Under the pieces are notes generated by a model that was not told where the DNA came from, did not search any database, and saw only the letters and a list, made by a program, of their open reading frames with translations. Positions 1 through 38,822 of a stretch of 38,822 nucleotides of DNA are shown here, one piece after another. Source of the stretch: Candidatus Levyibacteriota bacterium (lineage in GTDB: Bacteria > Patescibacteriota > Microgenomatia > Levybacterales > UBA12049). A program made the position numbers and the translations under genes. Location: NCBI GenBank assembly GCA_016182425.1, contig JACPGP010000024.1, positions 1 through 38,822 on the forward strand, written 5' to 3'. Numbering within the stretch: the stretch's first letter is position 1; each line of letters starts with the position of its first letter.

Positions 1-358
1 ATTACATTTTTACTTGAACAATAGGCACAACCATATCTTTTTTCATGACATTGATTTTACTCTTCACCGAGTCATTTGAATACTGTTAACCGAAGAACAG
101 GTAAAAACATACTAAAAAAGTGACCAAATTACAACGGTGCCAACGAAAAACTGTTCATGACTTTGGTGTGGAAACAGAAAAGTTATTGGTCGATTTTTTG
201 AGTGGAAGGATTAGGTTAGATGAGGTTCCAGGAAGGGTAACTTTAGACGAGGATGTTACCGGTGCTGACTTGGGGGACTAGGTACAGTGCCCCAGGTGAG
301 AGACTGATAATCGGATAATAAGAATGGTCAAAGAATTGGTATAATAACTAGATTTTAT

Positions 359-411
359 GCCTGAGTAGCCCAGCCTACGCTAGGGCTACGGCTGGTAAAT
401 CAGTTGGTAGA
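359..411 (+). pseudogene. Duplicated 5' fragment of tRNA-Thr interrupted by a 30-nt palindromic element
   Basis: GCCTGAGTAGC (359-369) + insert (370-399) + TCAGTTGGTAGA (400-411) matches tRNA positions 1-23 with one mismatch. Confidence 0.8.
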
Positions 412-415
412 TAAT

Positions 416-491
416 GCCTGAATAGCTCAGTTGGTAGAGCAGCTGTTTTGTAAACAGCAGGTCGTCAGTCCGAGTCTGACTTCAGGCTCCA
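416..491 (+). tRNA. tRNA-Thr(TGT)
   Basis: GCCTGAA acceptor arm pairs with TTCAGGC, followed by TCCA; D-arm TAGCTCAGTTGGTAGAGC; anticodon stem GCTGT/ACAGC with loop TTTGTAA; T-arm GTCAG-TCCGAGT-CTGAC. Confidence 0.95.
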
Positions 492-1648
492 TGGGTAAAA
501 AGCGGATTTTAGTATTAACTGATCATATGCCGTGGGGTCATCGGGCAATTGCTAAAGCAATACATGGCTATCTAAAGCCAGTAGAGGCTAAATACGGCTG
601 GCAAGTTGACTATGATGAAGTAGAACTGCAATTTAAGGCAGCCAATGAGCTCTACGTGTTTATCTATCGTTTTTGGCCATCTATAGGAAAAGTTAACTTG
701 AAGATGATGGAAAATGAAACGTTACGTAAGGCGTTTGTAGAGGTACTGGACAGTGATTTACCTAATTTGATCGAGAAAATTGAAGGTTATGAGCCTGACT
801 TGGTAATCTCAACTTATTTTATGCACTCGCACGCATTGGCAAAGTGGCGTAAAGAACACAGACAAAAGTTCAAACTATGGAATGTGGTGGCAGATCCGTG
901 GACGATCAATCCAGTGTCGTTCGTTCCAGGAGCAGATATTAATTTAGTTTATGACGAGGCAGGTGAGGAACTGGCTTTAAAATTGGGTATAGAAAAAAAT
1001 AAAGTTTTTAAAAGTGGTTGGTGGGTGCGGAAAGAAATGTACCGGCCAGAGCTAAACGATCCTGCTTTTAGATTTAAAATAAGAAAAAAACTAGGTTTTG
1101 ATGATAAACAGCCAGTAATCTTTGTGGGTGGTGGAAGTTTGGGTACAAATTCGATTGCTAAATTGTTTCCGGCGTTGCTTTTGATTAAAAGGGATGTTGG
1201 GGTTGTGTTTAATTCGGGAACGGACAAGATGACGTATGCAATGGTTGAAAGATTTTCTCAGTTATTGGAAAGACTCAAGTTAACCAAGAGAGTCAAAATA
1301 GTTAATTTAGGTTGGATTGAAAATATGGGTGAAATACTGTGTGCTTGTGATGTAGTGTTTGGGAAAGCAGGTCCAAACTTTTTGTTTGATGTGGTGGCGG
1401 TGGGCAAGCCATTTGTGGCCATCACTCATGTGGGTGGTCAGGAAGATGGCAACCTAGAGCTTATAAAACGGAAAAAGCTGGGGTGGGTTAGAGAAAAGCT
1501 AGCTCAACCAGTTGATTTTTTACTAAAATATTCGCGATCGCCGAAGAAATATAATGATAAATATAGGATTACGATATCTGAAGAAGCAAAAAGAAACCAA
1601 AAAACGGAATCAAATATAGTGGAGTTGGTGAAAAAGGTGATGGAGTAG
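491..1648 (+). CDS. GT28-family glycosyltransferase (MGDG synthase/UgtP-like)
   Basis: N-terminal 'GHRAIAKA', 'PDLVISTY', 'GGGSLG', 'FGKAGP' and 'GGQEDGN' motifs. The track start (431) lies inside the tRNA, so ATG 491 is preferred. Confidence 0.85.
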   Translation: MGKKRILVLTDHMPWGHRAIAKAIHGYLKPVEAKYGWQVDYDEVELQFKAANELYVFIYRFWPSIGKVNLKMMENETLRKAFVEVLDSDLPNLIEKIEGYEPDLVISTYFMHSHALAKWRKEHRQKFKLWNVVADPWTINPVSFVPGADINLVYDEAGEELALKLGIEKNKVFKSGWWVRKEMYRPELNDPAFRFKIRKKLGFDDKQPVIFVGGGSLGTNSIAKLFPALLLIKRDVGVVFNSGTDKMTYAMVERFSQLLERLKLTKRVKIVNLGWIENMGEILCACDVVFGKAGPNFLFDVVAVGKPFVAITHVGGQEDGNLELIKRKKLGWVREKLAQPVDFLLKYSRSPKKYNDKYRITISEEAKRNQKTESNIVELVKKVME

Positions 1649-1656
1649 AAAAAACA

Positions 1657-1807
1657 CCCACCAAAGGCGTTGCTTCAATAGCGGCTTTTCCACGCTATAA
1701 GACGTGGTGGATGGCTGGTCTCTAGGGCAAGGCCTTGCTGACACAGTACCTTCCATTTTAGAAGTTTAGCTAGAAAAAACACCTTCTTAAAGATCGCCTT
1801 TGGTAGG
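1657..1807 (-). ncRNA. Candidate 6S-like rod-shaped RNA
   Basis: Closing stem ACCAAAGGCG/CGCCTTTGGT, extended G-U-containing pairing on the minus strand, central bubble, U-tract at the 3' end; no ORF. Confidence 0.4.
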
Positions 1808-1823
1808 ATGGTAAAATTGTATC

Positions 1824-2213
1824 ATGATTACCATACCAAAGAAAGTCGAGTATAGTATTATATTAATAGCTTACTTGGCAAAAAACAAGCAAGGTTCCGT
1901 GTCTTTAACACATGTTTCCAAGAGATTAAAGCTGCCATATCGGTTCTTGGGACAGCTGGCGGGAAAGTTGAAAGAGGCGGGGATTGTAACAAGTCGAGAA
2001 GGTAAGAGTGGCGGTTATGAATTGGTTGCTGGCTGGCAAAAGAAAAACCTGTATGATCTAATGGAAGCTTTGGGTGAGAATAAACGAATGGTTAAGTGTT
2101 TGGGAGACGGTGAATGTAGTCGGGCTGCCGAGTGCGATTTGAGAACGATTTGGAATAAGGTTGAAAAGAACTTTATTGATCAGTTAAAACAAATTAAGTT
2201 AGAAGAAATATAA
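1824..2213 (+). CDS. Rrf2-family transcriptional regulator (IscR-like, three Cys)
   Basis: 'S.EGKSGGYEL' Rrf2 wing motif; C-terminal CLGDGECSRAAEC. Confidence 0.9.
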   Translation: MITIPKKVEYSIILIAYLAKNKQGSVSLTHVSKRLKLPYRFLGQLAGKLKEAGIVTSREGKSGGYELVAGWQKKNLYDLMEALGENKRMVKCLGDGECSRAAECDLRTIWNKVEKNFIDQLKQIKLEEI

Positions 2214-2215
2214 TT

Positions 2216-2479
2216 ATGAAAGTAAAAAGTCAAAATTCAAAAGTCAAAACAAAACAGTACATTACCGAGAATACCTTGATTGCAGAAGTGGTGGAAAGGT
2301 ACCCAGATATAGCGGAGATATTGACTGAAGATTATGGCTTTCATTGTGTCAGTTGTTTTGCTGCTGAAATGGAAACTATTGGTATGGGAGCTGGTGGGCA
2401 TGGAATGTCCGCAGAGGAAATCAAACGGATGTTGACAGCTCTAAACAAATTAATTGGTCAAGATAGTAAAAATAAATAA
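2216..2479 (+). CDS. DUF1858-like (hybrid-cluster-associated redox) small protein
   Basis: 'IAEVVERYP...YGFHCVSCFAAEMETI...HG' pattern. Confidence 0.8.
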   Translation: MKVKSQNSKVKTKQYITENTLIAEVVERYPDIAEILTEDYGFHCVSCFAAEMETIGMGAGGHGMSAEEIKRMLTALNKLIGQDSKNK

Positions 2480-2481
2480 AA

Positions 2482-2508
2482 AATCCCCCGAAAATTTTCG
2501 GGGGATTG
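2482..2508. terminator. Intrinsic terminator hairpin between convergent genes
   Basis: AATCCCCCGAAA-AT-TTTCGGGGGATT, with an A-tract on the left side. Confidence 0.8.
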
Positions 2509-2527
2509 GTGGTCTGTTATTGGTTGA

Positions 2528-3439
2528 TTAATCAAGTTTGTCTACAATCTTGCAGACAGTGCCGGATAGTACGCAAGTTTTGTTGGCAGGTGCTTTTATT
2601 GTTGGGCATTTTAGACCAGGTCTAGTTGGAACACAAGATAGTCCACACCAACCGCAGGTAATACCGGTTCGAGTGGGGAGAAGAGAGACTCGGGGTGTGA
2701 GTCGTGGATTGAGAGTAACTTTGGGGATAGGAAGACATTTGCCAAGTGGTATGGTCTCGACTGATTCATCCTTTTGCACTCTTTTTGGTGTTTGACAATA
2801 TTGCCCTATATCGCAATCATTGTCGCCGGTACATTGTCGCGGGTCGTCTGGACGGTTGGTTGGCTTTTGGGGATTTTTGCAGGTGCCATGACCTTCACAG
2901 GCCTTGCGAGCTAGTTCACGAAGGACACTTTGACCAGCACAACTACCCTTAATTGGCTTGACTTCGCCAGTGGTCCCATCATAACAAGAATATTTGGCAG
3001 ATGAAAAACCGGTTTCAGTGTACAATGGATTAATTTGAGCACCAGTGGGAAGTCGGGGGGATTCGCAAGCAGTACCGACCTCAAATGAATTAGTACCGTA
3101 TTTACAGGCAGAAGTTGGCTTTGGACCAAGTGTTCCTTGAGGACAAAATTGGCTGGTTAATTTAAAAATATCACCGCAAAAACCTTTCGGAATTTGATCT
3201 TTATCTTGGTTTTCACCTTTTTTGCAATAGTTATCAAATAATTCAGTAACTTCATGGCAAAGTGCACTGGGAACATTGGTTGGTCTAACAACTGGAGTCG
3301 TTTTTGGAAGAATAGAACTACCACCCACGGTACTATCACCGAGAACGCCACTTTGATTGAGAGATAGAAAAGTGCTAACAACAGCTAAAGTTAATACAGA
3401 GAGAGATAAAGCTAAAACAGTTGATTTGTGTGAATCCAT
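2528..3439 (-). CDS. Cys- and Pro/Thr-rich membrane-anchored/secreted hypothetical protein
   Basis: N-terminal hydrophobic helix followed by 'GVLG', PT-rich linkers, many Cys. Confidence 0.75.
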   Translation of the reverse strand: MDSHKSTVLALSLSVLTLAVVSTFLSLNQSGVLGDSTVGGSSILPKTTPVVRPTNVPSALCHEVTELFDNYCKKGENQDKDQIPKGFCGDIFKLTSQFCPQGTLGPKPTSACKYGTNSFEVGTACESPRLPTGAQINPLYTETGFSSAKYSCYDGTTGEVKPIKGSCAGQSVLRELARKACEGHGTCKNPQKPTNRPDDPRQCTGDNDCDIGQYCQTPKRVQKDESVETIPLGKCLPIPKVTLNPRLTPRVSLLPTRTGITCGWCGLSCVPTRPGLKCPTIKAPANKTCVLSGTVCKIVDKLD

Positions 3440-3512
3440 TCACTTTAATAATAGTTAACTATAAAAATCTACCAGTATTTGGGGGTGTAAGTCAAGGGAT
3501 CGGGGATATCAA

Positions 3513-4097
3513 CTAGAGAATTATTTTGAGGATGAACTGGATGGCGGGTGTCAGGATTAGATTGATTAAATTTGAGCCTTTGAAGGGAAGAAATAATATA
3601 AGTGCTAAGATGATAACTCCGTACTGGTCGAAAGCCTGTTGCCAACGGAGTGAGTGTGCTTCTGGAAGTAAATTGAGGAGAATTTTGGAACCATCTAGAG
3701 GAGGAAGAGGAAGTAAGTTGAAAACGGCTAAGACTATATTGGTTTGGATAAAGATATAGAAAGGAGGAAGAGGCAGGAAGCGGATGACAATCGCGAAAAT
3801 AATGGCAAGGGAGAGGTTGCTAAGTGGTCCAGCCAGCGCGACATAAATTTCTTCACGTTTACTTAGGTTGTAAGGATCGATAGGGACTGGTTTACCCCAA
3901 CCAAAATGGACAATAAAAAGCATGAGTGTACCTAACGGGTCTAGGTGAGCGAGCGGGTTTAGAGTGACTCTGCCAAAAGAACGGGGGGTGGGATCGCCGA
4001 AATGATCGGCAACAAATGCATGTGAAAATTCGTGGATGGTAATAGCAATAATCAGTCCAACGAAGAAAATTAAGCCCTCCAAAAGTCCAATATCCAT
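3513..4097 (-). CDS. Site-2 protease, M50 family
   Basis: HEFSH zinc motif and 'FNLLPLPPLDG'. Start moved to ATG 4097 because the longer ORF overlaps rpmB. Confidence 0.92.
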   Translation of the reverse strand: MDIGLLEGLIFFVGLIIAITIHEFSHAFVADHFGDPTPRSFGRVTLNPLAHLDPLGTLMLFIVHFGWGKPVPIDPYNLSKREEIYVALAGPLSNLSLAIIFAIVIRFLPLPPFYIFIQTNIVLAVFNLLPLPPLDGSKILLNLLPEAHSLRWQQAFDQYGVIILALILFLPFKGSNLINLILTPAIQFILKIIL

Positions 4098-4112
4098 GTT
4101 ATAGTATAACCC

Positions 4113-4316
4113 ATGAGAACATGTAGCTTGTGTGGTAAAGGTACTTCCATAGGTCGTAACCGCTCCCATGCCCAAAACCGAACTTCGAGAACTTATAAGG
4201 CAAATATACACAAAGTTAGCTTGCTAGTCGGCACCACTAAGGTTGGCGGTAAGTTTTGTAGTAAGTGTCTAAAATCCCTAAAGAGGGAAGTAAAACAAAA
4301 AACGGCACTTGTTTAG
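4113..4316 (+). CDS. rpmB: 50S ribosomal protein L28
   Basis: CSLCGK...GRNRSHAQNRTSRTYKAN...CSKCLK (Zn-binding form). Confidence 0.93.
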   Translation: MRTCSLCGKGTSIGRNRSHAQNRTSRTYKANIHKVSLLVGTTKVGGKFCSKCLKSLKREVKQKTALV

Positions 4317-4326
4317 GGTGCCGTTT
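4300..4326. terminator. Hairpin between rpmB and the convergent Lys-rich ORF
   Basis: AAACGGCAC...GTGCCGTTT inverted repeat. Confidence 0.7.
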
Positions 4327-4342
4327 AATGATTTAAGAAGAA

Positions 4343-4453
4343 CTACTTTTTCTTAGCTTTTTTGACGGTCTTTTTCTTAACTACTTTCTTAACAGCTTTT
4401 TTAGCGACTTTCTTCTTAACGACTTTTTTGACGGCTTTCTTTTTTACTGGCAT
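4343..4453 (-). CDS. 36-aa Lys/Val/Ala-rich histone H1-like peptide (not in the ORF track)
   Basis: Translated by hand: MPVKKKAVKKVVKKKVAKKAVKKVVKKKTVKKAKKK*; AAGGAGG SD upstream. Confidence 0.85.
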   Translation of the reverse strand: MPVKKKAVKKVVKKKVAKKAVKKVVKKKTVKKAKKK

Positions 4454-4636
4454 AAATTTTATTCCTCCTTTAAATAATTTAAGTCTTTTTTGTAAAATAT
4501 GTCAAAATAAATAGTGCCTATCTAATGGTTATATATAAGCAAATTAAGAAGAAAAAAGGACTTAAATTAATTAGGAATTAGGAATTATAAATTAGGAGTT
4601 TTACTGTAAGATAAGGTAAAAATACCAGTATTAAAT

Positions 4637-5497
4637 TTATTTTGAAAGTGAATAGTGTGATGAAATTTCAGACCAAAAAGTGGACTTTTTGCCTTCGATC
4701 TGGACTTTTTCTAATTCAAGAGTACTGTTATTTTTGGTAAAGGAAAAAATCTTCATGGTTAGTTTTGGTCCATTTTTGGGGAAAACGAAGGTCCAGACTC
4801 CAGGCCAAGGAAGGAGGGCCCTGATTTTTTTGTCTAAAATTGGGGCAAATTCTGGGTCTGATAATTTTTTTGAATCGATATATCCATCGTCTTTGGTTAG
4901 CTGCCGGGCATAAAATCCTGTGCCGGATTGGGGGAGTGGAGCTATATTGCCAGAAACTATTTCGGGAAGAGTGCTAATAATGAGATCGCCTCCAAGGTCA
5001 TAGAGTGAAGTGTAAAGAGATTCTTTAGTATCGGTGGGTAGAAGCGGTTGACTGACCTGTGTGATAAGGTCGCCTTTGTCAAACTTGGCAGACATCTTGA
5101 TGAGAGTAACTCCGATGGTCTCCTCGCCATTTAGAATAGCCCATTCAATCGGGAAACGTCCAGCATATTGGGGCAGAAGAGACGGATGGAAATTGATAGG
5201 CATAACTTTAGGAAGATTTAGCCATTTATCATTTATCATTTGACCATATCCGGCAACAACTATAAAATCAGGACGTTCGATGTTGGGAATAGTATTTAGA
5301 TCTTCAAGTGGAAACAGAGGTAAATTATTATCCTTGGCATACTGATGAACTGCGGTAGTGGTTAGTACTCCTCGATCACCTTTGCGAGGGGGAGTCGTGA
5401 CTACTCCGACAATCTGAAAGCCGGGGTGTTCATGTAGCTTTTTGAGTATCTGAACTGAGTATTGTTGAAATGAACCGAAGAATACAACTGAAATCAT
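4637..5497 (-). CDS. fmt: Methionyl-tRNA formyltransferase
   Basis: 'INFHPSLLPQYAG..PIEWAILNGE..GVT' signature. Confidence 0.95.
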   Translation of the reverse strand: MISVVFFGSFQQYSVQILKKLHEHPGFQIVGVVTTPPRKGDRGVLTTTAVHQYAKDNNLPLFPLEDLNTIPNIERPDFIVVAGYGQMINDKWLNLPKVMPINFHPSLLPQYAGRFPIEWAILNGEETIGVTLIKMSAKFDKGDLITQVSQPLLPTDTKESLYTSLYDLGGDLIISTLPEIVSGNIAPLPQSGTGFYARQLTKDDGYIDSKKLSDPEFAPILDKKIRALLPWPGVWTFVFPKNGPKLTMKIFSFTKNNSTLELEKVQIEGKKSTFWSEISSHYSLSK

Positions 5498-5529
5498 GCC
5501 TAATTATAGCTTTTTTGGTAAAATGAGTC

Positions 5530-6102
5530 ATGCGGAAGATAGTGTTTTATCCAAACGAGATCCTGAGAGTGAAGACTAGGGATATCAAATCAATTGATGA
5601 GATGCTTCAAGCTGATGTTGACGAGTTGAGGTGGGCTCTACAGAAGGAGAAAGATCATGCTGCAGGTTTGGCGGCGGTTCAGGTTGGCTTGGATCGAAGA
5701 TTTTTTGGCTTAGTCACTGGACAAAAGAGGAACTTACAAATTTTTATAAACCCCAGAGTCATTAAGACGTTTGGTCAGAAGTTACATCCGATTATGACAT
5801 TTGATGATGGCAAGCAAGAAGACTTTTTGGAGGGTTGCCTGTCTTTTCCGGGGCTTTTTGGGACAGTTAATCGATATTTGCGGATTGAAGCCGAATGGGA
5901 AGAAATCAAGGGTAAGAAACTAGAAACTAGAAACAAGAAACTGGAAGGGATTGAGGCAATCGCTTATCAACATGAACTGGACCACCTAAACGGCATTTTG
6001 TTTATTGATCATATAAAAGAAGAAGGTGGGGAGCTATATATGTGGGAGGGGGACAAGAAAAAGCGAGTTGATCTAAACCTGGTAGTGGAAAAGGAAAAAT
6101 AA
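5530..6102 (+). CDS. def: Peptide deformylase
   Basis: GLAAVQVG, EGCLS and QHELDHLNG motifs. Confidence 0.96.
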   Translation: MRKIVFYPNEILRVKTRDIKSIDEMLQADVDELRWALQKEKDHAAGLAAVQVGLDRRFFGLVTGQKRNLQIFINPRVIKTFGQKLHPIMTFDDGKQEDFLEGCLSFPGLFGTVNRYLRIEAEWEEIKGKKLETRNKKLEGIEAIAYQHELDHLNGILFIDHIKEEGGELYMWEGDKKKRVDLNLVVEKEK

Positions 6103-6124
6103 CAACAAAATACCGGGGGGAATA

Positions 6125-8032
6125 TTAGATAGCTAAATTGGAAATTTTATCCAAGTATTCTTTGGCATCGGTGTTTGATGGAGCTAGAAGTAGAGTTTTG
6201 TCAAACATTATTTTTGATTCAGAGTATTTTTTTTGTTGATAAAATATTTCTCCTAAGGCAAAGCTGGCGTGATCATAGTTTGGCTTGAGGGTTAGTGCGT
6301 GCTGATAGTTGGTTATAGCTGAGTCCATCTCTGAAATATTTTGATAAAACTTAGCTAAAAGATAAAAAGAAGAAGCGTCGGTGGGAGCTAATCGGGTTGC
6401 TTTTGTAAGAGCGTCAACAGTGTAGACATAATATTTTGAGTCAATCAGAGAAAGGAAATAAAAACCTTGGGCGCGCTCTTTCCACAGGTTGAGGTTAAAC
6501 GGAGAAATGGAAATGGCGGTATCGAGCGCTTTGACTACGTGGGGAATTTGAGATTTGTCTTTGGTGGCAGCAGAACTTTCGGCTAACACTAGGGCGTATT
6601 TGCTAAGATAGACCGGTTCGTCGGGGCGGAAGTTTAGAGCGTATCTTAACTCAGTTAAGGACTGTCGGTGGTAGGCAATATCGGCCAGAAAGTACTTAAA
6701 AGTAACTAGTAACCAGTAACTAGAAACTAGAATAAGACAAAGTGAAAAAAACTTCTGAATAGTATTCGGTGATGTGCGGGGAATTGTGATTTGATCTTGG
6801 GCAATGAAGGTGGGGAGAAGAAAAAAGTAGAGTGAGGTGGTGACTACAGAGAAGCCAGCAAAATTTGTTATCAATATAGAGACAAATGAAGCTAATAAGG
6901 CTGGGAAGCTTTTGAGAGTATAAATCATAAAACCAATAAGAACTAAGTAGCTGATAAAACCAAAAGATCCGGAGGTGGCTAAATAGTTTAGGTATTCGTT
7001 GTGGGCTTTGTTGTAAATAAAGTTCCATTCAGAGGTGAGGTTGTGACTGGAGGGACGAGTCCAGTAGTAGCTGTAGGCGAAAGTTTCCGGACCGGTACCA
7101 AAAAGAGGAAATTGACGCCACAGATCAATGCTTCCTTGCCAGACAATTTTCCGAATATCTTTGCTGGGAGTGATTAGTAGTGGGGTGATAGTGGTCGGGG
7201 AGGTGGGTTCAAAACGTGATGGAAATAGTATGTCTTTGATAGGGTTAGTTATAGAAACTGAGAAGAAAACCAAAGTAAAAAGTAAAAGGCCATGCCTGCC
7301 GGAAGGCAGGTAAAAAGTAAAATGGGGTCTAAATCTATTTTTGTATAAGTGGATCAAACTATACATAGTAAGTGAAATTAGGGCGGCGAGGATGCCGGAC
7401 TTGGATTTGGTAAAAAGTAAACAAATATAAAATATTGAAGTAAGAAATATGAAATATGATTTATGAATAGGACGAGAAGAAGACAAAAAGCGGTCGAGGG
7501 CGAGGGGGAGGAGAATGCAAAGATAAGCTGCCAGCCAGTTTGGTTGACCTAGAGTACTAAAGACTCGGGACTGAACATCTTGGACCCAGAAGCCCTTATC
7601 TATTCCAAAATGTTCCAAAATTCCATATGAGGAGACGATTAATCCAGTAAAGAGCGAGGCGGAAGTCAACCAACTGGTAAGAGTGGGGGTGCGATAAACA
7701 GAAAAGGTCAGAAAAATAATGGAATATGATAATAAAGATAAAAGACCTCCATTGAGTCGGGAGTAATAGCCGTAGATGGAAGTGTGGGTATCAATACTGA
7801 AGAATGTGGAGACTGCTTGGGAGAGTAGAAAGATAATAAGCGGCCAAAAAAGCAGATTTTTACGAACAAGGGGAGCGTTACCCAGAAGATAGTTAAACAA
7901 ATGTGAGACGAGAAGGAGCAGGCTAATCAGATAGACTGTATACATCTTGGGAACTTCAAAAAATTCGGAGTTGGCCAAGTTGAGGATGAGGGGGACAATT
8001 AGGACTAGTGCGGTAAATAAAAAGTTGATCAT
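6125..8032 (-). CDS. O-antigen ligase (Wzy_C)-like membrane protein with C-terminal TPRs
   Basis: 'RVFSTLGQPNWLAAY', 'FGTGPETF', 'KAHNEYL' motifs; TPR-like C-terminus. Confidence 0.85.
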   Translation of the reverse strand: MINFLFTALVLIVPLILNLANSEFFEVPKMYTVYLISLLLLVSHLFNYLLGNAPLVRKNLLFWPLIIFLLSQAVSTFFSIDTHTSIYGYYSRLNGGLLSLLSYSIIFLTFSVYRTPTLTSWLTSASLFTGLIVSSYGILEHFGIDKGFWVQDVQSRVFSTLGQPNWLAAYLCILLPLALDRFLSSSRPIHKSYFIFLTSIFYICLLFTKSKSGILAALISLTMYSLIHLYKNRFRPHFTFYLPSGRHGLLLFTLVFFSVSITNPIKDILFPSRFEPTSPTTITPLLITPSKDIRKIVWQGSIDLWRQFPLFGTGPETFAYSYYWTRPSSHNLTSEWNFIYNKAHNEYLNYLATSGSFGFISYLVLIGFMIYTLKSFPALLASFVSILITNFAGFSVVTTSLYFFLLPTFIAQDQITIPRTSPNTIQKFFSLCLILVSSYWLLVTFKYFLADIAYHRQSLTELRYALNFRPDEPVYLSKYALVLAESSAATKDKSQIPHVVKALDTAISISPFNLNLWKERAQGFYFLSLIDSKYYVYTVDALTKATRLAPTDASSFYLLAKFYQNISEMDSAITNYQHALTLKPNYDHASFALGEIFYQQKKYSESKIMFDKTLLLAPSNTDAKEYLDKISNLAI

Positions 8033-8065
8033 AAATGGTTCAGTTTAGATATTATATAATTTTGT

Positions 8066-9172
8066 ATGAGTTGGATGAAGACAGTTAAGTCAAGGGTAAT
8101 GGGAACGATGGCCAATTTTTATTGGGATATTGGGGTTGATTTGGGAACTAGTAACACCTTACTTCTGCTTAATGAAAGGGGGATTGTGGTGGACGAGCCA
8201 ACCATTGTGGCTCGTTTAAAAAAGAAACGGTGGACAGGACTTTCTGCCCCAAAATGGGCAGGAAATAAAATTGTAGCTTACGGGTACAAGGCGAAAGAAA
8301 TGTTGAATCGGGAACCAGCACAGATAGAAGTAGTTAGTCCGATAAAGAACGGAATTATATCGGATCTAGAAGCCTTGGAGGCTTTGGTGTCGTACTACTT
8401 GAAACTAATATATGAAATTCCCAGCCGTTACCCAAAAATTTTCAAACCAAGGGTGATTGTATCGGTACCAGGATCGATTACAGATGTGCAAAAAAGAGCC
8501 GTAAAATCGGTGTTTTTGACATCTGGTGCTAGTGAAGTAGTCTTGATAGAAGGCTTGGTTTTGGCAGCGGTAGGAGTGGGGTTACCTGCTAAGAAGAATT
8601 CCGGAACGATGATAGTTGACGTGGGTGGGGGGAAAACAGAAGTCGGAGTTATTTCTATGGGTGGAGTAGTGGTGGGGAAGGGGATTAAGAGTTCGAGTGG
8701 GGACTTTGACGTGGCCATAATTAACTATATTCGAATGAAATACAGCTTGCTCATTGGTCAGACTACAGCGGAGAGAGCAAAGATTGAGTTGGGAAACGTG
8801 GGAGAGCCGAACAAATCACTAAAAGAAATGGTGATTAGGGGGAGAGACTTGGAAACAGGACTCCCAAAGTCGGTCAAAATAAATGAAAACGAGATTCGAG
8901 AAGCAGTTATGTTTGAAGTTCAGAAATTAATTAAATTAATAAAAGAAGAACTGGATGAAACACCGCCAGAATTGATGGACGACATTTTAAAAAGAGGCAT
9001 TGTTATGGTGGGAAACGGTTCTAAACTTCATGGACTGGACAGATTGGTGGAGAAGGAAACAAAAATTACTACCCAAAGAGCTGATGAGGCTGGATTATGC
9101 ATAATTAAGGGTTGTGGGCAGTTGATGGAGGATAGATACCTGTTAGAAAGTATTCGTCTGGTTACTGGATAA
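8066..9172 (+). CDS. mreB: Rod shape-determining protein MreB
   Basis: DIGVDLGTSNT, VDVGGGKTE, GRDLETGLP and ETPPEL motifs. Confidence 0.93.
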   Translation: MSWMKTVKSRVMGTMANFYWDIGVDLGTSNTLLLLNERGIVVDEPTIVARLKKKRWTGLSAPKWAGNKIVAYGYKAKEMLNREPAQIEVVSPIKNGIISDLEALEALVSYYLKLIYEIPSRYPKIFKPRVIVSVPGSITDVQKRAVKSVFLTSGASEVVLIEGLVLAAVGVGLPAKKNSGTMIVDVGGGKTEVGVISMGGVVVGKGIKSSSGDFDVAIINYIRMKYSLLIGQTTAERAKIELGNVGEPNKSLKEMVIRGRDLETGLPKSVKINENEIREAVMFEVQKLIKLIKEELDETPPELMDDILKRGIVMVGNGSKLHGLDRLVEKETKITTQRADEAGLCIIKGCGQLMEDRYLLESIRLVTG

Positions 9173-10818
9173 TGGGAAATAACGAGAATCACGACTGGCA
9201 ATATTGGCTGATTAATTGGGGGCTGTTAACTACTCTGGGTATTTTATTGGTAGCTTTTATTCGATTGTCGGTGATTCGAGGTGGGTTTTATCGGGGTTTG
9301 GCTTTTGAAAACAAGATCGTGGAAACGATACTTCCAGCAGGTCGAGGGGACATAAAGGATCGTAAGGGAAGACTGATTGGTAAGAGTGTCTATCAGTTTT
9401 TTGAGACTGAAAATGGTGAAAAAAAGTTTATTAATAGTGGGGAATATGATGGAGCTAAGTTTGAGGGGAAAGATAGGCTGTGGGAGATAAAACGTCAATA
9501 CAGTTATAAGGAGAGTATGGGTCTAATCACAGGATATGTAGGATTGGCTGACGAAGCTGAGGTGAAGGTTGATCGGTGTGGTGGGTTGAGACTGGGGTCA
9601 GAAGATGTCATTGGTAGAGGTGGAGTGGAAGAATTTCTAGATTGCGATTTGCGGGGAGTAGCAGGACGAAGGTTGGTAGAGGTTGATGCTAAAGGAAAGT
9701 ATGTGCGCGAGTTGGGGCGAGAGGAACCGACTGTTGGTAAGACAGTAGAATTGAGTATTGATGCTTATTGGCAGGATAAAATATATCAAATTTTAAAAGG
9801 ACGAAAAGCAACCGTGATTATCAGTGAGCCTCAGACTGGGAAAATATTAAGCTTGGTGTCATCTCCCTCGATTGATGCTAACGCATTTTCGTATTTGGTG
9901 GACAATAAGTTGATCAAGTTGTATCTAGAAGACACTCAAAACTTGCCACTGTTAAATCGGTCGATAGCTACACGATATCATCCGGGAAGCGTTTTTAAGT
10001 TAGTGATGGCGACTGCTGGGTTGGAGGAGAAAGCGGTAGAAAAAGATACAACAATAGAAGATACGGGAGTAATTAAGGTAGGTGATTATAGTTTTAATAA
10101 CTGGTTGTGGACAAAGAGGGGGGGTACCGATGGAATGGTTGACATGGTTAAAGCATTGAAACGAAGTAATGACATTTATTTTTACAAATTGGGAGAGTTA
10201 CTCGGTGTTTCAAAAATCCACAAGTGGGCGGATAAGTTTGGATATGGTGAAAAAACTGGGATAGAGCTAGCGGGAGAACTACCGGGTATAAACCCGACAG
10301 ATCAATGGAAAAGAGACACCAAAGGTGATAGGTGGTATTTAGGGGACACATACCACTTGTCGATTGGTCAAGGGTTCTTAGGGGTGACGCCACTTCAGGT
10401 AAATCAAAGTACTAATGTGATAGCGAACAATGGGACAAAGTGTAAAATGAGTATTCTTAAAAATAGTAAAAATGATTGCCAATCTTTGGGGATAAAACGA
10501 GCTACAATTGAAACACTAAGGGAGGGAATGATGGAAGCTTGTCATACGGGTGGGACTGCTTGGCCACTTTTCAATTTTAAGACAAAAATAGCCTGTAAAA
10601 CTGGGACGGCAGAGGTTGGTGATGGAAGTAAAGACACTCACGCTTGGCTAACTGCGTTTGCGCCGGCAGATAATCCCGAGATATCAATAACAGTCATGAT
10701 GGAAAGGGGTGGTGAGGGGTCAGATGTGGCTGCGCCAATTGTCGGGGATATTTTAAAGGAGTGGTTTAATGAACCAAATACAACCGTTCCAAGACCGTCG
10801 GTGTCACCTACTAATTGA
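9172..10818 (+). CDS. mrdA: Class B penicillin-binding protein (PBP2/MrdA-like)
   Basis: SxxK (GSVFK), SxD (SND) and KTG motifs; N-terminal TM helix; translationally coupled to mreB. Confidence 0.85.
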   Translation: MGNNENHDWQYWLINWGLLTTLGILLVAFIRLSVIRGGFYRGLAFENKIVETILPAGRGDIKDRKGRLIGKSVYQFFETENGEKKFINSGEYDGAKFEGKDRLWEIKRQYSYKESMGLITGYVGLADEAEVKVDRCGGLRLGSEDVIGRGGVEEFLDCDLRGVAGRRLVEVDAKGKYVRELGREEPTVGKTVELSIDAYWQDKIYQILKGRKATVIISEPQTGKILSLVSSPSIDANAFSYLVDNKLIKLYLEDTQNLPLLNRSIATRYHPGSVFKLVMATAGLEEKAVEKDTTIEDTGVIKVGDYSFNNWLWTKRGGTDGMVDMVKALKRSNDIYFYKLGELLGVSKIHKWADKFGYGEKTGIELAGELPGINPTDQWKRDTKGDRWYLGDTYHLSIGQGFLGVTPLQVNQSTNVIANNGTKCKMSILKNSKNDCQSLGIKRATIETLREGMMEACHTGGTAWPLFNFKTKIACKTGTAEVGDGSKDTHAWLTAFAPADNPEISITVMMERGGEGSDVAAPIVGDILKEWFNEPNTTVPRPSVSPTN

Positions 10819-10850
10819 CTGTTGTTGTTGAAGTGATAGGATAGGGACAA

Positions 10851-11162
10851 ATGAAATTTGCGGATAGAATACGAAGGTTTGTTGGTGAGAGAACTGATCT
10901 GGATTCTATGACATTATCTTTTGCTAATGGTGGTGCAATTAGAGTGGTTCAGGTTGAGCCAGCATCGAATACTCCAGTGGTAGTGGGTACTATACCTGCA
11001 GATGGCAATGTTGAAGATGTGAGAGCGAAAGCGTTCGCAATGTTGAGAAATACAAAAATGGGAGCAAGTCGAGGAACTGTGATAATAATCGGTGAGGATG
11101 GTGCCACAAAAATGGAAGTTAGGTTCAAACTTCTACCAGACGGAAGGGTTGAAAAGATATAG
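10851..11162 (+). CDS. Hypothetical protein
   Basis: 103-aa ORF filling the gap; TAGGAT -10-like box just upstream. Confidence 0.65.
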   Translation: MKFADRIRRFVGERTDLDSMTLSFANGGAIRVVQVEPASNTPVVVGTIPADGNVEDVRAKAFAMLRNTKMGASRGTVIIIGEDGATKMEVRFKLLPDGRVEKI

Positions 11163-11206
11163 AGAAAATAATGTCGGCTTGACAGTGGATGATATGATAG
11201 TTGACA

Positions 11207-13234
11207 ATGGCTAGTATGAAAAATCTTTTAATTGTCGAGTCACCGACAAAAGCTAGAACAATTGAGAAATATCTGGGAGCGGATTTTGAAGTATTGGCGA
11301 CTGTGGGACATTTAAGAGATCTGCCAAAAAGTAAAATGGGAGTTGATCTGAAACATGATTTTGAAATTGATTACCAAATAGACGCTGAAAAAAAGAAAGT
11401 AGTTAGTGGACTGATTTTGGCTGCAGCAAAGGCCACCAATATATATCTGGCTACCGACCCTGACCGTGAAGGAGAAGCGATAGCGTTTCATGTGGATTGG
11501 ATACTAAGGAATCCACCTGAAACAAAATCCAAAATTAAAAATTCTAAAGTAAAAAGGGAATTAGTAACTTCAAGAGTAAGTTTTCATGAAATAACAAAAG
11601 AAGCGGTGCAAGAAGCACTGAAACATGCGAAAGGAATTGATATGAATTTGGTCGATGCCCAGCAGGGGAGAAGGGTACTCGATAGGGTTGTGGGTTATTC
11701 TCTGTCACCTGTACTTTGGAAGAAGGTGAGGAGAGGTTTGTCGGCAGGAAGAGTACAAAGCGTAGCTCTCCGATTAATAGTCGAAAGAGAAAAAGAAGTA
11801 GAGCTGTTTAAAAGAGAAAAATATTTTAAAGTTTATACTGATTTGGGATTTAGGACTGACCTGTTTAAGGTAGATGATGAAAGTGCCTATATTTCTGACA
11901 AAATAAAATTATTTGATGGAGAATATTCTTATACTAAATCGATTTTTGACACTAGAGTGGAGGTTGACAAGTTTGTGGCAGAACTGAGTCCTGAATTTGT
12001 GGTGTCGAGTCTAAACGAGAGAGAAACAACTCGTCACCCCCTGCCACCATATACAACCTCGAAACTTCAACAGGCAGGTGGTAGACGATTCGGATGGTCG
12101 GGAAAACAAACTATGACCTTGGCCCAACGGCTGTACGAGAAAGGACTGATTACCTATCACCGGACCGATTCGGTAAATCTGTCGGTTAAGGCAATCGAGG
12201 AGTTTCGAAAATATATCTCAAGTGAATACGGAGAAAAATATGTTGCCGAAAAGGTTAGGGCTTTTAAAAATACTTCCAAAAATGCTCAGGAAGCACATGA
12301 GGCGATTCGTCCGACTAGTGTTTCAAATAAAAATCCAGATGGACTAGATGCTAAGGAATTAAAGTTGTACCAAATCATTTGGAAAAGGGCGGTAGCAACA
12401 CAAGCAGCCAGTGCAAAACTAAAAAATACCACTGCAGTATTTGGCAACGGCAGGGCACAATTTAAGTCAATTGGAGTAAGCATGTTGTTCGATGGATTTT
12501 TGAAAATTGCCGATGAAAAATTTGAAGAAGAAGTATTGCCATTAATGAAAGAAGGCGAGGTGATAAAGAGTAAGAAAATAACCATTGAAGAGAACGAGAC
12601 AAATCCACCACCTCGATACAGTGACGCTTCTTTGGTCCAGTCTTTAGAAAAACAAGGAATCGGACGACCATCAACTTATGCCTCGATTATTTCGACTATT
12701 TTAGCGAGACAGTATGTAGAACGGGATGAAGGAAAATATCATCCGACTGCACTAGGGGTGGCGGTGATTGAGTTTTTGGTTAAGAACTTTCTAAATATTG
12801 TGTCTTTGCCGTTTACCGCTGAGATGGAAGAGGAACTGGATCAAGTGGCGATGGGAAAGGTGAACTGGAAGAAGATGATGAGGAAATTTTGGGACAAATT
12901 TGAGGGTGAGGTGAAAAAAGTTGAAAGTACCGCCGACCGAGTTAAAGTAGCTGTGGAAAAGACAGGGGAGAAATGTCCGGATTGCAAGGATGGGGATCTA
13001 GTCATTCGTTTGGGAAGATTTGGTAAATTTGTATCTTGTGATAGGTTTCCTGATTGTAAATACACAGCTCAATACAAAGAAGCGGCAGGGTTTATGTGCC
13101 CAACTTGTGGCAAAGAGGGAGTGGTACGAAAAACAAAGACTGGTCGAAAATTCTTTGGATGTTCAGACTATCCAAACTGTAAGTGGGCGGGGTGGAAGAA
13201 ACCATTGGAAGAAAAATTAAAAGTAAAAAGTTAA
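11207..13234 (+). CDS. topA: DNA topoisomerase I
   Basis: IVESPTKA, ATDPDREGE, SAGRVQS and LITYHRTD motifs; C-terminal Zn ribbons. Start is ATG 11207 or 11216. Confidence 0.97.
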   Translation: MASMKNLLIVESPTKARTIEKYLGADFEVLATVGHLRDLPKSKMGVDLKHDFEIDYQIDAEKKKVVSGLILAAAKATNIYLATDPDREGEAIAFHVDWILRNPPETKSKIKNSKVKRELVTSRVSFHEITKEAVQEALKHAKGIDMNLVDAQQGRRVLDRVVGYSLSPVLWKKVRRGLSAGRVQSVALRLIVEREKEVELFKREKYFKVYTDLGFRTDLFKVDDESAYISDKIKLFDGEYSYTKSIFDTRVEVDKFVAELSPEFVVSSLNERETTRHPLPPYTTSKLQQAGGRRFGWSGKQTMTLAQRLYEKGLITYHRTDSVNLSVKAIEEFRKYISSEYGEKYVAEKVRAFKNTSKNAQEAHEAIRPTSVSNKNPDGLDAKELKLYQIIWKRAVATQAASAKLKNTTAVFGNGRAQFKSIGVSMLFDGFLKIADEKFEEEVLPLMKEGEVIKSKKITIEENETNPPPRYSDASLVQSLEKQGIGRPSTYASIISTILARQYVERDEGKYHPTALGVAVIEFLVKNFLNIVSLPFTAEMEEELDQVAMGKVNWKKMMRKFWDKFEGEVKKVESTADRVKVAVEKTGEKCPDCKDGDLVIRLGRFGKFVSCDRFPDCKYTAQYKEAAGFMCPTCGKEGVVRKTKTGRKFFGCSDYPNCKWAGWKKPLEEKLKVKS

Positions 13235-13253
13235 AAATTAAAACTAAAAAAGC

Positions 13254-13490
13254 TTAAGGGCGGGGAGGGTGGGAATTGTAAGCTGACTTTGGTTTTCGGG
13301 GGCGAAGGGTTGATGCCGGAGTGATGGTGGCAGATTCTATGTCTGGTGGCTTTTCGCGGAGTAGATTGAGGTTATCCTGGATTAGTTGGAGCCTTTGCTG
13401 TTCGCGCTGTTGTGGAGTTAATACTTCAACTTTAATAGTTGATGGTTGACCTTTTAGTTGGTCTTTCAGGTGTCGGGTAGAGTGTGACAT
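13254..13490 (-). CDS. Small hypothetical protein
   Basis: 78-aa ORF, last of three tightly spaced minus-strand ORFs. Confidence 0.55.
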   Translation of the reverse strand: MSHSTRHLKDQLKGQPSTIKVEVLTPQQREQQRLQLIQDNLNLLREKPPDIESATITPASTLRPRKPKSAYNSHPPRP

Positions 13491-13494
13491 GGGA

Positions 13495-13626
13495 CTATTT
13501 GGTACGAGATTGTGGTAGTGAGTTTAGTTCGCCTCCCGTGGCTAATTGGTATTGTTTACCTAGATCAACCCGGGTGACTGCTCCGGTAACGGGGGAGGTA
13601 ATTTCTTTATAAAATGATTTTGTCAT
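13495..13626 (-). CDS. 43-aa hypothetical peptide (not in track)
   Basis: MTKSFYKEITSPVTGAVTRVDLGKQYQLATGGELNSLPQSRTK*; stop lies 4 nt before the next ATG. Confidence 0.5.
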   Translation of the reverse strand: MTKSFYKEITSPVTGAVTRVDLGKQYQLATGGELNSLPQSRTK

Positions 13627-13640
13627 AGTTATAAACTAAG

Positions 13641-13793
13641 TTATAAGTTGTTTAGATTTGATCTTTTGCTCTGGTAAGTTTGAGCAATAGCTGTCCGTAA
13701 TTCAATCGGAGTATTAGGGGAGGTAGCTGCAGCATAGATACGCTGGTTTAGGCTTAAAGTATTAAGTTCAGGAAATCCAATTAGTTCGGACAT
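13641..13793 (-). CDS. 50-aa hypothetical peptide (not in track)
   Basis: MSELIGFPELNTLSLNQRIYAAATSPNTPIELRTAIAQTYQSKRSNLNNL*; upstream TTGACA...TATATT promoter on the minus strand (~13820-13849). Confidence 0.5.
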   Translation of the reverse strand: MSELIGFPELNTLSLNQRIYAAATSPNTPIELRTAIAQTYQSKRSNLNNL

Positions 13794-13874
13794 AAAAAAT
13801 ATTTAATTAGTAATAATTAAATATAGGATAGCTTATAATGTATTGTCAAGGGGTAAATGTAAGACAATTACTAA

Positions 13875-16124
13875 TTATTTACGTTTACCCCATCGTTCCT
13901 GGGAAATCCTGATCAATTTGTCACGCTGTTGGTTTTTGCAATCAAGTGGAGGTAGGGAGGTGGCATAGAAGGGCTGAGTGGTCTCGGAATCAATACTTAG
14001 TTTGCAGATCATTTGGTATTTACCGATTTTGACAAGGTCATCGGCGGGGAATTTGGCGCCAAATTCTTTCTGAAGAATGTAAGCATCTTGGTTACCAACT
14101 ACAAAAGAAAGAATGGAACCGACGTTGCCAAAGATGGCGTCCTGTATTGTTCGGTCAAGCTGACTCATGTATTGGTTGGCGACGATAAGATTCAGTTTAA
14201 ACTTGCGTGCCTCAGAGAGAATTTTAATGAAGGCTTCGGTGGCAAAGTTTTGAAACTCATCGACGTAGAGATAAAAGTCAGCCCGATCGGATTGGGCTTG
14301 AAATACTCGATTCATGGCTGATAACTGGATTTTGGTAATCAACATGGCGCCAAGAAGGGCGGAGTTGTCTTCGCCTAATTTTCCAGTGGAAAGATCAGCA
14401 ATAAGAATTTTTTTCTGATCCATGATTTCTTGAATATTGATCTTTGAAACTGGATGAGCAATGGTGTTACGGATATTAGTAGAGGCGATAAATTGCCCAA
14501 CTTTGTTCAAGATAGGAGCGATGGCTTCATTTTGAAATTTGTCATCCATACGATCGTATTCATTAAGCCAGAAGTTTTTGAGAGTTTGATTCTGGAGACC
14601 GGCGACGACTTTTTGACGATAGGCCTTGTGAGTTAGAATCTCAACTATGTGGGTCATATCACTGCCGGGAGTATTGACCAGGGTTAGGACGGCGTTGCGA
14701 AGAATATGTTCAAGGCGCGGCCCCCAAGAGATATTGCCATAAAGTTTTTTGAAAATGGAGATGACCCCAGAAGCGACCAATTCTTTTTGAGAGTCATTTT
14801 GGGCTTCAAGAACGTTTAGCGGATAGACATATTCAGGGTCGGCAGGGTTGAAATAGCAACAATCATTGACCCGGGAGGAGGGGATGTAGTCGAGAATGGT
14901 GCTACACAAATCGCCATGGGGGTCGATAATAGCGATACCACGGCCTTTGCGGATATCATCAATAGCCATGTTGGCGATAAGGGTGGTTTTTCCAGTACCG
15001 GATTTTCCGATGATGTAGGTGTGGCGACGGCGGTCTTCACCTTCTTTGATGCCAAAAATAGAATCTTTGTTGCGGAATTCGGCTTTGGCAAAAAAAGTAG
15101 TTGATTGTTTTTGCTCCTCAGTAGCACCGTCGGCAATGGGGAGGTTTTCGGGTGGGTCGGCATAAAGTTTTTTGCCCCAGGCGATGTTTGGTAGCTTGGT
15201 TAGTTGGTTGGGAAAATGCCAAAGGACAGACATTTCTTCGGTGTTGAGAATTTGAGTATTAATATTTATTTCACGAGCAAGAATAGAGCGGAGGATTTTT
15301 TTCTTGGTAAAAAATCCTGGTGTGATAGAACGAATGAAGTTGCCCCGAGGACTGGTGTAGATACCAAAGGAAGATGAAACTGAGGCGATGAGCCCGGGAT
15401 TATTACTTAAAAGATTAATCTGACTTAAGAGGCCTGGAAATTGAATTTTGGTTTCAAAGACCATTTTATCGGGATGGGCTTGGCGGAAGCCTTTTTCTTT
15501 GTCGACCACGATACCATTTTGAATGATCGAGATAATTGACCCTTGCCAGTTTTTGGGGGCATTGCCAATTAGAATTTGGAAGAGGAAAAAATCAGAGGGG
15601 TTGTTGCTGCGAGAGAGAGGGGCGAGAACGGAACTAAGCGGATCAGTATCCTTGAAATCTTTGGAGGTTTTGAGGGGATAGGAGTAGGGGCGAGCTAAGG
15701 CTAGTTGGGAAAAATGGATATTTTGGCTGGTCAACGAATTTTGGCGATCCTTGCTACCTTCGGGCTCCGCTTTAGCTTGGTCGCGTTCGCTGTGGTTGCT
15801 AAAATTGTTGACTGCGCCATTATTTATAATTTTTGCTAAATAATCCTCTGGTTCTTTGATAACGGCGTAGGGGTACTGGGCGAGAATTTGGGAGCGGAAA
15901 AAATCGGCTGAGTCAGTGGGAGTGGCGATAAGAAAGTGGACTTGAGAATCAAAAAGGGCAATTTCTAGCGAAGCGATGGTGGGCTTTTTTCCGATTAATT
16001 TGTCCCAAAAAGATTGGCGGGTAAATTGGGTAAAGTTGGAAAGTAGAGAGGACATTGACTCGAGAGTGGTCTCATTGTCTTGGGGAAGGCGGATTTCGAT
16101 GAGCTTGAACACGGGGTCGGACAT
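13875..16124 (-). CDS. VirB4/VirD4/HerA-like P-loop ATPase (CPR type)
   Basis: 'DRRRHTYIIGKSGTGKT', 'IDPHGDL', 'YVDEFQNF' and 'LSEARKF...ANQY' motifs. Start MSDPV is preceded by TATAAT. Confidence 0.9.
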   Translation of the reverse strand: MSDPVFKLIEIRLPQDNETTLESMSSLLSNFTQFTRQSFWDKLIGKKPTIASLEIALFDSQVHFLIATPTDSADFFRSQILAQYPYAVIKEPEDYLAKIINNGAVNNFSNHSERDQAKAEPEGSKDRQNSLTSQNIHFSQLALARPYSYPLKTSKDFKDTDPLSSVLAPLSRSNNPSDFFLFQILIGNAPKNWQGSIISIIQNGIVVDKEKGFRQAHPDKMVFETKIQFPGLLSQINLLSNNPGLIASVSSSFGIYTSPRGNFIRSITPGFFTKKKILRSILAREININTQILNTEEMSVLWHFPNQLTKLPNIAWGKKLYADPPENLPIADGATEEQKQSTTFFAKAEFRNKDSIFGIKEGEDRRRHTYIIGKSGTGKTTLIANMAIDDIRKGRGIAIIDPHGDLCSTILDYIPSSRVNDCCYFNPADPEYVYPLNVLEAQNDSQKELVASGVISIFKKLYGNISWGPRLEHILRNAVLTLVNTPGSDMTHIVEILTHKAYRQKVVAGLQNQTLKNFWLNEYDRMDDKFQNEAIAPILNKVGQFIASTNIRNTIAHPVSKINIQEIMDQKKILIADLSTGKLGEDNSALLGAMLITKIQLSAMNRVFQAQSDRADFYLYVDEFQNFATEAFIKILSEARKFKLNLIVANQYMSQLDRTIQDAIFGNVGSILSFVVGNQDAYILQKEFGAKFPADDLVKIGKYQMICKLSIDSETTQPFYATSLPPLDCKNQQRDKLIRISQERWGKRK

Positions 16125-16248
16125 AGAAAGATTATAGAGGAAAAAAACGATAAACGTAATCCGTGACAAGGGGAATGATCATTATAAATCTTTTTGAGAA
16201 TAGATGACAGGGATTTATTTTAATAGTATAGAGATATAGGATGGAGTA

Positions 16249-16728
16249 GTGACTTCAAAAAATTTTTTACATAAGCATGGAAACGAAACCAGGGGACGGG
16301 GAAGAAACAGAACTTGTAGTTTGGCAAGAGGACTGGCTTTGGAAGAGGGAACATTTGATGTAGTTGGTGTTGGTTGGCAAACAACGGCTGATGTGCCGAC
16401 GGCCAGATGTGATAATTGTGGTGAGGAAAAGGCAGATGTTCACCAATACCGGGTGCCAAATGAGACAGGTTATGGGATGAGGTTTTCTAAAACAGTAAGG
16501 CAAAATTTGTGTCCTGAATGTAAAGTGAATTTGAGTTTGAGTGGGACTAGTGTCTTGAGTGTTGATTGTCAGGAGCCTTTGTCTGAGGAATTATTGGCAA
16601 GAGAAGAAGCAGAAAATCGGAAAGCCAAAATGAGAAAAATTGCGGAGGCAAGTGGTCCACCGTCTAGTATATCTACGGCTAGTGAGACAGCTAGATTGAT
16701 ACGAGAAAAATTGAAAAGTAATTTCTAA
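16249..16728 (+). CDS. Hypothetical protein with a CxxC...CxxC zinc ribbon
   Basis: CDNC and CPEC pairs; TAGGAT 6 nt before the GTG start. Confidence 0.65.
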   Translation: MTSKNFLHKHGNETRGRGRNRTCSLARGLALEEGTFDVVGVGWQTTADVPTARCDNCGEEKADVHQYRVPNETGYGMRFSKTVRQNLCPECKVNLSLSGTSVLSVDCQEPLSEELLAREEAENRKAKMRKIAEASGPPSSISTASETARLIREKLKSNF

Positions 16729-16806
16729 GATTTTGTGGGAGAATTTTATGATGTACCCAAGAGTGGTTTGTTGACATGTATGTGACAAATATGTTATAAA
16801 TTTATT

Positions 16807-17028
16807 ATGTTTAGGTTGCCAAACAAGAACAATATTTGTACTGTTTCTGATTTAAGGAAAGATCCTCAAGGGTTAATTAAGAGAGTTGAAAGAGAAGAAG
16901 TTATTTATGTTTATAACAAGTCAAAGATCCAAGTGGCAATGTTGAGTATGGGATTTTTTGACAAAATGATGACCCTGTTGGAGAAAATGAAAGATGATAC
17001 TTTGGAACGATTGCTAAAAGGAAAATAG
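16807..17028 (+). CDS. Phd/YefM-like antitoxin (apparently orphan)
   Basis: 'TVSDLRKDPQGLIKRVEREEVIYVYNKSK..AMLS' Phd fold pattern. Confidence 0.7.
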   Translation: MFRLPNKNNICTVSDLRKDPQGLIKRVEREEVIYVYNKSKIQVAMLSMGFFDKMMTLLEKMKDDTLERLLKGK

Positions 17029-17031
17029 CAC

Positions 17032-17066
17032 TTGACAAATTGTATTACGTTGTAATACAATATAAT
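17032..17066 (+). promoter_or_regulatory. Promoter with palindromic operator for the BrnT/BrnA pair
   Basis: TTGACA ... TACAAT/TATAAT, overlapped by perfect IR TTGTATTAC-GTT-GTAATACAA (17040-17060). Confidence 0.8.
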
Positions 17067-17072
17067 TAATTC

Positions 17073-17348
17073 ATGGTAGTTGATATTGATGAATTAATCT
17101 GGGATCAGGTTAATACAGAACATATTAAAAAACATGAAGTTAATCAGGCTGAGCTATATCAAGCTTGTAGGATTCAATTAAAAGTATTGTTGGTCAAGAA
17201 AAATAGGATATTATTGATCGGCAAGACAAAAACTAATCGATTATTGTCGATTGTTTTGGATTTGGTTGATAACAATAATTATTATGTTGTTTCGGCTAGG
17301 GATAGTAGCCGAAAAGAGAGGAGGCTGGTGAATGAAGAAATTAATTAA
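17073..17348 (+). CDS. BrnT-family toxin
   Basis: 'WD..N.EHI.KH.V', 'IGKT...RLL', 'VVSARD...KERR' motifs. Confidence 0.85.
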   Translation: MVVDIDELIWDQVNTEHIKKHEVNQAELYQACRIQLKVLLVKKNRILLIGKTKTNRLLSIVLDLVDNNNYYVVSARDSSRKERRLVNEEIN

Positions 17349-17607
17349 AAGTAAAATACCAGATTTTAAAAATTATGCAGAAGAAGCAAAGTTTTGGGAT
17401 ACCCATGATTTTACTGATTTTTTGGACGAGGCGAAAGAAATAAAATTAAACTTTAAGGCGAAAGAGCCAAAGGAAGATGCAGTAATTATCAGAATTCGAC
17501 GACCAATGAAGAAAAAGATGCAGGAGTTGGCTGATGAAATGGGACTAAGCTTATCGACGATGATTAGGATGTGGATGATAGAGAAGCTAAAGACGTTGTC
17601 GAAGTAA
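17332..17607 (+). CDS. BrnA/CopG-like RHH antitoxin
   Basis: 'IPDFK...EEAKFWDTHD' plus C-terminal RHH; overlaps the toxin gene. Confidence 0.85.
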   Translation: MKKLIKSKIPDFKNYAEEAKFWDTHDFTDFLDEAKEIKLNFKAKEPKEDAVIIRIRRPMKKKMQELADEMGLSLSTMIRMWMIEKLKTLSK

Positions 17608-17768
17608 CTAGTACTAATTTGGTGTGAGTACCTGCTATGTAGATTTTTTGACGATGTTGTGTTAATCTAACCCCAATTCGAAACAGCAGTCCGCAACCAA
17701 ACCGTTGCGGTATGGAAACAGAAGAATTGAGCCGACTACGTCGGCTAAAGCGGGTGTTGTTTTTAGTT

Positions 17769-17814
17769 ATTTTGGTCATGTACCAAAATGTTCTTTAACA
17801 ACCTGCAATATATC
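17769..17814 (+). promoter_or_regulatory. Unit 1 leader: boxB-like hairpin, boxA-like TGTTCTTTAACAA, left stem arm
   Basis: ATTTTGGT/ACCAAAAT hairpin; motif is one mismatch from E. coli rrn boxA TGCTCTTTAACAA; arm AACCTGCAATATATC at 17800-17814. Confidence 0.7.
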
Positions 17815-18048
17815 AAAGAAAAATCCCAAATTCTAAATCCTAAATTCTAAAAAAATAGGAGGACTTTTGAGTGGAATTTAACTAGCCTATAAAAACATGC
17901 CAGTATTTATGGCCTGATTAAATTTCACTCGAAAGAGGAGCGGAATTTAAAAAATCTAAGAAGAGGTGACTATTGAAGGAAATTTTTGAAAGAAGGCTTT
18001 TGTCCAATGTTGCATCCAAATCATATTTAAGGAAAGGTATACAAAACC

Positions 18049-18399
18049 ATGAAACTTAATGTTTCCCAAGTTGGCGCTTTGACTGTTGCACCTATAATGT
18101 CCTGGATTCCATGCCCAGACAATGCAACTTGTCGCGGCCACAAAATCCACGATGGATCTGCCCGTGGATGGCATTGTAGTAACTCGGACTGTCGGTATGG
18201 CGTGGCGGAAAATAGCCTTGTTTCCATCATGATGCCAACATCAATTACGCATGTGCAGATAGTTTCCGTTGCCCCGGCTTTTGCACCAATGATGATGGCG
18301 GCTCGGAAGTGCCCTGATTGTGGTGCTTCAGTTTACAAAGATCCTCACGGCAAGGGAAAAGCCCTACGCTGTAAAAAGTGTGGCTGGAGGAGTAACTAA
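18049..18399 (+). CDS. Small double zinc-finger/ribbon protein
   Basis: CPDNATCRGH...CSNSDC and CPDC...CKKC; purine-rich SD-like AAGGAAAGG upstream. Confidence 0.7.
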   Translation: MKLNVSQVGALTVAPIMSWIPCPDNATCRGHKIHDGSARGWHCSNSDCRYGVAENSLVSIMMPTSITHVQIVSVAPAFAPMMMAARKCPDCGASVYKDPHGKGKALRCKKCGWRSN

Positions 18400-18400
18400 C

Positions 18401-18613
18401 ATGGCAAAGATAACAGCTGCTCAATTGAAAGTTATCAAAAAGGGTAAGCCCGATCAGTGCCCCGTAGAACCGTGTCCCGAGGACTGTCCTGGACTTAAGT
18501 TGTGTAAGCAGGCACATGCTCCAGAAGAAACCATTGACCTTGCGGCTGTAACTGAAGCTGCGAGAAAGAATTCGCTGGGGTCATTGCAGTTTGATGATTC
18601 GGTGCATGATTAG
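18401..18613 (+). CDS. 70-aa Cys-rich hypothetical protein
   Basis: GGAGGAG SD; ATG 1 nt after the previous stop; CPVEPCPEDCPGLKLC. Confidence 0.65.
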   Translation: MAKITAAQLKVIKKGKPDQCPVEPCPEDCPGLKLCKQAHAPEETIDLAAVTEAARKNSLGSLQFDDSVHD

Positions 18614-18798
18614 TTCCACACCCTGGAGAGATTTGGGCTAGCTTTATTTCGAAAGCTTGAATCCCGCCTTGGAGGTGGATCTGTTGTGAAGATGGGGGCT
18701 GGGGACTTTCCCTAGCCTCCTACCAACAGAGCCGCCTTCGCCGAGCTTCGGCGAGCCACAGCAAAACAAAACAAGATTCCGGTAGTCCGGACCAAAAC

Positions 18799-18813
18799 GA
18801 TATATTGCAGGTT
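18799..18813. repeat. Unit 1 right stem arm
   Basis: GATATATTGCAGGTT is the exact reverse complement of 17800-17814. Confidence 0.9.
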
Positions 18814-18903
18814 TTAAAAATAATTGATAATTAATAGTTAAGAGTGAATAGTTAAATATTCATTAGGTTGCAAAAGTTTTTTAATAATTTATATTATTAG
18901 AAA

Positions 18904-19155
18904 ATGACAGGAAGAAAAGTTCAAAAAGAAGCAGAAGCAGTACAACCAGGGTTTGATGTGATGTTGGTGCAAGAGAAACTACCTGAACCAGAAAATGAAT
19001 TGTTGAAGTTGATGGCTCGTGAGGGTGTGAAAGGCAAGAAGAGAGCGACCCAAACAACTGTGGCACAAAGAGTGGCTATGAATGCATTTAAACCAAGAAT
19101 TGTAATCCATACTGGGACACCAGTACTTGGAGGAGCGCAGGTGGATAAGGATTAA
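18904..19155 (+). CDS. Hypothetical protein
   Basis: 83-aa ORF, convergent with the AbiEii-like gene. Confidence 0.55.
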   Translation: MTGRKVQKEAEAVQPGFDVMLVQEKLPEPENELLKLMAREGVKGKKRATQTTVAQRVAMNAFKPRIVIHTGTPVLGGAQVDKD

Positions 19156-19787
19156 GATAAGTAGGTTTTTCCCAGCCGAAGTGATTCGGAAATAAGAAAC
19201 TTTTTGACTTCATCCCAAGAGATATCAGCCAGCATTTCGGGCATAGCGTCAGCATCTGCGTCTTCAAAATAGGTCATGCTCTTGATAAGGGTATATTTGT
19301 TTTCTTCCAGAACGTGGTACTTTTTGTTGTATAGCTCAAACATTTCCTCGATTGATATATTTTTTTGGTGACAAATTGTATATAGATCGATGAAATCTTT
19401 TTTGGTATTTCGATCGGATATAGCAACTAATTTCATAGCAATGATGTCGTCGATACTAGCAATTTTGATGCCCTGATAATCGTCAGTTGGATTCAATAGG
19501 GGATATTCGTATCGGAAATAACTAAATTTAACATTATTAAATTGGCCGATTAGTGTAGTTCCGGCAGCGGTATCAATATCAAACTTACCAGTAGTTTTTA
19601 GTGAATTGGCTAAAATAATAGGATCAAATTTTAAAGGTGAAAAAAAGTCAAAGTCGATTGAAATACGGTGACCTAAACGTAAGGCGAGTGAGGTACCACC
19701 AGCAAGATAGGCATTATTTAACAATTCACCTTGGCCTAAAATGTCCAGAGCTGTTTTCGCATTTGGCGATAAGACTGTTTCAAACAT
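19152..19787 (-). CDS. AbiEii/AbiGii-like nucleotidyltransferase toxin
   Basis: 'YLAGGTSLAL.LGHRISIDFDFF', 'MKLVAI.DR..KKDFIDLY' motifs. Start MFETV. Confidence 0.9.
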   Translation of the reverse strand: MFETVLSPNAKTALDILGQGELLNNAYLAGGTSLALRLGHRISIDFDFFSPLKFDPIILANSLKTTGKFDIDTAAGTTLIGQFNNVKFSYFRYEYPLLNPTDDYQGIKIASIDDIIAMKLVAISDRNTKKDFIDLYTICHQKNISIEEMFELYNKKYHVLEENKYTLIKSMTYFEDADADAMPEMLADISWDEVKKFLISESLRLGKTYLS

Positions 19788-20032
19788 GCTACCTCCGTAA
19801 GGGGAATATTTAAATAATTTGCCCAAAAAGTACCGGATTTGGCAGAGAAATCCCGTCGCGATTTTAGTGTTTCGACAACTTTATTTATTGAATAATTATG
19901 TAATACCCAGTTAGCAGCGACTAGGTCTCCTTTGTCTAAAAGTCGATTAATTACGTACTGATAATCGCCCTCGAAATCAATTTTATTGATATCGACATCC
20001 CAGAAATATTTGGATAAATTAGCTTTATTCAT
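19736..20032 (-). CDS. DUF6922-like putative antitoxin partner
   Basis: 'YFWDVD...YVINRLLDKGD...W' pattern, upstream of and overlapping the AbiEii-like gene. Confidence 0.75.
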   Translation of the reverse strand: MNKANLSKYFWDVDINKIDFEGDYQYVINRLLDKGDLVAANWVLHNYSINKVVETLKSRRDFSAKSGTFWANYLNIPLTEVACLKQSYRQMRKQLWTF

Positions 20033-20300
20033 TACTCCACATTATACCAATTTTGAGAAGTTATTTGCCTAGTAAAATGGTATAATAAATGATATGAGAT
20101 AAGCGGTGGTATGGTCAAAAAACAAGGATAAACTCGATAAAAATGATGATAAGGTCTATGTTTGGAAATTTGGAAGAAATAAAAGCACTTAAAAAAGAGT
20201 ATGGTGAAGAAGAGGTGAGAAGGGTTGCTATTTGTTGACAAATGCAATTTGGTGCAAGATTGTATCTTGACAGAATACAAAATGATAGTAAAATGATACT

Positions 20301-21452
20301 ATGGACATGCTGAAACGGGCAATAGAAGATAGTATAAATACGTATTTATCAGGCGAAGATACGAAGATATTGTTTGTATGGGGTCCGCGACGTTCAGGAA
20401 AGACGACATTGATTGATAAGTTGTCTAGAGCACTGAAGGTAACAAAATATAACTTTGACTTGGCTTCAGATAGGGACAAGTTTATTCCTCGTCGAGAAAT
20501 ATTGGAAAGAATTGTAGCTGATAATAGGGTTATCTTAATAGATGAAGTTCAAAGCTATCCTGAAGCCACAGTAATATTAAAAATACTTCATGATGAGTTT
20601 AAGATAAAAATCATTGCCACTGGTAGCTCGGAACTGAGACAAAAGTCAGGCAAAGAGTTTGACACTTTGGCTGGTAGATTTAGTGAGATTTACTGCTTGC
20701 CATTATCTGTAACCGAAATTGTAGCCAACGAAAAACCAAAGATGTCTGACGAGTTGGGTTTTTACAAACAAACAATGATAAATTCCCAAATATGGGGTGT
20801 TTATCCGGAAATATTTACCAAAGCTAATTTGGCGGAAAATGAAAGAATTGATCTCTTGCAAAAAGTTTTGGATACGTATGTTCTTAAAGATGTAGTAGAC
20901 ATATATGAATTGAAGAACCAAAAGCTAGCTAAAGATATTTTGACCAAGATTGCCTTACAGCTTGGACAGGAGGTTTCAATCCGAGAAATCGCTGATTCTT
21001 TGGGAGCATATCCGGCGACTGTATCAAACTATATTGAAATATTTATCAAAAATTATATTTTGATAGAGTTACCATCGTTTAAAACAAATATCAGAAAAGC
21101 TGTGTCGGAAAACCGTAAGCTATATTTTTATGATTTGGGGATTAGAAACATTTTGGTTAAAGATTTTCGGGAAATGGAACTACGACCTGACAAGGGTGGA
21201 GTGTTTGAAAACTTTATTATTTCCGAACTGGAAAAGTTGCGGAGACTAAAAAATGTTAAAGTGAATTTTTATTTTTATCGGGAATATGGAGGTAAAGAAA
21301 TTGATCTGATTATTGAGGATTATAAAAAAAATTATGTGACAGTGGAGATAAAAACGAATAAAGGTAATGCAAATAAGATCTTTCCAATAGAAAGCAAATT
21401 GGAAATGATAACGAGTCAAAATTATTTTGAGAAATTGAACAGTATCTTATAA
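20301..21452 (+). CDS. AAA_14 ATPase with DUF4143 (paralog 1)
   Basis: GPRRSGKT, IDEVQ, ATGSS, LAGR, KLYFYDLGIRN, FENF and EIDLI..EIK motifs. Confidence 0.9.
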   Translation: MDMLKRAIEDSINTYLSGEDTKILFVWGPRRSGKTTLIDKLSRALKVTKYNFDLASDRDKFIPRREILERIVADNRVILIDEVQSYPEATVILKILHDEFKIKIIATGSSELRQKSGKEFDTLAGRFSEIYCLPLSVTEIVANEKPKMSDELGFYKQTMINSQIWGVYPEIFTKANLAENERIDLLQKVLDTYVLKDVVDIYELKNQKLAKDILTKIALQLGQEVSIREIADSLGAYPATVSNYIEIFIKNYILIELPSFKTNIRKAVSENRKLYFYDLGIRNILVKDFREMELRPDKGGVFENFIISELEKLRRLKNVKVNFYFYREYGGKEIDLIIEDYKKNYVTVEIKTNKGNANKIFPIESKLEMITSQNYFEKLNSIL

Positions 21453-21465
21453 TTAAGTTCTATTG

Positions 21466-21494
21466 TTGACAAATGTGTATCTGCGGTGTATAAA
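21466..21494 (+). promoter_or_regulatory. sigma70-like promoter for unit 2
   Basis: TTGACA-17 nt-TATAAA; a second TATAAT at 21561. Confidence 0.55.
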
Positions 21495-21636
21495 AGCTCA
21501 TGTTGCAAAATGTGGCAAAGCGCTACAAAGTAGTACATCACAGAGTCCTAAAATTTATCCTATAATGGGAAAATTTTGAGGACTTTTTTGGTTTTTGAGG
21601 TTGGCGTATACCTTGAACATTGCGTTTGAGGAAAAA

Positions 21637-21674
21637 GCTTGCCGAGAAAGCACGTTAACAATCTGAATACGAAA
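21637..21674 (+). promoter_or_regulatory. Unit 2 leader: weak hairpin, boxA-like GCACGTTAACAA, left stem arm
   Basis: GCTT...AAGC hairpin; boxA-like motif 21650-21661; arm ATCTGAATACGAAA at 21661-21674. Confidence 0.6.
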
Positions 21675-21873
21675 ATAAGGGCTTCTAAAATAATGGTTTG
21701 AAAAGAGTTATTTTTGAGGGGCCGAAAGATATCTACCACTGTTTTTTGGTGATAAGTATCGACGGTTTCCCTCAAGAAAATACTAGTTTGGGAAATCGAC
21801 TGGCTGCATAGTCGGGTAACATACCCGTTTTTTACTTTTTCTGTCGTGCCGAATCAGATCAAATGGAGGTCCT

Positions 21874-22758
21874 ATGAGTAGGCGAATGTTGTGGTTGAAA
21901 GCGTTAGGGGTCCTTTACCTCCTAATGTCTGTGTTTGGCAGTGTATTTCCAGTAAAGGCGCAAGGCGAAGGGTTTTTGTGGCCGTATGTTGGGGTGTCTG
22001 GCAGGGATTGGTATCCGACCCAAGGTTGCCATAGTGATGGCTGGGGAGGTGCTGTTGGTGGCATTCCAAGTACCTGCGCAGTCGATTTTACTCGCTACTC
22101 AGGTGGTGAGAAAGTCAATTGTGGTGAACCAGCCATGGCTCCAGTTTCAGGAGACTTTACGAATTTTGGAGCTGACGCTGGAGGAAGTACTACGGCGGTG
22201 ATTAAAGGCCAAGCCTATTGGGTGTTTTTTGTGCACGGAGATTTTGTCCCTAGCGGATATTTGAAGCAGGGCGATATTTTCGGCTATGAAAATACTCATG
22301 GTAACAGCTCTGCTTGTCACTGGCACATGTCTGTGTTTGATGTAAATCAGAGTAGCTGGGTAAATCCAAATACTTTGCAGACAGTTGGCGTGCCAGCGGG
22401 GGCAGGACAAGTTGTCAACCTCGATGTTGCCAAAGTCCAGTTCCAGATGCAAACATGGACAGTGGTTGGCCCGGATTACCTGGATGGACTTATTCCGCCC
22501 ACGGTGACGTCCGTAACGGCTCCTGATCCAAATAAGGTCCAGATTGATGTCGAAAATCCAATTGATGGCTCTGAGTCGTCTTGGACATTTGACCAGTCTA
22601 AACTTCCCTATCAAGTTGATACGGGTAAAGTTGAACAATTAGTTGAGGAGAAGAAAGACAATTTCCTCACCTGGATTGTGGTCGCTATTGTTGCGTATAT
22701 GTTGTTCAAAAAAAGTCCGAGTCGTCACCGTGAAGATGATGATGAAGAAGAGGAGTAA
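21874..22758 (+). CDS. Secreted M23-like metallopeptidase with C-terminal TM and acidic tail
   Basis: Signal peptide (VKA-Q); H...AVDF, FVHG and 'GNSSACHWH' (HxH) motifs; GGAGG SD. Confidence 0.7.
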   Translation: MSRRMLWLKALGVLYLLMSVFGSVFPVKAQGEGFLWPYVGVSGRDWYPTQGCHSDGWGGAVGGIPSTCAVDFTRYSGGEKVNCGEPAMAPVSGDFTNFGADAGGSTTAVIKGQAYWVFFVHGDFVPSGYLKQGDIFGYENTHGNSSACHWHMSVFDVNQSSWVNPNTLQTVGVPAGAGQVVNLDVAKVQFQMQTWTVVGPDYLDGLIPPTVTSVTAPDPNKVQIDVENPIDGSESSWTFDQSKLPYQVDTGKVEQLVEEKKDNFLTWIVVAIVAYMLFKKSPSRHREDDDEEEE

Positions 22759-22763
22759 AAAAA

Positions 22764-24362
22764 ATGAACGCGTATTTTGATAATGTGTCAAAGTATTTCC
22801 TTCCTAAGGTCGTTAGCTCTTTCCCTGTCGGATGGGAAGACTGGATGGAAAATAATCCCCAAAGTGAACTGGCGATTGAGGTGATGTACCTTGGTGCAGC
22901 CCTGAGTCCAAGTGACCAACACAGATTTGAACGCGAGTTGAAAATGGCTATGGGTGGCAAAGCACAAGCTGTGCCTCCGCCCCCGCCTCAACAAGCACAA
23001 GCTGCACCCGCACAAGCTGTGCCTCCGCCCCCGCCTCAACAAGCACAAGCTGCACCCGCACAAGCTGTGCCTCCGCCCCCGCCTCAACAGGTAAAACCGG
23101 CGGAAGCTGAAAAAGGTCCTGGGTTCATGGCGGCAGTTCGAGAAAAGGCTGGGAACGCTTTGGGTGGTGTGAAAGATTTCGCGTCTCGCCCTATTTTTGG
23201 TGGGATCCCGTTGTGGATCGTCGTCGTTGGCGCTTTGCTGCTCTTTAACTCGGGAATCCTGAATGGGCTTGGTGATTTGCTTCCCAAAGGATCGAGTGGC
23301 GGTACTTCAACTGGTTTGACTGGCAGTCCGAGCGTGTGGATTAAGACGGCGGCTGGAGTGACGGTTCCGATCAATAAGATGCCATTTCCCAAGATTCCGT
23401 TTGCCGATATGGAAATGCGCAAGCTGATTGCGGCTCTATTGCTGTTGGTCAACCCGATTTTGGTTGCTTTCGACAATGCCGCAGCACGCCCAAACCAGGA
23501 ACCAAATCACAAAAGCAACATTGGTTTCGTGCTGTACTTTGTCGCAGCGATGTTGTGGGGTTATTGGGCGGTGATCATTGCTGGTTTTTCCTTGTTTTTG
23601 ACCTTAAGGAGTCGGGAGGGCAATACATCTTCGATTGGAAACCAGTTTTTCCTGCTGATTTTAGGTTTGTGGATTTGGTTCTCCAAGTTAGCCCCGATTG
23701 TAAATGGCTACCTGGACGGACTGCACAACCCGATGATTAGCTGGCTGCCCACATTGCTGCGCTACTTGTTTAATGGCGAGAACCTCAGACCTCTGGCGGC
23801 GATTGCCTTGGTTGGTTTCCTCATCTATTCAGTGCTGAGCGATATGTATGACAGCTCGACACTGATTACTTTGATGGGCTTCCAGCTGGCATGGTTCCTT
23901 GGAACTGGCGTGTTTCTCTTCTGGGAAAAAATGCCAATGCTTTACCAGATGCCGTTCTTCTATTTCCAGTTTGCGCTGGTAGTGATTGCGATTTTTATCG
24001 AACAGAAACAGGTTGGTTTGTTGAACTTGCCGAAGGGTATCCTGATTTTGTTTGGGGTGATGTACTTTGTCTCCCTTGGAATCCGCGATTATTTTGACAT
24101 TGATCCAAACGGGACTACTGTCTGGCGCTACATGACTCAGCCGGTTATCTTCCTGTACATGATCGTCCTCTGGCTGTCCTATGCCTTTGGCAAAGCTGTC
24201 TCAGGAGGGTCGAAAGTGTTCGCTGGGTTGTACCAGACGCTGGGAAGCTGGTTTGGTCAGTTGGTGCCGATTGCTGGACTTCAAGTACCGTCAGACGGAT
24301 TGATTACCCTCAACCTGGTTTTGGCTGGCGTACTGGTGTTTACTCAAGTTATTTTATATTGA
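22764..24362 (+). CDS. Polytopic membrane protein with Pro/Gln/Ala repeat
   Basis: About 10 or more hydrophobic segments; GAGGAG SD. Confidence 0.85.
   Translation: MNAYFDNVSKYFLPKVVSSFPVGWEDWMENNPQSELAIEVMYLGAALSPSDQHRFERELKMAMGGKAQAVPPPPPQQAQAAPAQAVPPPPPQQAQAAPAQAVPPPPPQQVKPAEAEKGPGFMAAVREKAGNALGGVKDFASRPIFGGIPLWIVVVGALLLFNSGILNGLGDLLPKGSSGGTSTGLTGSPSVWIKTAAGVTVPINKMPFPKIPFADMEMRKLIAALLLLVNPILVAFDNAAARPNQEPNHKSNIGFVLYFVAAMLWGYWAVIIAGFSLFLTLRSREGNTSSIGNQFFLLILGLWIWFSKLAPIVNGYLDGLHNPMISWLPTLLRYLFNGENLRPLAAIALVGFLIYSVLSDMYDSSTLITLMGFQLAWFLGTGVFLFWEKMPMLYQMPFFYFQFALVVIAIFIEQKQVGLLNLPKGILILFGVMYFVSLGIRDYFDIDPNGTTVWRYMTQPVIFLYMIVLWLSYAFGKAVSGGSKVFAGLYQTLGSWFGQLVPIAGLQVPSDGLITLNLVLAGVLVFTQVILY
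22962..23089 (+). repeat. 48-bp coding tandem repeat, ~2.7 copies (AQAVPPPPPQQAQAAP)
   Basis: Identical units start at 22962, 23010 and 23058. Confidence 0.95.
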
Positions 24363-24379
24363 CCTAAAGGAGGGTCGGT

Positions 24380-25063
24380 ATGTCGAAGAAAAAGTCTACC
24401 GACCCTACGGTTGGTATCGGAACGATTGCACTGGTGGTGATTGTGCTGGGTCTGTACTCGGGAAATCTGAAAGTTTCCGTGCCGCAGGCTTCTACTCAAT
24501 TGCCACCAACAAACTCCGTAGCCACAAGCAGTGTTCTTGAGGCTGCCAACGGAGCTGACGTCCCCAACCCACTTTCTGAACGGGTTGACGCAAAACAACT
24601 ACCCCCTTCACATCAAGGTGGTGAAGTTATATACAATGGCGGTGTACTTAGGGGTTTCCCTGACGCTGGTGTTGAAACTTCAGTAATTCCTGAAAGCGCC
24701 AAGAAAGTATCAGCAATTTTTAGCTGGTACTGGCCAAATCTGGGAGGAACAAACTGCAGTAGTTTCCGCAGTGATCTTCCTGATCGGGCCTTTAGTTTTC
24801 CTGATGCCGACCACTCAAGTGGTTGGTGTTGGTCGAGAATGAGCTCTGGGGAGAATTGGGAATACTACGTTGGTAGAGCAGTCGCTTGCCCCCAAGAATG
24901 GCCGTTTGGAACAAAGGTGTATGCCTTTGGACGTGAATGGCTGTGCTTGGATCATGGCGGAGCGATTGTGACTGAAAATGGTGAGTCTTGGATAGATTTT
25001 TTGACCCCAAGTCCACCGATGAGCTATCGAACCCATTTTGATGTTTGGGTGCTTTACCCTTAG
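24380..25063 (+). CDS. Membrane-anchored 3D-domain-like (MltA/RlpA-type barrel) protein
   Basis: 'AVACP..WPFGTKVY...CLDHGGAI...WIDF' resembles the 3D consensus 'VAVDP..IPLGT.V...DTGGAI...IDI'; AAGGAGG SD. Confidence 0.65.
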   Translation: MSKKKSTDPTVGIGTIALVVIVLGLYSGNLKVSVPQASTQLPPTNSVATSSVLEAANGADVPNPLSERVDAKQLPPSHQGGEVIYNGGVLRGFPDAGVETSVIPESAKKVSAIFSWYWPNLGGTNCSSFRSDLPDRAFSFPDADHSSGWCWSRMSSGENWEYYVGRAVACPQEWPFGTKVYAFGREWLCLDHGGAIVTENGESWIDFLTPSPPMSYRTHFDVWVLYP

Positions 25064-25076
25064 AAAGAGGATTACC

Positions 25077-27266
25077 ATGGCTACAATTCCATATCGAGAA
25101 ACAATAATTGAATATTTCAACAAGTTGAACGTGTCGTATCAAATTTCGTCAACGGCGAAGGTTGATGTCGATTTTCCAGCTGCGTTCGTGGGGGCAATAA
25201 TTGCGCAGAAGGGAACCGTGATCTGGTTGGAAAATGAACATGCTTGGGCGGTGCAATTTGGCAGTGAACCTGCGAAGTTGTTAACTCAGCCCAAAGCACA
25301 ATCGGCGCCGGTGCCTGCAAAAGCAAAAGCAGTTGCCGCGGCTGTCGTGAAACCAGTTCGAAAGGTTTCGAAAAAGTCGTCTTTTGGAATTCCCCAGTTT
25401 GGATTGTTGGCGGCGGTGCTGTTTTTTGCCCTCTCTGGCGGAAAGCTGAACCTTCCTGGAGCATCAACACCTGACGATCCTAATGCTTACCAATCCATGG
25501 CTACAGCCAGTGCCACCCCGGAACTCGTGGGTGATCCTGATGCATTTTGCAGTCAGGAACTGGGCAAGACCGTAACTGGTGTGAAGGTTTTTGAAGTTAC
25601 TGAGAGCGGTTTGACTGGCACAACGAAGGATTTATACCCTCAGGCTGAGATGGCGACATATTTTTATGCCAAAGAAGTTGAGCGAGGGATGCCATTTCTG
25701 ACCGTAAGTTGGTTGTTTCAGAGCGCCGATGCGAACGCAGAATTTGAAAAAGCGATTGCTCTGGATACTGCCAAGATGGACCCCAACGTTGACTGCGTAG
25801 ATCAGAGTTGCAGTAAGTTGTGGACGTCCTCGATTAACCTCGCCAATGATTACAGAATTGAGACGTTTTATAACGAGAACCGTGATCTGACTGACCCGCT
25901 CTATTACAAAAACGTTCCCGCGGAAATGTTTACTGCTTTCCGCGAATGGATCGTAGAAGTGGTCGCGGCCGGAAAGAATGGTACATCGTATCCTCGGTGT
26001 ATTGAAATTCCGGCGGTTAAGGATATGGCTGAGGTTTCCAAAGAAGCAAAAGACTGGCTATTAAACAATCAGCCTCAGCGCGGGAACGCACAACTGCCCT
26101 CATCAGGATCAAAAGGTCCTCGACCGACCGATCAGCCGCTGATCATTACCGCAACCCCGACCTTGGGGTATGTTGGGTCAAATGCTCCGGCATTTGATAA
26201 GTACGCGGCGGTAGTTGGTGCAACAGATGCCCAAACGGCATTTACAGCCGATCCTGACCAGCAGTGCTATGTCAACCTGACTGTGAACTGGCCCGACTTT
26301 ACCATGACCTCAAGTTTGAATGAGGTGATTCGCATTTTGGGCCCGAGCTCGTGGACTTTTCGTTCCATAGGGGACGGGACATTTCAGGCTCGGAGTTATG
26401 AGACTGATGCGAACGGCTATGCCGCTTGTGCCAAGGTGTTGAACCTTGAGACGGAATACTCGGCAGGCACATGGAGGATTGGCAACACTGGAGTGGTGGC
26501 GACTTTGCATTGGGAGAACTACGGTCTGCCCGACGAAATAAAAGTAGGTAGTGCGTTTATTTTCCCAGTCTACTCGGACCAAGTTGTCGCCGAGAGCGAG
26601 AGTTACGACATCATCCCGACAAGTACTCCGTCGGTCAGTTCAGCTTCGATCTACGATCTGTATGATGTTATGATCAGCAAAGGCTGGACAGAACTGGTAT
26701 CAACGGGATGCCCATTCGAACCTATCAATGGGTCGGTGACTACAAGCAGTGCGTTTACCGTTGATTTCGGTTACAACGATGTCCTCGCCGGGCAAAAGTA
26801 CTCGAAGGATGGGTGTGACCTTTTTGGGGGGTTGCATTTTACGACTTACGACCCGGGGCAAGGGGATTCGCAAGTATTATATGGCGGTAAGTTATATGTC
26901 TACCCTTATACCAAAGTCCAGTACCAACCCTCTCCCACTCCTGGTGGACCAACCTATCCACCGGACGGATCGCAGATTAGTCTCGCAGATCTATTAAAAT
27001 ACGAGACTGGGTATGGTGAAAAGGCAAACTCTGTGGGTTGTAAGAATGGGTCGATCCCTGGTTGGCCGAATCATGTTCCTGTCAAGACCAATGTTTATAA
27101 CTATTTGGTGGATTTCAGCGCAATTGCAGGACAAACCAATGGGTTGTGTGTTTATGACCCCGTAAAGATGACTACTTCCTCAGTCCTGTACTGGAGCATT
27201 TACGAGTACCAGGGTTACGGAAGTATAATCCAGTATGGTGGGTATTGGTTTGCTCCATTCAAATAA
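25077..27266 (+). CDS. Large single-pass membrane/extracytoplasmic hypothetical protein
   Basis: AAGAGG SD before ATG 25077; TM near residue 110; TATP linkers; paired Cys. Confidence 0.85.
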   Translation: MATIPYRETIIEYFNKLNVSYQISSTAKVDVDFPAAFVGAIIAQKGTVIWLENEHAWAVQFGSEPAKLLTQPKAQSAPVPAKAKAVAAAVVKPVRKVSKKSSFGIPQFGLLAAVLFFALSGGKLNLPGASTPDDPNAYQSMATASATPELVGDPDAFCSQELGKTVTGVKVFEVTESGLTGTTKDLYPQAEMATYFYAKEVERGMPFLTVSWLFQSADANAEFEKAIALDTAKMDPNVDCVDQSCSKLWTSSINLANDYRIETFYNENRDLTDPLYYKNVPAEMFTAFREWIVEVVAAGKNGTSYPRCIEIPAVKDMAEVSKEAKDWLLNNQPQRGNAQLPSSGSKGPRPTDQPLIITATPTLGYVGSNAPAFDKYAAVVGATDAQTAFTADPDQQCYVNLTVNWPDFTMTSSLNEVIRILGPSSWTFRSIGDGTFQARSYETDANGYAACAKVLNLETEYSAGTWRIGNTGVVATLHWENYGLPDEIKVGSAFIFPVYSDQVVAESESYDIIPTSTPSVSSASIYDLYDVMISKGWTELVSTGCPFEPINGSVTTSSAFTVDFGYNDVLAGQKYSKDGCDLFGGLHFTTYDPGQGDSQVLYGGKLYVYPYTKVQYQPSPTPGGPTYPPDGSQISLADLLKYETGYGEKANSVGCKNGSIPGWPNHVPVKTNVYNYLVDFSAIAGQTNGLCVYDPVKMTTSSVLYWSIYEYQGYGSIIQYGGYWFAPFK

Positions 27267-27337
27267 ATTTTAGGTTGGTCGCAGGGCTCATAGCTTCATC
27301 GTAGCCACCCTGCTACCAACAAGGAAGGAAGTAAGGC

Positions 27338-28618
27338 ATGAAAAGTTCAACTTTGAAAATGATCATGGTGTTAATCGTCGGTTGGTATTTAGTGACCAAT
27401 GGAGTAATTTCAAAAAACGATAACGCGATCGATCCAACTTCTACCCCAGCCGAGGCTGGTTCAAATGCGGCGGCGGTCCAAACTGCTGTTGAAAATGTGG
27501 CACAAATGACGCCTACCCCAGGATCTGCTGGTGCAGGCCAGATGGAAACAGCCGTCCCGACCCAAACCATCATCGTCGACCTTGGTGATGCCAATAAGAT
27601 GATAGAACTTATGCAAGGGAAAATGACCCGAGAAATGGTCAACTGGCTAATAACGGCACGATTGTCTACGGGTGGTGGAGCTCATGCTTGCTTCGTCGCT
27701 TGGTATGATGAGCCGTTTGATGATATCACTGTACCTGCTGGTCACCCTGGTATTCCTATGTGGCAGGTCATTGATGGTGGAAACGTCATCACAGCCGAAA
27801 AAATGGGTCTTGGCGGATGCAAGACGACGATAAAACTGGGCGACTTGCTTTCTGGTATCCCGCCGAGTTTTTTGCAAGACCCCGCCAACTATCAATTAAA
27901 CGAGGTTCCTTATACCTGGACAACTGGTACAACCACCATTACCGAAAGTCGGGTGGAAGTCACCGTGACAGTGCCCTATGCTTTTGGTGGACTGGTAGTT
28001 CAGCCTGGTAACGAGGTAACTCTCCAGACAGTATTGCCAAACGAAGCGGCTGCCTCAGTTCAGGACTTCTGGAAATATGTACTATCCCTTGGGGGAGATG
28101 TTTCCAAGGTCTGGGTTAAGTACGGGGCACTCGACAATTCCGCTGACAATCTGGCAATATTGGATGTCATTGCTCCGATTACGGACTGGCGCACAGGGGC
28201 TCGTTCGACCGATCACCTTGACGCACTGCGCGAACTGACCATGCAATCGGTATTGCCAGGGAGTCCTGCTTATGAAACAATCCGCAAGATCGTTTGCGAA
28301 AGTGCGGACGAGGCAGGGTTCAAAGATATTAGTGGTTTTGATCAAAGCGGCGCCCCAGTTACACTGGATAAGTGCACCGTTAAGGTGAACTTAGTTCCGA
28401 TCAACCCGAATGAACCCAATACCTGGTACCAACTGGATTCGTTGCCTCAGACCTGGTCCACGACTCCTGAGCAAATTGCCCAGCTCCGACCCGTAATTAT
28501 TCCGGCAGATTTTGAAGCTTATAACTTCGACAATGCGTACGTTTTATATGCGCCGGAAATAAACCAATCTAACTGGTGGAGTCAAGTACCTGAAGCTTTG
28601 CGTCAGTACGCTCCGTAA
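27338..28618 (+). CDS. Secreted/membrane-anchored hypothetical protein
   Basis: N-terminal hydrophobic helix, PT-rich linker; AAGGAAGG upstream. Confidence 0.85.
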   Translation: MKSSTLKMIMVLIVGWYLVTNGVISKNDNAIDPTSTPAEAGSNAAAVQTAVENVAQMTPTPGSAGAGQMETAVPTQTIIVDLGDANKMIELMQGKMTREMVNWLITARLSTGGGAHACFVAWYDEPFDDITVPAGHPGIPMWQVIDGGNVITAEKMGLGGCKTTIKLGDLLSGIPPSFLQDPANYQLNEVPYTWTTGTTTITESRVEVTVTVPYAFGGLVVQPGNEVTLQTVLPNEAAASVQDFWKYVLSLGGDVSKVWVKYGALDNSADNLAILDVIAPITDWRTGARSTDHLDALRELTMQSVLPGSPAYETIRKIVCESADEAGFKDISGFDQSGAPVTLDKCTVKVNLVPINPNEPNTWYQLDSLPQTWSTTPEQIAQLRPVIIPADFEAYNFDNAYVLYAPEINQSNWWSQVPEALRQYAP

Positions 28619-28622
28619 AAAA

Positions 28623-28636
28623 TTTCGTATTCAGAT
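28623..28636. repeat. Unit 2 right stem arm
   Basis: TTTCGTATTCAGAT is the exact reverse complement of 21661-21674 and starts 4 nt after the last stop codon. Confidence 0.9.
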
Positions 28637-28700
28637 ACACTCTCGCTGTATTCAGTCAACAATTTTTGTTTTGCTGGGTACAGCTTGGGGGCAATTCTTG

Positions 28701-28759
28701 CCTGTTGTGGTTCGTGTCTGGCTTCCCCTTTGGGAAGCCAGGCAAACGAACGCAACAGG
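28701..28759 (+). other. Long imperfect hairpin downstream of unit 2
   Basis: CCTGTTG..GTTCG.TGTCTGGCTTCCC / GGGAAGCCAGGCA..CGAAC.CAACAGG; no U-tract on +. Confidence 0.75.
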
Positions 28760-29057
28760 TGAGAAATAAAAAATTTATTGATCAAATATATTTTAATAAT
28801 GTTTTTGATGAGTAAATTCTGAAGATGAAGTAAGGTGGAATGTGGTATGCACAACACTTATCTTAGGATTGTAAATTTATTGATGGTGGTCTGAAGAATT
28901 GAAAGCTAATAGTAAACCAGTATTGTATGCAACTGATCTTGATGCAGTAAGGAGTATTGAGGTGGCACCGTTGGTGCCTAGAGTGGTAGGAAGAGTTGGA
29001 ATGCAGATAGGAGTAAAATGTCAGGACAAGCTGTGAGGGAATTTGGAGAAGTGAGAA

Positions 29058-29096
29058 ATCCTTCGACCCACCAGGGTAGACAGGCAAGCTCAGGAC
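29058..29096. repeat. Nested REP-like palindromic elements
   Basis: ATCCTTCGAC [CCACCAGGGTAGACAGGC] AAGCTCAGGAC. Confidence 0.6.
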
Positions 29097-29146
29097 GAGT
29101 GAGGCCGATGCCTAAGATTCGGGGGTTGATTGGGGAGTAGGAAAGG

Positions 29147-30307
29147 TTAAATTAGGTCAATCCAGTTTTTATTGACGATATTGGCGGAGATAGGGCAGGT
29201 TTTTGAATTGGAAATGAGATAACTTTGATTGATTTGTTTACCAAAGATTTTTTGAGCTTTGACTAAGGATGAAGCGTGAATGGGGCGAATTGTGGCAGTG
29301 GATTTTATTTCGACCAGATCAACTTGTCCGTTGTTTTCCAGAATGAGGTCGACTTCAAGTCCATCTCGGGTGCGGAGGAAATACATTGATGGTTTTTGGC
29401 CATGATGATAGTACTGTTTCCAGTAATCAATGATAATAAAAGTCTCAAAAAGTGAACCAAAATAAGGACTGTTGGTAAGTCCGGCGCTAGAGGTAATTCC
29501 CAAAAGGTGACTGACTAAACCAGTGTCGGTAAAATAAATCTTGGGACTTTTGATTACTCTTTTGCCAATATTTTGGAAATAGGGATAAAGTAAAAAGATC
29601 TGATAACTAGCTTCGAGAAGAGAAAGCCAACGTTTAGCAGTAGGCACGGAAACACCGATTTCTCGAGCAATTGAACTTAGGTCTAAGATTTGACCAGTAC
29701 GAACAGCAACTGATTTTAAGAAAATTTGAAATAAATTTAAATCACCTACTTGACTCAGGTTTCTAATGTCTCTTTCAAGAAAAGTTCTGATATATGAAGA
29801 TTGCCACAGATTGTGATCAATTTTATGATTGTTGGCAACTTCAGGATAATTACCCCGTAAAATAATGCCAGACAAATCGATAGATTTTTTATTGGTACCG
29901 ATGAGTTGTTCTGATAGTGAAAAGGGGAGTAAAGAGAGAATGGCAGCGCGTCCGGCAAGGGATTGGTTGACATGGTGCATTAGAGAAAAATTTTGAGAGC
30001 CGGTGAGAATCCAGCGTCCAGGCTGACGGTGGTCATCAATATCGGTTTTGATATAGGAAAGTAACTCGGGAACATACTGAATTTCGTCGATAATGGCTGG
30101 TTTCTTGATGTTGTTTAAAAAAGTGTGGGGGTCACTTTTTGCTAAAAGTTGGATGTCAGGGTTTTCGAGATTATGATAATCGTATTTTTTGCTAAAAGTA
30201 TTTTTAAGAAGGGTGGTTTTGCCTGATTGACGGGGACCAGTCAAAATTACAGCGGGAAATGTTTTGATTATTTTTTTGATGATATTGGTAATATCTCGGG
30301 GTTTCAT
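29147..30307 (-). CDS. AAA_14 ATPase with DUF4143 (paralog 2)
   Basis: GPRQSGKT, IDEIQ, LTGSQ, SLAGR, PKIYFTDTG and EVDLI..EIK motifs. Confidence 0.92.
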   Translation of the reverse strand: MKPRDITNIIKKIIKTFPAVILTGPRQSGKTTLLKNTFSKKYDYHNLENPDIQLLAKSDPHTFLNNIKKPAIIDEIQYVPELLSYIKTDIDDHRQPGRWILTGSQNFSLMHHVNQSLAGRAAILSLLPFSLSEQLIGTNKKSIDLSGIILRGNYPEVANNHKIDHNLWQSSYIRTFLERDIRNLSQVGDLNLFQIFLKSVAVRTGQILDLSSIAREIGVSVPTAKRWLSLLEASYQIFLLYPYFQNIGKRVIKSPKIYFTDTGLVSHLLGITSSAGLTNSPYFGSLFETFIIIDYWKQYYHHGQKPSMYFLRTRDGLEVDLILENNGQVDLVEIKSTATIRPIHASSLVKAQKIFGKQINQSYLISNSKTCPISANIVNKNWIDLI

Positions 30308-30486
30308 CAGAGTATTATATATCCTGCAAGTTTAATATTCAATGTTAAAATGGTGGGGTTGAATTGGGGATTGGTTGAGGGTAAGGATTGGAGCTTGACT
30401 ACAATAAACCGGAAATCAGGAGCAATAACTTTGGCTAATAAGTTAACAAAGGAGAATTGATGGTGTAGTAGGTTTATCCTATAATC

Positions 30487-30515
30487 TTGACAAAAGGGAT
30501 GGTTTTTGATAGGAT
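30487..30515 (+). promoter_or_regulatory. sigma70-like promoter for unit 3
   Basis: TTGACA-17 nt-TAGGAT. Confidence 0.7.
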
Positions 30516-30572
30516 TATTAAAATAATCAAAGTACGCATCTGCTGTGTATGTATTGATTGTTTTTGGCAACG

Positions 30573-30620
30573 CCCGATGTGAATTGTTCGGGAAGTACAT
30601 TAACAGTCAAAAAGAGTTGT
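30573..30620 (+). promoter_or_regulatory. Unit 3 leader: hairpin, boxA-like GTACATTAACA, left stem arm
   Basis: CCCGA...TCGGG hairpin; boxA-like motif 30595-30605; arm CAGTCAAAAAGAGTTGT at 30604-30620. Confidence 0.65.
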
Positions 30621-30727
30621 AGAGGTTGGGTCAAACCTGCCCTGTAATATGTACAGGGTAAATTTGACTCAACCTCAAAATTTTGAGGATTTTAAACCTG
30701 TCTGATGGACATAAAAAGGAGAATGCC

Positions 30728-31369
30728 ATGATTGAAATACCGGTTTTCGGAACAAATTGTAAAGTACTGAATCATATGTATACATATTTAGTGGTATCGG
30801 TGGTTTTGGCAATTGAGTTGTTCGTTGAAAGTGTGGGATTTAGTTTGAAGCTGGTTGAATTTGTGATCCTGCTGATTTCAGCAGTTGCGCTTATTTACAG
30901 TGAGAGGAGCCCGATTCATAAAGGCGTTAAGGTCATGTGGATTGCGATTGTTTGGTTGAGCTTGTATTTCGGTTATTACATGAGTGGGATTGTAGTAATG
31001 ACTTTTTATGTCTCATTGGGAATTGGTGAAATCATCAACGTGTCACGAGATTACAAGAAGTACTCGAAGATGGCCATTAAAGACTGGGTAATGCTGGTAA
31101 TTGCAGTATCTGCTGTGTTGGTAAAGACCTTGCTTGATAGTTGGTCTATGTACCAAGGTGGAGAATTTATTGCTGCAATACTTATTATTGCGATGGCCTG
31201 GGTCACCATAGTTGGGAAGGATGTTTTTAATCGAAACATTCAAATAACACTGCTGATTCTGTCATTGCCGTTTGTGGGTTCACCGCTTTTTCTATTTGCG
31301 GTCATTGTCACTGTTGCGGTCATCAATGCATCGATACGTTTTGCTCACCATGTTGGTGATATCCAATAA
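30728..31369 (+). CDS. Polytopic membrane hypothetical protein
   Basis: AAAGGAG SD before ATG 30728; about 7-8 hydrophobic segments. Confidence 0.8.
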   Translation: MIEIPVFGTNCKVLNHMYTYLVVSVVLAIELFVESVGFSLKLVEFVILLISAVALIYSERSPIHKGVKVMWIAIVWLSLYFGYYMSGIVVMTFYVSLGIGEIINVSRDYKKYSKMAIKDWVMLVIAVSAVLVKTLLDSWSMYQGGEFIAAILIIAMAWVTIVGKDVFNRNIQITLLILSLPFVGSPLFLFAVIVTVAVINASIRFAHHVGDIQ

Positions 31370-31430
31370 CTTTTCATGGAAAGGTACGGGTGAGGACTTT
31401 GTCCTCACCCGCCCATGAAACCACAACACA

Positions 31431-31447
31431 ACAACTCTTTTTGACTG
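31431..31447. repeat. Unit 3 right stem arm
   Basis: ACAACTCTTTTTGACTG is the exact reverse complement of 30604-30620. Confidence 0.92.
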
Positions 31448-31568
31448 AAATTTATAAATAGTTGGGTTAATAATTTGGGAAGTACTTTTTGATTTAGCAT
31501 TTGGTTGGAGATCAAGTTAGTATAAATTGGGCTTGACATGTTGCCTAGTTTAGTATATATTAGGGAAT

Positions 31569-32702
31569 ATGTATATTCAAAGAGAGGTTGAGTCGGCAAT
31601 TAAAAAAAGTCTGTTTAAAGGTAAAATAGTGATTGTTTATGGCGCCAGGCAGGTTGGTAAAACAACTTTGGTAAAAAAAATGGCGGAGAGTTTTGGTAGA
31701 CCTTATGGTTATTTAAATTGTGACGAGCTGGATATTTTAAGTCAATTTCAGAGAGCGGGGAACTCGGTAGCGTTAAGGCAAATGTTGGGACAGAATCAGT
31801 TGATAGTTATTGATGAAGCACAGAGAGTCAAAAATATTGGTCTGAAGTTGAAACTATTGATAGATAATTATCCCGAGATTCAACTGTTGGTGACCGGTTC
31901 TTCTTCTTTTGATTTGGCAAATGAGGTGAGTGAACCGCTGACTGGCAGAAGTGAAGAATTTTGGTTGTTCCCTTTTTCAGTTAGGGAGCTGTGGAAGGAA
32001 AGTGACAGGATAACGCGGGAAAGGCAGCTCGAAAAATGGCTGATTTACGGAAGTTATCCAGGGGTATGGAACCTGACTTCCGAAGAGGAAAGAGCGGTGA
32101 AAGTAAAGCAGTTGGCGGCAAACTATTTGTATAAAGATGTCATAAAGTTTAATGAAATAAAAAACTCTGAACTGGTACTGAAACTGTTGCAAGCCTTAGC
32201 ACTCCAAATAGGTAATGAAGTATCCTATAACGAGTTGGCGAAGACAATTGAGGTTAGTAAACAAACTGTGGCATCGTACGTTGAGTTATTGGAGAAGGCG
32301 TTTGTGATATTTGCTATTAGACCATTTTCGGGGAATATGAGACAAGCTTTGAATAAGAAGAGGAAAATATATTTTTTGGATGTTGGGATTCGGAACGCAA
32401 TTATAAACAACCTAAACCCAATGTCGATTCGTGATGATGGAGGGAGGCTGTGGGAGAACTTTGTCGTAGCTGAAAAGTATAAACAACAATTGGGACTGGG
32501 GTACAAGACCAATCTTTATTTTTGGAGAACGTATCAGGGTCAAGAAGTTGATTTGGTGGAAGACATTGGGGGAAAGTTGATTGGCTGGGAGATAAAACTT
32601 AAGGGAAAGAGAAACAAACAACCTAAGGACTGGGGGACTTATGAAAATTCAAGCTGGAAGGTGGTTGATAAAGAAAATTTTTGGGAATCGGTAAATTTCT
32701 AA
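31569..32702 (+). CDS. AAA_14 ATPase with DUF4143 (paralog 3)
   Basis: GARQVGKT, IDEAQ, TGSSS, EPLTGR, KIYFLDVGIRN, LWENF and EVDLV..EIK motifs; TTGACA-17-TATATT-7-ATG. Confidence 0.92.
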   Translation: MYIQREVESAIKKSLFKGKIVIVYGARQVGKTTLVKKMAESFGRPYGYLNCDELDILSQFQRAGNSVALRQMLGQNQLIVIDEAQRVKNIGLKLKLLIDNYPEIQLLVTGSSSFDLANEVSEPLTGRSEEFWLFPFSVRELWKESDRITRERQLEKWLIYGSYPGVWNLTSEEERAVKVKQLAANYLYKDVIKFNEIKNSELVLKLLQALALQIGNEVSYNELAKTIEVSKQTVASYVELLEKAFVIFAIRPFSGNMRQALNKKRKIYFLDVGIRNAIINNLNPMSIRDDGGRLWENFVVAEKYKQQLGLGYKTNLYFWRTYQGQEVDLVEDIGGKLIGWEIKLKGKRNKQPKDWGTYENSSWKVVDKENFWESVNF

Positions 32703-32803
32703 AGAGAATTTTAGTTGGTTTGTGCTACAATACTAGGATTAAAAATTAGATTGATTTTAACGTCCAAATTATCCTGGTGAGATCACCTAGGCACGTTAAA
32801 AAA

Positions 32804-32835
32804 GATTGCCACGTCCCTGCGCTCCTCGCAATGAC
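32804..32835. repeat. REP/RPE-like palindrome in the rpsB leader
   Basis: GATTGCCACGTCCCTGCGCTCCTCGCAATGAC; tail TCGCAATGACGT recurs at 36641. Confidence 0.7.
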
Positions 32836-32859
32836 GTGTATTATAAAAAGGATAAATAT

Positions 32860-33810
32860 ATGGCAGACACAAAAAAAAATAAAGGAAGTCAAGCCGCCTC
32901 CGTTAAAACTACGGCGAGCCGCGGAAAAACCGTTAATCGGACTGGTAAGAAGTTGATCGAGAAAGCATTAGTGGTCAAAGCTAAAACAGTAGCCAAGGTC
33001 AATGCTGAAAATATCAAAAAACATAACGAAAAACTGATTAAAGACAAAAAGGAACTGGAGAGAAAAAAAATAGAGGGTGAAACCGCCTACGTGGTTACTT
33101 CGGCGGTCAAACAAGATAAAAAATACGACCTAACTATTGATCTAAAAGACTTGTTGGAAGCGGGTTGCCATCTAGGACACAAAGTCAGCAAGACCCATCC
33201 CAAAGCCAAGGTAAACATCTATATGGCCAAAGACGGAATTCAGATAGTCGATCTTCTCAAAACTAAAACAGCTTTAGAAAAAGCCTGTAATTATATTTAC
33301 AACGCCAGACGAAATGGTAAACAAATAGTGCTCTTGGGCACCAAAAGACAAGCAAGGGAAGTAGTTAAGAGAGTCGCGCTTGATGCTGGAGTGGGGTATA
33401 TAACTGACCGTTGGTTGGGTGGAACCATCAGTAACTGGGAACAAATCAAGAAAAACATCAAAAAATACAATGATATTAAAGATGGTCTTTCGAAAAATAA
33501 ATTCACCGATAAATCTAAAAAAGAACTAGGTGATCTGGCCAAAGAGCAAATCAGACTAGAAAAAATGATTGGCGGTCTGGCAACTACCGAAAAAATGTTT
33601 GACATTTTGATGGTGGTTGATGCTGGCTTTGAAAAAACAGCGTTGAAAGAATGCAAGATGAAAAATGTGAAGACAGTAGCCATTACTGATACTGATTCTG
33701 ACCCACGAAAAGTTGATTTTGCAATTCCGGCTAATGACGACTCGGTCAAATCAATCAATATCATTATTGAAGAAATCGGAAAAGCTATCAAAGCTGCTGG
33801 TACGAAATAG
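32860..33810 (+). CDS. rpsB: 30S ribosomal protein S2 with long basic N-terminal extension
   Basis: LLEAGCHLGH, LLGTKRQA, RWLGGTISNW and DTDSDP...IPANDD motifs. Confidence 0.96.
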   Translation: MADTKKNKGSQAASVKTTASRGKTVNRTGKKLIEKALVVKAKTVAKVNAENIKKHNEKLIKDKKELERKKIEGETAYVVTSAVKQDKKYDLTIDLKDLLEAGCHLGHKVSKTHPKAKVNIYMAKDGIQIVDLLKTKTALEKACNYIYNARRNGKQIVLLGTKRQAREVVKRVALDAGVGYITDRWLGGTISNWEQIKKNIKKYNDIKDGLSKNKFTDKSKKELGDLAKEQIRLEKMIGGLATTEKMFDILMVVDAGFEKTALKECKMKNVKTVAITDTDSDPRKVDFAIPANDDSVKSINIIIEEIGKAIKAAGTK

Positions 33811-33862
33811 AAACTTGAAAATAAGATAAAAAATAAAAATTCAAAAGTAAAAAGTAAAAACT

Positions 33863-34321
33863 ATGGATAATAAACAAATAATTGAATTAGTAAAAAAAAT
33901 TCGTGGCGCCACTGGTTATTCAATTGGTGAAATTAAAATCGCGGTCGAGAAAGCTGAAGGGGATGAGAAAAAGGCCATGGAGTTTTTGAAAGAACTGGGT
34001 ATAAAACAAATGGAAAAAAGAGCCGAGAAGGAAGTCCATCAGGGAAGAGTGGCGACCTATACTCACACTACTGGAAAGATTGGGGTTATGGTTGAGTTGC
34101 TTTGCGAGACTGATTTTGTGGCTAAAAACGAAGAATTTGTTAGTGTAACTAGGGATCTGTGTCTGCAAATTGCGGCAATGAACCCAGCCACTGTTGAAGA
34201 GCTTCTGGAGATGGATTTTGTCAAAGATCCTTCTAAAAAGATCAAAGATCTAGTAACTGCCTTAGTCGGTAAGTTTGGTGAAAATATTAAGATCGGTACA
34301 ATGGCTAGGTTTGAGATATAA
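33863..34321 (+). CDS. tsf: Elongation factor Ts (short form)
   Basis: ELLCETDFVAKN motif; GENIKI...RF C-terminus. Confidence 0.95.
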   Translation: MDNKQIIELVKKIRGATGYSIGEIKIAVEKAEGDEKKAMEFLKELGIKQMEKRAEKEVHQGRVATYTHTTGKIGVMVELLCETDFVAKNEEFVSVTRDLCLQIAAMNPATVEELLEMDFVKDPSKKIKDLVTALVGKFGENIKIGTMARFEI

Positions 34322-34327
34322 TCGACA

Positions 34328-34561
34328 ATGGAGTTGTTTCCTGAGATATTGGATTATGTACCGGATACACGGGAGGAAATAGGTCGAGTGGTGACGGGGG
34401 TGGTGGCGGTTTTGTCAATGAATGCTCAAATGGGTGAAGCGGCAGGAACAATGGTTTGGGCAAAATTGGTGGAGGGTCGGGAGAAACGAACTAAACCGGT
34501 AGTAAGTAGTGTTGGGTTGCGTCAAGACAGTGTAAAAAGTTCTAGTAATTTTGTAGAATAG
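34328..34561 (+). CDS. Hypothetical protein at the position usually held by pyrH
   Basis: 77-aa ORF filling the tsf-frr gap. Confidence 0.5.
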   Translation: MELFPEILDYVPDTREEIGRVVTGVVAVLSMNAQMGEAAGTMVWAKLVEGREKRTKPVVSSVGLRQDSVKSSSNFVE

Positions 34562-34567
34562 GTGTAT

Positions 34568-35119
34568 ATGCTAAATTTTGTAGAAATTAGTTCACGGATG
34601 ACGAGAATTGTGGGATTGTTTGCCGAAGATATTTCATCAATTCGCACCGGACGAGCCACTCCAGGTCTAATTGAAAATGTGGTAGTAACTGTCTACGGAA
34701 CGCAAAAGATGAAGTTGATTGAGCTGGGAACTATTGGTGTACCGGATGTTAGAAGCTTAACTTTTCAACCATGGGATTCGGGACTGATTCGGGAAATTGC
34801 CAATGGAATTGCAGCTGCTGGACTGAATATGAATCCAGCGATTGATGGTCAGCTAATTAGACTATCATTACCAATGTTAACTCAGGAACAAAGAGAGGAT
34901 TATGTCAAATTGTTGGGTCGAAAGCTGGAAGGTGCTCGGGGTATGATTCGGGATGCCAGAGCTGACTTTAGAAAAAAATTAATGGATGCCAAAAACACTA
35001 AGACTATTTCTGAAGATGAATTTAAGCGGGATGAGGGGGAACTTCAGAAGATCACTGACACTTTTATGGGAAAGTTGGAGGAGGTGTCGAAGAAGAAAGA
35101 GGTGGAAGTGAGAGGGTGA
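34568..35119 (+). CDS. frr: Ribosome recycling factor
   Basis: IRTGRATP, QPWD, LTQEQR and ISEDE motifs. Confidence 0.96.
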   Translation: MLNFVEISSRMTRIVGLFAEDISSIRTGRATPGLIENVVVTVYGTQKMKLIELGTIGVPDVRSLTFQPWDSGLIREIANGIAAAGLNMNPAIDGQLIRLSLPMLTQEQREDYVKLLGRKLEGARGMIRDARADFRKKLMDAKNTKTISEDEFKRDEGELQKITDTFMGKLEEVSKKKEVEVRG

Positions 35120-35574
35120 AAACGATAAACGTAAAACGATAAAAGATAAACGAGGAACGAAGGGGGGGTGTAAAATTGTCTGTGATAAATGATTTTTATG
35201 ATCTTGATGCATGGAAAGAATCCCATAAATTAGTGCTAATGATTTATAAATTATTTAGCTCTTTTCCAAGGGAAGAAAAATATGGAATTGTTGACCAGCT
35301 TAGGAGGGCTGTAACATCGATAAGTGCAAATATTGCTGAAGGTTTTGGAAGATACAGTTATAAAGACAGGAATCATTTTAACTATCAGGCCAGAGGATCA
35401 GCCAAAGAAGTCCAAGATTTTTTATTGATATCGAGGGACTTGGGAATAATAGATAAAACAATGTTCAAAGACGTCTGGCAGCAGGTCAAAAAAACAGAAA
35501 TGATAATTAATGGTTTAATTAGATCAACAGATAAACTAAAATAGAGGACGTTTAACGTTTTACATTTATCGTTT
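35120..35574. repeat. 24-nt imperfect inverted repeats flanking the four-helix bundle gene
   Basis: 35120-35143 vs reverse complement of 35551-35574: 22/24 identical. Confidence 0.85.
35176..35544 (+). CDS. Four-helix bundle protein (23S rRNA IVS protein family)
   Basis: 'FP.EEKYG..DQLRRA..SISANIAEGFGR...ARGS..E' signature. Confidence 0.92.
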   Translation: MSVINDFYDLDAWKESHKLVLMIYKLFSSFPREEKYGIVDQLRRAVTSISANIAEGFGRYSYKDRNHFNYQARGSAKEVQDFLLISRDLGIIDKTMFKDVWQQVKKTEMIINGLIRSTDKLK

Positions 35575-35583
35575 ATCGAAAAT

Positions 35584-36639
35584 ATGGATATATTAATTTT
35601 TGTAATAGCACTGTCAATACTAGTTATTGTTCATGAGTTTGGGCATTATTTTGCGGCAAAATTTACCGGAGTAAAAGTTGAAGAATTTGGTCTAGGGTTG
35701 CCGCCAATGATATGGGGTAAAAAAATTGGCCAAACTATTTGGAGTTTGAACTGGTTGCCGATTGGTGGATTTTGCAAACTGGAGGGGGAGAGCCCTGAGG
35801 ATACCAAAAAAAGTACGACTTCGTTCATGTATAAGAATCCTTGGCAAAAAGGACTGATAGTTTTGGGCGGGGTACTAATGAATATAGTGTTGGCAGTGGT
35901 CATCTTTTCGACAGTGTATACAATTTTGGGTGTACCAACCCAAACAAATAAGGTAAAAGTGATTGGAGTAGTTAAAAATTCGCCAGCAGAAACGGCGGGA
36001 ATTAAGGAAAAAGATTGGGTGTTGTCGGTAAATGATGTTTATATATCAAAGCCGGAAGAGCTAACCAAGGAAGTGATTAAGGATAAGGGTAATGAAACAA
36101 ATCTTTTGATCAATCGTGATGATCAGATACTATCTTTTAAGGTGATGGTTCGTGATAATCCACCGGCAGGTGAAGGAGCAATGGGAGTGGCTATATCAAA
36201 TACGGAAATGACTAAAATTGCTTGGTATGAGTTTTATAAAGGAATTGGAGCCGGGTTTAAAGAGGCCTACTTTTGGGGAAAAATCATACTCGGTGGCGTT
36301 ACTAAAATGATCGGAGGACTGTTGATGGGTAAGGTGCCGTCAGATGTAGCTGGTCCAATAGGAATGTTTGAAGCGACCTCAAGTATAAAAAAGAGTCAGG
36401 GATTTTTGGCGGTGATTCATTTTTTTGGAATTGTGTCGGTCAACTTGGCAGTGGTGAATGTTTTGCCTTTCCCGGCACTTGATGGGGGGAGAATTATATT
36501 TGTACTTTACGAGATGTTTACAAAAAAACGAGCCAATCAAAAGTTTGAGGGTTGGGTGAATAATATTGGGATGATGATTTTGTTGACTTTGATACTAGCG
36601 ATCACAGTTGGGGATGTTGCTAGATTGGTAAAAAGATAA
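35584..36639 (+). CDS. rseP: RIP metalloprotease RseP (M50, PDZ)
   Basis: HEFGH, LPIGGF, PDZ 'SPAETAGI' and NVLPFPALDGG motifs. Confidence 0.93.
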   Translation: MDILIFVIALSILVIVHEFGHYFAAKFTGVKVEEFGLGLPPMIWGKKIGQTIWSLNWLPIGGFCKLEGESPEDTKKSTTSFMYKNPWQKGLIVLGGVLMNIVLAVVIFSTVYTILGVPTQTNKVKVIGVVKNSPAETAGIKEKDWVLSVNDVYISKPEELTKEVIKDKGNETNLLINRDDQILSFKVMVRDNPPAGEGAMGVAISNTEMTKIAWYEFYKGIGAGFKEAYFWGKIILGGVTKMIGGLLMGKVPSDVAGPIGMFEATSSIKKSQGFLAVIHFFGIVSVNLAVVNVLPFPALDGGRIIFVLYEMFTKKRANQKFEGWVNNIGMMILLTLILAITVGDVARLVKR

Positions 36640-36651
36640 TTCGCAATGACG

Positions 36652-38022
36652 TTAGATCTTGGTGAGCTCGATGATAACGGCGGAGTTTGGTTCGAGATAG
36701 ATCATTTCCCGATAATTAGTGGTAGTAGTGATTTTCTTGGTGGTTGACCTGCCCAGATAAGTAGTTGTTTTCATTTGATAAGTACTGGGAATTAGGCTTT
36801 GGATTGTCAGTGGAAAAGTCTCGGCATGGGTACCTCGAGGGTCATAGTTGACTAACAGGATTTGGATTTTTCCTTGATTTTTTGAAGCTAGGGTTGATAC
36901 CCAGGAACCATTTCCAGATGAAGTTAGTTGGTTACCTTCAAGTAAATTGAGAAATTGGAGAGCATAAAAACGAGGTTTTGGTTTTTGACCTTTGCTGGGA
37001 TGGGTAATTAGTCCCCAACCAGATGATTTGTCGGAACGACTGGTGGGTCCGTCAACTGGTTCAAAAGTGAATGCCCGATGAATTTTGCCGGTAAGATTGG
37101 TAGACATAGCCATCAGATGGATTCCGGAAAGCTTGGAGTCGTACCAAGGGTCGGGCTCGGGATTTGGTCCGACTTCGGTAATAATTCTTTCGATATCAAA
37201 ATAGCGTGGATAATCAGAGAGAATTTGATTTAAACTCTCAAAATCTTTGTTGTAATCTTCGATATTTTTACTGTATTTGTGCCAAGAGATAAAATCGAGG
37301 CGAAGATTATTTTTAGTGGCGGTGGCAAATAAAGATTTAATCCAGTTGGCATAGTAGGCGGTGATGGCGGGGCCACCTATTTTAAAATTGGCACCAGGAG
37401 CACCGTCGACAATTGCCCGAGCGGTTTGGATGTATAAAGTCGAATAATTTGGCTCTTTGCCGTAGTGCCAACCACCAAAAAGATCGGGTTCGTTCCAGAC
37501 CTCATAATAAATACCAGTGATTTTTTTCTCAATAGAATAATGATGAGCAGTGGCTTTGACCAAGCCATACCACTGATTCCAATCTTTAGGTGGGCCGGCA
37601 TTTTGGCCATTGGCGGCCATATCATTGGTAGTGTAGGAGATTGATAACATTGGCTTGGCGCCGGTGAGGAGAATACTATTAACCGCTTCGTCAAGACGAC
37701 TAAAATCGTAATTTCCAGGACCATTGTAGACTTTGTAATAGTCGTAGAGATGGTCGATGCGAATTAGTTCTGGGTGGAGAGAACGAACCTGGGAAATGAC
37801 CGGCTTAATCATATCGGCGGGTTCTTCTCCGCCTTGGGATAGATTTTGCCAAAATGATGAGGGTATTTTGCCTTGAGTCTGAGCAGTATCAATGACGATA
37901 TCGGCGGGGGTACCAGCGGCGCCTTTGCGGATATCGAGAACGGTTTTGATGGCTAAAACGATGAAAGGTAGGGCGAGAAGTAAAAGTAAGGTTTTGAACA
38001 ATTTTTGTTTTTGGTGAGGCAT
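36652..38022 (-). CDS. Membrane-anchored glycoside hydrolase, GH39-like
   Basis: 'YYEVWNEPD', 'KIGGPA', 'LDFISWH.Y' and 'ITE' motifs; N-terminal TM helix. Confidence 0.85.
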   Translation of the reverse strand: MPHQKQKLFKTLLLLLALPFIVLAIKTVLDIRKGAAGTPADIVIDTAQTQGKIPSSFWQNLSQGGEEPADMIKPVISQVRSLHPELIRIDHLYDYYKVYNGPGNYDFSRLDEAVNSILLTGAKPMLSISYTTNDMAANGQNAGPPKDWNQWYGLVKATAHHYSIEKKITGIYYEVWNEPDLFGGWHYGKEPNYSTLYIQTARAIVDGAPGANFKIGGPAITAYYANWIKSLFATATKNNLRLDFISWHKYSKNIEDYNKDFESLNQILSDYPRYFDIERIITEVGPNPEPDPWYDSKLSGIHLMAMSTNLTGKIHRAFTFEPVDGPTSRSDKSSGWGLITHPSKGQKPKPRFYALQFLNLLEGNQLTSSGNGSWVSTLASKNQGKIQILLVNYDPRGTHAETFPLTIQSLIPSTYQMKTTTYLGRSTTKKITTTTNYREMIYLEPNSAVIIELTKI

Positions 38023-38134
38023 TATATAAATAGTAGCACAATTGATCTATTGACCCGGTTTGGGAAAAGTGTTTTACTTTTCGTATTAGTACGCATTATT
38101 AAACTTTAGAATGATAAAAATAATTAGAAAGGGA

Positions 38135-38822
38135 ATGGCCTTATTTGGTGAGCAAAAAGGATTGGCCCAAATACCGTTGATGGTGGCTTTGTTATTGATG
38201 GCAGTGGCGGTACCGGCAGTAACAAAGTTATCACAGCAGAATCAAGATAATCGAAATAAGGCGGCTGGGTGTCCAGTCTGTCCTGAGGATTTTCACTGTA
38301 GTTCCAGTACTGGTTATCGTTGCGTTGAGGATGGAACTCCAACAAAAAGACCGCCAACTAAACCCCCGTCTACGAAAACACCTGTAAATAGTCCTAAGCC
38401 ACCGACTTCGAAGCCAATTCCTTCAAATGTGATCTGTGGTTCAAGTGGATGTATTACCAGAACTCCAACAAAAAGACCAACCTCAATTCCAATTCCTTCA
38501 AATGTGATCTGTGGTTCAAGTGGATGTATTACCAGAACTCCAACAAAAAGACCAATCCCGACAGGCTGTACTTGTGTTAATGGAGTTCCTGTCGGTACTG
38601 GATGTGGTGGTGTGGGTGTAGGTGGTGGCTGTCGAGTAACGGCTGTGCCTACCTTGAGACCAACAATTAAAATTTTGCCATCAATCACACCAAAGCCTAC
38701 ATCTTCTGGTAAAACGATTAATGGTGATTTTTGTTATCTTGATGGAGATTGTCTTTCTGGAGTTTGTAGTGGAAATGCACTTTTAGGAAATCGAAAATGT
38801 GTAGCTAAAAAGGTTAATGGTG
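38135..38822 (+). CDS. Partial Cys/Pro/Thr-rich surface protein (runs off the window; not in track)
   Basis: MALFGEQKGLAQIPLMVALLLMAVAVPAVTKLSQQNQDNRNKAAGCPVC...; no stop seen; alternative ATG at 38111. Confidence 0.8.
   Translation, partial: MALFGEQKGLAQIPLMVALLLMAVAVPAVTKLSQQNQDNRNKAAGCPVCPEDFHCSSSTGYRCVEDGTPTKRPPTKPPSTKTPVNSPKPPTSKPIPSNVICGSSGCITRTPTKRPTSIPIPSNVICGSSGCITRTPTKRPIPTGCTCVNGVPVGTGCGGVGVGGGCRVTAVPTLRPTIKILPSITPKPTSSGKTINGDFCYLDGDCLSGVCSGNALLGNRKCVAKKVNG
38414..38555 (+). repeat. 67-bp exact direct repeat with 75-bp period (PIPSNVICGSSGCITRTPTKRP)
   Basis: Copies at 38414-38480 and 38489-38555. Confidence 0.93.

What the first reader, a model, noticed from the sequence alone, without database searches (positions are those of the whole stretch)
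17769..31447. Candidate new system: protein-coding units packaged like rRNA operons (hairpin + boxA + long-range closing stem), three times
Seen: three independent units share the order promoter, hairpin, boxA-like motif (GTTCTTTAACA / GCACGTTAACA / GTACATTAACA), an arm starting within the motif's 3' end, genes, then the exact reverse complement of the arm. The pairs are 17800-17814/18799-18813 (15 bp), 21661-21674/28623-28636 (14 bp) and 30604-30620/31431-31447 (17 bp). The arms are unrelated to each other, arguing against one transposase or invertase site and for RNA pairing. Established: in rrn operons boxB-boxA recruits NusB/NusE(S10)/NusA/NusG/SuhB, and leader and trailer pair into an RNase III processing stalk. 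Inference: these mRNAs are antiterminated and closed into stem-bounded, possibly excised, stabilised or circularised RNAs. I know of no description of this for mRNAs, but could not search.
Basis: partly seen in the sequence, partly recalled or inferred. Interest (0 to 1): 0.93.

Follow-up and report, generated by a model that had tools for sequence, protein, structure and literature searches.

The report
rRNA-style frames around accessory mRNAs
In a tiny groundwater bacterium, several accessory gene units are framed like ribosomal RNA precursors, with an rRNA-type boxA signal followed by a sequence that pairs with the far end of the same message, which suggests that these messages borrow the cell's rRNA transcription and processing machinery.

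Summary
The three inverted pairs exist exactly as stated (15, 14 and 17 bp). Each 5' arm starts inside a TTAACA-ending motif. By length alone the 14-bp pair is ordinary. The combination of motif and abutting arm is not: genome-wide, 5 of 164 oriented arm contexts have it, against about 0.9 expected. These five are the 23S rRNA stalk, the three window units and one chance hit inside a gene.

The genome's own 16S and 23S leaders use the same grammar: GCTCTTTGACAA, with the helix starting in its last bases. Unit 1 (GTTCTTTAACA) fits the published boxA search string. Units 2 and 3 carry a diverged variant.

The window genes are ORFans, so their arms cannot be tested by comparison. Two more units lie elsewhere in this genome. 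One of them has relatives in 8 other genomes of the order. There the leader and trailer arms co-vary, and a type III hammerhead ribozyme sits just after the trailer arm.

Best reading (about 0.6): RNA-level leader-trailer helices on boxA-led mRNAs. Nus binding, RNase III cutting and circularisation are not shown.

BoxA before mRNAs is already published; I did not find the closing helix around mRNAs in print. Earlier notes of this scan report similar frames on other DNA (phages, other Patescibacteria).

The parts
17770..17788 (+). Unit 1 hairpin (TTTTGGT-catgt-ACCAAAA) one base before the boxA-like motif
   Evidence: sequence; -6.8 kcal/mol, z -1.8
17790..17801 (+). Unit 1 boxA-like motif GTTCTTTAACAA
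   Evidence: 1 mismatch to GCTCTTTRACAA; fits the search string GYTCTTTAANA of PMC5725501
17800..17814 (+). Unit 1 leader arm (15 nt)
17868..17931 (+). Unit 1 stable stem-loop in the leader, after the arm
   Evidence: -23.7 kcal/mol, z -4.5, 0 of 200 shuffles fold as well
18049..18399 (+). Unit 1 ORF, 116 aa, Cys-rich (zinc-ribbon-like), about 50% GC; no family match
18401..18613 (+). Unit 1 second ORF, 70 aa; no family match
18799..18813 (+). Unit 1 trailer arm (exact complement of 17800-17814)
21464..21493 (+). Unit 2 promoter-like site TTGACA-17-TATAAA (read by eye; the scan tool lists 21537-21566 instead)
21650..21661 (+). Unit 2 diverged boxA-like motif GCACGTTAACAA
   Evidence: 11 of 12 identical to the leader motif of a conserved unit in relative G055
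21661..21674 (+). Unit 2 leader arm (14 nt)
21874..28618 (+). Unit 2 operon of five ORFs (294, 532, 227, 742, 426 aa), 45-58% GC; no Pfam, PHROG, PADLOC or NCBIfam match; no homologs found for the 742-aa protein
28623..28636 (+). Unit 2 trailer arm, 5 nt after the last stop codon
30487..30515 (+). Unit 3 promoter-like site TTGACA-17-TAGGAT
30595..30606 (+). Unit 3 diverged boxA-like motif GTACATTAACAG
30604..30620 (+). Unit 3 leader arm (17 nt exact; 28 nt at 82%)
30622..30676 (+). Unit 3 very stable stem-loop in the leader, right after the arm
   Evidence: -36.6 kcal/mol, z -9.3
30728..31369 (+). Unit 3 ORF, 213 aa, hydrophobic (membrane-like); no homolog found
31431..31447 (+). Unit 3 trailer arm

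Best explanation
Units 1-3 are accessory transcription units, lying in a defence and mobile-gene island, whose mRNAs are framed like this organism's pre-rRNAs. The leader carries a boxA-type motif. The bases that begin within the motif's 3' end are complementary to a stretch just behind the last gene. Once the trailer is transcribed, the two ends of the message can close into a leader-trailer helix of 14-17 exact pairs.

Inferred mechanism, by analogy with rrn operons. NusB-S10 binds boxA on the nascent RNA and keeps the leader arm near the RNA exit channel of RNA polymerase. The arm can then pair with the trailer as it emerges. The closed helix then protects the message's ends, or is cut by RNase III.

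Shown here: the sequence architecture; its non-random association with the motif; identical grammar in the genome's own rRNA leaders; and co-variation of arms in a related unit family in other genomes. Inferred: Nus binding (likely for unit 1, doubtful for units 2 and 3), helix formation in vivo, and any processing.
For: Evidence from the window and its genome:
- The arms are exact and abut the motif.
- 5 of 164 oriented contexts of pairs of 14 nt or more carry TTRACA at the arm, against about 0.9 expected. One of them is the 23S stalk.
- A motif pattern covering all variants seen, G[CT][TA]C[TAG]TT[AG]ACA, has 20 sites in the genome. Four of them have an exact downstream complement of 14 nt or more starting 3-5 nt before the motif's end. 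Control arms gave 0 of 20 at 13 nt or more.
- The own 23S spacer and unit 1 both start the helix at the same offset in boxA. The 23S helix includes the 3' half of boxA.
- The 16S leader has hairpin, then boxA.
- The boxA GGCTCTTT[GA]ACAAGTGAAGAGAA is seen in 7 of 20 full-length 23S spacers examined in relatives, plus 1 variant.
- nusB and rnc lie side by side.
- Two further units lie outside the window. C19:1393-2354 has a perfect boxA and 9-bp arms, with the trailer arm 9 nt after the stop. C38:8663-9253 has GTTCTTTGACA and 10-bp arms, with the trailer arm 1 nt after the stop.

Evidence from relatives:
- Relatives of the C19 unit in 8 genomes have boxA or its GCACATT variant, followed by arms of 10-16 bp.
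- The arms differ between loci but match their own trailers. The diagonal mean is 12.4 against 7.2 off the diagonal. The own trailer is best or co-best in 8 of 9.
- In those relatives a type III hammerhead follows the trailer arm. In an alignment of 10, 7 of 16 pairs show compensatory changes. An RNA-processing element at that spot argues for an RNA-level role.

Evidence against a DNA-level mechanism:
- No transposase or recombinase family was matched in the window ORFs scanned.
- No Phage_integrase-family match was found in the assembly.

The model of boxA anchoring the leader arm is in print for 16S rRNA (PMC10250234, passages read).
Against: - The window units are ORFans. No homolog was found in 245 genomes of the order for the three proteins searched. 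The 5.8-billion-protein search returned only the proteins themselves, plus one partial hit on a 615-nt contig. So no co-variation test is possible for these arms.
- The arms are perfect duplexes without wobble pairs and end abruptly. Flanking positions show no G-U enrichment: 7 G-U against 28 A-C among 168 flank positions of 14 units. This fits DNA-level repeats as well as RNA helices.
- By folding energy the window stems are not outliers among boxA-like sites.
- 14-17 bp is shorter than the roughly 20 bp or more of typical RNase III stalks (own knowledge).
- The motifs of units 2 and 3 differ from boxA at 2 and 4 of 12 positions, in the 5' half. Single changes in boxA abolish function in E. 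coli (PMC5725501).
- The pattern used was defined after seeing the units, which is partly circular.
- One relative examined nearly whole (G029, 790 kb) has no such unit.
- The window units have no hammerhead.
- No Rho and no clear SuhB were found.
Confidence: 0.6

Rival explanations
1. The arms are DNA-level terminal inverted repeats of mobile or invertible gene cassettes. These would be passenger cassettes moved by an enzyme encoded elsewhere, or segments flipped by an invertase. The TTAACA motif would be part of the target or recognition site.
For: - The repeats are perfect, without wobble pairs, and have sharp ends.
- The cargo consists of ORFans. In units 1 and 2 it is 10-15 points richer in GC than the flanks.
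- The setting is an island with toxin-antitoxin pairs, three PDC-S01 defence-candidate ATPases and a VirD4/TraD-like ATPase.
- The same genome holds other cassette arrays bounded by inverted repeats on contigs C5 and C11.
Against: - No transposase, invertase or integrase family was matched in the 43 window ORFs scanned.
- No Phage_integrase match was found in the assembly.
- The arms are unique in the genome and differ between units.
- The shared motif sits only at the 5' side.
- No consistent target-site duplication is seen (direct reading).
- The same grammar is used by the 23S rRNA stalk.
- In related units the trailer arm abuts a ribozyme.
Confidence: 0.2
2. The helices are real RNA elements, but the motif is not a Nus site. 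It would be a separate leader element with another binding protein or another structural role. The resemblance to boxA in units 2 and 3 would then be partial convergence on TTRACA, which also resembles a -35 hexamer.
For: - Units 2 and 3 keep only the 3' half of boxA.
- The same GCAC[AG]TT variant recurs in leaders of the conserved family in G055 and G039. This suggests a selected alternative sequence rather than decay.
- The promoter scan lists TTAACA of unit 1 as a weak -35 (9 of 12).
Against: - Unit 1, the C19 unit and 3 of the 8 related leaders (G031, G033, G227) carry boxA identical to the rRNA boxA in one of its two family forms. Unit 1, the C38 unit and 3 more related leaders (G133, G084, G076) carry the GTTCTTT form.
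- The position relative to the helix is the same as in the 23S spacer.
- No usable -10 follows the motif in units 2 and 3 (direct reading).
Confidence: 0.12
3. Coincidence: three unrelated chance inverted repeats happen to lie next to a common AT-rich hexamer.
For: - Exact 14-15-mers within a few kb occur at near-null rates genome-wide.
- The motif was noticed after the fact.
- One further motif-plus-arm hit (contig C29) lies inside a gene and looks like chance.
Against: - 3 of the 4 pairs of 14 nt or more within 10 kb in the window carry the motif at the arm. The background is 0.0054 per 12-nt context.
- All trailer arms lie in intergenic DNA 5-186 nt behind the last stop.
- Co-varying arms exist in a related family.
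Confidence: 0.05

Closest known systems
rRNA operon leader and spacer: boxB hairpin, boxA, boxC and the leader-trailer helix cut by RNase III (E. coli rrn; PMC10250234, passages read)
   Same: The order is promoter, (hairpin), boxA, 5' arm, long cargo, 3' arm. The arm directly follows boxA. The genome's own 23S stalk has the same offset. nusB and rnc are present.
   Different: The cargo is protein-coding. The helices are shorter (14-17 exact bp, against 25-40 bp reported for 16S in PMC10250234). The motifs of units 2 and 3 are diverged. No processing is shown.
BoxA-regulated protein-coding genes (suhB, rpsJ, a ParE-like toxin gene; Baniulyte et al. 2017, PMC5725501, passages read)
   Same: A boxA lies in the 5' leader of an mRNA. 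Unit 1 fits that paper's search string GYTCTTTAANA. One of that paper's targets is a toxin-antitoxin gene, that is, accessory DNA.
   Different: Those sites lie within 50 nt of the start codon and act by blocking translation. In the passages I read no long-range closing helix is described. Here the motif lies about 75 to 250 nt upstream of the first ORF of the unit and is tied to a trailer complement.
5'/3'-UTR pairing in single bacterial mRNAs (B. subtilis hbs, PMC5737220, search listing and start of the abstract seen; S. aureus icaR, recalled)
   Same: Leader and trailer of one mRNA pair with each other.
   Different: Those are single genes without a boxA and without a repeated frame around unrelated genes.
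Hammerhead ribozymes flanking single genes or short gene blocks in prophages and bacterial operons (Perreault et al. 2011, PMC3088659, passages read)
   Same: Related units in 10 genomes of the order end in a type III hammerhead directly after the trailer arm.
   Different: The window units and the whole own genome have no hammerhead. In the passages I read, Perreault et al. describe no leader pairing and no boxA.
Mobile insertion cassettes and MITE-like passenger elements; integron cassettes (own knowledge)
   Same: These are short units of ORFan or accessory genes bounded by inverted repeats.
   Different: There is no transposase or integrase, no shared ends, no target duplication and only a single copy of each arm.

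Membership tests
rrn-type boxA (NusB-NusE binding site) | Match to the boxA consensus of the same organism and to the published consensus | tested here: met
   Unit 1 only. GTTCTTTAACAA has 1 mismatch to GCTCTTTRACAA and fits GYTCTTTAANA. The own rrn boxA is GCTCTTTGACAA.
rrn-type boxA (NusB-NusE binding site) | The same consensus in units 2 and 3 | tested here: not met
   GCACGTTAACAA has 2 mismatches and GTACATTAACAG has 4 mismatches to GCTCTTTRACAA, in the 5' half. The same variant does recur in leaders of the conserved family.
rrn-type boxA (NusB-NusE binding site) | Nus factors encoded; binding of NusB-S10 to the RNA | not testable with these tools
   nusB was found. No SuhB hit reached the Pfam cut-off. 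No Rho was found. Binding needs an experiment.
rRNA-type leader-trailer helix (RNase III stalk) | Complementary arms flanking the whole unit, with the 5' arm just after boxA | tested here: met
rRNA-type leader-trailer helix (RNase III stalk) | Pairing kept by compensatory change in relatives | tested here: inconclusive
   Not testable for units 1-3, which have no orthologs. Met for the related C19 family in 8 other genomes.
rRNA-type leader-trailer helix (RNase III stalk) | Helix of about two turns or more, and cleavage by RNase III | tested here: inconclusive
   14-17 exact bp; 21 nt at 90% and 28 nt at 82% with mismatches. rnc is present. Cleavage was not tested.
IS-derived passenger cassette (MIC or MITE-like) | Ends shared with a transposase-bearing element or present in several copies; target-site duplication | tested here: not met
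   The arms are unique in the assembly. No transposase family was matched in the window. No consistent duplication is seen (reading).
Invertible DNA segment | Invertase nearby; both orientations present in sequence data | tested here: inconclusive
   No recombinase was found in the window or the assembly. No raw reads were available, so orientation variants could not be tested.
Integron cassette | IntI integrase and attC sites with R''/R' boxes | tested here: not met
   No Phage_integrase-family match was found in the assembly. The motifs do not fit GTTRRRY (direct reading; consensus recalled). No attC model was run.
Hammerhead-ended, end-clamped mRNA cassette | Type III hammerhead directly 3' of the trailer arm | tested here: not met
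   None in the window or in the own genome (best 12.8 bits). Present in related units of other genomes.

The most novel reading that the evidence does not exclude
Patescibacteria and their mobile DNA use a portable mRNA frame that mimics the pre-rRNA. The frame consists of boxA, a leader-trailer helix and, in some lineages, a terminal hammerhead. Unrelated accessory or foreign genes are slotted into it. Such messages would be transcribed by the rRNA-type Nus-modified polymerase, closed end to end, and released or stabilised by RNase III or a ribozyme. Units 1-3 would be three independent instances of this frame in one defence island.
Probability: 0.4. Interest if true: 0.85.

Novelty: new variant of a known kind. 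Interest (0 to 1): 0.72.

Why it matters
BoxA and the Nus complex, and leader-trailer helices, are textbook features of rRNA synthesis. If accessory mRNAs reuse the whole frame, three things follow. First, the rRNA transcription and folding machinery would have a second, wider clientele. Second, it would explain how poorly adapted foreign genes (GC-rich ORFans in an AT-rich genome) get expressed and protected in organisms that appear to lack Rho. Third, it would give a concrete, testable role to the long-unexplained bacterial hammerhead ribozymes, which sit at the trailer arm in related units. The frame would also be a practical signature for finding accessory cassettes in uncultured bacteria.

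Tried and rejected
- Orthologs of the window units. None was found in 245 genomes of the order for the 116-aa, 213-aa and 742-aa proteins. None was found in viral contigs for the 742-aa protein. The large protein database returned only self hits, plus one partial hit on a 615-nt contig.
- DNA search of units 1 and 3 in 60 relatives. It found only a low-complexity leader motif.
- Sequencing runs. No RNA holder was listed; 4 DNA runs of one study hold the stretch. Only contigs could be laid. They cover the stretch in the window's orientation, and the few joints have sides of 20-31 nt and look like other organisms. So inversion and excision could not be tested either way.
- Duplex-energy ranking of boxA-like sites. 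It did not discriminate: observed and control distributions were alike, and only the 23S stalk stood out.
- Wobble-pair test for RNA against DNA. It was uninformative.
- Known RNA families. Rfam found none in the leaders or trailers of the window.
- Hammerhead. None in the own genome. In relatives, Rfam gave no ribozyme match at E up to 0.1 over 7 loci (23.5 kb). It gave RF00008 only 18.8 bits on one 151-nt stretch. I rest the ribozyme call on the alignment of 10. The bare core pattern is not specific: it gave 32 matches, and the reversed control looked similar by eye (not tallied).
- Relative G029 (790 kb fetched). No units.
- Reading contig C5's repeat array and contig C11's 39-bp repeat as the same system. 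The resemblance is limited to an (A/T)TAACA before an arm, so this is left open.
- Reading the GC-rich cargo as non-coding RNA. Rejected for the C19 unit because it has a 282-codon ORF with a signal-peptide-like start and protein-level relatives.
- Integron reading. No integrase was found.
- Literature. Searches for boxA with hammerhead, and for hammerhead ribozyme with candidate phyla radiation, found nothing relevant. Searches for boxA with Nus factors and with RNase III or leader found no mRNA leader-trailer frame in the listed titles and abstracts.

Full report
**Setting.** The window is contig C35 of a 797-kb, 38-contig assembly with about 40% GC, 88% complete. Its 23S rRNA carries two group I introns. 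Earlier notes of this scan call the genome Candidatus Levybacteria, a member of the Patescibacteria (CPR); I did not check that name.

The finding lies in an accessory island, roughly 13.9-32.7 kb. The island holds:
- a VirD4/TraD-like ATPase;
- BrnT/BrnA-like and AbiE-like toxin-antitoxin pairs;
- three AAA_14/DUF4143 ATPases that match the PADLOC defence candidate PDC-S01;
- several ORFs without any family match.

**Observation.** Units 1 and 3 extend with mismatches to 21 nt (90%) and 28 nt (82%). The motifs GTTCTTTAACA, GCACGTTAACA and GTACATTAACA are present, and each arm starts in the last one to three bases of its motif.

The trailer arms lie in intergenic DNA, 186, 5 and 62 nt behind the last stop codon.

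The hairpin and promoter parts of the description are weaker. The unit 1 hairpin has z -1.8. The hairpins of units 2 and 3 fold no better than shuffles. Unit 1 has no consensus promoter directly upstream. Units 1 and 3 do have very stable stem-loops right after the leader arm (z -4.5 and -9.3).

**Is it chance?** By length alone, partly.
- Exact pairs 60-3000 nt apart number 20, 6, 2 and 4 for 14, 15, 16 and 17 nt in the genome. Ten second-order Markov simulations gave 15.7, 4.6, 1.2 and 0.6.
- The window holds four exact 14-nt pairs at any distance.

The conjunction with the motif is not chance.
- Among the 82 exact pairs of 14 nt or more within 8 kb in the genome (164 oriented contexts), five have TT[AG]ACA abutting the 5' arm. 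About 0.9 are expected, and twenty shifted controls gave 0-3.
- The five are the 23S rRNA processing stalk, units 1-3 and one hit inside a coding region.
- A pattern that covers all leader variants seen, G[CT][TA]C[TAG]TT[AG]ACA, has only 20 sites in the genome. Four of them have an exact downstream complement of 14-17 nt, always starting 3-5 nt before the motif's end. Control arms taken upstream of the same sites reach at most 12 nt.
- That pattern was written after seeing the units, so the test is partly circular. The arms did not enter its definition.

**The genome's own rRNA leaders.**
- The 16S leader lies at the end of contig C18; the gene itself is cut by the contig end. It reads promoter, hairpin, GCTCTTTGACAA, then a CA-rich stretch.
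- The 23S spacer reads tRNA, GCTCTTTGACAA, and then directly the 5' strand of the stalk. Its complement follows the 23S 3' end. The helix includes the 3' half of boxA.
- Among 28 sites with at most one mismatch to GCTCTTTRACAA, only the 23S spacer and unit 1 have a long downstream complement, and both start at the same offset.
- In relatives, 7 of 20 full-length 23S spacers examined (plus one variant) carry GGCTCTTT[GA]ACAAGTGAAGAGAA. Both the G and the A form of boxA are therefore native to the family.
- Unit 1 fits the search string GYTCTTTAANA used for boxA by Baniulyte et al. (PMC5725501, passages read).
- nusB and rnc are adjacent on contig C34.
- No Rho, no SuhB above the cut-off and no Phage_integrase-family protein were found in this incomplete assembly.

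**Comparative evidence.** The window units give none. Their proteins have no relatives in the 245 genomes of the order, or elsewhere, apart from one partial hit.

The same genome has two more units outside the window.
- C19:1393-2354 has hairpin, perfect boxA and arm GCATAGAGA. A 282-aa secreted-looking ORF follows, with 55-63% GC. The complement lies 9 nt after the stop.
- C38:8663-9253 has GTTCTTTGACA and a 10-nt arm, then two small zinc-ribbon-like ORFs. The complement lies 1 nt after the stop.

The C19 protein has relatives in 6 other genomes of the order. In three of them I saw the same frame, and also a hammerhead-like core just after the trailer arm.

A search for that core gave 32 matches in 30 of 245 genomes. 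The pattern alone is no better than its reversed control. Eleven of the 30 loci fetched for these matches, however, share a conserved pyrimidine-rich stretch and a stem I hairpin upstream of the core.

With more upstream DNA, 8 of 10 genomes examined show boxA (GCTCTTT or GTTCTTT), or the variant GCACATT plus [AG]ACA, followed by an arm of 10-16 nt. The exact complement of that arm lies just before the ribozyme. The two failures have only 0.95 and 2.4 kb of upstream sequence before a contig end.

The arms differ between loci and match their own trailers. The mean longest complement is 12.4 on the diagonal and 7.2 off it. The own trailer is best or co-best in 8 of 9 and strictly best in 6 of 9.

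The ribozyme call rests on an alignment of ten. RNAalifold recovers the three stems of a type III hammerhead around invariant CUGANGAG and CGAAA. Seven of 16 pairs show compensatory changes. Rfam's own model gives only 18.8 bits.

The GCAC[AG]TT variant of units 2 and 3 thus recurs at the homologous leader position in G055 and G039. This argues that it is a tolerated or selected form of the same element.

**Limits.**
- One relative fetched almost whole (G029, 790 kb) has no unit, so the frame is patchy.
- No hammerhead exists in the window or in the own genome.
- The arms are perfect and end sharply. A count of wobble pairs in the flanks does not separate RNA from DNA readings.
- Folding energy does not single the window stems out.
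- No RNA data exist for this stretch and only contigs could be laid, so transcription, ends and DNA rearrangement are all untested.

**Reading.** The best-supported explanation is an RNA-level one. These are boxA-led mRNAs whose leader arm pairs with the trailer, as in pre-rRNA.

In pre-rRNA, boxA bound by NusB-S10 is proposed to hold the 5' strand of the leader-trailer helix at the polymerase until the trailer emerges (PMC10250234, passages read). In a genome where no Rho was found, co-transcriptional closing of the message and protection or processing of its ends seems a more likely purpose than anti-Rho antitermination.

For unit 1 I rate Nus use as likely. For units 2 and 3 it is open.

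A DNA-level reading, with cassette ends or invertible segments, keeps about 0.2. The repeats are perfect, the cargo looks foreign, and the genome has other repeat-bounded cassette arrays. Against it:
- there is no recombinase;
- the ends are unique and unrelated to each other;
- there are no target duplications;
- the rRNA stalk uses the same grammar;
- the ribozyme neighbour in related units points to RNA.

**Known or new.** BoxA in front of protein-coding genes is published, including a toxin gene (PMC5725501). Leader-trailer helices are published for rRNA (PMC10250234). 5'/3'-UTR pairing is published for single mRNAs (PMC5737220, search listing and start of the abstract only). Hammerheads flanking genes in prophages are published (PMC3088659, passages read).

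I found no paper that joins boxA to a closing helix around mRNAs, or to a hammerhead. About 1.7 million PubMed Central articles and most subscription journals are not covered by these searches.

Earlier notes of this scan describe the same kind of frame on other DNA. Examples are phage early genes with boxA and long stems, hammerhead-ended clamped cassettes in Saccharibacteria, and boxA-like closed-loop GC-rich cassettes in another Patescibacteria genome. I read them after reaching my own reading. They are unchecked AI notes and not independent evidence, but they show that this window is one more case of a recurring design.

**Verdict.** The feature is real. It is a new variant of a known kind. 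Interest is 0.72.

Noticed in passing
G000 contig C5:1-4650 (locus L087): An array of four cassettes: two antitoxin/PIN-like pairs and two GC-rich ORFans. They are separated by five copies of an 85-95-nt structured repeat with an outer 13-bp stem and an inner hairpin. The whole is bounded by a 70-nt duplication (86% identical) of the 5' end of a UvrD/PcrA-like gene. It looks like an inserted cassette array. Each cassette is thereby also flanked by inverted arms, preceded by ATAACA.
   Followed up: partly
G000 contig C11:12476-14379 (locus L088): A perfect 39-bp inverted repeat encloses a 1.8-kb segment of up to 63% GC. The segment holds a paralog of one contig C5 cassette ORF (start LIKTYIRERPSNMSKE). 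The outer ends of the repeat read GCAATTTGACAA pointing outward.
   Followed up: no
Loci L091, L092, L093, L125, L129-L135 (relatives of the order): A conserved type III hammerhead ribozyme lies directly after the trailer arm of boxA-led GC-rich gene units. In an alignment of 10, 7 of 16 pairs show compensatory change. Its stem III 5' strand (CCCUU) repeats the end of the trailer arm (ACCUU), so the arm could compete with the ribozyme fold. In two loci the 3' strand of the ribozyme lies just before the start codon of the next gene and may double as its ribosome-binding site.
   Followed up: partly
G000 contig C19:1393-2354 and contig C38:8663-9253: Two further boxA-plus-arm units of the same genome lie outside the window. 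The first holds a 282-aa secreted-looking ORF with 55-63% GC. The second holds two small zinc-ribbon-like ORFs just upstream of an FtsH-like gene.
   Followed up: yes
G000 contig C34:23891-24584 (-): nusB and rnc (RNase III) are adjacent on the same strand. This fits a functional link between boxA reading and stalk cutting in this organism.
   Followed up: no
window 17851-17867, 21570-21586, 30677-30693: A shared 17-nt motif AAAAWTWKGAGGAYTTT occurs in all three unit leaders: after the arm in units 1 and 3, and before the motif in unit 2. It may be a ribosome-binding region of tiny leader ORFs. In unit 3 an 8-codon ORF ends in ATGA, overlapping the main start.
   Followed up: no
window 17812-17856: A low-complexity stretch AAATCCCAAATTCTAAATCCTAAATTCTAAA in the unit 1 leader recurs, often in several copies, in intergenic DNA of 11 of 60 relatives. 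In one case it lies just before a four-helix-bundle (23S rRNA IVP family) gene.
   Followed up: partly
window 20267-20301, 30307-30342 (-), 31533-31569: The three PDC-S01 (AAA_14/DUF4143) ATPase genes have strong promoter-like sites whose -10 hexamer ends about 7 nt before the start codon. Their mRNAs may therefore be leaderless, in contrast to the leaders of units 1-3, which run about 75 to 390 nt from the motif or promoter-like site to the first ORF.
   Followed up: no
window 22962-23105: Three tandem 48-nt repeats (two identical) lie inside the 532-aa ORF of unit 2. They encode a Pro/Ala/Gln-rich stretch.
   Followed up: no
G000 contig C19:11419-16668 (-) (locus L001): The 23S rRNA gene is 5.25 kb long with two group I introns. 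A tRNA lies upstream and a 5S gene downstream. The 16S gene lies on another contig (C18) and is cut by the contig end.
   Followed up: partly

Follow-up and report, generated by a model that had tools for sequence, protein, structure and literature searches.

Eight genes in the window (the whole 38,822-nt stretch of DNA analysed here, from a tiny groundwater bacterium of Candidatus Levyibacteriota, contig JACPGP010000024.1) are enclosed in three stem-bracketed units, and all eight are preceded by a purine-rich site which can pair with the 3' tail of the organism's own 16S rRNA. The explanation we prefer, at a probability of about 0.62, is that Unit 2 is an exchanged envelope module, leadered behind a short upstream reading frame (uORF), whose genes use Shine-Dalgarno (SD) pairing with the cell's own 30S subunit. 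The source genome belongs to Microgenomatia (CPR), promoter-proximal genes being mostly begun as leaderless mRNAs and SD sites seldom used, and the three units lie within a hypervariable traG-rpsB interval. The best reading of Unit 2 is a fast-diverging five-gene module exchanged within Microgenomatia. It codes for a putative M23-like peptidase, a membrane protein of 10 helices and three further proteins that are secreted or cross the membrane once; the genes keep their order and membrane topology while the sequences diverge very fast, and members of the class would swap the module. Both the SD use and the unusual composition of the three units are probably due to their being swapped between relatives and having long leaders. 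The features are collected in Table 1.

Table 1. Features of the three units and of the conserved genes on either side.
Feature	Positions	Strand	Remarks
TraG/VirD4-like ATPase gene (traG)	13875..16169	-	Pfam TrwB_AAD_bind, DUF87, TraG-D_C
Unit 1 TTAACA motif and left arm	17795..17814	+	inverted repeat with 18799-18819
U1a, 116-aa Cys-rich zinc-ribbon protein	18049..18399	+	SD-like AAGGAAAGG 11 nt upstream; GC 0.49
U1b, 70-aa protein	18401..18613	+	SD GGAGGAG 8 nt upstream; GC 0.48
Unit 1 right arm	18799..18819	+	185 nt after U1b stop
Unit 2 promoter, TTGACA, 17-nt spacer, (TG)TATAAA	21466..21494	+	from sequence; same at L013, L017 and L031 cluster heads
Leaderless 21-codon uORF (MLQNVAKRYKVVHHRVLKFIL)	21500..21565	+	ATG 5 nt after -10 box
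Unit 2 TTAACA motif and 14-nt left arm ATCTGAATACGAAA	21655..21674	+	
Terminator-like hairpin and T run in Unit 2 leader	21813..21836	+	38 nt before g1
g1, 294-aa M23-like peptidase	21874..22758	+	SD GGAGG, 4 nt before ATG
g2, 532-aa protein	22764..24362	+	SD GAGGAG, 8 nt before ATG
g3, 227 aa, N-terminal membrane helix	24380..25063	+	SD AAGGAGG, 6 nt before ATG
g4, 729 aa	25077..27266	+	SD AAGAGG, 6 nt before ATG; ORF opens with TTG at 25038
g5, 426 aa, N-terminal membrane helix	27338..28618	+	SD AAGGAAGGAAG, 6 nt before ATG
Unit 2 right arm TTTCGTATTCAGAT	28623..28636	+	4 nt after g5 stop
Unit 3 TTAACA motif and left arm	30600..30631	+	17 nt perfect, 28 nt at 82%
U3, 213-aa protein, six membrane helices	30728..31369	+	SD AAAGGAG, 6 nt before ATG
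Unit 3 right arm	31420..31447	+	preceded by GC-rich hairpin, ~31383-31405
rpsB	32806..33810	+	Pfam Ribosomal_S2; synteny

The 16S rRNA, on contig C17 of the same genome, ends in GGATCACCTCCTTTCT with a canonical anti-SD, and the identical tail is found in all six relatives in which the 16S end is covered. In a Parcubacteria subgroup the anti-SD motif is reported to be detected less often (PMC9297842). The sequence-only reading had claimed SD-like motifs for all eight enclosed genes, and their duplexes with the 16S tail do range from -8.1 to -13.1 kcal/mol. At U1b, g4 and U3 the ATG preceded by the SD differs from the first start codon of the ORF, and these 3 of 8 starts were picked with the SD in view; the spacing at U1a is long.

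The background set consisted of 731 genes outside the units, with gene calls and starts from a crude caller of our own. A dG of -8 or below was reached at the first start by 12.3% of these genes, by 20.1% when the best alternative start was permitted, and by 8.3% of random positions. The earlier reading would have given way if ordinary internal operon genes had shown the same SD frequency as the units. They do not match, since 14.6-22.8% of them reach the threshold, and genome-wide the comparison is 8/8 inside against 12-23% outside. Set against these background rates the 8/8 has P ~3e-6 to 7e-6 when genes are treated as independent. For ordinary non-overlapping internal genes the figure is 12-17%; most of them have no SD, so “internal, therefore SD” is no rule in this genome. 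Because the island is GC-rich, chance SD-like matches are more frequent there, up to 18% (18% of all plus-strand positions, 16% before its 131 internal ATGs).

It had further been suggested that the transcripts are tuned for the ribosome of another cell. Nothing beyond the contrast with the neighbouring genes speaks for this, and we regard it as extremely improbable: the SDs can pair with the canonical tail of the organism's own 16S, the signal or membrane segments of the products are of a kind typical for its own envelope, and native ribosomal-protein genes carry the same type of SD. In the native ribosomal-protein stretch dG is -8 or below in 12 of 27 genes, 11 of these 12 being ribosomal proteins by Pfam. 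The ribosome has a canonical anti-SD, and it uses SD sites within long native operons such as this one.

The neighbouring genes look leaderless, as had been claimed. About 10 flanking genes have a TATAAT-like hexamer ending 5-8 nt before the ATG, among them traG, a phd-like gene, brnT, x83, DUF6922, three DUF4143 genes and x77; the start of traG is likely the ATG at 16124, which follows TATAAT and 6 nt. Genome-wide a -10 box at leaderless spacing is found in 130 of 737 genes (18%) and in 79 of 293 operon-first genes (27%; range 27-32%), compared with 4% in shifted controls.

Unit 2 would be transcribed from a conserved sigma-70-type promoter. Promoter and uORF are conserved in four loci, the uORF counterparts in L013 and L031 having 19 and 21 codons and beginning ATGTTG(A/C)(C/A)AAA. 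The leaderless start behind this promoter would be taken up by the uORF of ~20 codons, after which comes a putative leader of ~370 nt with a conserved CAC-N-TTAACA motif, the left stem arm and the terminator-like hairpin, a possible attenuator judging from its sequence. The genes of Unit 2 would lie far from the presumed 5' end and they do not overlap, so neither leaderless reading nor stop-start coupling should be possible; with both barred, the genes would recruit the cell's own 30S by SD pairing. The g1 protein has a signal peptide and a C-terminal anchor, g2 has ~10 membrane helices and a Pro/Gln-rich tandem repeat (3 x 48 nt), and g4 has a single membrane helix near residue 100; a search for g4 homologues found none.

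Units 1 and 2 had been described as GC-richer, which computation confirms. Against genome means of 0.391 for GC (sd 0.039) and 0.334 for GC3 (sd 0.061), the Unit 2 genes have GC 0.476-0.501 and GC3 0.42-0.55, and the Unit 1 genes GC 0.48-0.49. The GC3 z-scores are +1.5 to +3.7. Positions 21801-28700 form the longest GC-rich stretch of the 797-kb assembly. The island has a third-position GC skew of 0.00-0.18, versus 0.35-0.61 in 12 of 14 other plus-strand genes of the contig. High GC and GC3, together with the loss of strand skew, mark this DNA as not equilibrated with the chromosome and suggest that it was exchanged horizontally or recombined within the lineage. U3 is only mildly raised (GC 0.40, GC3 0.43) and has a third-position skew of 0.35; with Unit 3 so near to native composition, the three units may need more than one explanation.

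One could also postulate that the units are native and that SD sites and GC-rich third positions both reflect selection for strong translation. The ribosomal-protein operon is indeed SD-rich (12/27) and among the GC-richer stretches, and SD sites occur in 20% of the top-decile GC3 genes against 11% of the rest. We find this unlikely: across the genome dG shows no correlation with GC3 (Spearman -0.02), island GC3 (up to 0.55) exceeds that of ribosomal-protein genes (0.25-0.49), and selection of this kind explains neither why the strand skew is missing nor why close relatives lack the module.

The TraG/VirD4-like ATPase (E 9e-4 against PDB TrwB) is 63-89% identical across 23 related loci and belongs to the conserved core which bounds the variable interval; rpsB is the other boundary. 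The two genes are only 152-1773 nt apart in 6 of the 23 loci, and the remaining loci have 5 to >10 kb of differing content between them. All of g1-g5 are absent from L014, the closest relative (mreB 97% identical), which does have a U1a homologue (E 2e-6, GC 0.54). L013, a syntenic locus with core proteins 60-74% identical, has a four-gene cluster of GC 0.52-0.56 versus 0.41-0.47 in its neighbours; the SDs of this cluster range from -10 to -16 kcal/mol, and it includes a g2 homologue (31% identity). In G192, of another family in the same class, a six-gene cluster (GC 0.45-0.49 versus 0.30-0.39 in the flanks) shows the topology order of Unit 2, a g5 homologue (E 1.8e-14) and several SDs. The GC-rich, SD-led pattern is thus seen again in two other genomes. 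When 24 related loci are pooled, SD sites are found in 17 of 56 variable-interval genes versus 16 of 192 core genes (Fisher 8e-5, for related genomes which are not independent), and -10 boxes in 16% versus 37%. Two assemblies, both of which may be source samples, are continuous across the island at equal depth, so it is no chimera.

A foreign origin of the units had been proposed, and part of this stands: the interval is variable across 23 loci, the unit genes are very rare in public data, and Unit 2 has no third-position skew. The distant donor does not stand. Recent arrival of the units from a non-CPR organism that is GC-richer and uses SD, with the translation signals of the donor kept, would explain the atypical GC, GC3 and skew and would agree with the very few homologues and with the failure to find Pfam families for 7 of the 8 unit genes. 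The taxonomy of the matches speaks against such a source, since homologues with genomic context come only from Microgenomatia-type contigs (L013, G192), L013 being syntenic at 60-74% core identity despite its ‘Gammaproteobacteria’ label. The head of the module, too, is typical of the lineage; conservation of its promoter, leaderless uORF and TTAACA leader motif in relatives indicates a gene pool in the same bacterial class, and we consider a non-CPR donor very unlikely. The same conserved elements could instead mean that the locus has long been resident and that selection diversifies it fast, with no transfer, and the direction and timing of any exchange are conjectural.

The bracketing stems are real. 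In six units (the three of the window and those of L013, L014 and G192, the arms in relatives being found by a targeted look) the cognate left and right arms form the strongest duplex of their row in 6/6, at -14.9 to -33.2 kcal/mol with a mean of -21.9, compared with -13.6 for non-cognate pairs. Unit 1 has a 15-nt perfect inverted repeat (21 nt at 90%; -23.2 kcal/mol). The left arm begins at most 2 nt from the TTAACA motif at the homologous leader position, as for Unit 2 in L013 and G192 where the arms have changed; arm sequences differ and co-vary with their 3' partners in the six units. All six have genes co-oriented with the motif.

The stems would probably act at the RNA level. A 5' leader arm might pair with a 3' trailer arm, RNase III cutting the duplex or the duplex protecting both ends, and the resulting leadered mRNA would need an SD. 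The arm pairing, the tie to TTAACA and the common orientation fit this, RNase III is encoded in the genome, and a search for a tyrosine or serine recombinase found none. We hold it to be possible but doubtful as the cause of SD use. The leader is already ~370 nt, so processing is not needed to explain the SD sites; of the earlier proposal that processed RNAs cannot use leaderless starts, the long leaders stand and the need for processing does not. Moreover, it is unusual for RNA to pair across 7 kb that is being translated, chance often yields a perfect 14-nt inverted repeat at such range (genome-wide shuffles give 30-43 repeats of 14 nt or longer), and the arms in relatives were located by looking for them.

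The repeats might instead be recombination sites at which the units flip relative to an outside promoter, as in phase variation. They do enclose complete units, the promoter lying outside the left arm, recombination would keep the arms identical, and repeated flipping would erase skew, which in Unit 2 is ~0 at third positions in a strongly skewed contig. Nevertheless this is highly improbable: the 88%-complete genome has no PF00589 or PF00239 recombinase, all six units have the same orientation, the contigs of four runs (which hide rare forms) contain no strand-changing joints, and raised GC and SD sites are left unexplained.

The preferred reading, exchange of a leadered module, can be compared with several known systems. 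Mixed leaderless and SD initiation is described for Actinobacteria and Deinococcus-Thermus, the leaderless transcriptome of Mycobacterium tuberculosis reportedly being an example. Common to these and the present genome are a -10 box few nt before promoter-proximal ATGs, SD sites for genes further down the transcript and a retained anti-SD. The difference is that SD use here is near background genome-wide (12% versus 8% at random) and concentrated in the ribosomal-protein operon and the variable-interval units. A literature search found no paper describing mixed initiation of this kind in CPR.

Long-range stems flank rRNA genes and phage early mRNAs, where they are processing stems for RNase III. 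The likeness lies in complementary sequences which bracket a functional RNA unit at a distance of several hundred to several thousand nt, and in the presence of RNase III. Here, however, protein-coding units of up to 7 kb are bracketed, a conserved TTAACA motif fixes the place of the left arm, and any cleavage would be putative.

A G/C disparity between strands is reported for Microgenomates genomes (Kadnikov et al. 2020; PMC7143001). The window resembles them in a strong excess of G over C on one strand, independent of gene direction; the Unit 2 island is the exception which marks non-equilibrated DNA.

As in genomic islands recognised from their atypical composition, GC and GC3 are raised, the local strand skew is lost, the distribution is patchy with absence from the same site in the closest relative, and the neighbouring genes are of defence or mobile kinds (AbiEii, toxin-antitoxin pairs, DUF4143 ATPases). 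Unlike classical islands, the units lack an integrase, a transposase, a flanking tRNA target and direct repeats; the regulatory DNA of the module is typical of the lineage, and a highly diverged version of the module is found again at this site in a relative.

All eight genes enclosed by the stem-closed units (U1a and U1b in Unit 1, g1-g5 in Unit 2, U3 in Unit 3) have a purine-rich Shine-Dalgarno (SD)-like site, as the sequence-only reading had claimed, and each motif it named stands with plausible spacing ahead of a start codon. Duplexes with the 3' tail of the native 16S RNA range from -8.1 (U1a) to -13.1 kcal/mol (g3), and the spacing between SD and start is 4-8 nt in seven of the eight genes; that of U1a is long, 11 nt. 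The background consisted of 765 genes from a simple codon-bias ORF picker (90% coding) which were scored in the same way. Outside the units a duplex energy (dG) of -8 or lower is found at the first start of 12.3% of 731 genes, and for 20.1% of genes when the best of nearby alternative starts is allowed; the same freedom was used for three of the eight unit genes. Internal operon genes reach 14.6-22.8% and random positions 8.3%. An SD frequency like that of ordinary internal operon genes was the refuting condition named in the sequence-only reading; the eight of eight in the units does not match it. Of 737 starts, 83 (11%) have a match of at least five letters to the SD consensus, and shifted control positions reach 6%. 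Chance matches are more common in the GC-rich DNA of the Unit 2 stretch (the "island", approximately 21801-28700), where 18% of all positions and 16% of those before 131 internal ATGs reach -8; at this chance rate five SDs on the five genes of Unit 2 have a probability of about 2e-4. Around the translation starts the unit genes have only slightly more structure than native genes, a weak effect.

The 3' end of the genome's 16S gene, GGATCACCTCCTTTCT, lies truncated at the start of contig C17; it was located by a motif search after an Rfam-based search had missed it. The same tail is found in all six relatives with a complete 16S end. On contig C9 a stretch of 27 genes contains 12 with a dG of -8 or lower, and 11 of these code for ribosomal proteins according to Pfam (L4, L23, L2, S3, L16, L14, L6, S5, L15, S11 and S4). 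The suggestion that the unit transcripts are tuned for the ribosome of a host cell is therefore rejected: the SDs fit the organism's own 16S tail, and since the cell's own ribosome appears to use SDs on its most important operon the host reading has no support.

The neighbouring genes look leaderless, as had been proposed, in that about ten flanking genes carry a -10 box and no SD before the ATG. The plain signature is found around the units at traG, a phd-like gene, brnT, an 83-codon ORF, DUF6922, all three DUF4143 genes and a 77-codon ORF by frr, and the contrast drawn in the sequence-only reading is confirmed. Genome-wide, TATAAT-like hexamers peak at a start position of -12, which leaves 6 nt between box and ATG. 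A -10 box ending about 5-8 nt before the ATG is present in 18% of all genes and in 27-32% of operon-first genes, compared to 4% in controls.

Coordinates of the main features of the window
Feature	Position	Strand	Description
TraG/VirD4-like ATPase gene	13875-16169	-	Pfam TrwB_AAD_bind, DUF87, TraG-D_C; TrwB match in PDB
Unit 1 arms	left 17794-17814, right 18799-18819		15 nt perfect; enclose two genes
Unit 2 promoter	21466-21494	+	TTGACA-17 nt-(TG)TATAAA; kept at cluster heads of the related loci L013, L017 and L031
Putative leaderless 21-codon uORF	21500-21565	+	ATG 5 nt past the -10 box
Unit 2 arms	left 21661-21674, right 28623-28636		14 nt perfect; enclose five genes
Unit 3 arms	left 30604-30631, right 31420-31447		17 nt perfect; enclose one gene

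The head of Unit 2 offers a possible explanation for the use of SDs. Because the ATG of a small uORF follows so closely behind the -10 box of the promoter, the leaderless position would already be occupied. Counterparts of 19 and 21 codons with the same opening, ATGTTG(A/C)(C/A)AAA, are found in L013 (about 9640-9700) and L031 (about 7410-7345, minus strand); the peptides are basic and open with ML(Q/T)(N/K), and the conserved uORF may be a regulatory leader peptide. The start of g1 lies 374 nt past the uORF ATG, beyond the stem arm and a terminator-like hairpin, and the gaps ahead of g2, g3, g4 and g5 are 5, 17, 13 and 71 nt with no stop-start overlap. With g1-g5 so far from the 5' end a leaderless reading would be impossible, and the SDs would serve as standard internal recruitment sites for the 30S subunit. 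Position alone does not force this solution, since ordinary non-overlapping internal genes of the genome have AT-rich upstream regions and an SD in only 12-17% of the cases; the history of the module or its higher GC content must add to it. The proposal that the units give processed RNAs which cannot use leaderless starts may hold but is not needed to explain the SDs. Rfam gave nothing in the leaders or trailers of the units, and the only real match in the window is a tRNA. Two non-coding stretches should be mentioned, both without an Rfam match. One is 185 nt long, GC-rich and rich in hairpins, and extends from the U1b stop to the right arm of Unit 1 (18614-18798); a structured 3' UTR and a small RNA are possible identities. 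The other, past Unit 2 (28640-29146), is about 500 nt without a convincing ORF and contains a long hairpin (approximately 28697-28760) and a purine-rich tract.

Units 1 and 2 are indeed GC-richer, which had been judged by eye. The GC content is 0.476-0.501 for the genes of Unit 2 and 0.48-0.49 for those of Unit 1 compared to a genome mean of 0.391, and GC3 is 0.42-0.55 in Unit 2 against a mean of 0.334; the gene of Unit 3 has GC 0.40 and GC3 0.43. The genes g1-g5 are five of the 13 GC-richest genes in the assembly, and 21801-28700 is its longest GC-rich stretch. The strand skew is the more telling signal. The contig has a very strong excess of G over C on the plus strand irrespective of gene direction. 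At third positions 12 of the 14 other plus-strand genes have a skew of +0.35 to +0.61 and eight of nine minus-strand genes one of -0.38 to -0.63, whereas the five island genes show only 0.00-0.18. According to PMC7143001, a strand disparity of this kind occurs in Microgenomates genomes; the contig shows it likewise, but the island has not acquired it. Two assemblies from the source study, neither of them independent of the window, are continuous across the island with a depth equal to that of the flanks, so the island is not an assembly chimera.

The assembly (797 kb, 38 contigs, 88% complete), of which the window is contig C35, belongs to a member of Microgenomatia. According to Pfam the window begins with housekeeping genes (mreB, a PBP2-type transpeptidase, topA) followed by the TraG/VirD4-like ATPase gene, then approximately 16.6 kb of mixed content, and finally rpsB, tsf and frr. 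Toxin-antitoxin pairs, an AbiEii/DUF6922 pair and three DUF4143 ATPase genes are found in the mixed part together with the eight unit genes, seven of which have no Pfam family; U1a has sub-threshold zinc-ribbon matches only. The ATPase was used to retrieve 23 related loci with record titles such as Candidatus Shapirobacteria and Microgenomates group. Its adjacency to topA is kept in every locus which reaches far enough. In six loci (L022, L023, L025, L026, L027 and L032) the start of the ATPase gene is only 152-1773 nt from rpsB; in the remaining loci the two are separated by 5 to more than 10 kb, and the genes in between differ. The closest relative, L014 (identities of 97% for mreB, 92.5% for PBP and 90% for topA), lacks g1-g5 throughout its 10 kb interval; it carries a U1a homologue (E 2e-6) which is likewise GC-rich (0.54). 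As both length and content of the interval differ among loci, and the closest relative is without g1-g5, the interval is a turnover hotspot.

The same contrast between interval and core is seen when the 24 related loci are pooled, counting ORFs of at least 100 aa and first starts only. A dG of -8 or lower is found in 17 of 56 variable-interval genes and in 16 of 192 core genes (Fisher 8e-5, which overstates the difference because related genomes are not independent; the direction agrees with the window). The -10 box has the opposite distribution, 16% against 37%, and GC3 is 0.416 against 0.354. It should be noted that eight of the public MAG records which carry this Microgenomatia-type syntenic locus (L013, L020, L021, L023, L026, L027, L029 and L036) are titled "uncultured Gammaproteobacteria bacterium"; the titles look wrong, since the core proteins are 60-75% identical to those of the window. 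The genome of the window has another TraG-like ATPase gene at a contig end (C32, 1-2175), which shares 42% identity with the one in the window.

The sequence-only reading offered foreign origin as one explanation for the SDs and the composition. What stands is exchange within the same bacterial class. The composition is unlike that of the host genome, the site is empty of g1-g5 in the closest relative and the distribution is patchy; the absence from the nearest relative, the patchiness and the missing strand skew suggest a recent arrival or replacement of DNA. A more distant source is not favoured: promoter, uORF and leader motif are typical of the lineage, which suggests donors from the same class. 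No integrase or transposase was found among the window ORFs with Pfam, and no tRNA target or flanking direct repeats were seen; tyrosine and serine recombinases (PF00589, PF00239) were not found in the 88%-complete genome. Homologous replacement via the conserved flanks is one possible route of acquisition. A higher GC content would also result if a recombination hotspot underwent GC-biased gene conversion, which is a speculation.

Elsewhere in the genome, contig C11 has a GC-rich insert (12476-14379, 1.9 kb, GC 0.48) with perfect 39-nt terminal inverted repeats which interrupts a sugar-nucleotide operon and encodes a 159-aa gene with GC 0.53 and a GGAGG SD. It is a second case of inverted repeats combined with high GC and an SD, and looks like a small mobile element. 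Contig C5 (1-4000) has two GC-rich genes (0.57 and 0.52) beside toxin-antitoxin-like genes, amid repeated 13-15-nt inverted copies of TGAAATCTTACACT. Several contigs (C29 7221-8030, C34 6640-16476) have copies of a palindromic element, TTCCACCTTAGAGGTGGAA.

The pattern of Unit 2 is repeated independently in two relatives. L013 is a relative in spite of its "Gammaproteobacteria" title, since its core proteins are 60-74% identical to those of the window and lie in the same order. A four-gene cluster occupies the position of Unit 2; it includes a g2 homologue (31% identity), its GC is 0.52-0.56 against 0.41-0.47 for the neighbours, and its skew is reduced. The four genes have strong SDs with GGAGG cores (-10.3 to -15.7 kcal/mol), and their neighbours have -10 boxes or A-rich upstream regions. 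In G192, a genome from another family of the class, a six-gene cluster has GC 0.45-0.49 (flanks 0.30-0.39), SDs on several genes, and a g5 homologue as its last gene (E 1.8e-14). The predicted topologies follow the order of g1-g5 in the window: signal with C-terminal anchor, polytopic, N-terminal helix, helix near residue 100, N-terminal helix. The module thus keeps its architecture, has extremely diverged sequences, and is GC-richer than each genome holding it.

The module proteins are rare. For g2, 11 homologues were found among 1.84 billion cluster representatives; g1 has eight homologues and g5 four. No g2 homologue was found in 40 relatives searched, and the g5 family profile matches in one of 400 other genomes of the class. 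For g4 (729 aa) only the protein itself was recovered among 8000 scored candidates, and the search for loci related to it gave one uninformative match of 33 residues. Alignment A2 has no relative in genome_contigs, viral_contigs or metagenome_contigs, protein P0003 was not found in metagenome_contigs nor P0019 (g1 family) in genome_contigs, and the g1 and g5 family alignments have no match in viral_contigs. The g2 family alignment (A1) was dropped, as its diversity was too high to scan it for patterns. PHROGs gave nothing convincing for the eight unit genes (best E 0.0014 for g1 and 0.0093 for g3), and g3 has no match in a PDB sequence search. The small g1 family has invariant His and Asp motifs, and one member carries Pfam M23 (PF01551); g1 itself is below the Pfam threshold and matches the M23 domain of phi29 gp13 weakly (E 0.044). 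Large proteins in the intervals of relatives carry M23, the one in L014 also an SLT transglycosylase domain. The g2 protein is a predicted 10-helix membrane protein; its model (pLDDT 73 overall, 80-95 over residues 210-532) has no Foldseek match at E 0.001 or below and no clear fold match (best VIA Z 5.7). The g5 model is poor (pLDDT 41.6). Within g2, three tandem 48-nt copies (22962-23105) encode a Pro/Gln/Ala-rich repeat; the copy number may vary, since independent Logan contigs break exactly there. The module is adjoined by the VirD4-class ATPase gene, assigned by Pfam and PDB matches, and together they resemble the envelope components of a Gram-positive-type machine for secretion or transfer, to which they may belong.

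The closing stems of the sequence-only reading can be recovered as long-range inverted repeats. The genome contains 67 inverted repeats of at least 14 nt, compared to 30-43 in shuffled genomes. A perfect 14-nt repeat with arms 7 kb apart is unremarkable alone; it is the context which makes it remarkable. Each of the three window units has a left arm which starts at most 2 nt from TTAACA, usually within CAC-N-TTAACA. The best flank-to-flank inverted repeats of the counterparts of Unit 2 in L013 (GCAGACAAAGA) and G192 (TTGAATACAACA), and of the counterpart of Unit 1 in L014 (CAATCTGCATCA), are equally close to TTAACA. The arm sequences differ between units, and each right arm has changed to match its left; when duplex energies are tabulated for 6 x 6 combinations of arms, the cognate pair is the strongest of its row six times out of six. 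The arms of the relatives were found by targeted search, which makes the statistics post hoc; the shared anchor at the homologous leader position was not selected for. The genome has three TTAACA-anchored 14-nt repeats, all of them within the window, against 0.54 expected from permuted hexamers (P 0.018, post hoc). With 11-nt arms there is no excess: ten matches, a rate of 1.6% compared to 1.9% for permuted hexamers. The D9 repeat, AAAATTTTGAGGACTTT, is common to the three units and was left out of the system since its positions relative to the arms are inconsistent.

Inverted repeats could also bound an invertible DNA segment. This is less likely: no recombinase was found (88%-complete genome, contigs only) and there is one orientation in all six units. 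In contigs (not reads) of four DNA runs no joint which skips or flips a unit was supported; the few joints found are short-sided (20-31 letters, 90% likeness) and connect paralogues of DUF4143 or other organisms. The presence of an RNase III gene, the lack of a tyrosine or serine recombinase and the common orientation of the six units make a role at the RNA level likelier than DNA inversion. End protection, processing and ribosome recycling are candidates for such a role.

The reading we put forward is that Microgenomatia have "closed" messenger units, in which a conserved CAC-N-TTAACA leader motif and an arm pairing just behind the last stop bracket SD-led, GC-rich gene sets of 0.8-7 kb. These would give exchangeable envelope genes a second expression regime, leadered and SD-dependent, in an organism which otherwise works leaderless; the regime would serve stability, ribosome recycling or controlled processing. 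We consider this tentative and give it a probability of roughly three in ten.

A large part of bacterial diversity belongs to the CPR bacteria. We found no literature on leaderless versus SD use in them, and translation start is almost undescribed there. In this genome two initiation regimes appear to be divided by gene class: leaderless starts on ordinary promoter-proximal genes, SDs on the ribosomal-protein operon and on a fast-evolving exchangeable envelope module. This bears on gene calling in CPR genomes, both for start sites and for small uORFs, it aids the spotting of exchanged DNA in genomes with extreme strand skew, and it is relevant for the expression of CPR genes in model hosts. 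The covarying 5' and 3' arms with their conserved anchor motif are a concrete candidate for a new mRNA architecture. The contrast in SD use and composition falls under known mixed initiation modes and compositional islands; the TTAACA-anchored stems which close SD-led units could be the new part.

Follow-up and report, generated by a model that had tools for sequence, protein, structure and literature searches.

A five-gene envelope operon with M23-like and 3D-like proteins in a GC-rich island of a Candidatus Levybacteria genome

What might a compact set of five envelope genes, recognized by no curated protein family, do for a tiny groundwater bacterium of the Candidatus Levybacteria with a 0.8-Mb genome? 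The window analyzed here is the whole 38,822-nucleotide stretch of contig JACPGP010000024.1, and in it five co-directional open reading frames, p1 to p5, occupy positions 21874-28618 of the plus strand. We tentatively read them, at somewhat short of an even chance, as a horizontally acquired and fast-evolving envelope module, predicted to be transcribed as a single operon, that would serve to remodel or breach a cell wall. The features of the window that bear on this reading are as follows.

8066-10818, genes for MreB and PBP2
13875-16169, minus strand, upstream VirD4/TraD-like ATPase
21537-21566, promoter-like site, outside the left repeat arm
21661-21674, left arm of a 14-nt perfect inverted repeat, just ahead of the GC rise
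21706-21784, plus strand, long and imperfect hairpin in the 5' leader of p1
21813-21827, terminator-like short stem and T-run, directly ahead of the p1 ribosome-binding site
21874-22758, plus strand, p1, 294 aa
22764-24362, plus strand, p2, 532 aa
24380-25063, plus strand, p3, 227 aa
25077-27266, plus strand, p4, 729 aa, counted from ATG
27338-28618, plus strand, p5, 426 aa
28623-28636, right arm of the 14-nt inverted repeat, at the GC fall, 4 nt after the p5 stop
28695-28765, strong GC-rich hairpin downstream of the operon

The operon and its island

The 7-kb five-gene envelope operon of the original prediction is present as described. The intergenic gaps are short (5, 17, 13, and 71 nt, in order from p1 to p5), a Shine-Dalgarno-like site lies ahead of every one of the five starts, and hydropathy and sequence reading bear out the claim that all five products are membrane or secreted proteins; they contain 4, 0, 4, 10, and 4 cysteines, respectively. 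No model in Pfam (tested to an E value of 10), NCBIfam, or PADLOC matched any of the five, and PHROGs gave two marginal matches only, both to families of unknown function. The leader hairpin drew only generic hairpin matches from Rfam, and the hairpin downstream of the operon, which has a single copy in the genome, lacks a T-run after it.

The GC content of the island is 0.47 to 0.51, compared with 0.396 ± 0.031 for the genome (1461 windows of 2 kb), and the island is the longest of the genome's 13 GC-rich stretches. GC3 in p1 to p5 is 0.42 to 0.55, compared with 0.34 ± 0.06 in 506 long open reading frames, and the strong G-over-C skew of the flanks disappears inside the island. The genome holds no paralogues of the operon genes. 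The island was absent from every relative searched, an absence that dates the acquisition poorly because the nearest genomes compared are distant (ribosomal protein S2 is approximately 40% identical). The best reading of these sequence data is that the operon was probably acquired horizontally and that the module is fast evolving.

Two hydrolase-like proteins and three further envelope proteins

From the N-terminus, p1 consists of a signal-like helix, an M23/LytM-like core (approximately residues 35 to 165), a linker, a hydrophobic stretch that is read as a membrane helix, and an acidic tail. Its family is small, with eight relatives at 42 to 65% identity, and H53, D55, D71, H121, H142, H149, and H151 are invariant across it. 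Though no curated model recognizes p1 as M23 (Pfam to E 10), the M23-like label given to it earlier gained support from a profile-profile comparison, in which the p1 family aligned with a 17-sequence M23 profile over 85 columns (hhalign probability 86.3%, E 4.8e-6). The alignment of the family with M23 proteins such as LytM, lysostaphin, and phi29 gp13 spans the core between the G-x-P strand and the NP that comes after the HxH motif, and the AHL and HxH histidines are invariant; among PDB sequences, the M23 domain of phi29 gp13 (3csq) matched best, though weakly. In one relative, P0022, the p1-type domain is accompanied by a canonical M23 domain, the two being in tandem. The p1 family differs from M23 proteins in that the canonical first zinc histidine (HxxxD) is replaced in p1 (T67/C68-A-V-D71), with H121, H149, and H151 kept, in having its own upstream motif, C-H53-x-D55-G-W-G, and in its conserved cysteines, C-terminal membrane anchor, and lack of a Pfam match. 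A single-sequence AF2 model of p1 reached a pLDDT of 42, and no fold was verified from it. At the profile level only, p1 holds as a divergent M23/LytM-type domain.

The p3 protein joins an N-terminal membrane anchor of one helix to a C-terminal domain, at approximately residues 150 to 215, that resembles the 3D/MltA double-psi barrel type. Its 3D-like label fared similarly: the curated models do not recognize it (Pfam to E 10), though hhalign against a 23-sequence 3D profile supports it (probability 86.9%, E 4.2e-6), and BLASTP aligned p3 with a bona fide CPR 3D-domain protein, L042 (53% over 32 aa, E 6e-9). Atlas matches were of low confidence, with TM values of 0.38 to 0.44 and a model pLDDT of 0.56. 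The profile match places the C-terminal domain of p3 with the 3D lytic transglycosylases, among them MltA, Bd3285, and Bacillus subtilis YuiC, and the roles of the catalytic residues are taken here from the YuiC study (PMC4499186). On that basis, p3 retains the second aspartate (D191, within DHGGAI), and a carboxylate, E202 or D206, occupies the third, catalytic position or lies close to it; the alignment there is offset by 4 residues. It differs in that the first aspartate is replaced by a cysteine, C170, as it also is in L042, and in having four cysteines and the membrane anchor. Searches detected the 3D family in none of 21 Levybacteria-order genomes, G000 included, and in 29 of 301 genomes of the phylum. 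Here again, the assignment to a divergent 3D/MltA-type domain holds at the profile level only. The absence of the canonical first zinc-ligand histidine from p1, and of the first of three aspartates from p3, means that either domain could serve in binding or regulation and not in catalysis.

The polytopic protein with a polyproline repeat that had been claimed is p2. A helical N-terminal domain of approximately 140 aa is followed by a P/Q/A-rich tandem repeat and, by hydropathy, approximately 10 membrane helices; in this assembly the repeat has three tandem 48-nt units (22962-23105), a copy number that the public contigs, which break exactly there, do not confirm independently. Eleven relatives were found in 1.84 billion representatives, giving a conserved family of 12 with the motifs DNxxxRPNQ and RxRxG, and none of the 12 has a Pfam or PHROG family, the exception being one sub-threshold SHOCT match. 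An AF2 model had a mean pLDDT of 73, with 80 to 95 across most blocks of the membrane part, and a fold search with it returned no match. Thus p2 is a member of an undescribed membrane family of approximately 10 helices. Beyond G000, its profile found no credible match in 400 genomes of the phylum, only two hits of less than 20 bits to the low-complexity N-terminal part; the p1-family profile gave three weak matches (25 to 28 bits) among 400 genomes of the class and none in the 24 genomes of the same family.

The two large cysteine-containing extracytoplasmic proteins are likewise as claimed, p4 and p5 having one helix each. In p4, an N-terminal part of approximately 100 aa, predicted to be cytoplasmic, precedes a single membrane helix (residues 103 to 121) and a predicted outer part of approximately 600 aa. 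An alternative TTG start at 25038 would give 742 aa; the 729-aa ATG form is the one stored in the protein database, and an AAGAGGA site precedes its ATG. A word-indexed search of 5.8 billion clusters matched p4 only to itself. The p5 protein has an N-terminal anchor and an outer domain that holds its four cysteines, and a search of 400 other Patescibacteria genomes yielded a single relative of it, full-length but distant.

A second locus, a proposed mechanism, and its alternatives

That relative (24% identity, 412 columns, E 9e-14) lies in G057, from a distant Patescibacteria lineage, and is confined to this one among 89 genomes of its order. It belongs to a cluster of raised GC content (L067 7653-14059), in which it adjoins a membrane-anchored, fused M23+SLT protein, and the cluster also encodes a single-pass protein rich in Cys, as well as a polytopic one of approximately 550 aa with a low-complexity N-terminus. 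Sequence similarity between the two loci is limited to p5: hhalign gave 0.4% for the p2 family against g553 and 0.2% for the p1 family against g530, and BLASTP gave an E value of 0.053 for p4 against g566. A claim that the two are the same module therefore amounts to one homologous gene plus matching architectures. Judged by its predicted proteins, the G057 cluster is a second locus with the same four kinds of parts, and because the p5 relative there adjoins a fused hydrolase, a dedicated wall-cutting surface module becomes more plausible.

In the mechanism that we propose, p1 and p3 would present membrane-tethered, outward-facing peptidoglycan-cutting domains, p1 cutting peptide cross-links and p3 cutting glycan strands. 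Together they would create a local opening in a wall, be it the cell's own or that of a host cell beneath, and the large outer portions of p4 and p5, held by disulfide bonds, could then assemble or reach through. The membrane platform would be p2, and the N-terminal domains of p2 and p4 may contact cytoplasmic partners via flexible low-complexity linkers. Enzymatic activity, the target wall, and any physical complex are elements that we only infer. That 3D-type enzymes can be used on the wall of another cell is illustrated by Bd3285 of Bdellovibrio (PMC10127604).

The operon could instead be a remnant or cargo segment of the machinery by which a mobile element mates or enters, of the monoderm type IV secretion kind, and it would either work with ATPases encoded elsewhere or have ceased to work; p1 and p3 would be VirB1-type hydrolases, p2 a VirB6/PrgH-like channel, and p4 and p5 VirB8-like or adhesin-like. 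We consider this unlikely. It would suit the foreign composition and sporadic occurrence of the island and the presence of a VirD4-type ATPase in the window, and PMC12102498 gives membrane-anchored hydrolases that join a peptidase to a lytic transglycosylase as typical of monoderm conjugation (PrgK, TraG) and reports VirB6 as scarce and VirB8 as undetected in the class, leaving room for unrecognized analogues. However, the island has no VirB4, relaxase, integrase, or replication gene, the AAA_10-type match nearest the G057 cluster is 18 kb away, and in G000 such matches are on other contigs. The p2 family and model also lack any family or fold match, the SHOCT hit apart, and there were no matches in IMG/VR or, by tblastn, in INPHARED phages or PLSDB plasmids. 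No phage, plasmid, or conjugation hallmarks were found for the operon, and in the collections searched it maps to no known prophage or conjugative module, a check that the original prediction had called for.

Nor does the upstream ATPase strengthen that explanation, as it is a core gene of the lineage, found in all 21 Levybacteria-order genomes searched (G000 included), with a paralogue on contig C32. It had been called VirB4-like and is in fact a VirD4-type coupling-protein homologue (TrwB_AAD_bind 3.3e-7, TraG-D_C 0.0029, VirB4_CagE 0.0017). The gene lies 5.7 kb from the operon, on the opposite strand, with three toxin-antitoxin-type modules in between, and the DNA around it has the strong G-over-C skew that is usual for this genome, unlike the operon island. 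No link was detected that would make it the proposed partner of the operon, which is missing from the relatives searched.

Rather less probable is a self-directed module for wall growth or division, in which a polytopic scaffold would steer tethered hydrolases on the cell's own wall, with no host role. SpoIID/SpoIIM/SpoIIP and FtsEX-EnvC offer the analogy of a polytopic scaffold steering tethered hydrolases, and degenerate LytM domains are often regulators rather than enzymes. Both hydrolase-like domains are tethered to the cell's own membrane, which would keep them near its own wall, and the MreB and PBP2 genes share the window. A core growth function is nevertheless hard to square with the foreign composition and with the sporadic occurrence (p1 in 0 of 24 same-family genomes, p2 without a credible match in 400, a p5 relative in one of the 89 genomes from the order of G057), and it gives no role to the two large Cys-rich outer proteins.

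The inverted repeat might mark the termini of a non-autonomous cassette, or the sites at which a 7-kb segment recombines and inverts, turning the operon on and off relative to an outside promoter, and we regard a function of either kind as very improbable. Considered simply as a repeat, it does not exceed chance expectation. The arms (14 nt, 100% complementary) are 6948 nt apart, in line with the 6.95 kb claimed, and the 4-nt distance from the last stop is likewise as claimed. The window holds seven distinct perfect inverted pairs of at least 14 nt, common there by chance, and 12 inverted 14-mer matches, versus 4.6 ± 2.2, and never more than 10, in 30 Markov simulations; with up to 2 mismatches allowed, the arm sequence had at least two matches in 15 of 100 shuffles. 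The unusual feature of the repeat is its position, the two arms lying no more than approximately 100 nt from the two points of GC change (naive post hoc probability, approximately 3e-4). A functional repeat would also fit the promoter-like site outside the left arm and two more repeat-bracketed units nearby, and the nearby pair 17794-17814/18799-18819 brackets a GC-rich islet too. Against it, the three bracketing repeats share no sequence, the arms, hairpins, and island have no second copy in the genome, the window showed neither a transposase nor a recombinase, and no inversion joint appeared in the contigs of four runs, which can hide rare variants. The G057 cluster has no boundary repeat, and the earlier reading of the arms as stems finds no support beyond their position.

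An assembly chimera, with another organism's DNA joined into a Levybacteria contig, would explain why GC content and skew shift sharply at both island ends but is highly improbable, because independent Logan contigs of 20.8 and 10.8 kb from two runs cross both junctions with no differences and equal depth on either side (36 versus 34.6 in one, 24.9 versus 22.6 in the other), two lower-depth runs contain pieces of the island and of its flanks that are at least 99% identical (the four runs being from one study, two of them possibly the source sample), and the sole contig break is the internal 48-nt tandem repeat.

Comparison with known wall-opening systems

Taken as a module for wall remodelling or breaching, the operon most invites comparison with PrgK (pCF10), TraG (pIP501), and the patescibacterial VirB1-type hydrolases. 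As PMC12102498 presents them, these are membrane-anchored like p1 and p3, combine a peptidase-type domain with one that cuts glycan strands, and are encoded next to polytopic and single-pass membrane proteins; the G057 cluster encodes exactly such a fused M23+SLT protein. The operon differs in splitting the two putative activities over separate proteins, in a glycan-cutting part that is 3D/MltA-like and not SLT, in a locus without VirB4, VirB3, a coupling protein, or a relaxase, and in the lack of similarity between p2 and VirB6/PrgH. According to the same paper, M23 domains are frequent among patescibacterial VirB1-type hydrolases, and the peptidase and lysozyme homologues that adjoin virB4 in Southlakia epibionticum are essential for epibiotic growth.

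The second comparison is with the type IV secretion locus that adjoins oriC in Patescibacteria (Quinonero-Coronel et al. 2025, PMC12102498). That locus is conserved phylum-wide, whereas the operon is sporadic, compositionally foreign, and without an ATPase or pilin. In common with the operon as we read it, that locus provides an epibiotic lineage with an envelope machine in which wall hydrolases occur together with polytopic membrane proteins.

Layout, composition and setting of the five-gene block

The five-gene operon of the original prediction was located as described, and its flanking inverted repeat was likewise found with two perfect 14-nt arms. The intergenic distances are 5, 17, 13, and 71 nt, and a Shine-Dalgarno-like site lies upstream of each of the five starts. 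For p4, the ATG at 25077 is the favored start, because a Shine-Dalgarno-like site is present there and the 729-amino-acid form in the databases agrees. The proteins p1 to p5 contain 4, 0, 4, 10, and 4 cysteines, respectively. The features of this part of the contig are as follows.

13875-16169, minus strand, VirD4/TraD-type ATPase
16807-17028, Phd-like gene, toxin-antitoxin type
17073-17607, BrnT-like toxin and CopG-type antitoxin
19152-20032, AbiEii and DUF6922 toxin-antitoxin-type genes
20301-21452, 29147-30307, and 31569-32702, three AAA_14/DUF4143 ATPases matching the PADLOC candidate PDC-S01
21661-21674 and 28623-28636, arms of the inverted repeat
21706-21784, long hairpin just inside the left arm
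21874-22758, plus strand, p1
22764-24362, plus strand, p2
24380-25063, plus strand, p3
25077-27266, plus strand, p4
27338-28618, plus strand, p5
28695-28765, long hairpin downstream of the right arm

Although compositionally foreign, the block is physically real. Its GC content is 0.47 to 0.51, versus 0.396 +/- 0.031 across 1461 genome windows of 2 kb, and it is the longest among 13 GC-rich stretches of the source genome (G000; 0.797 Mb, 38 contigs, 88% complete). The GC3 of the five genes is 0.42 to 0.55 versus 0.34 +/- 0.06, and the G-over-C skew falls from 0.2 to 0.45 in the flanks to about 0 to 0.15 within the island. None of the five proteins has a paralogue in the genome. The stretch is present in four public groundwater runs from one study, two of which are perhaps the source sample; no RNA runs are listed among the public runs carrying it. 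In two of the four runs, contigs of 20.8/8.75 kb and 10.8 kb span the left and right boundaries with zero differences, and depth is equal across the boundaries (36 versus 34.6 and 24.9 versus 22.6). An assembly chimera is therefore very unlikely. The sole contig break falls in the internal tandem repeat of p2, and the copy number of that repeat is thus known from a single assembly.

The window, which is the whole of contig C35 (38,822 nt), carries ordinary chromosomal genes (fmt, def, mreB, a class B penicillin-binding protein, topA, rpsB, tsf, frr, and an M50 protease), and the block belongs to a variable stretch running from the end of topA (13234) to the start of rpsB (about 32806). In 20 distant relatives, topA and rpsB lie on separate contigs or 30 kb apart. 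The AAA_14/DUF4143 ATPases matched the defense candidate PDC-S01 with E values of 1e-84 to 3e-138. Two of the three lie on either side of the island and point toward it. These paralogues have diverged, showing 27 to 31% identity in the two pairs compared, and a composite transposon is therefore ruled out.

Several further observations concern the same region. Along the plus strand of the window, the G-over-C skew is very strong (0.2 to 0.45 in 1-kb windows) and independent of gene orientation; it is lost across the island (22 to 29 kb) and weaker over 18 to 20 kb. A 21-nt inverted repeat of 90% (17794-17814 and 18799-18819) encloses an approximately 1-kb GC-rich, low-skew islet, which at 18.1 to 18.7 kb has a GC content of about 0.5 and contains overlapping small open reading frames (ORFs; 18049-18399 and 18320-18613) with zinc-ribbon-like motifs. 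This appears to be another compositional islet with an inverted repeat around it. A 28-nt inverted repeat of 82% (30604-30631 and 31420-31447) encloses a single ORF, 30683-31369, whose product is a 228-amino-acid multihelix membrane protein with no match in Pfam or PADLOC. There are two topoisomerase I genes in the genome, at 11201-13234 in the window and at 12030-13979 of contig C18, that are 51% identical; most of 20 related genomes have a single full-length topA match, and several have two partial matches. The rpsB ORF as listed (32806-33810, TTG start) has about 100 additional N-terminal residues, unmatched in all 20 relatives, and the Pfam S2 model spans residues 116 to 330. The true start probably lies further downstream, the alternative being a lineage-specific extension.

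The 14-nt inverted repeat is in itself not surprising, since the window holds seven distinct perfect inverted pairs of at least 14 nt, and at least two near-matches of the arm arose in 15 of 100 shuffles. More notable is its position, with each arm no more than about 100 nt from one of the two GC change points (a naive, post hoc probability near 3e-4). Such placement at the boundaries could suggest an insertion sequence, transposon, or MITE-like cassette, but there is no transposase, no second genome copy, and no visible target duplication. A function for the repeat is of low probability: searches found no second copy of the arm and no transposase or recombinase, an inversion joint is absent from the public-run contigs, and a comparable gene cluster in a distant genome, described below, has no boundary repeat. 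The two long hairpins have no further copies in the genome, and the Rfam matches at the two operon ends were to generic hairpins only.

Domains and families of the five proteins

None of the five proteins matched NCBIfam, PADLOC, or Pfam, the latter at E values up to 10, and PHROGs gave just two marginal matches, to families of unknown function. The original prediction had nevertheless called p1 M23-like and p3 3D-like. In both cases, the call gained support at the level of profile comparison, but it found none in the curated family model, and the catalytic motif is altered.

The p1 protein has a signal-like N terminus by hydropathy and, as read from the sequence, a C-terminal hydrophobic stretch followed by an acidic tail. 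It matched no curated model, Pfam included even to an E value of 10, and was not detected in a six-frame genome scan with PF01551. A single-sequence AF2 model (pLDDT of 42) was too poor for a fold search. A word-indexed search recovered eight relatives with 42 to 65% identity, all eight having the arrangement of signal, core, and C-terminal anchor seen in p1 and one of them being encoded on a 19-kb contig in NCBI, and the family shares invariant residues H53, D55, D71, C83, H121, H142, C148, H149, and H151. When the family profile was aligned by hhalign with a reference profile built on 17 genuine M23 domains from Levybacteria-order (CPR) genomes, the match had a probability of 86.3% (E value of 4.8e-6, 85 columns). 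The alignment places H121 of p1 on the M23 "AHL" histidine and H149/H151 on HxH, and H149-W-H151 and H121 are invariant in 9/9 family members. Matches of p1 alone were weaker and concordant, falling on the same stretch: the M23 profile (28.5%), a PHROG of unknown function (E value of 0.0014), and phi29 gp13 (3csq), the lone match in the PDB (E value of 0.044). Counting against M23 kinship, the family profile gave 0.2% with a single M23+SLT protein from the distant genome G057. In the HxxxD motif, the canonical histidine is missing from p1 (T67/C68-A-V-D71), while D71 is invariant; this stretch lies outside the hhalign match. We consider p1 a putative enzyme with an M23-derived domain, whose metal site is predicted to be altered because the M23 profile matches and yet the canonical HxxxD histidine is absent. 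One relative, P0022, has a canonical Peptidase_M23 domain preceding the p1-type domain, so that the standard and altered forms stand in tandem in one natural protein. Three weak matches to the p1 profile in genomes of family f4 had no p2 to p5 relatives nearby, and the family alignment found no relatives in IMG/VR. The p1 proteins form a small new family with an M23-derived domain and an altered metal site.

The p3 protein has a single N-terminal membrane helix by hydropathy. Curated models gave no match (Pfam, none at E values up to 10), and PF06725 had no hit in any of the six frames of the genome; the 3D family occurs in 0/21 Levybacteria-order genomes searched, G000 included, versus 29/301 genomes of the phylum. 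Against a profile of 23 CPR 3D domains, however, p3 aligned over 47 columns with a probability of 86.9% and an E value of 4.2e-6 (hhalign), and BLASTP gave 53% identity over 32 residues with a CPR 3D-domain protein, L042 (E value of 6e-9). As leads only, the nearest ESM Atlas entries were unnamed Chloroflexota and viral clusters (0.93) and, in addition, a viral cluster that is 83% PF06725 (0.92). With regard to the double-psi barrel fold of 3D domains, the Atlas model of p3 (pLDDT of 0.56) showed a TM of 0.38 to 0.44 to clusters with 3D, YqbQ, CHAP, or M23 domains, at low confidence, and no PDB sequence matched. The account of YuiC in PMC4499186 gives three conserved aspartates, D129, D151, and D162, the last of them catalytic. 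In p3, a cysteine (C170) takes the first position, as it does in L042; the second aspartate is kept as D191, and the catalytic column is occupied by E202 in an ungapped alignment or by D206 if four residues are inserted. These comparisons point to a 3D/MltA-type domain that has diverged but could well be active.

The p2 protein is predicted from hydropathy to have about ten helices after an approximately 140-amino-acid N-terminal part, in which three tandem 48-nt repeats encode AQAVPPPPPQQAQAAP. Searched exhaustively with HMMER, 1.84 billion representatives yielded 11 relatives with 24 to 41% identity. The word-indexed search of 5.8 billion clusters with the family profile returned only p2 itself, a blank that reflects the word filter, since the exhaustive search gave those 11. 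Invariant positions are W151, P202, R242, Q245, R282, R284, G286, D363, E413, P460, G498, and D511, with the motifs DNxxxRPNQ and RxRxG. Of the 12 family members, none matched a family in Pfam or PHROGs, the one exception being a subthreshold SHOCT match (E value of 0.033), and in a comparison with VirB6, TrbL, and PrgH, 0/12 had a meaningful Pfam match. An AF2 model from the family alignment reached a mean pLDDT of 73, with 80 to 95 over most of the membrane part. Foldseek returned nothing for it at an E value of 0.001 or better (best, 0.28), and its best Z in VIA, 5.7, is well under the helical-bundle noise stated by the tool. Nothing credible was found with the family profile in 400 Patescibacteria genomes, where two matches below 20 bits covered the low-complexity N-terminal part only, and narrower alignments of the relatives found nothing in GTDB genome contigs, JGI metagenome contigs, or IMG/VR. 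The p2 proteins constitute another small new family, of membrane proteins with about ten helices that carry the motifs DNxxxRPNQ and RxRxG and for which no fold match was found.

Hydropathy places the single helix of p4 at residues 103 to 121, after an N-terminal part of about 100 amino acids, and the single helix of p5 at its N terminus. Among 5.8 billion clusters, a word-indexed search with p4 retrieved only itself, in the 729-amino-acid form, and the Atlas, PDB, phages, and plasmids gave no usable match. For p5, there was no meaningful match in the PDB, phages, or plasmids, and a single, distant relative was found among 400 genomes of the phylum, in G057 (E value of 2.8e-7). The suggestion that p4 and p5 are mutual paralogues was rejected on comparison.

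A second cluster in a distant patescibacterium

The genome with the p5 relative, G057, belongs to a different family of the phylum, and the relative is encoded within a four-gene minus-strand cluster between leuS and the L25 gene, at 7653-14059 of the stretch L067 (about 436.7 to 443.1 kb of contig C7). Its products, all from the minus strand, are listed here.

g530, 530 amino acids: N-terminal anchor, Peptidase_M23 (1.4e-16), a central pair of helices, SLT lytic transglycosylase domain (4e-17)
g566, 566 amino acids: single-pass protein with 11 cysteines
g400, 400 amino acids: the p5 relative
g553, 553 amino acids: A/P/K/Q-rich N-terminal part of about 200 amino acids, then eight or nine helices

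The cluster has a raised GC content (0.42 to 0.52 versus 0.35 to 0.40), and among the 89 genomes of that order, G057 alone has its p5-type gene. By BLASTP, p5 and g400 are 24% identical over 412 columns, nearly the entire length (E value of 9e-14), and two cysteines are conserved; a profile of the two found nothing in the PDB. Judging from predicted domains and topology, four kinds of parts appear to recur at the two loci: an endopeptidase together with a glycan cutter, a large cysteine-rich single-pass protein, a p5-family protein, and a polytopic protein of about 540 amino acids with a low-complexity N terminus. The sole detectable homologue between them is p5. Comparison of the p2 family with g553 gave 0.4% (hhalign), and p4 with g566 gave an E value of 0.053 (BLASTP).

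Possible roles and relation to known systems

We tentatively read the operon as a horizontally exchanged, fast-diverging envelope module, in which tethered wall-cutting domains would act with new membrane and surface proteins; this is our leading interpretation, held with somewhat less than even confidence. Their target would be either the wall of a host or the cell's own. The main rival, which we regard as unlikely, is that the operon is the remnant of a mating or entry apparatus from a mobile element. Within the island there is no VirB4-type ATPase, coupling protein, or relaxase, and the locus does not qualify as a monoderm type IV secretion or conjugative module on that ground. A prophage origin gained no support, as there is no hallmark gene and no match in IMG/VR, where each of p1 to p5 lacked a relative, or in 50,697 phage records searched by tblastn with the five proteins and two p2 relatives (P0005 and P0013). 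Plasmids likewise gave no tblastn match to p2, p4, p5, or the p1 relative P0019.

A bolder extension of the envelope-module reading, which we consider improbable at present, is that the operon and the G057 cluster both belong to a surface apparatus, hitherto undescribed, that ultra-small epibiotic bacteria exchange horizontally and that is independent of type IV secretion. Its tethered domains, endopeptidase and glycan-cutting, would breach the host wall, the p2-type polytopic, p4-type cysteine-rich, and p5-family proteins, as three new families, would provide contact or a conduit, and the fast sequence turnover would mirror adaptation to different hosts. Beyond type IV pili and the type IV secretion system, little is known of how Patescibacteria attach to and exploit their hosts. 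A transferable and compact set that joins two kinds of wall-cutting domains with three membrane or surface proteins of unknown kinds is a testable candidate for part of the host interface, and the operon may be an accessory that alters host range. If it serves ordinary maintenance of the cell's own wall, or is a nonfunctional leftover of a mobile element, it would be of modest interest.

The original prediction had also linked the operon with an upstream VirB4-like ATPase. That link found no support, as the gene at 13875-16169 encodes a VirD4-type homologue, found in 21/21 genomes searched (G000 included) with 47 to 52% identity among the closest. A paralogue on contig C32 is 49% identical. 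The GC3 of the gene, 0.476, is above the genome mean, and the gene lies far from the type IV secretion locus of the genome. A VirB4-type gene adjoins neither cluster: AAA_10-type matches are on other contigs of G000 and at least 18 kb from the G057 cluster, and CagE_TrbE_VirB (PF03135) was not found in G057. For Patescibacteria, PMC12102498 reports 5,713 such coupling-protein homologues, mostly distant from virB4, and describes VirB1 homologues as frequently containing M23. In the same report, a peptidase and a lysozyme adjoining virB4 are essential in Southlakia epibionticum.
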